Assembly (NCBI GenBank): GCA_032718475.1 | Contig: JAUCBJ010004064.1 | Span: 1-38,809 of the forward strand | Direction of reading: 5' to 3' | Source of the DNA: Nemertoderma westbladi | Taxonomy: Eukaryota; Animalia; Xenacoelomorpha | Length of the DNA: 38,809 bases | Part shown: positions 1-38,809 of the stretch, in pieces | Position numbering within the stretch: position 1 is the first letter of the stretch | Layout: every line of letters starts with the position of its first letter | Made by a program: the position numbers and the translations under genes | The notes under the pieces: generated by a model | What the model was told of the DNA's origin: nothing | What the model saw: only the letters and a program-made list of their open reading frames with translations | Database searches by the model: none

Positions 1-29
1 TACTACCGTGCGGTTCTGGCCAGACAAGA

Positions 30-400
30 TCTTCCTTTTATACATGCGAGGAGTGTAGCCACTCGAGGATGGGGAAATACAGGGATATTTCGCGCTGCAC
101 CTCCCATCCTCCACAACTAACTGGTCAAATTCCCCTCGATCTCACATATCCAATTGGCGCAGAATTGTGCGGCGGATGTCTGGCGTCTTTGAAACCTAGA
201 ACCTTGAAGCATAGAAATTTATCTGATGGAAGAGTTATATAGGTGAGCTTCTCGACCTCCACAGCCAGCATATCAGTGCATTTTCGACCCACATTCCCAC
301 CTGGAGCCATGTATCTCCGGCTAGGAAGGACCACCATACGGGACTGTCGGCTGACTGGAGTCCCAGACTGAGTCTGTAGAAGTTCCACGGCGATTTACCC
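30..400 (-). mobile_element. Possible degenerate CRE-like non-LTR retrotransposon fragment (region upstream of RT)
   Basis: Minus-strand frames give 'RYMAPGGNVGRKCTDMLAVEVEKL...' and, after a frameshift, 'DIRRTILRQLDM*DRGEFDQLVVEDGRC'. These resemble, from memory, pre-RT motifs of CRE-clade elements; stops and frameshifts present. Confidence 0.35.
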
Positions 401-624
401 ACACCCCGCCGAAAGCAGACTCTAGGAGTAAAGAGGCATCCGCGGAGGAGGAGTTGGTACCATCGCTGCTCGAGTATAAAACGGATGTACAGTAGGACGG
501 AGAGTTTGAGTTGGATCGCCGTCGGAGGCATCAAGCACATCATCCAGCACAAGGGAAGATGTAAGAGTGGTGTCTGAGTTAATGCAAGGAGCGGGGTTCG
601 CATTCCTGCAACTCCCTTGAGTTT

Positions 625-1473
625 TCGGCCAGCCTTCTTGGCATCGGCAGCGACTCGTTGGGCACATGCCAAGTACCTCACTGATCTAGACTTTGCTGAT
701 GATGACTCAGGAGTACTCTCAGAATCACTAGAGGGAGCCCAACAGCTCCTCAGCTCATTAGAACATGCTGCTTCTAGTGTTGGTCTTTTTATTAACTCCA
801 GAAAGACCAAAATTTTCACAGTTAACTTTGAAAGTCCTCAGCAAGTCTCTGATCGGATGAGCATACGCTCAAAAGATGGTATGCTTGAGCATGTGAATGA
901 CTTCTGTTACCTGGGATCATGGATCCGGAAGTCAGGAGAGGACCTTCGAATACGTAAGGGAAAGGCATGGGCAGCCTTGAATAGGCTTTCCAGCTAGGTC
1001 CGATTATTTAGAGCAGCAGTAGTTCCAGTACTCCTCTATGGGAGTCAATGCTGGGCTCTAACTGCCAAAACTCTGGATGGCACATTCACAAGAATGCTAC
1101 GCCGGGTTCATTGTGTCAAGTACAATGCACACATCTCCAACGAGACACTATATAACATTGGAGGTGTCTCATTGGTTCCGCCAAGCTTGACACTAGAACA
1201 AAATCGCCTCCGCTTTGCAGGACATTGCTTTCGCCATGAGGACCAGCCAGTGCATAATCTTGTGCTTTGGCAGCCTCATGGAGTGAGTAAGCATGGTGGA
1301 CAGCCCATGACTTTCTTGAGACGCATCTTAAAGGACACTGGCCTTGAAGATGCGGATGATCTAGCAAATGTCATGGGTGATAGGGAGTTGTGGCGGCGTA
1401 ATTTTGTCGACAAGCCGGCACAGCATTCTTAAACATGCAGCTGCAATGCAGCATGCCCATTCTAGTAGTAGTA
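625..1473 (+). mobile_element. 5'-truncated RTE-clade LINE (RT C-terminal half), copy 1
   Basis: YLTDLDFADD, DFCYLGSW and RLRFAGHCFRHEDQPVHNLVLWQP motifs; short (TAG)n tail at ~1462-1473; internal deletion relative to copy 4. Confidence 0.9.
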
Positions 1474-1614
1474 GCAGCCACAACAACGGGCGCGTTGTGT
1501 CCCTTGCGGCACAAGGATGGCCGTAATACAAAATAGTAAATACGATGTAGTTCCAGTTAGGGTTATTCGTCGGTTCGTAGTGAATAAGTTCAGCTCAGCA
1601 GTTTGCAGTTAAAC

Positions 1615-1880
1615 TATATGAGACATAGCTAAATAACAAGAGACATAGCTAAATAACATAAGACAGCTTAATAACATGAGACATAGCTATAACATGAGAC
1701 AGAGCTGAATAACATGAGACATAGCTATAACATGAGACAGAGCTGAATAACATGAGACGAAATATCCTAAATAAAATGAGACATAGCTAGATAACATGAT
1801 ACATAATATGATATATAACATGAGATGTAATATTATACACAACATGCGACATAACTCACTACATAACATAATACATAGCT
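1615..1880. repeat. Degenerate ~18-20 bp tandem repeat (TAACATGAGACATAGCTAAA-like)
   Basis: Recurrent ACATGAGACA(T/G)AGCT units seen directly. Confidence 0.85.
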
Positions 1881-2153
1881 AACAGTTGGGGGGAGTAAAA
1901 AGTTATATATTTACGGAGTGTGCACTATTTCCCTACTTATAGGTAACAGCCAAGAGCGGAGCTTTCGGGTTGCCTCCGGTCTTTGGTGTTTGACACGTTC
2001 ACCGATCACTTTCTCTTTTATAGTAGCCTACACTCCCCGTGGTATATACTACATACTGTAGTTAGGATGCACCCCCGTATGTCCAACAGCCACCATTACG
2101 TTCAGGACAACATTTCCTACAAAATTGGAAATTCCTACAATATCTACACTTAC

Positions 2154-2311
2154 CACCTCGTCAATAGTGTACTGGGGTTTAGGAATTGTCGGAATTCTCC
2201 ATTTTTTACATGCAAAAGCCATGAATATCGCAATCAAAAGGCACAGAAATGCAGCGCCTATTATAGCCACTATATAGAACAATGTCACATTCTTTGAAAT
2301 CCAAGATGATT
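2154..2311 (-). CDS. FN3 receptor gene exon: transmembrane and juxtamembrane segment
   Basis: TTTTTTGCAG acceptor, GTAAGT donor; ESSWISKNVTLFYIVAIIGAAFLCLLIAIFMAFACKKWR (hydrophobic helix followed by basic stop-transfer); phase-1 start matches the preceding exon. Confidence 0.8.
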
Positions 2312-2464
2312 CTGCAAAAAATTTAATAGGCTGATTGTTACATCTGTTACCTGTAATCAAATCATTTACCGCTCAAACAGTCAAACACCACTCTCTTACC
2401 ACAGCTGGGTCGTCGTACCTTCGACTCTGCGGCACAAACCGGGGTGTACCGTTCCTTTCGCCGT

Positions 2465-2954
2465 TCGGAAACTTAAGGTCCGATTATTTAGAGCAGCAGT
2501 AGTTCCAGTACTCCTCTACGGGAGTCCATGCTGGGCTCTAACTGCTGAGGACACCAAATCTCTGGATGTCACATTCACAAGAATGCTACGCCGGGTTCAT
2601 TGTGTCAAGTAAAATGCACACATCTCCAACCAGATACTATATAACATTGGAGGTGTCTCATTGGTTCCCCCAAGCTTGACACTAGAACAAAGTCGCCTCC
2701 GCTTTGCAGGACATTGCTTTCGCCTAGAGGACCAGCCAGTGCATAATCTTGTGCTTTGGCAGCCACATGGAGTGAATAAGCATGGTGGACAGCCCATGAC
2801 ATTCTTGAGACGCATCTTAAAGGACACTGGCCTTAAAAATGCGGATGATCTAGCAAATGTCATGGGTGATAGGGAGTTGTGGCGGTGCAATTTTGTTGAC
2901 AAGCCGGCACAGCATTCTTAAAAATGCAGCTGCAATGCAGCATGCCGATCCTAG
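2465..2954 (+). mobile_element. 5'-truncated RTE-clade LINE, copy 2
   Basis: Near-identical to 997-1465 and to 22680-23185; in-frame stop present. Confidence 0.9.
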
Positions 2955-3013
2955 CAACCGTTCCGTTGAGTACCGAACATACCTTAAGCAACAACCTACG
3001 GTAACAAACTTAC

Positions 3014-3343
3014 CTTGCCATTCTGAGCAATTCAGATCTACGGAAAACTGTGGCGAGATAACGCCCTCTAGCAGCTGATCATCTGAGACATTTGCTAACG
3101 TGTCAGTAGAATACAACGTAGTGGCGTTTGTTGTCGTGAAGTTACTTGATATGTAGCTAAAACTGTTTATATTGGACGAATTGTTATCTGGGTTTCTATT
3201 GGTTGAATCTGTAACAGTGCTGTAATTGGATAACTTATTTTCTTCGACGTTATTGGATGAATTATCTGTGAAAGCAACCACTCTGAACCAGCCGGCACTA
3301 TTAGAACTACAAAAGAGTTCTTCATCAACATACGAAGTGTTTG
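3014..3343 (-). CDS. FN3 receptor gene exon: end of FN3 domain plus Ser/Thr/Asn-rich stalk
   Basis: Poly-T GCAG acceptor, GTAAGT donor; NTSYVDEELFCSSNSAGWFRVVAFTDNSS...LNCSEWQ; 330 nt, phase 1/1. Confidence 0.8.
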
Positions 3344-3882
3344 CTGCAAAAAAAAAATAATTATTAACTACCAGACATCTGGCGTGCTCAGTTTATCCGG
3401 CAGCCCAAAATAGCAACTATTCGGCAATTCAATAATAATTACTCCTCACAATTTAATGCTCATTGACAAATGAATCCGAAAGTGAAGTAATAAAGGAAAA
3501 TAATACAGTAATATATTATAATTAGCCAAAGGAAACACTAATTAAAAACGTGCAACTTTAATATACAAACATGTCATCGATATTAAAAATGCGCCGAGAT
3601 CCAGATCAAACAGACTAAGGTTGCCAACGTGTAGACAAGGCGGCAGTTAAAGACCCTGAGGCAGTACTCCGATCAATCAGCAACCACCAAGGTTAAGGCT
3701 GAATCTCCATTGATCGGCTCAATGGTTTGGAAGGCCCACAGTGAAATGCGCCTAAACAATGACAGGGCTTTGTGGAACAAAAAGTATCTCCAATGGTGAC
3801 ATCTTCTTTTTGAAGTTTGGGCTGCTGCTGCAAAGAGCATCAAGACCATTCGTGCCAGTGGAGTAGGAAGCGTCCCCAGTGG

Positions 3883-3910
3883 GCTGCTGCTGCTGCTGCT
3901 GCTGCTGCTG
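3883..3910. repeat. (CTG)n microsatellite
   Basis: About 9 GCT/CTG units, flanked by a duplicated GGAGTAGGAAGCGTCCCC. Confidence 0.9.
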
Positions 3911-4107
3911 GAGTAGGAAGCGTCCCCTCTGAGCTCTTTAAAATACCTGACCTTTTGTAGTTCATTTATTCCATCCTCAGCAGCCTTAACTACATTCCTG
4001 GTCGATCTAGTCTGTTTGAAACGGGACCTTTATGTTCCTTTGTGATATTCTCTCGGCACTTCCGAATTCTGCGGTACATCCATTCGCTTAAGTAAGGGGA
4101 AGGGATA

Positions 4108-4440
4108 GGCAGCATTGGATGGTCTGGCCAAGATTTGGAATTCCCTTTGTTTAAATTGGAATCTTAATGTTCGAATATTTAGACCAGCATTAGAGCCAGT
4201 GAGTCCATGCTAGGCACTATTAATTGCTGAGGTCTTTAAAGTGCCGGATTGCACATACATAATAATGTACACAGAGTTCATTTTGTGTTAAGTACAATGC
4301 ACAGCACACATATCCAATCAGGATTTATATAATATTATAAGTATATCATTAATCCCCCCAAGTTTGACACTTAAGAGTCTCCCCCGCTTTGTAGGACATT
4401 GAATACGCCGTGAGGACCAGTCAGTGCACGATCTTGCAGT
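4108..4440 (+). mobile_element. Older, diverged RTE-clade LINE fragment (copy 3)
   Basis: Recognisable similarity to copies 1, 2 and 4 (AAGTACAATGCACA, CCCCAAGTTTGACACT, CGCTTTGTAGGACATTG, GAGGACCAGTCAGTGCA). Confidence 0.75.
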
Positions 4441-4539
4441 TGGTACATGTCGCTTATATAGTATAGAAGATATGGGATAGGGTAGGCCTACTTATGAACT
4501 ACAGTTATTGAACGATGAACAAATAATATATGAACTTAC

Positions 4540-4742
4540 AATCGACTTGTCTTTGAAATGAATGCTCGCCTATCCTATAATCAACTCGAAATAACGAAAC
4601 AATTCCATTTGGCTCCGTTGGGGGACCCCAGGATAGCCTCGTAATGTTGTTGCCAAGGTAATCAGTTTGTAAGTTTGTTGGGCTGGAAGGAGGCCCAATT
4701 GGGGAAGAGAAACTTACGGAGGTTGGAGTACTGCATAATGTT
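4540..4742 (-). CDS. FN3 receptor gene exon
   Basis: TTTCCAG acceptor, GTAAGT donor; ...GPPSSPTNLQTDYLGNNITRLSWGPPTEPNGIVSLFRVDY... (FN3 W-x-P-P-x-x-P-N-G motif); phase 2/1 fits both neighbours. Not in the ORF track. Confidence 0.85.
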
Positions 4743-5136
4743 CTGGAAACATACCAAAAAATAATACAAGATATAATAGAGCGGCTTCGCTAAACGCCAA
4801 AAGCTTTTAGTAACTTGGTGGTGATGGATGGATAAATGACACATCCCAATGTTCCTAAAATTGTTTGTAGTGGAACATATATTAATATTTTATATTTATT
4901 GCTGGAAATTCTAAAATAATTGGCGTAATACAGGCCTAACAAAAGGTAGAGTAGGGCATGATTCAATTGGAAAGGAATCAAATTCACACTGACCTGTCGG
5001 ACACATTAATTTATCTAATGATAATTAAAGGTCGTGCGGGACATACTGTCTAACAGGGGCTGTTAAATCTATATAAACAAAATAAACGGGTAAACACGAG
5101 AGTCTTACACTCCAATATGGCGTTGGGTAATCCTTT

Positions 5137-5192
5137 GTCCAGCTGATGAGGTGTCGAGATTACCGCGTACTGGGTCTCAGGCACCGAAACGC
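5137..5192 (+). ncRNA. Hammerhead ribozyme candidate 1 (permuted topology)
   Basis: CUGAUGA 5143-5149; stem II GGUGUC 5150-5155/GGCACC 5180-5185; GAAA 5186-5189; stem III GCGU 5165-5168/ACGC 5189-5192; GUA site, cut after 5169; stem I CUGGGU 5170-5175/GUCCAG 5137-5142. Confidence 0.75.
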
Positions 5193-5197
5193 AACTA

Positions 5198-5376
5198 TAT
5201 TTTTGATAAAATTAATTATTTTTGATAAAATTAATTATTTTTGATAAAATTAATTATTTTTGATAAAATTAATTATTTTTGATAAAATTAATTATTTTTG
5301 ATAAAATTAATTATTTTTGATAAAATTAATTATTTTTGATAAAATTAATTATTTTTGATAAAATTACTTATTTTTG
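5198..5376. repeat. 19-bp AT-rich tandem repeat (TTTTTGATAAAATTAATTA), ~9 copies
   Basis: Seen directly, immediately 3' of the hammerhead core. Confidence 0.95.
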
Positions 5377-6439
5377 CCCTAGTCATATATTTTCTTATAG
5401 AATATAGGCTTAGCTTTTGTGCAGTATATTACCGGTATCAGTTAGTGTATATGGCGGTTAGGCTTAGGGTTAGGGTGCGATACATATCTGTAAGTTAAGC
5501 AGATTTAATATATTTGTGTTTTTTGTTTATGTCGTTTTTGTTTGCATTGTTGGTGGTTTTTGATGGCCCTCGGGCTGAGTACTATTTTGGGTGTAATGTC
5601 CTGACACTACGTGTTTTGTTGGTTTTGTGGGGTGTAAGACTCTAGTGTTTACCTGCTTATTTTTTATATAGATTAATTTTTCTATCGCGGTAACTTGAAA
5701 TAGCATGTAATTTTTAATTATATCAAAAATAGACCCCATATAATATCTGATGTAAAAAAAATTTAAGAATTCCGATGCAAGGAAATTTCATAATTTACAG
5801 TTTTAATGGTAGCGGAGATTTTTCACATTATAATATTAGGTGTAATTGATTTATATTGTTTTACTTTAAAAACCACAATAGTTTTTATTATGTAACGAAT
5901 TCAATTTTTGGTATTTCAGGTAGACAATATCTGATGTTATGTCTGGGTCAATTTCCCTCGTTTAGTTGAGAATTTGTATTAATAAGGTTTCGTTATTGTA
6001 CCACCAGCCAAAAGATAATAAAAGATTAGACAAAGTTGCTCTGGAAATGAAATTTGTAACTATGTAAGCCATCAAATATCAACAAATGTTAGTTACCCTC
6101 ACCCTGTTGAGTAACATTAAATGTTGCTAAGGAGAGAAACATGAAATTAAAAGTATTAATGGTCAGATTTTTTTGGAGCATGTGATTATTGTAATATACA
6201 CAAAATGTACTTACAAATTATTTTTGGCAAATTTGTAACTTTTTATGTCTCTAAGCCATTCTATTATTAATTGTGGTGAATTTAAATTTTGATAGTGAAT
6301 TATAATACAGTCAATGGAAGGAGATAAGGGTGAGTGCTGCAATCATGGAAATATTTTACAATATGATGAGAATGTCGTAATGTAACAACAGCCGGCTATA
6401 TAGTGAGTCGGTTGGAATTGGGTGGAACGTTAATCTCAC

Positions 6440-6614
6440 CTGGATTTATTGTAACCATAATTACAACCCTTGACAATCACTTCGTACGATTTGTTGCCAT
6501 GGAGATCCAAAGTAACAGATGCTGGGCAACACCGGGAAACATTAAAATGTGTTTCTTTTAAAATCTGGAACTCGTCTATATGTTGCAACATCACTTCAAA
6601 TTTATCTACGTCGC
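6440..6614 (-). CDS. FN3 receptor gene exon
   Basis: TTTTTCTTTACAG acceptor, GTGAG donor; GDVDKFEVMLQHIDEFQILKETHFNVSRCCPASVTLDLHGNKSYEVIVKGCNYGYNKSR; phase 1/2 fits both neighbours. Not in the ORF track. Confidence 0.85.
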
Positions 6615-6744
6615 CTGTAAAGAAAAATCACAAATAAATGGAAAATGACAATTCATATACTTGTACTCGTGTGTAAGTAAGACTTTAAATTTACAGTGTT
6701 CCCTTCCGAGTGGTTTCTTACACGAATTAAAGTGCTGAGAAGAG

Positions 6745-6821
6745 TGAAGGTGAAGATGAAGGTGAAGATGAAGGTGAAGATGAAGGTGAAGATGAAGGTG
6801 AAGATGAAGGTGAAGATGAAG
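6745..6821. repeat. (GAAGGTGAAGAT)n microsatellite
   Basis: Seen directly; source of the spurious VKMK/LHLH ORFs. Confidence 0.95.
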
Positions 6822-6984
6822 ATAATCAGAAATAAAATAAGTAAAGTAATAATTTGCTATATAAGTATTTCGAATGAAGTTATTTTTCAAATTGCCACGA
6901 AACCACGAAACGACGAAACCACTGCTAACGGAGGGAGAACTGAATATGAAACTTTTGTTGTTGAAAAAATGTGTGATATGTGTG

Positions 6985-7288
6985 CCTACGTCGGTGAATT
7001 AAACGTAAATCCTAGGTCGGTGAATTAAACGTAAATCCTCAGTCGGTGAATTAAGCGTAAATCCTACGTCGGTGAATTAAACGTAAATCATACGTCGGTG
7101 AATTAAGCGTAAATCCTAGGTCGGTGAATTAAACGTAAATCCTAGGTCGGTGAATTAAACGTAAATCCTAGGTCGGTGAATTAAACGTAAATCCTAGGTC
7201 GGTCAATTAAACGTAAATCCTAGGTCGGTGAATTAAACGTAAATCATACGTCGGTGAATTAAACGTAAATCATACGTCGGTGAATTAA
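6985..7288. repeat. 26-bp minisatellite (CCTAGGTCGGTGAATTAAACGTAAAT), ~12 copies
   Basis: Contiguous units with no unique spacers. Confidence 0.95.
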
Positions 7289-8062
7289 TATCTCGTCTCG
7301 ATGTTCAATTATGAATTTTGCCATATCTGAAGATTAATTTTTTTCGTTTCATTTAAAAATTTTCGAGGGCGTTCATAATTAAATACTATTTAAGTAATAA
7401 TAATTAAGTAGGCCTTAATTCTGCATTGTGTTATCTATCCCATGAAGGAAAATTTAATTTGACGATATATATTTCGTAGTTTCAATAGTTGTAGTGCAAA
7501 CAAGTCAACAATCAACAGCAAGTATTCGCACATTAATTATTGTGTTCTCATTTATGAAGTTAATGTGCTAAAACTCGCTGTTAATACTGAGCAGTTTGTA
7601 CTACATCGTCAAATTAAAATTAGAAAGATGTGTTTCGCCGGAAAAAATCTGAATACGGGGAGGCCAAACTACTGGAAAAGTTGAAAGAGACAGAACCAAC
7701 CCCCATGGTCCCTATTCCAGGAAAGAACACCAATCAGTTCTGCACCCATTGCATCCGAAGTACTAGAACAACATTTCGAGAATCTATTAGGACAGAACTC
7801 AGAAGGAACAGACCAGGTTCGCATCGTTTTAGATGAGGATCGGCTACAAGACCAATGGTATAATCAGCCGATTACAGAGGACGAAATTAAAGAAGCGGTT
7901 CATTCCACGTCAAACAAAAAAGCAAGCGGCCAAGACAGAATCTAAAATGAACACCTAAAACAAATTCTTTCACTGATACTATCCATTCTGGTTTATCTTT
8001 TTAACACTTGCTTCACTATTGCTGTGATAACAACTCTTTGGGCAACTAGCATTATAAAAATA

Positions 8063-8861
8063 TGATTTTTGACAACCACGACTTTAGAGGGATTGTTATA
8101 TTAATATGAAAACAATAAAATAGGACATGGGGTCTTATTCCCTCAGATACTACCTAGCATTTAGGGCCACTTGGGCCACTGTTAGTACTCAGGCACTAAT
8201 AAGGCCCATTAAAAAACAAAATACCAAATCGATTTTAGTGCTACATAGCCCAACCCAACTACCACAAGAAAAATTACACCAAACCATACAGTAACTACAG
8301 GTTCCGGTAAGTATTGCACGAAATAGGCTATCCCATAAATTACGAAAAATATAGGACATTTTGTACGCCAAAAAGGTAAGTCTAAGTAATAAATCTGTTT
8401 GGTTAATCTCTGTTTGGTGGTACGGTAGGATTTCTAATTTATTGGTCATTGTCTTAATTTAGTGGTGCAGTTTTGTTAGGGTAGGGGTGGGGGGGTTCGT
8501 GGCACACTGCTGATGAGGAGAACCCCGAATCCCAGGGTTCAGTGTTTAAATCTCCGAAACCCTTTTATTTTTATAAAATTTATTACTTAGACTTACCTTT
8601 TTGGCGGACAAAATGTCCTATATTTTTCGTAATTTATGGGATAGCCCATTTCGTGCAATACTTACCAGAACCTGTAGTTACTGTATGGTTTGGTGTAATT
8701 TTTCTTGTGGTAGTTGGGTTGAGCTATGTAGCACTAAAATCGATTTGGTATTTTGTTTTTTGATGGGCCTTAGTGCCTATGTACTAACAGTGGGCCAAGT
8801 GGCCCTAAATGCTAGGTAGTATCTGAGGGAATAAGACACCATGTCCTATTTTATTGTTTTT
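8063..8861 (+). mobile_element. 799-bp non-coding insertion with ~285-bp inverted arms, central hammerhead and 12-bp TSD (Penelope-like pLTR derivative)
   Basis: TSD ATTATAAAAATA at 8051-8062 and 8862-8873; arms 8109-8394 and 8578-8860; removing the insert restores the LINE reading 'WATSIIKILYKGKG'. Confidence 0.8.
8504..8563 (+). ncRNA. Hammerhead ribozyme candidate 2 (permuted topology)
   Basis: CUGAUGA 8510-8516; stem II GGAGA 8517-8521/UCUCC 8551-8555; GAAA 8556-8559; stem III AGGGU 8534-8538/ACCCU 8559-8563; GUU site, cut after 8539; stem I CAGUGU 8540-8545/ACACUG 8504-8509. Confidence 0.75.
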
Positions 8862-10500
8862 ATTATAAAAATACTCTATAAAGGGAAAGGTAGCAGGACG
8901 AGTCCCGATAATTATCGCCGTTATTAGCGTGATTGCCAAAATCCTTACAAAAATAATCAACAAAAGGGTACTCCTACACATTTCCCACTTACTTCCACCG
9001 GAACAATATGGTTTCATAGAGGGAAAATCGACCATGCAAGCATTGATAAAACTAATATCAGACATCGCAGAAACACTCAGGAGACCACGTGACTCACCCG
9101 CTAACAAACCCAGGATTATAATTATATGGGCACTCATAGACTTTCACAAAGCGTTTGATTTGGTAGATCGATCTCGACTACTGTATTAAATGTATAATTC
9201 CTTTGGAATAAAGGGAAAACTCTACAATTTAATTGAAGCCCTATTCAACAACCGAGTAAAAATCTTCGATGGAATAAAATTCTCCAAGCTAATTACACAG
9301 CTCCGGGGAATTCTGCAAGGAGATAGTTTCTCACCAACATGTTTCCTTATATTTATAGCGGATCTCGCGTCAGTTCTACGGGGAATTGAGGTTCATATTT
9401 TTTGCAGATGATCTGGTGTTTTATTCGGAAAACAAAGCTGATATTCAAAAAGGCTTTGATGAACTTCAGAAATGACGTATCAAAAACTCAAAGGAAGTGA
9501 ACAAGAAAAACAAAGATAATTAAATTCCGGAATGGTGGACGTTTATCACATTTTGATGTTAATCTATTATGACGGAAAGGAAATAAATATCTACAATAAA
9601 TATGAGTATCTTGGGGTTGTTATGCAACCGTCACTGTCGTTTTCAAAGCACATCGATCAGAAGAAGAGAAGCTTTCTCTGCAATAGGATGTGTAAGACAC
9701 TTGCAACTTATTTCGATCGAAACTGGGATGAAGATATACTCTCTGAAAAAATACCCAATGTTCTGCTACGCTTTTCAAGAAATAGTCCCCCCTTTTTCAC
9801 TCTGACGAACCTCAAAGAACTGGATAAAGTGAAATTTACCTTCCTAAAAGGTCTACTTGGTTTATCAAAATACTCCTCGTCCATCTTAGCTATGAAGATA
9901 GTTGGTTGTAAATCATACGTAGAAGACCTAAAGTTGAAATATCCGGGAATTTTTGATCGAACGGTGTTAGAACAACATAGGTCATATAGACGACAGAGGG
10001 AGGAATCATTTAGCGACAACAACTTCTTAGAAGGACCGGCTTTTACCTCGCAGGGTTGGCGCGCCCCGGGCCAAAGGAACCGGCATCTTATTATGAGGGC
10101 CACCGCCCACGGCTTCCACTGGAAACTATGTAGTGACGTAACGCCATTTCACGAACTGGGTCCAACCTGTTACTGTAAATACTGTGGAGGCAGTGCGAGT
10201 GAGAGATATCACTTATTTAGCCTTAGCTGTGGGTCCCGTCCAGCAGCTGTGGGTCCTTTCCAGTGTCCAGCTCTCTCGGCTCTGGGGAACTCTAAGTGAC
10301 TACAGACCCCTCAGACTACAGACCTCTTTTTAGCAATTTAAATTTAAAATTAATATATATACAAACCTAATATTTTAAATACTCTGATTTTAATTTAAAT
10401 TTAACTGTACTCTGATAAATGTAATTTTAATGTATTAAAGATTCAATTTACCTCGTACGTGCGTCTAGATTTCTCAGAAAAAAAATTAAAATTATATTAC

Positions 10501-10685
10501 CTGGCAACCAATAATCGCCCCACATTAGAGTAACAGCATTCCACACTAGGTTGGTAACGTGTAAGTCAGTGATTGGTTGGGATTCAGTGGAGAATAGATA
10601 GGCTTTCGAGAAAGGGCCCTGTCCGATGGAAGTTGCACCCGAAACACGGACGGAATATTGCGACATCGGTCGGAGTTCCGACAAT
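10501..10685 (-). CDS. FN3 receptor gene exon
   Basis: LSELRPMSQYSVRVSGATSIGQGPFS (classic FN3 C-terminal half) followed by ITDLHVTNLVWNAVTLMW; CATAG acceptor, GTAAT donor; phase 2/1. Confidence 0.9.
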
Positions 10686-11417
10686 CTATGATTATAATAT
10701 TAAATCCTTTTAAATATTACGAGGTATATCTAGAATTCTATAGTTGTACCTGTACCCTATGCATTTGAGCTACTATTAGGGTAGTTTATTAAGGTACTTT
10801 AAGCTATTAAACTGTAAATGGTGGATGTCAACGGTTTGATTGGTTCCGGTATTAATGTGGGGTGATTCGTGAAGTCTAGGTCGAACCTTTGTGTGACACG
10901 ATATAATTAGTGGATCGTTTGTCGCCGTTGCCAATGTTTGAACACTAACAAGTCAGTGAATCTTTAATGAAGTGGTACCAAACTTGGTACACAAGTAAAA
11001 GTCTTAAGAAATTTAGAAATTATACACGCAGTCTTATATATAGTTCCTCTTTCGGCCGCTAGGGGACGAATTACAAGAAACCTAGAAAATGCTATATAAT
11101 TATAGGACCAACCATCATTTTAAATTAGGTAAGAGTCAGGCCTGTTCCACTTGTATTGATATACAGTACAAAGGCTTATCCTGGTTCGTAGTGCGCGAAG
11201 GCCGACGAACATGAAACTGGAGCATTAGCTATTTATATTGTCTTTATGTTTTTCTGTGTAGGCTATATATACTGTATATTTACTTGTGTTGTTATGTGCG
11301 AAGGGAACAAGACAAATTGTGCCAAATGACAAACAACTAAACCATTAACTAAGTCCATTTCAAATCGTTATGTATTTTAATGTGTCAAAATACAATGTAG
11401 TCAATAGGGTTACGTAC

Positions 11418-11767
11418 CTGTATTGTTGATCTGGATAAGTGACTGGTTGACTATCGTTACAAACTCTTTCCTCCACATAACCAAATGGCCCAAAACGGCA
11501 GCATTTAACAATGTATTCTAGAATAAATCCATTCCGATTTCCGAAAGGAATGGTATCCCATAGAAGAGATACAGAGCGAGAAGTTAATGACGTCACCCGT
11601 AGGCTTATGGGAGGCCCGGAGGGGCGTCCCTCCGGTAACCACACAGTCAGCCAATCAGAGAATCCCCTCTTCCCGGATGGATTAACGGTTTCCACGGTTA
11701 CATTATAATCTAAACCACCAGTCAAATGTCGAATCCTTAGATGCGTCGATGTCAACGGTACTTTTTC
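11418..11767 (-). CDS. FN3 receptor gene exon
   Basis: LTGGLDYNVTVETVN...PEGRPSGPPISLRVTSLTSRSVSLLWDTIPFGNRNGFILEYIV; TTTATAG acceptor, GTACGT donor; phase 0/2. Confidence 0.9.
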
Positions 11768-11910
11768 CTATAAATAAAATATCTAACAATAAGATAATGA
11801 GGCAGTTATATTATAACAACCTTCTGTACATTATGTAACCCCGGAATCCCCAATGTTCAAATAATTTATATTCATAGGTTCCAATCTTAATTAATATCGG
11901 ACCTGGACAA

Positions 11911-14900
11911 CAAGTAATAAGTAATATTATCTAATCCTTACCTTAAACTCTAATCATATTCATGTAATCCAAGTAATAAGTAATATTATCTAATCCTTAC
12001 CTTAAACTCTAATCAGATTCCTGTAAACCAAGTAATAAGTAATATTATATAATCCTTACCTTAAACTCTAATCATATTCATGTAATCCAAGTAATAAGTA
12101 ATATTATCTAATCCTTACCTTAAACTCTAATCATATTCATGTAATCCAAGTAATAAGTAATATTATCTAATCCTTACCTTAAACTCTAATCATATTCATG
12201 TAATCCAAGTAATAAGTAATATTATCTAATCCTTACCTTAAACTCTAATCATATTCCTGTAATCCAAGTAATAAGTAATATTATCTAATCCTTACCTTAA
12301 ACTCTAATCAGATTCCTGTAAACCAAGTAATAAGTAATATTATCTAATCCTTACCTTAAACTCTAATCATATTCATGTAATCCAAGTAATAAGTAATATT
12401 ATCTAATCCTTACCTTAAACTCTAATCAGATTCATGTAATCCAAGTAATAAGTTATATTATATAATCCTTACCTTAAACTCTAATCATATTCATGTAATC
12501 CAAGTAATAAGTAATATTATCTAATCCTTACCTTAAACTCTAATCATATTCATGTAATCCAAGTAATAAGTAATATTATCTAATCCTTACCTTAAACTCT
12601 AATCATATTCCTGTAATCCAAGTAATAAGTAATATTATCTAATCCTTACCTTAAACTCTAATCAGATTCCTGTAATCCAAGTAATAAGTAATATTATCTA
12701 ATCCTTACCTTAAACTCTAATCAGATTCCTGTAAACCAAGTAATAAGTAATATTATCTAATCCTTACCTTAAACTCTAATCAGATTCCTGTAATCCAAGT
12801 AATAAGTAATATTATCTAATCCTTACCTTAAACTCTAATCATATTCATGTAATCCAAGTAATAAGTAATATTATCTAATCCTTACCTTAAACTCTAATCA
12901 GATTCCTGTAAACCAAGTAATAAGTAATATTATCTAATCCTTACCTTAAACTCTAATCAGATTCCTGTAATCCAAGTAATAAGTAATATTATCTAATCCT
13001 TACCTTAAACTCTAATCAGATTCCTGTAAACCAAGTAATAAGTAATATTATCTAATCCTTACCTTAAACTCTAATCAGATTCCTGTAAACCAAGTAATAA
13101 GTAATATTATCTAATCCTTACCTTAAACTCTAATCAGATTCCTGTAAACCAAGTAATAAGTAATATTATCTAATCCTTACCTTAAACTCTAATCAGATTC
13201 CTGTAAACCAAGTAATAAGTAATATTATCTAATCCTTACCTTAAACTCTAATCAGATTCCTGTAATCCAAGTAATAAGTAATATTATCTAATCCTTACCT
13301 TAAACTCTAATCAGATTCCTGTAATCCAAGTAATAAGTAATATTATCTAATCCTTACCTTAAACTCTAATCAGATTCCTGTAATCCAAGTAATAAGTAAT
13401 ATTATCTAATCCTTACCTTAAACTCTAATCATATTCATGTAATCCAAGTAATAAGTAATATTATCTAATCCTTACCTTAAACTCTATAATCAAATTCCTG
13501 TAATCCAAGTAATAAGTAATATTATCTAATCCTTACCTTAAACTCTAATCATATTCATGTAATCCAAGTAATAAGTAATATTATCTAATCCTTACCTTAA
13601 ACTCTAATCATATTCATGTAATCCAAGTAATAAGTAATATTATCTAATCCTTACCTTAAACTCTAATCATATTCATGTAATCCAAGTAATAAGTAATATT
13701 ATCTAATCCTTACCTTAAACTCTAATCATATTCATGTAATCCAAGTAATAAGTAATATTATCTAATCCTTACCTTAAACTCTAATCATATTCATGTAATC
13801 CAAGTAATAAGTAATATTATCTAATCCTTACCTTAAACTCTAATCAGATTCCTGTAATCCAAGTAATAAGTAATATTATCTAATCCTTACCTTAAACTCT
13901 AATCAGATTCCTGTAATCCAAGTAATAAGTAATATTATCTAATCCTTACCTTAAACTCTAATCATATTCATGTAATCCAAGTAATAAGTAATATTATCTA
14001 ATCCTTACCTTAAACTCTATAATCAGATTCCTGTAATCCAAGTAATAAGTAATATTATCTAATCCTTACCTTAAACTCTAATCAGATTCCTGTAATCCAA
14101 GTAATAAGTAATATTATCTAATCCTTACCTTAAACTCTAATCATATTCATGTAATCCAAGTAATAAGTAATATTATCTAATCCTTACCTTAAACTCTAAT
14201 CAGATTCCTGTAAACCAAGTAATAAGTAATATTATCTAATCCTTACCTTAAACTCTAATCAGATTCCTGTAAACCAAGTAATAAGTAATATTATCTAATC
14301 CTTACCTTAAACTCTAATCAGATTCCTGTAATCCAAGTAATAAGTAATATTATCTAATCCTTACCTTAAACTCTAATCAGATTCCTGTAATCCAAGTAAT
14401 AAGTAATATTATCTAATCCTTACCTTAAACTCTAATCATATTCATGTAATCCAAGTAATAAGTAATATTATCTAATCCTTACCTTAAACTCTATAATCAG
14501 ATTCCTGTAATCCAAGTAATAAGTAATATTATCTAATCCTTACCTTAAACTCTAATCAGATTCCTGTAATCCAAGTAATAAGTAATATTATCTAATCCTT
14601 ACCTTAAACTCTAATCATATTCATGTAATCCAAGTAATAAGTAATATTATCTAATCCTTACCTTAAACTCTAATCAGATTCCTGTAATCCAAGTAATAAG
14701 TAATATTATCTAATCCTTACCTTAAACTCTAATCAGATTCCTGTAATCCAAGTAATAAGTAATATTATCTAATCCTTACCTTAAACTCTAATCATATTCA
14801 TGTAATCCAAGTAATAAGTAATATTATCTAATCCTTACCTTAAACTCTAATCAGATTCCTGTAATCCAAGTAATAAGTAATATTATCTAATCCTTACCTT

Positions 14901-17900
14901 AAACTCTAATCAGATTCCTGTAATCCAAGTAATAAGTAATATTATCTAATCCTTACCTTAAACTCTAATCAGATTCCTGTAATCCAAGTAATAAGTAATA
15001 TTATCTAATCCTTACCTTAAACTCTAATCAGATTCCTGTAATCCAAGTAATAAGTAATATTATCTAATCCTTACCTTAAACTCTAATCATATTCATGTAA
15101 TCCAAGTAATAAGTAATATTATCTAATCCTTACCTTAAACTCTATAATCAGATTCCTGTAATCCAAGTAATAAGTAATATTATCTAATCCTTACCTTAAA
15201 CTCTAATCAGATTCCTGTAAACCAAGTAATAAGTAATATTATCTAATCCTTACCTTAAACTCTAATCAGATTCCTGTAATCCAAGTAATAAGTAATATTA
15301 TCTAATCCTTACCTTAAACTCTAATCAGATTCCTGTAATCCAAGTAATAAGTAATATTATCTAATCCTTACCTTAAACTCTAATCATATTCATGTAATCC
15401 AAGTAATAAGTAATATTATCTAATCCTTACCTTAAACTCTATAATCAGATTCCTGTAATCCAAGTAATAAGTAATATTATCTAATCCTTACCTTAAACTC
15501 TAATCAGATTCCTGTAATCCAAGTAATAAGTAATATTATCTAATCCTTACCTTAAACTCTAATCATATTCATGTAATCCAAGTAATAAGTAATATTATCT
15601 AATCCTTACCTTAAACTCTATAATCAGATTCCTGTAATCCAAGTAATAAGTAATATTATCTAATCCTTACCTTAAACTCTAATCAGATTCCTGTAAACCA
15701 AGTAATAAGTAATATTATCTAATCCTTACCTTAAACTCTAATCAGATTCCTGTAATCCAAGTAATAAGTAATATTATCTAATCCTTACCTTAAACTCTAA
15801 TCAGATTCCTGTAATCCAAGTAATAAGTAATATTATCTAATCCTTACCTTAAACTCTAATCATATTCATGTAATCCAAGTAATAAGTAATATTATCTAAT
15901 CCTTACCTTAAACTCTATAATCAGATTCCTGTAATCCAAGTAATAAGTAATATTATCTAATCCTTACCTTAAACTCTAATCAGATTCCTGTAATCCAAGT
16001 AATAAGTAATATTATCTAATCCTTACCTTAAACTCTAATCAGATTCCTGTAATCCAAGTAATAAGTAATATTATCTAATCCTTACCTTAAACTCTAATCA
16101 TATTCATGTAATCCAAGTAATAAGTAATATTATCTAATCCTTACCTTAAACTCTAATCATATTCCTGTAAACCAAGTAATAAGTAATATTATCTAATCCT
16201 TACCTTAAACTCTAATCATATTCATGTAATCCAAGTAATAAGTAATATTATCTAATCCTTACCTTAAACTCTAATCATATTCATGTAATCCAAGTAATAA
16301 GTAATATTATATAATCCTTACCTTAAACTCTAATCATATTCATGTAATCCAAGTAATAAGTAATATTATCTAATCCTTACCTTAAACTCTAATCATATTC
16401 ATGTAATCCAAGTAATAAGTAATATTATCTAATCCTTACCTTAAACTCTAATCATATTCATGTAATCCAAGTAATAAGTAATATTATCTAATCCTTACCT
16501 TAAACTCTAATCATATTCATGTAATCCAAGTAATAAGTAATATTATCTAATCCTTACCTTAAACTCTAATCATATTCATGTAAACCAAGTAATAAGTAAT
16601 ATTATCTAATCCTTACCTTAAACTCTAATCATATTCATGTAATCCAAGTAATAAGTAATATTATCTAATCCTTACCTTAAACTCTAATCATATTCATGTA
16701 ATCCAAGTAATAAGTAATATTATCTAATCCTTACCTTAAACTCTATAATCATATTCCTGTAATCCAAGTAATAAGTAATATTATCTAATCCTTACCTTAA
16801 ACTCTAATCATATTCATGTAATCCAAGTAATAAGTAATATTATCTAATCCTTACCTTAAACTCTAATCATATTCATGTAATCCAAGTAATAAGTAATATT
16901 ATCTAATCCTTACCTTAAACTCTAATCATATTCCTGTAATCCAAGTAATAAGTAATATTATCTAATCCTTACCTTAAACTCTAATCATATTCCTGTAATC
17001 CAAGTAATAAGTAATATTATCTAATCCTTACCTTAAACTCTAATCATATTCATGTAATCCAAGTAATAAGTAATATTATCTAATCCTTACCTTAAACTCT
17101 AATCATATTCATGTAATCCAAGTAATAAGTAATATTATCTAATCCTTACCTTAAACTCTAATCATATTCCTGTAATCCAAGTAATAAGTAATATTATCTA
17201 ATCCTTACCTTAAACTCTAATCATATTCATGTAATCCAAGTAATAAGTAATATTATCTAATCCTTACCTTAAACTCTAATCATATTCATGTAAACCAAGT
17301 AATAAGTAATATTATCTAATCCTTACCTTAAACTCTATAATCATATTCCTGTAATCCAAGTAATAAGTAATATTATCTAATCCTTACCTTAAACTCTAAT
17401 CATATTCATGTAAACCAAGTAATAAGTAATATTATCTAATCCTTACCTTAAACTCTAATCATATTCCTGTAATCCAAGTAATAAGTAATATTATCTAATC
17501 CTTACCTTAAACTCTAATCATATTCATGTAAACCAAGTAATAAGTAATATTATCTAATCCTTACCTTAAACTCTAATCATATTCCTGTAATCCAAGTAAT
17601 AAGTAATATTATCTAATCCTTACCTTAAACTCTAATCATATTCCTGTAATCCAAGTAATAAGTAATATTATCTAATCCTTACCTTAAACTCTAATCATAT
17701 TCCTGTAATCCAAGTAATAAGTAATATTATCTAATCCTTACCTTAAACTCTAATCATATTCATGTAAACCAAGTAATAAGTAATATTATCTAATCCTTAC
17801 CTTAAACTCTAATCATATTCCTGTAATCCAAGTAATAAGTAATATTATCTAATCCTTACCTTAAACTCTATAATCATATTCCTGTAATCCAAGTAATAAG

Positions 17901-18363
17901 TAATATTATCTAATCCTTACCTTAAACTCTAATCATATTCATGTAATCCAAGTAATAAGTAATATTATCTAATCCTTACCTTAAACTCTAATCATATTCA
18001 TGTAAACCAAGTAATAAGTAATATTATATAATCCTTACCTTAAACTCTAATCATATTCATGTAATCCAAGTAATAAGTAATATTATCTAATCCTTACCTT
18101 AAACTCTAATCAGATTCATGTAATCCAAGTAATAAGTAATATTATATAATCCTTACCTTAAACTCTAATCAGATTCATGTAATCCAAGTAATAAGTAATA
18201 TTATCTAATCCTTACCTTAAACTCTAATCATATTCATGTAATCCAAGTAATAAGTAATATTATCTAATCCTTACCTTAAACTCTAATCATATTCATGTAA
18301 TCCAAGTAATAAGTAATATTATCTAATCCTTACCTTAAACTCTAATCATATTCCTGTAAACCA
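11911..18363. repeat. 59-bp intronic satellite array, ~109 copies
   Basis: Unit CAAGTAATAAGTAATATTATCTAATCCTTACCTTAAACTCTAATCA(T/G)ATTC(A/C)TGTAA(T/A)C, with occasional +2-bp variants. Confidence 0.98.
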
Positions 18364-18508
18364 AATTTACAGGAATCCGGATAAAACTAACAGGTTAAAA
18401 ATTCAAACATAAATTAGCTCTTCATCACCAGAAACATTTTTCAAGAAGGACTAACATTCAACGTCAATAATACCTCATCATACATTTTGGTTTACTCATA
18501 AATCTTAC

Positions 18509-18655
18509 CCAGGAGGAACCATTTATACTGCGCCATAACACAACGTAATGAGATATCGTTAAGGTTCCATTGGGTGATAGGGGTGGTTGCCAAGCAACTG
18601 TTATCGAATTCCAATTTATGACTATCACCTCAACGTCACGACAGGGAGGCAGTGG
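18509..18655 (-). CDS. FN3 receptor gene exon
   Basis: PLPPCRDVEVIVINWNSITVAWQPPLSPNGTLTISHYVVLW; TTGCAG acceptor, GTAAGA donor; 147 nt, phase 0/0. Confidence 0.9.
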
Positions 18656-19394
18656 CTGCAATAAAAGTTAAATATTCTGTAAGAAAATAATAATTATATA
18701 GCCTACTGTATGTATATTTTGTGTATATTGAATTAGAATTTAATAGAAACTAAATCGTATGATGTATGTAGCGGAGATGGACTGCATTCGGATTCATGGC
18801 GTTGTTCATTTCATCCTCACCTCTTTAGCAATATGCCAAACTCTGTTTATTGTTAGTACGAACCAGCTGTTTTGACACACCCATTATCACCTCCTACCAG
18901 GCATTAGGCCTACTGGGGCTTTATTGAACCATTGATGTAAGGGGAGGGGGGCAAGAAGGGAATGGCTTCCTATTGGATATTTGGGATGAAGAATTATTAT
19001 AATTAATCCTGGGCCAATAGTGTTAGCTTGTTTCACACATATAACATTCATGTATTGGCTTCATTGATCATTGGTAGAATTTTAATTACAAATAACAAAA
19101 TAACAAAACAAATAGTGGTTCCCCCTAAGGAGCCATTAAATTCACGTACTTTTAGTTGCAACTGAGATATTACATTTTATTATAGTTTTACAATATCAAC
19201 TTGGATCTCTTTACTACTCTAAACTTTGTAACTCACTGATGGATACACCTCAGATCAGTATTAATCATTATTATTATTATTATTATTATTCACTATTATT
19301 TACTCTCTATAAATGATAGATCTAATGTACAGAAACAGGTTGCTGTGCTTTTTGGGATAGTACTACAGTAAATCGAGTTACAACAGACAGACAG

Positions 19395-21365
19395 ACGAAA
19401 ACGGGCGAAAAAGTTTGAAATGTAGAGAAAACAGACGAAAATAGTAAGATCGTTTAAAAATTACCACCAGATGAAAATAACTATTATTCTACATTTAAGT
19501 AGGTGTTATAATAAATTTAAAATTTAGTTGCATTCATTATAATCACCAATAGGCCTATAAGATTACTTTCTTCTCTACAATACCCACGACCTCCGAGAGA
19601 TGTGAATTCAATGCGACCACTACACCAAGGTGGAACCTATTACGGGTGGAACCAACGGTTGCCTTACAACCGTTGGTGCTGCTAGGCCTATCGCCTATCA
19701 GCTTATACAAATTCAAGGTAGGCCCTAATTACCAATAGCCTCTAGACCAGTGCCTTGGCAGTGGATTAATTATTACAGTGTACAGTGGACCGTGGGATCT
19801 TTAGACCTACTACTGTAGGCCTACTACTACTTACTACTGTACAACAATCAACACTACTCGTGTACGCAAATTTCCAATTGGGGAGTCGTTTCAGCCCTCC
19901 CATAGGGTTAATGTTAAATTAATATTGAAAAATTAGTGCAATTGAAGGCTTAATCAAACAGCTTAAATGTAAAATACAAGTAGCTCAGAATAAAGTAGTA
20001 CGATTTATTAAAGACTACAAACCCAGACACCACCTACCAGCCTACTGTAACTCAAGATGACTTCTCCGAACTTAACTTATATAGTAGAGTTAAGCAGCTA
20101 CGCCTTAACCGTGTGCTCGTGTGCATAAAGTGTCCCAATTACCTACAACAAAAGTAAAGAAAGCAGGTACGCCTTAACCATGTGCATAAAGTGTATAGGG
20201 GGCGGGGCCTAATGGTAAGTGTCCCAATAACCTAAGACAAAAATTCAACAGTACGCGATACACACTCTTACAGTACAGAGCTAGTGCTTCAATTATTTAC
20301 CTTTCGAATTGTAAATCCTTCGAAACTGATACTTTCTTTTTTAACGGTATTTACGTAATTATTTAAGTTTTATAATTTGTAATTTGTTCATAGTTACATA
20401 TTTATCTTTGAGTCGGAGTATTGTCTCGGTAAAGGTGAACGTAGTGTAATTACGTTTTATATTTGTTTTAGGTTAGTGTAGTAATTGTGATTTTGTAATA
20501 TTATATATGTAACCAAGTAACATAAAGGACCCCCTTGGAAATAAGCTGCAAAGCTTTAGGGTAATCCTATGTTATGTTGGACAATGCCTACTGTAGGCCT
20601 TTATACATTGTTTGGTGTATTTGTTATTGTTTTTACATAATGTATAAATAAATTTATCTATAAATAGCCTAGAAGTAAAAATTTTACTGTAAACTGTGTT
20701 CCTAAATTTATTTTATAGTTCTGGTTAGAAAAAGTTGGCATTAATACCTTCTAAAAAGGTACCTTAAATGGTGAATAGACCTATCGAAATTAAACATGTC
20801 GCGAAATTAAGTTAATATGTTAAAATCTGAAACGACATCCAAATTGGTAATATGCATACCGGTGTGCCAATGCGTTAGCATTGAATTTATTATTATTTCA
20901 GTACAGCGTACAGCGCAGTACATTACAAATTTGGATGTCCTTTCAGCCTATTTTAACATATTAATTTAATTTCACGAATATTTAATTTCAATATTCAACA
21001 TTTAAGGTACCTTTTAAAGGAAAGTAGGAGGTTATAAAGGCAGGCTTTTCTAACCAAAACAAACTAATTTTAGGAACACAGTACAGTAAAATTTGTACTT
21101 CTAGGCACTAATTTTTCATTATTAATTTAACATTAACCCTATGAGAAGGCTGAAACGACACCTTGGAAATTAGCCACCGGTACATGGTTCGCAATAACTG
21201 TGTTATTATAATCTTAATTTGGCGACATGGTATAAGCAACAAAATTTTAAATTCATTATAACACGTAGTTAAGTTTCATATTTATTTTCACCTGGTGGTT
21301 ATTTTTAAACGATCTAACTATATTCGTCTGTTTTCCCTACATTCAAGTGTTTTCGCCTGTTTTCA
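19395..21365. mobile_element. Old foldback (long inverted repeat) element with an interrupted left arm
   Basis: Right arm ~20920-21365 is the imperfect reverse complement of left-arm pieces ~19395-19535, ~19865-19939 and ~20667-20851. Confidence 0.75.
19940..20666 (+). mobile_element. 3' end of a CR1/L2-group LINE inserted in the foldback arm
   Basis: LKCKIQVAQNKVVRFIKDYKPRHH resembles post-RT LINE ORF2 sequence; ends in an AATAAA/AT-rich tail where arm symmetry resumes. Confidence 0.6.
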
Positions 21366-21588
21366 TGATCTACAGTAGTACCGGTTCCGGTACTAACAAT
21401 TTTTTGCTATTTGTATGAATTATACTATTGTTTGTTTTTTTTGCAATGTCTAAAGTGATTGACATTTACCTTATTTTCTCTCTATTTATTTATCAAAGAT
21501 ATCGGTAATTAAATAAGTGTCCTGGTAGGCCTAATGTGGTTGGTACGTGTATTTAACTCTGACTGATATAATATAATAATTGACAAAA

Positions 21589-22191
21589 ATGGATAATCTC
21601 AACATAATAATAGCGTTATTTCTATGTGTGAACTTCATTCACGCAGTTTATGGAGCCGTAACTTGTGAAGAAGGTTTCACGATTGTAGTTAAATCGGACA
21701 ATTCCAAAATACAGGAAGTTACGCAACAGATGTTTGATAATTTATCAACTCAATTGCCGAAGACAACTAATGATAATTGTGGGAAGTGTATGGCAATGTC
21801 TATCCTATTCGGTGGAAAGATGAAGGATGCTGATGTCAACGTCGCTATGTCAACGTCATTTGTTATGTGTTTGCCAGAAGAGGTTGTGGATATGTGCAAA
21901 CCTCTTACTGAGGACCAATGTCCTGGAAAAGGTGTTGACGAAATTCCTCTCGCAAAAGCCATACAGGGTATGGTAGAGGATTTGAAGCCCCAGTATGAGG
22001 ACCCTCAGGTAGCATGCCAGTGGGAATGTTGTGATGGAGCGTGCGATACCAAATGGAATAATAATCCTTTCGGAGCTGATGGGGAAGTTAATTGGAGTAG
22101 CTCTTTCTTAACCGGTGGGGCCCCTGGCAACGCAATATATATTTGTCTGGTGGTTGCCATGGTTGCACTCGGAGTACTGTTCCAGAACTAG
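21589..22191 (+). CDS. Secreted, probably GPI-anchored Cys-rich protein, Ly6/uPAR (three-finger)-like, 200 aa; nested antisense in an FN3 intron
   Basis: AAAATGG start context; N-terminal signal peptide (NIIIALFLCVNFIHAVYG); ~10 Cys in the mature part ending in ECCDGACD; small-residue region then a hydrophobic C-terminus with no cytoplasmic tail. Confidence 0.8.
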   Translation: MDNLNIIIALFLCVNFIHAVYGAVTCEEGFTIVVKSDNSKIQEVTQQMFDNLSTQLPKTTNDNCGKCMAMSILFGGKMKDADVNVAMSTSFVMCLPEEVVDMCKPLTEDQCPGKGVDEIPLAKAIQGMVEDLKPQYEDPQVACQWECCDGACDTKWNNNPFGADGEVNWSSSFLTGGAPGNAIYICLVVAMVALGVLFQN

Positions 22192-22626
22192 TACTGTAGG
22201 AATACGAATTGATACTGTGATCAAACATTACTATTTAGACACGTTGATTTTCAACTGTTACAAATAGTATAATTTAGTTTGTGTTAGTGATACATTACTG
22301 CTGTAAACTTCAGTATTTATTACCCAATATAATAGCGTGGGGCCTTCGAGAAGCACCAGAGTCAGTTAATTAATTAATTATATTTAATTGCGGTCAAAAA
22401 CATAATTTTTACTAGTAAAATGAATATGAACGGTATCGGGATTTTTAATTTTATTGCGGTCATACTCGTCCAAAACTTAAAATAGCTATATTCCTCTTTA
22501 TAGTAATAACAAAATCTTTCGAGAAAGCTCAAGTACTATAAAATGCCTAGATATATATGTAAAAATGTTAAATGACTTTTTCATTAAATGGTTCACAGAC
22601 ATAGTTTATTTCCCACGTACGTATTT

Positions 22627-23188
22627 CATGGGCAGCCTTGAATAGGCTTTCCAGGATTTGGAAGTCACAGAGAATTAATCGGAAACTTAAGGTCCGATTA
22701 TTTGGAGCAGCAGTAGTTCCAGTACTCCTCTATGGGAGTCCATGCTGGGCTCTCCATACTGGGCTCTAACTGCTGAGGACACCAAATCTCTGGATGGCAC
22801 ATTCACAATAATGCTACGCCGGGTTCATTATGTCAAGTACAATGCACACATCTCCAACCAGACACTATATAACATTGGAGGTGTCTCATTGGTTCCCCCA
22901 AGCTTGACACTAGAACAAAGTCGCCTCCGCTTTGCAGGACATTGCTTTCGCCTAGAGGACCAGCCAGTGCATAATCTTGTACTTTGGCAGCCACATGGAG
23001 TGAATAAGCATGGTGGACAGCCCATGACATTCTTGAGACGCATCTTAAAGGACACTGGCCTTAAAAATGCGGATGATCTAGCAAATGTCATGGGTGATAG
23101 TTAGTTGTGGCGGCGCAATTTTGTCGACAAGCCGGTACAGCATTCTTAAAAATGCAGCTGCAATGCAGCATGCCGATCCTAGTAGTAG
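22627..23188 (+). mobile_element. 5'-truncated RTE-clade LINE, copy 4
   Basis: Near-identical to copies 1 and 2; (TAG) tail; small internal duplication near 22740-22765. Confidence 0.9.
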
Positions 23189-23659
23189 GGAAATTGCGTT
23201 CAATATAAAATATATAGTTAATAATGAAATTGACAAAACAAGTCATAATCTTTTTTCTAGTTCAAATCGTATTAGTACTATTTTATGTAATTACTGTGAT
23301 ATGGGGATATTTTTGCAAATATTTACTATTAAAACTAAACATTTTTATAAGAAATTAATAAAATAGGAAATTTTCGGTTTCAGTATTTAGAGTGCATTAA
23401 CAGTAGGCCTACATTGATAATCAACTATGATTTATACACATCAGCCATGATGTTACCGGTAAAGCGTACTACTGAAACTGAATAAAGAAATGTCGCAATG
23501 CAGCATATAACCTGCCTAGTTGTCGAATGCAAATAATTCTTAGAACTCTGAATTATACAATTCACCTGGCAACTTCCAATAATCAGAAGCTGAAGTTAGA
23601 AAAATAACAGTTATAATTGTTCTCCAAAATTTATAAAGAAAGTTAGTAAATAAACTAAC

Positions 23660-23830
23660 AGTTGGGTCTAGAGTGACGTATGCTGGAGGTGAGCGGCCTA
23701 CTGCGTTGTATAGTCGCAACTGGAAATGGTAGCTAGTTGGTCCCAGACTGAGAGAGGTGTTTGTGTTGGTAACAGGAAGAGAAATGTTGCGAGAAATGTT
23801 ACTGGTTACTCTTGGGTCAATGTAGGTTAG
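23660..23830 (-). CDS. FN3 receptor gene exon (most 5' intact exon found)
   Basis: TTTTTTTCTGTTCCAG acceptor, GTTAGT donor; LTYIDPRVTSN...LGPTSYHFQLRLYNAVGRSPPAYVTLDPT; 171 nt, phase 0/0. Not in the ORF track. Confidence 0.85.
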
Positions 23831-24179
23831 CTGGAACAGAAAAAAACGCTACATTTATAAGACATACGATAAAAGCTTGGAATAAGAAAGGAGTCTTTTC
23901 GTGACGTGGTGTAAACATTATGTACCGGTAACTTTAAAGATAATAATTTATTTTGCATTTTTTCAACTTTTCCAAAAGATGCAATTTTTGGAATTGTTCC
24001 AATCTTTTCAACTTGTATTTACGATATGTACATCCTTTTTAATTTATTTCAAAATTTCCCAAATTGCATTCTAATACACTTTTGAATTCACCGCTTTATT
24101 CGTAAATTTCAATTGGAAATTTGGATTTGAAAATATTGCAAATTTAATATTAATTATATTGCTTTGGTTAGATGAGCCC

Positions 24180-24475
24180 GCGATTGTAACCAGTTATTTC
24201 CCCTTCACTAATAAAGTTACCCTGCCAGGGTGTTGGTGACATTTTGACATAATAATGTTATCATTTCCACATAGAGGGTGGCGCGAAGGTGGAGTAGATC
24301 AGTTGGAGCGCCGGGACTACAATCCATTGGTTGTCGCCACTGCAGTAACAGTGTCCAACGAATATGTTGTTGTTACTGCAAGGTGATACTCTATTTATAG
24401 GAAGATGTTATAGGTATAACCTAAGGATCTCGTTCACTCTGCAGCCAGGACTCACAAGCAATACATTGGATCTAC
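24180..24475 (-). pseudogene. Decayed FN3-like exon
   Basis: Fragments EYHLAVTTTYS, PGAPTDL and EGEITGYN occur in different frames with stops; no GT donor where expected. Confidence 0.45.
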
Positions 24476-24749
24476 TGTAGAAAGGAACAAGCTCGGTTTA
24501 ATGGAAGCTTTCAGACTTACACCAACCTTAGATTACCAAAGAAGCACGATTACCAAGGCAATTAATAAAAGTTAACTACACAAACCCATTCCGCTCCATC
24601 GGATGTGTTAACAATTTCACGAACAATAACTTTTCGCGTTGAGTCCAGGTAAATTTCTACATTAACATCATTCATGCTTGTTACGTTTCATTAGGATGCC
24701 GTGGCTTCTTAATGGCATATAAATCATAACAATGGACTAGTGGTAGTGT

Positions 24750-25603
24750 AGTAAAGGGGCACGGACTAACTGGACGGATTCAGTAAAGGGGCATGGACTA
24801 ACTGGACGGATTCAGTAAAGTGGCATGGACTAACTGGACGGATTCAGTAAAGGGGCATGCACTAACTGGACGGATTCAGTAAAGGGGCATGGACTAACTG
24901 GACGGATTCATGGACTAACTGGACGGATTCAGTAAAGGGGCATGGACTAACTGGACGGATTCAGTAAAGGGGCATGGACTAATTGGACGGATTCAGTAAA
25001 GGGGCATGGACTAACTGGACGGATTCAGTAAAGGGGCATGGACTAACTGGACGGATTCAGTAAAGGGGCATGCACTAACTGGACGGATTCAGTAAAGGGG
25101 CATGGACTAACTGGACGGATTCAGTAAAGGGGCATGGACTAACTGGACGGATTCAGTAAAGGGGTATGGACTAACTGGACGGATTCAGTAAAGGGGCATG
25201 GACTAACTGGACGGATTCAGTAAAAGGGCATGGACTAACTGGACGGATTCAGTAAAGGGGCATGGACTAACTGGACGGATTCAGTAAAAGGGCATGGACT
25301 AACTGGACGGATTCAGTAAAGGGGCATGGACTAACTGGACGGATTCAGTAAAGGGGCATGCACTAACTGGACGGATTCAGTAAAGGGGCATGGACTAACT
25401 GGACGGATTCAGTAAAGGGGCATGGACTACCTGGACGGATTCAGTAAAAGGGGATGGACTAACTGGACGGATTCAGTAAAGGGGTATGGACTAACTGGAC
25501 GGATTCAGTAAGGGGGCATGGACTAACTGGACGGATTCAGTAAAGGGGCATGGACTAACTGGACGGATTCAGTAAAGGGGCATGTACTAACTGGACGGAT
25601 TAA
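24750..25603. repeat. 32-bp minisatellite (AGTAAAGGGGCATGGACTAACTGGACGGATTC), ~26 copies
   Basis: Contiguous near-identical units. Confidence 0.97.
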
Positions 25604-26266
25604 GTTTTTCGCTTCAATTTCTTATAGTGCTGTTAATACAAAGTCATCTCATATTCACAAATCTTAAATCATTTCATTCAAATATGCAAGTTAAACCATA
25701 TCTTAATAGAATATTAAATTGTGAAGAAGGTTACCGGCACTTTGTGGGAGTAGCTTTATAAGTTTATTCCACACTGTATTATTTATAATGCATTAATTTA
25801 ACGTACGTCTGCTGGTTATAAATATCCAACGGTTAAACATTTATTCCCCTACAAACTCATAACACAACCAAAACAAATAATAATAGGCATAGCACAGTAA
25901 CCCAATGTTACTAAAAAATAAATACAAATTAATCAATGTCAACTCAATGAAAAAATTTATAAATAAACAGATTAATAAGAAACAAATCGATTTCAGTTTG
26001 ACTTTTGGTATATATAAGTTCGTGGAAGAAAATAGTTAATTTAATAACCTGGAACGGTAATAACAATATTTAACAATAATTCGCCTCACAACAACATCTG
26101 TGAGTTGTTGGCCAACTGATTTGTACCAGTCAGTCAATTCGTTCATTGGCTGGTTTCTGGTTAAGTAGAATATGTTTATACCGCGATAGCAAATATTCGT
26201 TCGCACTTCCTAATATGGTGGTGGTGTGGGAGGGGGGGGGGGGGGGGGAAATTCTGTAAATACATG

Positions 26267-26338
26267 CCATGAAAGCTGCATAGCCTACTACAACTACATA
26301 CTGAATTTAGTAGGTAGTATGCTATGCAGCTTTCATGG
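26267..26338. other. 72-nt hairpin (25-bp arms, one mismatch)
   Basis: CCATGAAAGCTGCATAGCCTACTAC ... GTAGTATGCTATGCAGCTTTCATGG with a 22-nt loop. Confidence 0.85.
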
Positions 26339-27704
26339 TCGTAACTATAGTTAGGTTATACAGAGGCACGTTATTCTAATCCAAACAGTAAACGAAAGTC
26401 AATATAAAAGGTAACAGTTGTATTTTTAAGAATAAACAGCTGTTATTTGTGCTGATTTTGTCCTGGAGAAGGAGGAAACATGATTGCGTCTAGAGTCCCA
26501 CCCCCATGGCACAAAAGGTTATTAGTGACCAACCTATTTACCTATATTACTTAATAAACAACCTTTGCTATTTAACAGACTCACCTGTCTAACAATAAGA
26601 AAGACCGATTTTTGAAAATGTTGAAACTAAGAATTATGTATTGTTGCAATTAGGTTACTCTTTCAGGTTATTAAATAAAACTGTTTTTAATGCACCAAAA
26701 TTTAACAAAGAATGCTCGGTATTAAACTAACTTACACGGTTTATGATATTATGCACAATAGGTTAACCAACCGTGTTGGAAGGAAAACTTCAAATACAGT
26801 ATGTCCAGTCCAGAAGCAATAACAATGACATGCAGTTACTCAAACATTACAATTTTTGAGCAAGGCATGTGTTTGGATTTTCGTCGAATGACCACATAGT
26901 CTTAAGATAACTGCGTATAAATATGCGTACGAATTATCAAATACTTGCTTGAAAAGGAATAATAGTGTGAGTGTGTACCTTGTAGGATTTATCCCCCAAC
27001 CCATCTGTAGCCCTCGATTAAATTAAGCGCAAACAAAATTGAGTTAATAAAATATAATTAAATACAATCAAGCTATTCTTCTTAAGTTAAGTAAAACTTT
27101 ACAAAATGATGTTGTGAAATGTGATTATAGAATTATAGATTAGGCATAGGAAAATAATACACCATCGTAAAGTGTTACCAAAGCGTGGTTCATCTCTTAT
27201 ACGAATACAACAATATTAATATGTTAGCTGTAATATAATAATTAAAGAACAAAATACCAGTTATATTCATCGTATTGTATCAAGTTATGCGACTAAATTA
27301 GATTTTTAATTTTTTTTTAAATAGTATTTAATATTATCACCTAAATCTAAATGTTGGAGACGGGGAGGGGAGAGGGGGGGGGGGGGGGGGGGGGATATCT
27401 CGTCCCTATGTAAAAATATAAATTTAGAGAAAGGAGCAGGTTACTGTGACACGTAATTCTAACCAAAACAAGAAACTAAATAAAACCACTTCAATAGAAG
27501 AGAGTTTTATTTTTGGGAGTAATCAGCTGTTATGCGTCAAACCGCCCTCCCCTTCTCTATGAAATGGTTTTGAAAATTCTCAATATCATAACATTAAAAT
27601 ACTTTATAAAGCGAAATAGCGAGTGGAGTAAAAGAACCACGCTTTATACGATTCTACAATGTTGAGAAATGTAAAATAAATAAAGAGGTAAATAATTAAT
27701 CGTT

Positions 27705-28637
27705 TCAGTAAAGTAGAATCCGCTTCTCTACGGCTTTGCGGCATATCGGACACTCGTTCATTCGGTCGCCACACAGCTGACAGGCCCCGTGGCCGCACAG
27801 AAAGATCATGTTCTTTATCCGGTCGAGACAGACGGGACACATTGTCTGCTCCTTAATGTCCTGGAGCTGCTGCTCGAGCTTCCGTACGTCCGACGAGTTC
27901 TCCACGAGCAGGGCCCCGGGGGCCAACTGGTCGCCGGCGTCGGACCGCAGCTGGGCCGAGTTGTTGAGAGGCGCCACGTTGGATGGCGGCACAGCGGCGG
28001 CGTTTTGGGCGGCGCCGCAGCACACGGACAACGGGACCATGGCCTCGATCTCGGTGCGGCACTGGACGCACTTCTTCATGAGCACGGCGCAACCGTCGCA
28101 CGCGCACATGTGGCCGCAGGGCCGGAACAGGACGCAGGCCTTCCTGTCCGAACAGACGACACACTCCTCGATGGGCGTCCGACTGCGCACCGCCTCCTTA
28201 CAAATCAAACATTTCTTTACGCGCGAGGCACACAGCGAACACGTAGCAACGTGTCCGCACGGACCAATCAGAGTGTCCCGTTTCAGGTCGGAGCAGACCA
28301 TGCACTCATCCAGCCCTGCAGCAGCCTTCTCATTGCTATTCTTCTCCGGAGGCCCGTTGTAACTGTCGCTGTTCCGATCCTTGTGACACTTGACGAGCGC
28401 CTTGCACAGGTTAGGATCCGGACACAAGTCCAACGGGGTCTGGTTCTTTTTGTTCTTTATGTTGAGGTCGGCGCCGTTGGCCGCTAGGAAACACGCGATG
28501 GACGCGCTGGACTTTTTGTCCGCGCCCTGGGAACCCAGACCCATGAGCAGTTTACCCACGTCCTGCATATCCTGCAGCTGCCGCAGTTGGCTCAGGGTGT
28601 GGTGTCTGAGGGCCTCGTGTAGGGGGGTATCCCCGTC
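27705..28637 (-). CDS. mib1: mind bomb 1 exon 3 (last ankyrin repeats and three RING fingers)
   Basis: TTCTCCTAG acceptor; [26 protein letters not shown]...[44 protein letters not shown]. Confidence 0.96.
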
Positions 28638-28755
28638 CTAGGAGAACAAATCGTTAATATAATTAGCATTTTAACATACGGCTTACCTCCCGGCGGGGAC
28701 TTCTCTTATTGGTAAAATTTAATTAGCAACGCGGTATATTAATATAGCAGCTTAC

Positions 28756-29703
28756 CTTATCCTGTATATCCAACCGACAGCCCTGTCTCACTAACAACCT
28801 CACTATCTGCGTATGTTGTCTCTCCACCGAGAGATGCAACGCCGACTGTAGGTTCCCATTCTGTATGTTCACGTCGGCCCTCCCCAGATGGACCAACAAC
28901 TCCGCGACCTCGCAATGATTATTCAACGAGGCCAGATGCAACGCGGTGTAGCCGTCGTCTTTAGGCTCGTCCACCACCCAGGCTCGCGGCAACTTAGCCA
29001 ATAGTATCCGAACAGCCGAGGGGTTGCCGCGCAACGCGGCGTGATGCAACGCGCAGAAGCCGTTGTTATTGGTGAGTCGCATATCGGCGTTGTAATCCAG
29101 GAGTAGTTGAATCATATCCTCTCGTTTCTTGCTGATGGCGTCGTGTAACGGAGTGTCGCCCTCGTTGTCCTGGAGACTGGGCAGCGCGCCCAGCACTAAC
29201 AGCTGCTTGACGACGCCCACGTGGCCCTTATTGACCCCGATATGGAGCGCGGTCTGTCTGCGTTTGTTCCGGGCGTTGAGGTCGGCCCCGGTGCGACTGA
29301 GCAGCTCGATGACTGCGGGCTCGTCCCCGAAGGCCGAGTGGTGCACGGCTCGGTCCCCGTCCCGATCCTCGATCTCCAACTCGACCCCGTGACGGATGAG
29401 TCCCCGCACGACCTCGATGTGGCCGTTCTGGGAGGCGGCTTGCAGCGCCGTGTGGCCCGCGAACACCCCGTTGGGGTCCGCGTCGCTCCGGCCCAACAAC
29501 TCCTCGACCCTCCCGCCGTCCCCGTTCGCCGCCGCTTTCACTAAATCCTCGTTAACGTCGCCCGTCACGTGCGTCTCGAATAGTTTCTTTAGCAGCGCCG
29601 AGAGTCTCTCGCTGCTGTTCGATGCGCTGGTAGCGCCCGCCTCTGAGTCCACACGACTAACGGCTCCCGGGTTGTAAGTCCAAGACGTTCCGCAAACTTC
29701 CAC
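28756..29703 (-). CDS. mib1: mind bomb 1 exon 2 (end of second Mib repeat and ankyrin repeats)
   Basis: [12 protein letters not shown]...[13 protein letters not shown]...; AG acceptor, GTAAGC donor; 948 nt, phase 0/0. Confidence 0.96.
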
Positions 29704-31524
29704 CTTTATAAGGGAAATAATAAAATAATTAACTAAGTCGTATAATTCACTCTTAATGCGAAATAATATCAAACTGAGAGGCAATTTAAACAGAAAACTA
29801 TCCTGGATGTCGGAAGAGCCGATGAACGGATGAACCTGTTACAAATACAGCGATGGAGCGGCATATTGATTATATCCATGTTTGGTCATTATTAAAAAAT
29901 CTAACAATAATTTTAGGCTGCAAGTTGTTCGATGTGAGGTTGGAATTGTTCACGTTGAATATTGCATTGATGTAACACTGACTGTATATATATATATTAT
30001 AAAAAGTTGTTTTACAGACTGGTATTACTTTACGGCATTACAGTGGTAGACGACCTACGAATAATATATACGACATTAAGGGGAGGGACATACAAGGGGG
30101 ACTTAACTTAACACCTATATATATAGAGGTAGTGAAGAAAAATTTAATAGCTGTTCATTGTGCTTATCAAATTCCCCTTAAAAAGAGCTTTCGAATGATA
30201 TATGTTTGTTTATAGATTTTGAAACAAAAATTGTTTTGACGAAAATCCCATCTTAAGTTTGGCCACTTTTAGTGATTGTTACCGGCTATAGGGGGAATAT
30301 AATATAATACTTCTAGATAGATACCAATTTAGTTTCCAGAGCAACGGAAATTTGTCTAATAATTGAACCATTTTTAATACCAATGTTGCTGTTACAATAT
30401 AAGGACCTTATTTACACAACTTCTCTACTAAACGGGTGGATGTAACCTCGCCAATCGGATTTATCGACCTCAAAAACCCTTATCCCCAAAAAATGTATTT
30501 GTTATATGATAAACTATTGTGCTTTTCAAACGAAAACAAATAAATAAATTACACCTAAAATCAATAGAGCAATCACATTTTAATTATGTGAAAAATCTTC
30601 ACTAACATTAATGGAAATTATGAAATTTCCCTGCAGTGGAAAATTGTATAATTATTTTACAACGGTTTCCTTAATATAACGTGAAGTTTTTGATATATTT
30701 AAAAATTTTATGCGACTTCTAGTTACCGAGATATAGCAATTAATGTGTAACACGCCAGTTTAAATATTACTAATTTCCCATTGAATCACAGCTTATTGTG
30801 AAATTAATTAAATTATTCTGGAACGTCACCAATTTGCCACTTACTTTTCCCTACTGTTCCTTTTGTTTGGCTTGTGTTAAGCAAATTTACGCAGAATTTC
30901 CATGAATAAACATATGATCCGCAAAATAAAATTATATAGACTTTTTTTGGTCATTTATAAGGTAATATAGAATCCAAAATATGTGGTTCGGATTAATTGC
31001 GAAATACTTATGGGTTTTTTGCTAGATTGACTTGACTATAAGTCATCTGATGATGTGGCAGATCTAAATAAGGAATACGATCAGAATCGACAGCATGGAG
31101 AATAACAAAGTATCAGGATTTATAGCTATAAAATAAATGTATAGTAAAAACAATTTTAATGAATGACAAAGTATCAGGATTGATAGCTATAAATGTATAG
31201 TAAAAAACAATAATGATGTTGATAATTAATGTTGAAATGGTGAAAATGTTGATAATTTGGAAATTTGTTTTTGAATTCTCCATTGTATTATACTGTATAT
31301 TGACTACTTTTTCTGTATCTGTTTTTGTGCTTTTATCCATTAAGTCTCATTTCAAACGTCATACTTATCTACTTTTACAGCTAATCTGCTAAAGAAATAT
31401 TTCGTTTTGAGGTTAACAATTGAGTGAAAGAATATGTAATATAATGTTGGATGATATTATCTTTCTGTTGTACAGTAAAATTTATTTTTGCAATTGATAA
31501 CAACCTTGTTGGTCCGACCGAGGT

Positions 31525-32955
31525 TGCATCATGTACCGAAGGGAAAACAACACCTTGTGGGGGTGCATCATGTACCGAAGGGAAAACAACACGTTGTGGG
31601 CGTGCATCATGTACCGAAGGGAAAACAACACCTTGTGGGGGGTGCATCATGTACCGAAGGGAAAACAACACCTTGTGGGGGTACATCATGTACCGAAGGG
31701 AAAACAACACCTTGTGGGGACACGTGCATCATTTACCGAAGGGAAAACAACACCTTGTGGGCGTGAATCATGTACCGAAGGGAAAACAACACCTTGTGGG
31801 CGTGCATCATGTACCGAAGGGAAAACAACACCTTGTGGGGACACGTGCATCATTTACCGAAGGGAAAACAACACCTTGTGGGCGTGAATCATGTACCGAA
31901 GGGAAAACAACACCTTGCGGGCGTGCATCATGTACCGAAGGGAAAACAACACCTTGCGGGCGTGCATCATGTACCGAAGGGAAAACAACACCTTGTGGGG
32001 GTGCATCATTTACCGAAGGGAAAACCACACCTTGCGGGCGTACATCATGTACCGAAGGGAAAACAACACCTTGTGGGCGTGAATCATGTACCGAAGGGAA
32101 AACAACACCTTGCGGGCGTGCATCATGTACCGAAGGGAAAACAACACCTTGCGGGCGTGCATCATGTACCGAAGGGAAAACAACACCTTGTGGGCGTGAA
32201 TCTTGTACCGAAGGGAAAACAACACCTTGCGGGCGTGCATCATGTACCGAAGGGAAAACAACACCTTGCGGGCGTGCATCATGTAACGAAGGAAAAACAA
32301 CACCTTGTGGGGGTGCATCATGTACCGAAGGGAAACAACACCTTGTGGGGGTGCATCGTGTACCAAAGGGAAAACAACACCTTGTGGGCGTGCATCATGT
32401 ACCGAAGGGAAAACAACACCTTGTGGGCGTGCATCATGTACCGAAGGGAAAACAACACCTTGTGGGCGTGCATCATGTACCGAAGGGAAAACAACACCTT
32501 GTGGGCGTGCATCATGTACCGAAGGGAAAACAACACCTTGTGGGGGTGCATCATGTACCGAAGGGAAAACAACACCTTGTGGGCGTGCATCATGTACCGA
32601 AGGGAAAACAACACCTTGTGGGCATGCATCATGTACCGAAGGGAAAACAACACCTTGTGGGCGTGCATCATGTACCGAAGGGAAAACAACACCTTGCGGG
32701 CGTGCATCATGTACCGAAGGGAAAACAACACCTTGTGAGCGTAGGTGTACGGACATTTCCGACCCGGACAATTCCGACCCATGAAAATTTAATTAGACCC
32801 TTGGCTTTGAATGGGTCGGAATTGTCCGGGTCGGAATTGTCCGGATCGCAATTGACCGGGTCGGAATTGTCCTAACTTCGTGGGCATGCATCATGTACCG
32901 TACAACACCTTGTGGGGGTGCATCATGTACCGCAGGGAAAACAACAGCTTGCATG
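31525..32955. repeat. 39-bp minisatellite (TGCATCATGTACCGAAGGGAAAACAACACCTTGTGGGCG), ~31 copies plus 2 degenerate units, in mib1 intron 1
   Basis: Seen directly; interrupted at ~32744-32878; generates the long spurious repetitive ORFs. Confidence 0.97.
32744..32878. mobile_element. Small MITE-like element built from inverted 15-bp subrepeats
   Basis: Two GGACAATTCCGACCC-like units face four GGGTCGGAATTGTCC-like units; the 39-bp array resumes after it. Confidence 0.65.
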
Positions 32956-33853
32956 GATGAACAATGTCTTAAAAAGGATTCGATAATAATAATTGGTAAT
33001 AAAAGACTTAAATTAATTGAAACAAAGGTTTGCCAAAAAGCTTTTGGAGAAGTTTTTTGGACTTTTTGGAGATACTGGGTTTTGGCATAAATCCAAATCC
33101 CAATATCTCCAAAAAGTTTCATACCAAAACCCAGTATCAACGACTATGCCTCATTTCATGAGTAATAATTAAATTCTTGGAAATAGATTCCTGTTTTTTA
33201 TTGGTTGGCTAAATTAACCAATGGCTTCCCTTGGTTCTGACAAATTTTGGGTTCATTTCATAGCTTTGATCATCAATCGCAGAAGGTCCAAAGTCTTTTG
33301 CGTTTTTCTCAAAATGAAAAATTTGGGGATACTGTGTTTTCGAATGAAAGGGCCGTGCAAGTGCGGAGCTATTTTGGATCGGCTAGCCTTTAGTGCGGAG
33401 GCTATAAGTTGAGCACCGGTGCTGAAATACATAAGCCGTTGTCATATGACCTCTATATGACACATATATATTTTTTGGGTTTGAGCACCAGTGCACAATC
33501 CGCACTGCACTAGTACCAGTGCGGATTGAGCGCCGGTGCTCAATATTTCCACTTATATATATGGCGGGATTTTTAAAATTCCCAAAGATTACCTATTATT
33601 TGATTTAGTTCATTAATTAATTAATTAATCGATAGTTAAGCAATAACTGTCTAATGTTTACTTTTTATATGTTAATGTATATTGCATGAGCAAATGTGCT
33701 GTTGTAACAATAACAATGTTATTTCATATTGTTTTACTTTCTGAATGTTTTTAAATTTTAAAACCCAAATGAATGATGGGGGGGGGGGGGGGGGTTGGGG
33801 TGGGGGTCGTTAAACTCTAGATTATCTACTACGCCCAGCCCATACACAAGCAT

Positions 33854-34160
33854 GGACCCAAGGGAGGGGAGGCTATGGGGCTACCCCCGGACCCAAGGGA
33901 GGGGAGGCTATGGGGCTACCCCCGGACCCAAGGGAGGGGAGGCTATGGGGCTACCCCCGGACCCAAGGGAGGGGAGGCTATGGGGCTACCCCCGGACCCA
34001 AGGGAGGGGAGGCTATGGGGCTACCCCCGGACCCAAGGGAGGGGAGGCTATGGGGCTACCCCCGGACCCAAGGGAGGGGAGACTATGGGGCTACCCCCGG
34101 ACCCAAGGGAGGGGAGGCTATGGGGCTACCCCCGGAACCAAGGGAGGGGAGGCTATGGGC
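33854..34160. repeat. 35-bp G-rich minisatellite (GGACCCAAGGGAGGGGAGGCTATGGGGCTACCCCC), ~9 copies
   Basis: Seen directly. Confidence 0.97.
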
Positions 34161-35020
34161 AGATGGGGCTAGTAAAATAATAAAAAAATTTGAAAATTTT
34201 TGATGAAATTCAAACCACTAACCCAGGACGGGAAGGAGCTAATGAGATGCGGTTTTTTCCAAGGTGGCTCTCCATTGTTTTATGATATTGAATTTGAGCA
34301 CCGGTGCCCAAAGACATTCCCACAAAATGTAATTAGCAAAAAGTAAATTGTTGAGCACCGGTGCACAATCCGCATTTGAGGAACTACACAGGAATGTTCA
34401 CCGGTGCAAAATCCGCACTAACTAAACGCCAATCCTCAAATACTGCCGCAGTCATGGAACAGCACGTGGTTGTTCACTGGTGCAAAATTCACAGTAACAA
34501 AGAACCAGTGGTTTCGGAGCCGCAGCTAACGTGTTAACAGTCTATACAAAAACCAATTCTTCTTTCCGATCTTGATAAATGCCTTCCCCACGCCCACACC
34601 ACCCCAATTCAATACAGTTTTTAACTTTAATACTTTTTCTTTACTTTTACTACTTTTACTTTAATATTTAGTTTATATAGATTTTATATACCAGGCAATA
34701 CAGACCCAAAACTAAACAAAAGATTAACCAATTTGCGTAATTTGCGTTACGTAATTTAAGGACCTTTTAAAATCACGTAACGCTTTTTTGTATGGACTAA
34801 TTTTGGACAGGCTATATAGTTTATTCCCATTGGCAGCTCAAATATGATGCTATGATAATGACTGAGATTGCCACTGAATGCCATTCCATCTCCACCAGAT
34901 GAACTTAAAGTTTTTAGATTGGGCATTGTAGGGTTTCAACCACGATCGATTTTCAACTGATGTTGATTTCAACTGATTGAAGAAGAAACTTTAAGTAAAT
35001 TAGAAAGGTTAGCGACTCAC

Positions 35021-36154
35021 CTTTAGGTCCCCGTCGTGGTATATCTGCTGGATCCTTCCGATCTTCCCCAAAGTTGGCGCCATCGCCTCAGCCCACTCGC
35101 CATGCCCTCGTTGGAGGGATTTAATGCGATCGAGGTCCCCGCAGACCAAGACGAGGTCCCCCACCGAGTAGACGGCCCCCTGCTGGCCGACAGGGGGAGC
35201 CGAGGGGGGCTCCTCGGTGGAGGGCGCCGACGCCTTGGTCAGCACGGCCGGGTTGAACGTCCAGCGGTTGCCGCTGGGGTAGGAGACCACCACGTCGGAG
35301 TCCTCATCCACTCCGACTACCACTCCGGTCGTCGCCAACGTCTCGTACATCCCGTCCGTCCAGCCCCCGTGCCCGTGCTGCAGACTCTGCACGACCTCCA
35401 GCTCCAGGTCTATGTGCACCGGGTCGCCCACCTGGTAGACCGAGGCGACGCCAGCCGAAGATACGCCCCCCGGTTCCCCTAACGACGGGAGGTGATCCCG
35501 GTAGAAACATCCGCCCTTCCCGTCGCTAACCGCCTTTAGGTCCGACATTCCTTCAAATCCAACCCGGTAAAGATTCTTGGAGCCGTTGTCCCAGACGACG
35601 TAGGCCGCAGACCGGGGGTTCCCCCCACTCCAGTCCTGCAACTCGGTGACCTTCCCCCGCCTTCCGTTCCCCCCGTCCTGGTCCTCCCATTGCCAGTCTA
35701 CCCCCCGCACAACCCGAGCCCCGGGGAAGATACCTCTTCCAACGATCTTCTTGGACTTCCGACGCTGTTCCATCAGCTGCTTATCGTCCGACGTTGGATT
35801 CGTTAACCGGAAGAAGCGGTGACGTAGACTGTGCTTGTCGCTATGGTAACATGCACTGCACAGGTCGTAGTTGGAGCACTCGGCGCATTTCCAGCGGATC
35901 CCGTATATCGGTTGCATCCGACACGTGTCGCACATAGTGGATTCATGTTTAATCCCGGTGGGGGCGCTGTCGTACTGGCGCAGATCGAAGGCCCCCGCGC
36001 ACCGGTAGTTGGCGGCAGTACCGTTGTCCCAGACAACCACAACTTCCTCTGGGGACTCGAAACTTCTCACTGTTCCCAGATGGCCCTCCCCTCCATCTTG
36101 TTTGCACCACTTCCAATCGACTCCACGAACAACCCGACACCCCACTCCCTCCAT
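35021..36154 (-). CDS. mib1: mind bomb 1 exon 1 (Mib/HERC2, ZZ zinc finger, Mib/HERC2, Mib repeats)
   Basis: [16 protein letters not shown]...[11 protein letters not shown]; ZZ finger CDTC...CAEC...CSAC; GTGAGT donor; in-frame stop shortly upstream of the ATG; joined CDS 378+316+310 = 1004 aa. Confidence 0.96.
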
Positions 36155-36636
36155 TACATAGCACGTTTTGCTTTATAATTTAGGAACAGTCAGACAGTGA
36201 CATAGTAGGCCCCCTACAGTAGTCAGGTAGTACCGGTAGCGGTAAGTACCGTACGATGTGCCCCCTACCGGTCAGCCGGTAATAAAATCCAGAAATCACT
36301 CAATTTTAACCAAGCAGCCAAGCCCAAAAGAACCCAACTGACACCCAAGTTATAGTTCATATGCGTACCTCTGGTATTTTCGTATTGCAAAAATAAGACT
36401 ATAAGTATGAAATACCCTATGTTGTTGAGATATTGTTTATTGTTTTGGTTAGAAAAGCCCACCACTGTTGACTCGTAACCTGCTCCTTTCCGTTAATTAA
36501 GTAGGGCCTAATGGAGATTAGTTTATTTATTGTTTTGGTTACTGGGTTAGAAAACACCACCACTGTAACCTGCTTCTTTTGCCAGAGGTACGCATATGAA
36601 CGATAACCGACACCCACTTTCACCCAACTGCCCAAC

Positions 36637-37155
36637 CCTGTATGGAATCCATCCAAAAAGTGCGCCGGGTAGCGCGCCGACCAATTTTTATTCGCGCCGC
36701 GCGCCGATGCCATTTCGAAGAAAAACTCCGCGCCAACTAAATTTTTAAGCACGCCGATGCAATTTCGAAGAAACCCCGCGCCAACTAAATTTTTAAGCGC
36801 GCCACACATTGAAACAATTTTGAAGAACGCCACGCCAATGCAACTAGTCAATTTTGAGGGAGTGTAACCAATCTGTCAATGTCAGTCAGTACTGCTGTAC
36901 CAGTCCCTGCTGCCCTATAGGCCTACACCTATTTTTAAACAGCTAATGCAATTAAGGCACTTCCATAATCAGATAATTGTTAAACCTGTAAACTAACAAA
37001 TCGGCGCCGGTTTTTATTTTTGGGAGCGCCACACCTGCACGCGCCAAAGCCGGCGCGCTTTACGATTTTCGAGCGCGCCACGCGCCACATTGGCGCGCTT
37101 TTATTGCAAAGTGCGCCGGATTAATCCGGCGCAAAGTGTATGGATTCCAGTCTGG
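36637..37155. mobile_element. Non-autonomous DNA transposon (hAT-like MITE) upstream of the mib1 ATG
   Basis: Imperfect 16-bp TIRs (CCTGTATGGAATCCAT / ATGGATTCCAGTCTGG); degenerate 8-bp TSD (TGCCCAAC / CACCCAAC); many internal GCGCC motifs. Confidence 0.6.
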
Positions 37156-37962
37156 CACCCAACTAGAACTCTGCTACAACCTGACAACCCTGACAACCAG
37201 CGGCGTCGCGTGGCGGTCAGGGGGAGGGGGGGGGTGGCCGGGTGGGGGGAGTTGCGTTGCCCCGGGCTGCCGGGTGCAGTGCAGGCCAGACAGCCAGAGG
37301 GGGGCGAAAAAATGAGCTGGAGCCAAGCTTTTATCACTGTTTTAGATAGGCCTATTACTGTATTATGTATTACCAGATTACGTATTAGCCTATCAGCCTA
37401 TACAGTCAGACAGTCTGACAGTGCTGCAGTGACAGTCTGGCAGTACTGCAGTAGGTCAGTTATGTCTATGTGTTCAATTGCAAGAAAACGACTTGTTGAA
37501 ACCCACATTATAGGTCTGTCAGTCTGTAGGTCCTTCGTCCTTCGCTGCTTCGGGCCTTACAACTTATGGCAATAACAATGTCAGAAATTCCGCTAAATTT
37601 AATTTCTTAGATTACCGGTATGACTTTGGGCTGGGGCCGGGTCAGTGGTGGGGGGCCTGGGTTTGCACATCCGGCGCCGAGCACTTCTCACAGACTATAC
37701 TATACTGAAAGACACATTTCTGCATTTCTTGCGTTTTCATTACCTTAACTTTTCAATCGATTTTATTGCAAATACCTTTCAAAGAAACCTGAATGTAGAT
37801 GTAAAAAATATATTAGTAGGAAATGTGAGTCAGGAAATGTTTGGAAATTCCTATTTATTTTTCCGGAAATTTCCCTAGATTTTCCGAAAATTTCCTTTTG
37901 ATGTAGGCCCCATATCATTACACCATGTCCTGGTATATAGTGTCGTTATTCTGGTACATGGA

Positions 37963-38809
37963 CTCCCCCCCCCCCCCCCCCCCAAAAAAATTTTTCTAAA
38001 AATCTTAATGAGATTGCATGAAATTTGAAACAGAGTTAGTTTCACCTCTCTCCTCCTTACTGGGTGAGCCAGAATTTTTATTTTTGCTTTCAATCTTTAG
38101 CTACAAGCGTTTGAAAAAGGTGTCTCCCGTGATATTTCACCAGTTACACTGCAGTTATTCATGAACCTTATCGCGATTTGTTGGTAGAAATAGAAAGATA
38201 ACCATGCAAGGATTCCAAAAATGTAAAAATATTTGAATTTGGTTGTGAAATAGCTGAGATATGAGCGTTCAAAAGTTTTATGGTTTTGCACCTGCGCGAG
38301 GCTGTTTTATTCTATTAAATAAAAACACCATATTCTAGAACATTTTGTTTATGTATGAATAGCTATCATAATAGTATGTTTAAAGAAGCATTGCATTGTT
38401 GACCAGCTACGTATGGGATAAACAAAATGTTCCAGAATATGATGTATTTATTAAATAGAATAAATGGCGTGCAGGGGAAGCAAATACATGCAACTTTCGA
38501 ATGCCCATATCTCGGCTATTTCTCTACCAAATTCAAATGTTTTTACATTTTTGGAATCCCTGCACGACTAGCTTTAAATTAGTACTAACAAATCATAATA
38601 AGGTTGAAGAATAACTTTGGTGTGACCTGGTGCAATTTCGCCGGAGACACTATTTTCAAAAGCTTGTAGCTAAAGATTGAAAGCAAAAATAAAAATTCTG
38701 GCTCACCCAGGAAGGAGGAGGGAGATGAAACTATCTCTGTTTCAAATTTCATGCAATCTCATTAATATTTGTATAAAAAAAATTTTTTTTTTGGGGGGGG
38801 GGGGGGGAG
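37963..38809. mobile_element. ~850-bp foldback/palindromic element; may extend past the window
   Basis: ~400-bp arms are imperfect reverse complements, from the poly-C tract at 37965 to the poly-G tract at the window end, centred near 38385. Confidence 0.85.

Follow-up and report, generated by a model that had tools for sequence, protein, structure and literature searches.

A predicted self-cleaving type CSG hammerhead ribozyme in a probable Naiad-type Penelope-like retrotransposon of an animal genome

Positions 5126-5192 (+ strand) of the 38,809-nt stretch of animal DNA analyzed here, referred to throughout as the window, very probably form a conserved hammerhead fold of type CSG (motif A). 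The evidence is best explained by a self-cleaving CSG hammerhead located within the pLTR/3' UTR fragment of a Naiad-type Penelope-like retrotransposon (PLE), a reading that we regard as probable, with cleavage predicted after A5169. The copy of this repeat in the window (element A) is a 5'-truncated insertion without an ORF. The permutation itself is already published and is not new here. Eckert et al. 2023 (PMC10085705) defined six hammerhead block orders, among which type CSG is a non-circular permutation found as five hits, comprising two unique but similar sequences, in soil metagenome DNA. Both of these, CSG-1 and CSG-2, cut where predicted, with rates of 0.004 and 0.026 per min, and do so without any element protein, and the passages of that paper covered here report no associated ribozyme or element for the soil sequences.

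In motif A, the cleavage-site strand sits between the two strands of stem II, yielding the block order C-S-G (core, site, GAAA). Its parts are arranged as follows:

5126-5132, + strand: leader strand of a fourth helix, which links the regions of stems I and II and has 5158-5164 as its other strand
5137-5155, + strand: block C (stem I 5' strand, CUGAUGA, stem II 5' strand)
5156-5164, + strand: linker 1; 5158-5164 pairs with the leader, 5156-5160 alternatively with 5174-5178
5165-5175, + strand: block S (stem III 3' strand, A5169 with the predicted cut 3' of it, stem I 3' strand); site by analogy with CSG-1 and CSG-2
5180-5192, + strand: block G (stem II 3' strand, GAA, stem III 5' strand)

Stem I (5137-5142 with 5170-5175, + strand) comprises 6 bp, both distal pairs being G-U, stem II (5150-5155 with 5180-5185) comprises 6 bp including one G-U, and stem III (5165-5168 with 5189-5192) comprises 4 bp including the A15.1-U16.1 pair; stem lengths of 6, 6 and 4 bp are consistent with type CSG. 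The hammerhead core is intact, with CUGAnGA (CUGAUGA, 5143-5149, + strand), GAAA (its GAA at 5186-5188, + strand), UH, and the first pairs G10.1-C11.1 and A15.1-U16.1 all in place. The predicted cleavage-site base is A5169 (GUA), and the two linkers measure 9 nt (5156-5164) and 4 nt (5176-5179). Every part of the permuted hammerhead that a preliminary description had placed at 5137-5192 was recovered at its position on the + strand, and the linkers of 12 and 5 nt that it gave for a related motif near 8504 have precisely those lengths. The span it proposed is sound with regard to the core and stems, but begins too late, as it leaves out the leader helix that starts at 5126. This helix pairs 5126-5132 with 5158-5164 in linker 1 through 7 Watson-Crick pairs. 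The extra helix of type CSG, formed between leader and linker 1, is present in both hammerheads of the window, with 7 bp in motif A and 11 bp in the second family when the majority letter at 8525 is used.

A descriptor requiring three stems of at least 4 bp each and a G-C first pair in stem II was run on both strands of the 38,809-nt window and matched exactly twice, at motif A and at a second motif (motif B), while 4220 dinucleotide-preserving shuffles of the window, both strands included, yielded no match. With a looser descriptor, none of 243 database loci matching the core pattern folded as CSG (3 and at least 120 loci from viral contigs, at least 120 from metagenome contigs), and no loci in genome contigs matched the core pattern. 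Chance and coding matches dominated these core-pattern scans, which failed to recover CSG-1 and CSG-2 and so are uninformative on absence. Rfam models gave no match in the window at gathering thresholds; these models are nested and a misfit is expected. No canonical hammerhead was found in the window. Within 300 nt, no strand of comparable length was found that could serve motif A as an alternative (canonical) partner, and motif B has three weak ones.

8492-8563, + strand: motif B, a second type CSG hammerhead with a leader helix; predicted cut after U8539

The leader helix of motif B (8492-8502 with 8523-8533) forms 10 of 11 pairs in the window copy. At position 8525, all of the listed depth from four public DNA runs, which represent at most three samples of the host species, carries A, as opposed to C in the window, which removes the sole mismatch and completes the helix at 11 bp in the other copies. 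Counted from coordinates, and with the leader-helix register set by hand, 22 pairs can be compared between the two motifs: 12 are the same, 3 differ on one side, 7 differ on both sides and none is broken, such that covariation, drawn here from two sequences, supports the CSG helices. The two host repeats are also related outside of their ribozymes. Their 3' regions align with a score of 68, whereas 500 local shuffles averaged 33 and peaked at 53, so that none reached the observed value. Homology of the 3' regions indicates two diverged families of one kind.

The preliminary description had viewed motifs A and B as sequence-unrelated, independent instances whose compensatory changes make chance unlikely. 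The argument against chance holds, given the seven double changes, the absence of broken pairs and the empty result from the 4220 shuffles. "Sequence-unrelated" is too strong a term for motifs whose host repeats align in their 3' regions, and this homology identifies A and B as diverged relatives rather than separate origins. The broader proposal, namely that repeat elements harbor a conserved family of such permuted hammerheads, with cleavage predicted after A5169, is supported by the covariation, by high repeat depth, by the connectivity shared with CSG-1 and CSG-2, and by the Naiad consensus folds (paired by eye) discussed below.

Both motifs reside within deeply covered sequence. Summed contig depth, which marks repeat edges and is not equal to copy number, was 7135 at 5130-5147 in run X1 compared to 16-26 at 5067-5111, and in run X2 it was 12151 over motif A compared to 61 upstream. 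The step lies near 5119, directly before the leader. The tail of element A is likewise elevated (146-405 at 5013-5057 vs. ~21 alongside, run X1), and depth over motif B ranges from 12000 to 22000 compared to 40 past 8875 (run X1). The deepest listed contigs over motif A differ from the window by 0-2 letters. In family B, variants occur at 1 of 72 ribozyme positions vs. 33 of 297 downstream positions (Fisher p 0.006), although 15 rows are missing from the variant table and the former count may be low; the lone listed ribozyme variant is one that completes the leader helix.

The repeats carrying these motifs are single insertions. Element A (5013-5671) is flanked by 8-bp direct repeats and was inserted into an older repeat, and element B (8063-8861), with direct repeats of 12 bp, interrupts a decayed LINE reverse transcriptase:

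5005-5012, no strand: left target-site duplication of element A, 8 bp; identical 8-mer at 5672-5679
5013-5065, - strand: one-sided tail of element A, 53 nt, beyond the 3' end, on the inverted copy; it continues the inverted arm and has no right-hand counterpart
5066-5114, - strand: inverted 5'-truncated copy of the element A 3' end; 88% identical to 5628-5674 on the opposite strand
5198-5376, + strand: 19-nt tandem expansion, 9.4 copies, inside element A
5377-5671, + strand: 3' region of element A, homologous to element B 8564-8861
5672-5679, no strand: right target-site duplication of element A
8051-8062 (left) and 8862-8873 (right), no strand: target-site duplication of element B, 12 bp
8063-8108, - strand: one-sided tail of element B, 46 nt; loose ends behind 8860 (runs X1 and X2) start alike
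8109-8394, - strand: inverted 5'-truncated copy of the element B 3' end; 8097-8394 is 95% identical to 8578-8873 reversed

Local alignment of the flanks identified a related older repeat at ~30600-30940 (- strand) that matches both flanks of element A without the insert, and loose ends behind 5003 in other contigs run on like the right flank of element A. The target of element B is a decayed LINE with reverse transcriptase fragments at window positions 7650-10300; the RVT_1 match at 8869-9186 belongs to this LINE, which element B interrupts, and contigs over 8862-8960 preceded by left-flank-like sequence (runs X1 and X2) represent the empty site. In both elements, an inverted and truncated copy of the element's 3' end comes before the 5'-truncated sense copy. 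An inverted 5'-truncated copy adjoining the element together with a one-sided tail is the anatomy expected of a PLE. Depth steps, varied flanks behind 8860 and empty-site contigs further indicate a repeat dispersed over many sites. Among other copies of element B, the strand-switch joints fall at three different places. Loose ends reveal longer copies that go on upstream of 5119 and 8408; some element B contigs start at 8533-8544. Both target sites consist of A+T only, and a TA run in the loose ends behind 5061 may belong to the element. Element B carries one similar 19-nt unit at the place equivalent to the tandem expansion of element A. Neither window copy contains an ORF, nor do the loose ends within their reach of 30 letters, and a Pfam scan of 16 window ORFs returned no GIY-YIG domain. 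A non-LTR retrozyme was considered as the host and rejected: head-to-tail type I units are absent, the copies are single and of type CSG, and no tandem unit holds the motif. Both 3' regions also include a TGATGGCC-like motif (window 5561-5577 and 8761-8775), next to which element A has a short G+C hairpin; we take this motif to resemble part of stem II of the canonical PLE hammerhead, of which it may be a relic.

Several other features were noted in the window. A gene for the mind bomb E3 ligase MIB1 occupies 27708-36172 on the - strand, with exons at 35012-36172, 28726-29838 and 27708-28637 that are unusually long and richer in G+C than their flanks. Its product is ~75% identical to many bilaterian proteins, which indicates an animal host. 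In a tree of its N-terminal exon built from 47 of 120 homologues, the gene sits on a long branch, none of the 47 other rows being closely related to it; no nematode is present among the named rows, so no tie of the host to nematodes can be read from it. Long inverted-repeat (foldback) elements lie at 37965-38807, 19397-21364 and 20638-21135, nested at 19-21 kb, and the CUGAnGA core is absent from both strands of all three. A satellite at 11911-18364 consists of 109 copies of a 59-bp unit that are 97% alike and exhibit a strong GC skew. The 3' part of a LINE-like element is present in four copies that are 70-95% alike (578-1471, 2465-2954, 4105-4436 and 22627-23188), the first of which has a weak RVT_1 match. 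Lastly, a 203-residue open frame at 21580-22191 appears by eye to be cysteine-rich with hydrophobic ends and has a weak Tubulin_C match below the cut-off.

The host repeat is very likely a PLE, and it probably belongs to the Naiad clade. According to Craig et al. 2021 (PMC8557442), PLE insertions, those of Naiads included, exhibit inverted truncated copies and one-sided tails of 30-40 bp. In the passages of that paper covered here, Naiads are reported without canonical hammerheads and cores fitting no descriptor are noted; these are labelled HHR_core or HHR_half_core, and eight have a GAAA half 35-50 nt away. The core-to-GAAA spacing of motifs A and B is 36 and 39 nt, inside this HHR_half_core class, and elements A and B resemble Naiads in lacking a canonical hammerhead and in having a long-spaced core near the 3' end, as well as in the inverted 5'-truncated copy, the one-sided tail and the TA-rich ends. 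They depart from the published description in their tails of 46-53 nt and in their clear 8- and 12-bp duplications, and elements A and B are known here from ORF-less copies. A Naiad ORF is marked by an N-terminal GIY-YIG domain, a CxC motif and a DKA motif, with the RT at its C-terminal end.

The supplement of the same paper, whose metadata list 54 Naiad rows, was searched for core strings (unbroken, + strand) and the hits were paired by eye. All eight of the eight nematode Naiad consensus sequences contain a contiguous CSG fold, with 5-6 bp in stem I, 4-5 bp in stem II, 6-12 bp in stem III and 9-18 bp in the leader helix; three Nippostrongylus sequences are named by adjacent headers, and two Pristionchus, Haemonchus, Heligmosomoides and Ascaris were assigned by file order and lengths. 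Ten non-nematode passages (File S5 parts 8-12, 19 and 24) display, by eye, the same helices and connectivity in a circularly shifted form, in which the stem II 5' strand comes first and the core last. This corresponds to a chain opened between CUGAnGA and stem II and lies outside the six orders of Eckert et al. Three of the ten are Acropora by their headers, while one ctenophore, one Clytia, two Octopus, two in part 12 and one in part 19 (probably a crustacean) were placed by file position. Most have an extra helix that connects the base following CUGAnGA with the stretch preceding stem II; this helix is not clear in Octopus and is partial in one part-12 passage; other defects are a ctenophore stem I of 2 bp and mismatches in one Acropora copy. 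Two further cores (parts 17 and 19) could not be folded by eye and were left out of the count. A CSG-type fold is consequently found in at least 18 of the 54 Naiad consensus sequences, a number that may change with further parts of the supplement; given the kind of search, the lack of a match in the other sequences carries little weight. On balance, we favor the view that non-circularly permuted hammerheads, rather than being a rarity of metagenomes, are the standard Naiad ribozyme across animal phyla, occurring as contiguous CSG in nematodes and the present host and in the form opened between CUGAnGA and stem II in a ctenophore, cnidarians, a probable crustacean and octopus.

How motif A might function can be envisaged from this topology. 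In the + strand transcript, the site strand would be threaded between the strands of stem II, pairing with the upstream strand of stem I and the downstream strand of stem III. Stems I and II would be clamped by the leader helix, which would take over from the usual contact between loops. The leader helix probably stacks on stem III as well, since the two directly adjoin in both motifs with no intervening unpaired base. Cleavage by the standard core would proceed through transesterification, as it does for CSG-1 and CSG-2. The hammerhead is probably active, and motif A together with its leader is quite likely to cleave in vitro, with the cut predicted after A5169. Its weak points are a stem III of 4 bp and three G-U pairs in stems I and II. 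In tandem pLTR-ORF-pLTR arrays, the cut would trim read-through precursors to unit length, and work cited in PMC8557442 has proposed such precursor processing for the hammerheads of PLEs. Since each of the three stems has strands on both sides of the cut, ~16 bp would hold the products together, instead of stem I alone as in type I. Joined in this way through stems I, II and III, they would presumably favor re-ligation or circularisation of the unit-length RNA. According to PMC11167929, the hammerhead of a Poseidon PLE required protein in order to cut and could be dispensed with for in vitro insertion, and none of the RNA-seq reads had an end at its site. These results speak against a simple role of hammerheads in transposition.

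Motif A has a competing structure to be considered, an extended stem II hairpin already raised in the preliminary description. In nested folding, stem II extends into a hairpin through pairing of 5156-5160 with 5174-5178, with a probability of ~0.6 when the leader is included and 0.68-1.0 for 5137-5192 without it, and the leaderless segment is accordingly predicted to fold as an inactive extended hairpin. The leader helix has a probability of ~0.01 in such folding, although the program forms no pseudoknots and leaves the CSG fold unmeasured. It is conceivable, if rather unlikely, that the fold is inherited from an active ancestor and that the naked RNA is held in this hairpin as an OFF state, cutting with a protein, as a tandem-copy dimer, or never. 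Such a scenario would accommodate the hairpin probabilities, the protein-assisted cleavage of the Poseidon hammerhead (PMC11167929), and a second subfamily (loose end behind 5158) in which a similar competing extension is seemingly kept and stem I has just 4 bp. It is countered by the stacking terms, which amount to -38.5 kcal/mol for the four CSG helices and -19.9 for stem II plus its extension (loop costs not counted), by the cleavage of CSG-1 and CSG-2 without element protein (PMC10085705), and by motif B, in which no comparable stem II extension was found, as is also the case, by eye, for the nematode Naiad examples.

A different possibility concerns the host rather than the fold. The hammerhead could be a true CSG ribozyme carried by another PLE clade, or by a short non-autonomous, retrozyme-like derivative moved in trans by a PLE enzyme. 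The lack of an ORF in either copy or within reach of the loose ends would fit, as would the proposal that animal retrozymes are non-autonomous PLE derivatives (bioRxiv 10.64898/2026.07.22.740005). We nevertheless consider it improbable: loose ends before 5119 and 8408 indicate that full-length copies reach further upstream than either truncation point, a head-to-tail tandem is seen in neither copy, other PLE clades have hammerheads written as canonical folds in the File S2 rows listed, and among the matches listed the CSG topology occurs in Naiads only. Both motifs are flanked by inverted repeats and the window has no Rfam family at gathering score, which might instead suggest a chance arrangement or a plain hairpin in a foldback DNA element. 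Against this stand the absence of the fold from all 4220 shuffles and from all 243 pattern-matched loci, the 7 double changes with no pair broken, and an anatomy of unequal inverted arms, one-sided tails and joints that vary between copies, unlike fixed terminal inverted repeats. A chance or foldback origin is largely refuted already and we view it as highly improbable, leaving the Naiad-borne, self-cleaving CSG hammerhead as the preferred reading.

Should permuted hammerheads indeed be the standard Naiad ribozyme, soil animals would be the source of the orphan soil CSG sequences, and Naiad RNA would tend to re-ligate or circularise owing to the clamped-nick topology. Retention of a rearranged hammerhead by Naiads of different phyla would mean that the ribozyme is under long-term selection, its role in transposition would become directly testable, and many natural variants would be available for determining the structure of the permuted fold. 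Type CSG was formerly weakly supported, by two similar sequences with neither host nor role, and it now gains divergent, covarying animal members as well as a likely home. No type CSG hammerhead was found in animals, Naiads or other PLEs in the literature searched, which included few subscription journals, and the term "type-CSG" occurs in the Eckert paper only, among the matches listed. The passages covered of a July 2026 preprint on retrozymes and PLEs name hammerhead types I-III only (bioRxiv 10.64898/2026.07.22.740005), and those of PMC13725137, which cites Eckert et al., do not link CSG to animals or Naiads.

When compared to known permuted hammerheads, motifs A and B share with CSG-1 and CSG-2 the C-S-G order, a core that is intact, a length of 5-6 bp for stems I and II, and a short linker 2. 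The helix between leader and linker 1 is also evident in the published CSG alignment (PMC10085705), which has the same four-helix connectivity. Unlike CSG-1 and CSG-2, motifs A and B are found in an animal genome, within two high-depth repeat families, and have different stems and GUA or GUU sites; by eye, the published CSG descriptor would miss both of them, as stem III is too short in A and linker 1 exceeds 10 nt in B. Type SGC (HRIMA-1, Eckert et al. 2023) belongs to the same topological class, CSG, SGC and GCS being mutual circular shifts, but has its ends elsewhere and comprises 583 sequences, mainly from metatranscriptome and metagenome data. With the canonical type I hammerheads of PLE pLTRs and non-LTR retrozymes, motif A has in common its site in a terminal repeat and a proposed function in processing tandem precursors (Cervera and de la Pena 2014, as cited in PMC8557442 and PMC11167929; bioRxiv 10.64898/2026.07.22.740005). 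The type I PLE hammerheads, however, are of the circular permutation CGS and form a three-way junction, whereas motif A is doubly pseudoknotted.

Follow-up and report, generated by a model that had tools for sequence, protein, structure and literature searches.

A candidate Penelope-like insertion carrying a predicted type-CSG hammerhead ribozyme in Nemertoderma westbladi

The window, the whole 38,809-nt stretch of Nemertoderma westbladi DNA that was analysed, contains a mind bomb-type E3 ligase gene on the minus strand (27708–36172) that has a few large exons and MIB_HERC2, ZZ, SH3_15 and ankyrin domains, and 39-bp and 35-bp tandem arrays lie between the parts of this gene. The mind bomb cluster nearest to it consists mostly of Arthropoda. 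A satellite with a 59-bp unit (109 copies, 97% matches) occupies 11911–18364, and an intronless 203-codon frame on the plus strand (21580–22188), with a weak, sub-threshold Pfam match, resembles a secreted, cysteine-rich, membrane-anchored protein. LINE-type RT genes occur as well. One is present as three related fragments at 578–1429 (with a weak RVT_1 match), 2310–2918 and 22691–23101. The other hosts the insertion described in this report; closely upstream of it are a 26-bp minisatellite of 11.7 copies (6985–7288) and short nested inverted repeats (7435–7621). The host gene and the parts of the insertion are as follows.

7685–10296 (limits approximate), plus strand: decayed LINE-type RT gene hosting the insertion, with stops and frameshifts
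8051–8062, unstranded: left copy of the target-site duplication (TSD), 12 bp, begins ATT, within the LINE RT frame, empty site seen
8063–8098, minus strand: extension of the family 3′ end by a tail of about 36 nt, in the inverted copy only
8099–8394, minus strand: inverted 5′-truncated copy of the element 3′ end; 8109–8394 mirrors 8578–8861
8395–8407, unstranded: junction filler of 13 nt, the first 9 nt of which repeat 8410–8418; family contigs diverge before 8408
8408–8861, plus strand: forward, tail-less, 5′-truncated copy of the element 3′ end (pLTR/3′ UTR), as seen in family contigs
8862–8873, unstranded: right TSD copy, an exact repeat of the left copy

We found that 8051–8873 is a real mobile-element insertion. 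The 12-bp direct repeat at its borders is exact and occurs no third time in the window, and the probability that a 12-mer recurs by chance without mismatch at a given offset is about 1e-6. When 8063–8873 (one TSD copy plus the 799 bp between the copies) was deleted in silico, the RT-type frame became continuous over the site, and the LINE piece downstream of the insertion matches Pfam RVT_1 with an E value of 5.8e-7. Data on the family and on the empty site came from public sequencing contigs of one organism, in four runs (X1–X4) from at most three samples, with 680, 287, 389 and 31 contigs compared. One X2 contig (record 10) has 7894–8050 fused to 8862–8965 across a single TSD copy, with 1 and 0 other letters in the two parts, and an X3 contig (record 16) passes uninterrupted through the site in a related LINE copy; in such contigs an allele and another LINE copy look alike. 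The preliminary description had placed an exact 12-bp TSD inside a LINE RT gene, and the exact repeat, the frame restored by removal and the empty site all bear this out.

The description had also given the unit as an ORF-less structure with an inverted arm of about 285 bp, a spacer of about 183 bp and a forward arm. This anatomy holds. The two arms of about 285 bp are identical at 283 of 295 aligned positions, with 4 gap positions, they are separated by 183 nt, and the longest stop-free frame within 8063–8861 has 92 codons (86 for the longest Met-started frame). The 46 bp next to the left TSD had been taken for unique sequence, which was mistaken: 8063–8108 has the same high contig depth as the rest of the element and is family sequence, most of it a PLE-type tail of 30–40 bp. 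Its last part, 8099–8108, is the short family end; the forward copy is without such a stretch, or the stretch overlaps the TSD. Each arm also carries a 15-nt motif twice, 231 bp apart (8114–8128 and 8345–8359, plus the mirror sites), which may reflect a duplication within the 3′ UTR.

The contigs contain many further copies of the family. In X1–X3 the summed contig depth, a measure that gives no copy number and is low in some bins within the element, is mostly 1e4–1e5 in the bins covering 8082–8645 and 35–265 on the flanks. Among the loose ends listed, those with mixed flanks form two groups, at about 8053–8069 and at 8096–8107. Family copies terminate either with or without the stretch of about 36 nt, and there are thus two outer-end classes. 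Joints between strands vary as well: in 9 of the 15 joints listed, out of 23 in total, an inverted arm ending within 8086–8331 is fused to a forward copy starting within 8471–8755, a further 3 of these 15 connect opposite strands, and none of the 15 is a head-to-tail joint. Arm length, inner junction and 5′ end therefore differ between copies. Conserved family sequence is present upstream of about 8408 in all four runs, extending at least 246 nt in X4, and the forward copy in the window is therefore 5′-truncated. The preliminary description had named a single-copy unit, or fixed TIR ends, as grounds against its Penelope-like reading; in the contigs the unit is multi-copy and its copies lack fixed TIR ends.

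Long near-perfect inverted arms, a 12-bp TSD and a 15-nt motif at both ends of each arm could also belong to a foldback or MITE-type DNA transposon, with Mutator-like long TIRs and a TSD of 9–12 bp, whose spacer resembles a hammerhead by chance. We regard this as very improbable, given the asymmetrical ends, the copy-to-copy variation of arm length and inner junction, the two outer-end classes, and a second element in the window in which the arm is 49 nt and the TSD is 13 bp. A DNA transposon or MITE with fixed TIRs is excluded by the variable arm lengths and 5′ ends and by the lack of a constant interior.

The second element (5005–5684) is diverged from the first and has the same plan of TSD, tail, inverted arm and forward copy, with a hammerhead of its own (HHR2).

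5005–5017, unstranded: left TSD, 13 bp, begins ATT; 12 of 13 positions match 5672–5684, and 1 of 500 shuffles was as good
5018–5114, minus strand: inferred tail of about 48 nt (5018–5065) and short inverted arm of 49 nt (5066–5114)
5115–5671, plus strand: forward 5′-truncated copy with HHR2 and a 19-bp tandem expansion
5672–5684, unstranded: right TSD, pairs with 5005–5017

The 19-bp unit lies directly after HHR2 and is expanded to 9.4 copies (5198–5376). The 3′ part of this element is related to the first element, with a score of 106 against 56.5 ± 7.6 for shuffled sequences, none of 500 shuffles reaching it. A profile built from the two sequences matched no further element in the window.

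The shared plan has close parallels among Penelope-like elements (PLEs). In the part of PMC8557442 available to us, Naiads and other PLEs are described as having 5′ truncation, an adjoining inverted truncated copy and a one-sided tail of 30–40 bp. According to the accessible text of Frangione et al. 2024 (PMC11167929), both strands are nicked and then extended by a purified PLE, which has 5′-ATT-3′ as its predominant cutting site and two RT start sites, the interval between them being the tail. Variable 5′ truncation together with an inverted truncated copy on the 5′ side is seen here in the contig joints and in both window elements, and the outer-end classes about 36 nt apart match a tail of 30–40 bp at one end only. 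Both TSDs begin with ATT, in agreement with the PLE cutting preference, and two further PLE traits are present, an AT-rich target and a hammerhead near the 3′ end, the latter in a non-canonical permutation. By these sequence features the unit is very probably a PLE-type insertion.

A plausible route to this structure can be outlined from the purified enzyme. In an AT-rich target, a PLE ribonucleoprotein would use its GIY-YIG endonuclease to nick the two strands at positions 12 nt apart, and the 3′ end of each nick would prime reverse transcription near the element 3′ end. The outer start would yield the inverted copy with its tail, and the inner start, which lies about 36 nt deeper in the element, the tail-less forward copy. 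Both cDNAs would stop early and be joined tip to tip with the 13 nt of filler, and gap filling would produce the TSD. We infer that the TSD, the arms, the one-sided tail and the filler are present because priming occurred from both nicks, one for each start site. Taken as a whole, the unit is probably one 5′-truncated, doubly primed copy of a high-copy PLE, itself probably Naiad-related, that carries a predicted type-CSG ribozyme.

A less likely account, though one with some weight, is a non-autonomous, ORF-less master, a retrozyme- or SINE-like PLE derivative that borrows the PLE enzyme, of which the window copy would be a truncated piece with the same CSG ribozyme. Neither window element has an ORF, the contig depth is very high, and non-autonomous PLE derivatives are described in the accessible parts of PMC8557442 (Chlamys) and of bioRxiv 10.64898/2026.07.22.740005. 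Against it, the family sequence extends upstream of 8408, head-to-tail joints are absent among the 15 listed of 23, and an autonomous PLE is itself expected to yield mostly short 3′-end copies. The preliminary description had favoured a pLTR-only or retrozyme-like non-autonomous element. Its Penelope-like part is supported by the multi-copy state, the absence of fixed TIR ends and the PLE-type tail and arms; the pLTR-only or retrozyme-like part fits less well with the upstream family sequence. Non-LTR retrozymes are marked by head-to-tail tandem units, a type I hammerhead and circular or unit-length RNA; the window has no tandem of the unit, and the hammerhead is not of type I.

We return to the preferred reading, an insertion by a high-copy PLE, and to its ribozyme. 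A hammerhead had been noted in the spacer from the outset. Its core is indeed present (8504–8563), but it is not a canonical hammerhead: Rfam at gathering score gave no match across the window, and a descriptor covering all six block orders matched at two places in the window (8510 and 5143), both of type CSG, on which grounds the canonical types I and III were rejected. The same six-order descriptor found no locus in 300 dinucleotide-shuffled windows. The predicted parts, all on the plus strand, are listed below.

8492–8563: predicted type-CSG hammerhead HHR1, from the all-order descriptor, helices and core intact
8492–8502/8523–8533: HHR1 extra helix, 11 bp with one mismatch (8525)
8504–8509/8540–8545: HHR1 stem I, 6 bp
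8510–8516: HHR1 core, CUGAUGA
8517–8521/8551–8555: HHR1 stem II, 5 bp
8534–8538/8559–8563: HHR1 stem III, 5 bp
8556–8559: HHR1 GAAA, the G block
After U8539 (GUU): HHR1 predicted cut, NUH site
5126–5192: predicted type-CSG hammerhead HHR2, in the second element
5126–5132/5158–5164: HHR2 extra helix, 7 bp
5137–5142/5170–5175: HHR2 stem I, 6 bp
5143–5149: HHR2 core, conserved core bases intact
5150–5155/5180–5185: HHR2 stem II, 6 bp
5165–5168/5189–5192: HHR2 stem III, 4 bp
After A5169 (GUA): HHR2 predicted cut, NUH site

In the motif, stem I leads into CUGAUGA and the first strand of stem II; the cleavage strand comes next, within loop II, and is followed by the second strand of stem II, GAAA and stem III. 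HHR1 and HHR2 both have the block order C (CUGAnGA), S (cleavage site), G (GAAA), with all conserved core bases, an A-U pair in stem III and an NUH site, and the distance from core to GAAA is 39 nt in HHR1 and 36 nt in HHR2. Both also have a fourth helix, formed by the 5′ extension of stem I with loop II and abutting stem III. Cleavage sites of the GUU type are generally slower than GUC.

With the two window sequences registered by hand from the core, 12 of 22 pairs in register are the same in HHR1 and HHR2, 3 are changed on one side, 7 are changed on both sides and none is broken; this comparison has two sequences only. An automatic alignment placed the two cores out of register and gave 77% paired, which 111 of 500 shuffles equalled. 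Core variants at 1% or more were absent from 220 and 57 family contigs, although the family is young and their absence therefore says little on selection. The sole substitution listed within 8492–8563 is at position 8525; it occurs in all covering contigs and closes the mismatch of the extra helix, and the mismatch is thus private to the window copy. On the strength of this modelling we are confident that the window motifs would adopt the predicted type-CSG fold.

The minimum-energy nested fold of 8470–8580 is not the predicted hammerhead (z −0.75): the stem II region pairs in it, together with competing helices, and the folding program draws nested structures only, so that pseudoknots lie outside its reach. 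Tandem repeats of animals are known to include minimal hammerheads that act as dimers. Both points would suit a motif that acts in trans, in which a double hammerhead arises from two RNA copies that swap strands, with no pseudoknot in a single molecule. This is improbable in our judgement, since the extra helix has the role of a clamp in cis and is kept despite changes on both sides, and since CSG-1 and CSG-2, two RNAs of the same layout, cut themselves at the predicted site as they are transcribed, according to the accessible text of PMC10085705. Action in cis is the reading we retain. By analogy with the type-CSG RNAs that have been tested, loop II would contain the cleavage strand and would be held against the 5′ extension of stem I by the 11-bp helix, which takes over from the usual loop-loop contact, and self-cutting after U8539 would trim tandem or read-through transcripts to unit length.

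The 5′ starts of other family copies bear on this cut. Among the 13 starts listed, 6 lie between −7 and +27 nt relative to the predicted cut (8533–8567), 2 of them upstream of it, and the clustering has a scan-statistic p of 0.012 in a set that includes one start from a stretch chosen around the site. This is a weak hint in favour of a template end defined by the cut.

Pattern searches were extended to viral and metagenome contigs. A loose CSG pattern gave 61 loci in viral contigs, and none of the 61 passed the descriptor. A tighter CSG pattern gave at least 120 loci in metagenome contigs; among the 120 matches listed, one passed a relaxed CSG descriptor, and none was an ORF-linked copy. The passing locus (L089) was set aside as a chance match, being wobble-rich, in a GC-rich context and with no clear extra helix, and two loose metagenome matches (L113 and L137) have block orders other than CSG.

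The core-to-GAAA distances point to the Naiads. EN+ PLEs have an ORF with a telomerase-like RT and a GIY-YIG endonuclease, and the Naiad clade is distinguished by an N-terminal position of the GIY-YIG domain, a CxC linker and a DKA motif. In the available part of PMC8557442, Craig 2021 lists 54 Naiad families and reports no canonical hammerhead in Naiads, finding instead cores and eight ‘half cores’, with the second half 35–50 nt away. The window elements match this hallmark: no canonical hammerhead is present, and the core halves are 39 and 36 nt apart. In the accessible parts of the Naiad consensus file (PMC8557442 supplement), eight motifs fold by eye as full CSG hammerheads with the extra helix; the search was by core words, unscored, and incomplete where line ends split motifs. 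Four are named by their headers (Naiad_Parc, Naiad-1_Nbra, Naiad-2_Nbra and Naiad-3_Nbra). Of the other four, one stands in the entry that precedes Parc, a pair is in part 15 of the file and another is in part 16; by file order these are probably the remaining four nematode families. The CSG-bearing Naiads that can be named are nematode. Naiad_Parc, as given in that file, has the spacings of HHR1 (helix of 11, 1 nt, stem I of 6, core, stem II of 5, 1 nt, helix, 5-nt linker), and one of the part-15 motifs, again by eye, shares the GUU site with HHR1. By analogy, the window ribozyme is built like a nematode Naiad ribozyme and would work like one. Ribozyme architecture is the basis on which we place the window family, somewhat tentatively but as the likelier assignment, in the Naiad clade.

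Several non-nematode Naiads in the same file (consensus parts 10–12, 19 and 24) appear by eye to share these helices in a chain that is opened directly behind CUGAnGA. The stem II strand then comes first, followed by a helix, the cleavage block, the GAAA block, a further helix and stem I, with CUGAnGA last. By the same inspection, this order separates the core from stem II, and it lies outside the six permutations of Eckert 2023. We lean slightly towards a wider proposal: the ‘missing’ ribozyme of Naiads would be a non-circular type-CSG hammerhead, standard and at high copy in animals across phyla, whose cut marks the 5′ end of the template, and a second Naiad class would open after CUGAnGA.

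Should this be true, a type-CSG ribozyme would explain why Naiads were reported without a hammerhead. The published view that Naiads spread hammerhead-free would be overturned, as far as it is set out in the accessible text of PMC8557442, in which the lack of hammerheads in Naiads serves to suggest that hammerheads are mere parasites of PLEs. The type-CSG permutation, weakly supported so far, would be provided with a host, a biological context and ample covariation, and non-circularly permuted ribozymes would be placed at high copy in animal genomes. Animal ribozyme counts are probably too low, because standard searches (Rfam here) are blind to the CSG order. In the open literature covered, the term ‘type-CSG’ was found only in Eckert 2023, and no Naiad or other PLE with a permuted hammerhead was found; subscription papers were outside this scope.

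Four known systems invite comparison, each in the part of its source available to us. Type CSG is described in Eckert 2023 (PMC10085705) as one of three non-circular permutations among six orders, and is represented there by CSG-1 and CSG-2, two distinct soil-metagenome sequences that show modest covariation and cleave slowly when tested as RNA (0.004 and 0.026 per min). The window motifs resemble them in the C-S-G order, the intact core, stems I–III of 5–6 bp, the helix from the stem I extension to loop II, and the short linker between the strands of stem I and stem II. No host or element is named for CSG-1 and CSG-2 in that text, whereas here diverged motifs lie in animal mobile elements, one of them at high copy. 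The CSG descriptor given there would miss both window motifs, its loop limit being 10 nt against 12 in HHR1 and its stem III minimum 4 against 3 in HHR2. With the Naiads (PMC8557442) the window elements share the inverted 5′-truncated copy, the one-sided tail of 30–40 bp, the AT-rich target and the lack of a canonical hammerhead; the differences are that Craig 2021 reads the motifs as isolated ‘cores’ or ‘half cores’, and that TSDs are often not discernible there whereas a clean 12-bp TSD is present here. Canonical EN+ PLEs (PAc/Poseidon, PMC11167929) likewise have a tail between RT starts, both strands nicked and extended, an ATT target and a pLTR hammerhead, but theirs is of type I and the one predicted here is a pseudoknotted CSG; in vitro, insertion by a canonical PLE did not require hammerhead cleavage. 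Animal non-LTR retrozymes (bioRxiv 10.64898/2026.07.22.740005) are also ORF-less, hammerhead-bearing, PLE-related repeats, but they form tandem repeats with type I hammerheads, whereas the window copy is an inverted pair with a single CSG motif.

Follow-up and report, generated by a model that had tools for sequence, protein, structure and literature searches.

Positions 8492-8563 on the plus strand of the window (the whole stretch of 38,809 nucleotides analyzed here) carry a type-CSG hammerhead ribozyme sequence with a fourth helix. The sequence is part of a high-copy repeat, E1, whose insertion was likely the work of a Penelope-like, probably Naiad-related, reverse transcriptase; self-cleavage is predicted after U8539. 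We assign this reading a probability of roughly 0.8. The four helices, their strand order, a second ribozyme in the window, the insertion anatomy, and the many copies are direct observations. The E1 feature is a new member of a known, sparsely populated ribozyme type, the architecture of which has already been published; what it adds is a likely home among Penelope-type retroelements and a broader covariation.

Block order and helices of the E1 hammerhead

A first-pass annotation had named the hammerhead segments of E1, and every one of them was confirmed by a segment check and a descriptor search. Block C (8504-8521) comprises the 5′ strand of stem I, the CUGAUGA core (8510-8516), and the 5′ strand of stem II. 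Block S (8534-8545) comprises the 3′ strand of stem III, the GUU site, and the 3′ strand of stem I, while block G (8551-8563) consists of the 3′ strand of stem II, GAAA (8556-8559; GAA at 8556-8558), and the 5′ strand of stem III. Stems I (8504-8509/8540-8545), II (8517-8521/8551-8555), and III (8534-8538/8559-8563) have six, five, and five Watson-Crick pairs, respectively, and the linkers are 12 and 5 nt long, the latter (8546-8550) leading from stem I to stem II. At the site, U16.1 corresponds to position 8538 and H17 to U8539. An intact hammerhead core with stems I-III cleaves 3′ of H17. By this analogy the E1 RNA is predicted to be cut between 8539 and 8540. The pseudoknotted hammerhead with a predicted cut after 8539 that had been proposed in the first pass is supported.

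In both window copies, CUGANGA, GAAA, and the NUH site are each directly flanked by stems I, II, and III, as in a hammerhead of any type. The block order is C-S-G in both and not one of the circular orders of types I-III (C-G-S, G-S-C, and S-C-G). The proposed noncircular permutation therefore stands, the descriptor giving the order core, site, GAAA, but it is not the new topology that was considered possible: the same order was described as type CSG by Eckert et al. 2023 (PMC10085705), and two natural examples of it cleave.

The descriptor accepted all six block orders on both strands, with at least four Watson-Crick pairs per stem and a span of at most 100 nt. It matched the window twice, both times in the order C-S-G (cores at 8510 and 5143), and 1000 block-wise dinucleotide shuffles of the window yielded no match, whatever the order. 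One weak S-C-G alternative (stems I, II, and III of 4, 5, and 3 pairs with a G-U; site at 8421) appeared under loose descriptor settings only. Rfam returned no match in the window at gathering score, presumably because its hammerhead models use circular orders. This silence, together with the lack of a folding z-score signal (see below), would suit chance complementarity in repeat-rich DNA. That explanation is refuted by the empty shuffles and the second instance: two independent four-helix instances occur in 39 kb against none in 1000 shuffles, and none of the 127 pattern-matched control loci listed passes the CSG descriptor, which leaves chance with next to no probability. The control loci stem from narrow pattern scans of viral contigs (2 and 0 loci), metagenomes (at least 120), and bacterial and archaeal genomes (5). 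The metagenome pattern recovers both window ribozymes but would miss the nematode Naiad forms discussed below; given the narrow patterns and a metagenome count that is a lower bound, the zero among these loci is no evidence of absence.

The fourth helix, P, pairs 8492-8499 with 8526-8533 in E1 (8 bp, one G-U), and an equally long helix was found in 37 of 20,000 random 20-mers. Its 3′ strand abuts stem III without a spacer, and the helix is formed in the nested fold of 8488-8568. The 12-nt stretch ahead of block S had been labeled a linker; its length is right, but most of it is the 3′ strand of helix P. The upstream GUU (8495-8497), put forward earlier as an alternative cut site, falls within helix P, has no stem I partner, and gives no descriptor match; lacking that partner, it was rejected as the place of cleavage. 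Helix P had gone unnoticed in the first pass, as had the second hammerhead and the mobile-element carrier.

A second hammerhead and covariation of the helices

The second type-CSG hammerhead returned by the descriptor (5126-5192, plus strand) is situated 3.4 kb from the first, in element E2. Its helix P (5126-5132/5158-5164) has 7 bp, compared with 8 bp in E1 (11 in the family form), and 587 of 20,000 random 20-mers reach such a helix. Stem I (5138-5142/5170-5174) has 5 bp, stem II (5150-5155/5180-5185) 6 bp, and stem III (5165-5168/5189-5192) 4 bp; the core is at 5143-5149, the linkers are 9 and 5 nt long, and the site is GUA, with a predicted cut after 5169. Directly behind this ribozyme, a 19-bp unit is repeated 9.4 times (5198-5376). 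In DNA runs X2 and X3, one contig each has about one such unit at this place, and the array in the window therefore looks like a local expansion.

Comparison of E1 and E2 reveals that all four helices are kept while their letters differ throughout; each has a spacing of 16 nt between the base that follows the site and GAAA. The eight nematode Naiads discussed below, read by eye, likewise keep the four helices with different letters; this helix covariation is read from examples and not from an alignment statistic. Within the families, one change favors helix P (8525, E1) and one possibly acts against it (5162, E2).

Insertion anatomy of the carrier elements

The E1 ribozyme belongs to a sense copy of the element (8395-8861, plus strand) with a family 3′ end near 8860; in other copies, the family sequence extends about 22 nt upstream of 8408. 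Adjoining the sense copy is an inverted, 5′-truncated copy of the element's 3′ part (8097-8394, minus strand; 94.6% identical to 8578-8873), and outside this inverted arm there is a one-sided "tail" of about 35 nt (8063-8096). The left and right copies of a 12-bp target-site duplication are at 8051-8062 and 8862-8873 (plus strand). E1 interrupts a decayed non-LTR-type reverse-transcriptase element on the plus strand (7685-10299, approximate ends), which includes an RVT_1 match at 8869-9186 (E 5.8e-07) and the reading frame of which repeats IIKI on both sides of E1.

E2 (5005-5679, plus strand), also a member of a multi-copy family, is organized similarly, with a tail of about 53 nt, an inverted arm of 49 nt (5066-5114), and a sense copy (5115-5671). 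A paralogous site without the insertion, near 30738-30745, confirms its 7-8-bp duplication (5005-5012 and 5672-5679). The 3′ bodies of E1 and E2 align weakly (score 160, compared with 122 ± 9 for shuffles and a maximum of 154 among 200). A MITE was considered and rejected, the arms being asymmetric.

For Penelope-like elements (PLEs), Craig et al. 2021 (PMC8557442) describe insertions with an inverted 5′-truncated copy and a one-sided tail of 30-40 bp. Both E1 and E2 have such a copy adjoining the sense copy, and the joints vary in other copies; the tail of E1 is within the stated range and that of E2 is longer. A PLE reading frame (reverse transcriptase plus GIY-YIG) was found in none of the 60 of 83 window frames that were scanned, as expected of truncated or non-autonomous copies. 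Hence, the Naiad link rests on the shared ribozyme layout and the anatomy, not on sequence homology, and on balance we lean slightly toward calling the carrier Naiad-related. Non-LTR retrozymes do not describe these elements, which are single units with C-S-G order and not head-to-tail tandems with a type I hammerhead; no end-to-start joint is listed among the E1 contigs, which can miss one.

The absence of a PLE protein from the scanned frames, and long inverted arms that resemble terminal inverted repeats, would also fit acquisition of the ribozyme by a fold-back DNA transposon or by an element dependent on a LINE. We consider such a carrier unlikely, in view of the asymmetric arms with a tail on one side only, the arm lengths (about 295 nt in E1 vs. 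49 nt in E2) and inversion joints that vary among copies, the duplications of 12 and 7-8 bp, and the fact that no poly(A) end was seen. Insertion by a Penelope-like reverse transcriptase is thus the preferred origin.

Copies of the two families in DNA runs

Contigs from four DNA runs (three studies, one organism) were matched to E1 and E2. The E1 family is represented by 437, 225, 156, and 18 contigs per run. Three runs give a summed ribozyme depth of 14,000-41,000 and the fourth gives one of about 400, compared with a depth of some 15-30 for flank-bearing contigs; summed depth is no copy number, and we roughly place the copy number on the order of a thousand. The family has a sharp 3′ end at 8860 followed by diverse flanks, and three other opposite-strand joints occur in other copies. 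Among the few contig pieces examined, the starts are scattered, and one contig of the family from run X4 runs on for 246 nt.

The only difference listed within 8492-8563 is C to A at 8525, at full depth in all four runs. An A at this position adds three pairs and extends helix P to 11 bp, the common family form; the window copy of E1 therefore has a private mismatch in P. It also differs from the family by three extra G residues at 8489 and a G at 8485. Among the 34 substitution rows of E1, 32 fall in 8602-8821 and one in the ribozyme. Since 8408-8491 also has only one row, the quietness of the ribozyme is not specific and is weak evidence of selection.

The E2 family is multi-copy in all four runs (10, 25, 11, and 5 contigs). 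Its main form in X4 has A to T at 5162 (552 of 699 in depth), which breaks a P pair unless the partner has also changed. A minor T to A at 5160 is seen in X2, and the family includes a subfamily with other changes.

Surroundings in the window

Weak fn3 matches on the minus strand (4508-4789, E 0.002; 10451-10699, E 2.6e-05; 11363-11767, E 1.1e-05) suggest that E1 and E2 are inside an intron of a minus-strand fn3 gene. Both ribozymes are antisense to this gene and would not cut its transcript. Further along, a Mind bomb (MIB1) gene (27708-36172, minus strand) has three long open frames (MIB_HERC2/ZZ/SH3, ankyrin, and RING). The MIB1 exon shows 66-76% identity to proteins of many animals, which marks the host as an animal; the best 120 of 641 matches include none with a nematode name. 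In a tree of 53 rows, including 52 of these best 120 proteins, it forms a long branch among animal MIB1 and belongs to no supported group. A 203-residue frame (21580-22191, plus strand) has a weak Tubulin_C match (E 0.00026).

The window is also rich in repeats. A 59-bp satellite (11911-18364) comprises 109 copies with 97% matches and a strong C skew, and further tandem arrays have units of 32, 35, 39, and 26 bp. Two further units with inverted repeats are probably fold-back or DNA elements: one is nearly palindromic over about 840 bp (37963-38809), and the other has arms about 1.8 kb apart (19397-21364); the hammerhead descriptor found nothing in either.

Folding and a model for cleavage

The nested fold of 8488-8568 holds helix P and stem III, with pair probabilities of 0.57 and 0.83, respectively. 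In this short construct, P and III form neighboring hairpins whose loops carry the strands of stems I and II. The nested-folding z-scores of -0.30 and -1.22 give no stability signal. With longer flanks the probability of helix P in E1 drops to 0.00-0.26, and the G-rich upstream stretch folds onto the 3′ strands; when the 3′ half of E2 is included, P and III are near 0, and stem II and part of stem I are favored. Folding programs cannot represent the pseudoknots and, consequently, these values neither prove nor exclude the proposed structure.

These data bear on whether the window copy is itself active. The family ribozyme may be real and this particular copy an inactive relic, decayed and prone to misfolding: the difference at 8525 costs three P pairs, three extra G residues at 8489 and a G at 8485 are present, the 3′ strands are taken up by the G-rich stretch in longer constructs, and E1 is antisense within the probable fn3 intron. 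Against this, neither the core nor stems I-III are damaged, P still has 8 bp, and the short construct folds both P and III. We view the relic as possible, though doubtful.

In the model that we propose, helix P would close first, with stem III next to it without a spacer. The hairpin loops of P and III would then pair through stems I and II, rebuilding an ordinary hammerhead core in which P substitutes for the loop I-loop II contact, and the RNA would be cut after 8539. Such cutting might trim or release the element RNA from read-through, longer, or tandem transcripts, as for the type I hammerheads of other PLEs. Cleavage need not be required for insertion, since both window copies keep a whole, uncut ribozyme. 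This fits the report of Frangieh et al. 2024 (PMC11167929) on a Poseidon hammerhead, which requires the element's protein for cleavage and is dispensable for insertion in vitro.

The ribozyme could instead act in trans or as a dimer, with block S of one RNA joining blocks C and G of another. Minimal PLE hammerheads cleave as dimers, which lends this scenario some weight. Moreover, P joins stem III without a spacer, an arrangement that according to Eckert et al. (PMC10085705) is difficult to reconcile with the crystal structure. However, each kissing helix has just 5-6 bp, the linkers match those of CSG-1 and CSG-2, which cleave during transcription, and the conserved spacing of 13-16 nt would fit an intramolecular constraint. 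A dimeric mode of action hence appears improbable, and the intramolecular fold is preferred.

Type CSG in Naiad elements

Naiads were reported without canonical hammerheads by Craig et al. (PMC8557442), eight being flagged "HHR_half_core" with halves 35-50 nt apart, and it was argued that ribozymes are perhaps dispensable or parasitic there. In all eight nematode Naiad consensus sequences of that study, a complete CSG ribozyme with helix P can be recognized by eye (unscripted), in the 3′ UTR, either following the reading frame or close to the 3′ end. The pairs counted by eye for stems I-III plus helix P are 6/5/12/11 in Ppac and Parc, 5/5/11/12 in Nbra-1, 5/5/6/about 13 in Nbra-2, 5/4/6/9 in Nbra-3, 6/5/11/15 in Hcon, and 5/5/7-9/16 in Hpol. 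In Asuum (name inferred from file order), stem I has 6 pairs, stem II has 5 after a one-base bulge, stem III has 6 + 5, and P has 10. The site-to-GAAA spacing is 13-16 nt across the published CSG ribozymes and the nematode Naiads, as counted by eye. Four of the eight nematode Naiads are flagged in PMC8557442, Parc, Nbra-3, and Hpol as half-core and Nbra-2 as core.

No CSG ribozyme was seen in the non-nematode Naiad passages of the same source, which were Lpol and Ptep whole and others (of 46) around core-motif matches or record ends. In several of these, by eye, GAAA is upstream of the CUGANGA half, and in at least two the order is S-G-C-like, GAAA being preceded by two additional bases. The Naiads with GAAA upstream raise the possibility that Naiads may carry at least two different rearranged hammerheads.

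The nematode Naiads resemble E1 and E2 in having CSG and P upstream of the 3′ end, an inverted truncated copy, and a one-sided tail. They differ in that Naiads encode a GIY-YIG domain (N-terminal, with a CxC motif) and a PLE-type reverse transcriptase in a single open reading frame, whereas E1 and E2 have no reading frame. Penelope-type retroelements are the likely natural home of type CSG. With somewhat less assurance, we suggest that CSG is the standard ribozyme of one Naiad branch, occurring in all described nematode Naiads and, with copies on the order of a thousand, in two or more families of this animal genome, and that animal elements of this kind are the source of the soil CSG sequences in the literature. 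If true, the ribozyme "missing" from Naiads is identical with the "homeless" CSG permutation.

The two new families and the eight readable Naiad examples, in which every helix has different letters, provide type CSG with the covariation and the biological setting that it lacked. The published view of Naiads changes in that the nematode branch, at least, keeps a ribozyme whose form escapes type I descriptors, and genome-wide surveys limited to types I-III will undercount. The set also offers natural substrates for the structure of a doubly pseudoknotted hammerhead and allows testing of the hammerhead's role in Penelope retrotransposition.

Comparison with known hammerheads

The type I hammerheads of canonical PLE pseudo-LTRs and animal non-LTR retrozymes (PMC11167929; bioRxiv 10.64898/2026.07.22.740005) share with E1 and E2 the core within a PLE-associated, non-coding, multi-copy unit. 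Their block order is C-G-S in contrast to C-S-G, and retrozymes are tandem arrays whereas E1 and E2 each consist of one unit with inverted arms. HRIMA-1 and its variants, the type-SGC hammerheads (PMC10085705), differ from E1 and E2 in having the order S-G-C and are located on contigs with hairpin ribozymes. As far as the sections consulted go, the retrozyme preprint (bioRxiv 10.64898/2026.07.22.740005) treats type I only and PMC13725137 merely cites the hammerhead permutations. Within the literature searched, the term "type-CSG" occurs in Eckert et al. (PMC10085705) only, and nothing was found that links CSG to Naiads or any retroelement, subscription journals being mostly outside the search.

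Eckert et al. (PMC10085705) named six block orders, including C-S-G as type CSG. Five CSG sequences, two of them unique, were reported from soil metagenome DNA, in the text consulted without an associated ribozyme or element, and the evidence for their biological relevance was rated as weaker, with just two similar sequences available. CSG-1 and CSG-2 cleave site-specifically during transcription, at 0.004 and 0.026 per min. Like E1, they have the C-S-G order and an 8-bp helix formed by an upstream strand with loop II just before stem III. They also share with E1 and E2 stems of 5-6 bp, a short A/U-rich linker joining stem I to stem II, and a site-to-GAAA spacing of 16 nt, and their linker lengths match those of E1 (12/5) and E2 (9/5). 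On the other hand, the site is GUC in CSG-1 and CSG-2 and GUU or GUA in E1 and E2, all helix sequences are different, and the spacer between P and stem III is 2 nt in the former and absent in the latter. The setting differs as well: CSG-1 and CSG-2 come from soil DNA without context, whereas E1 and E2 are high-copy animal repeats.
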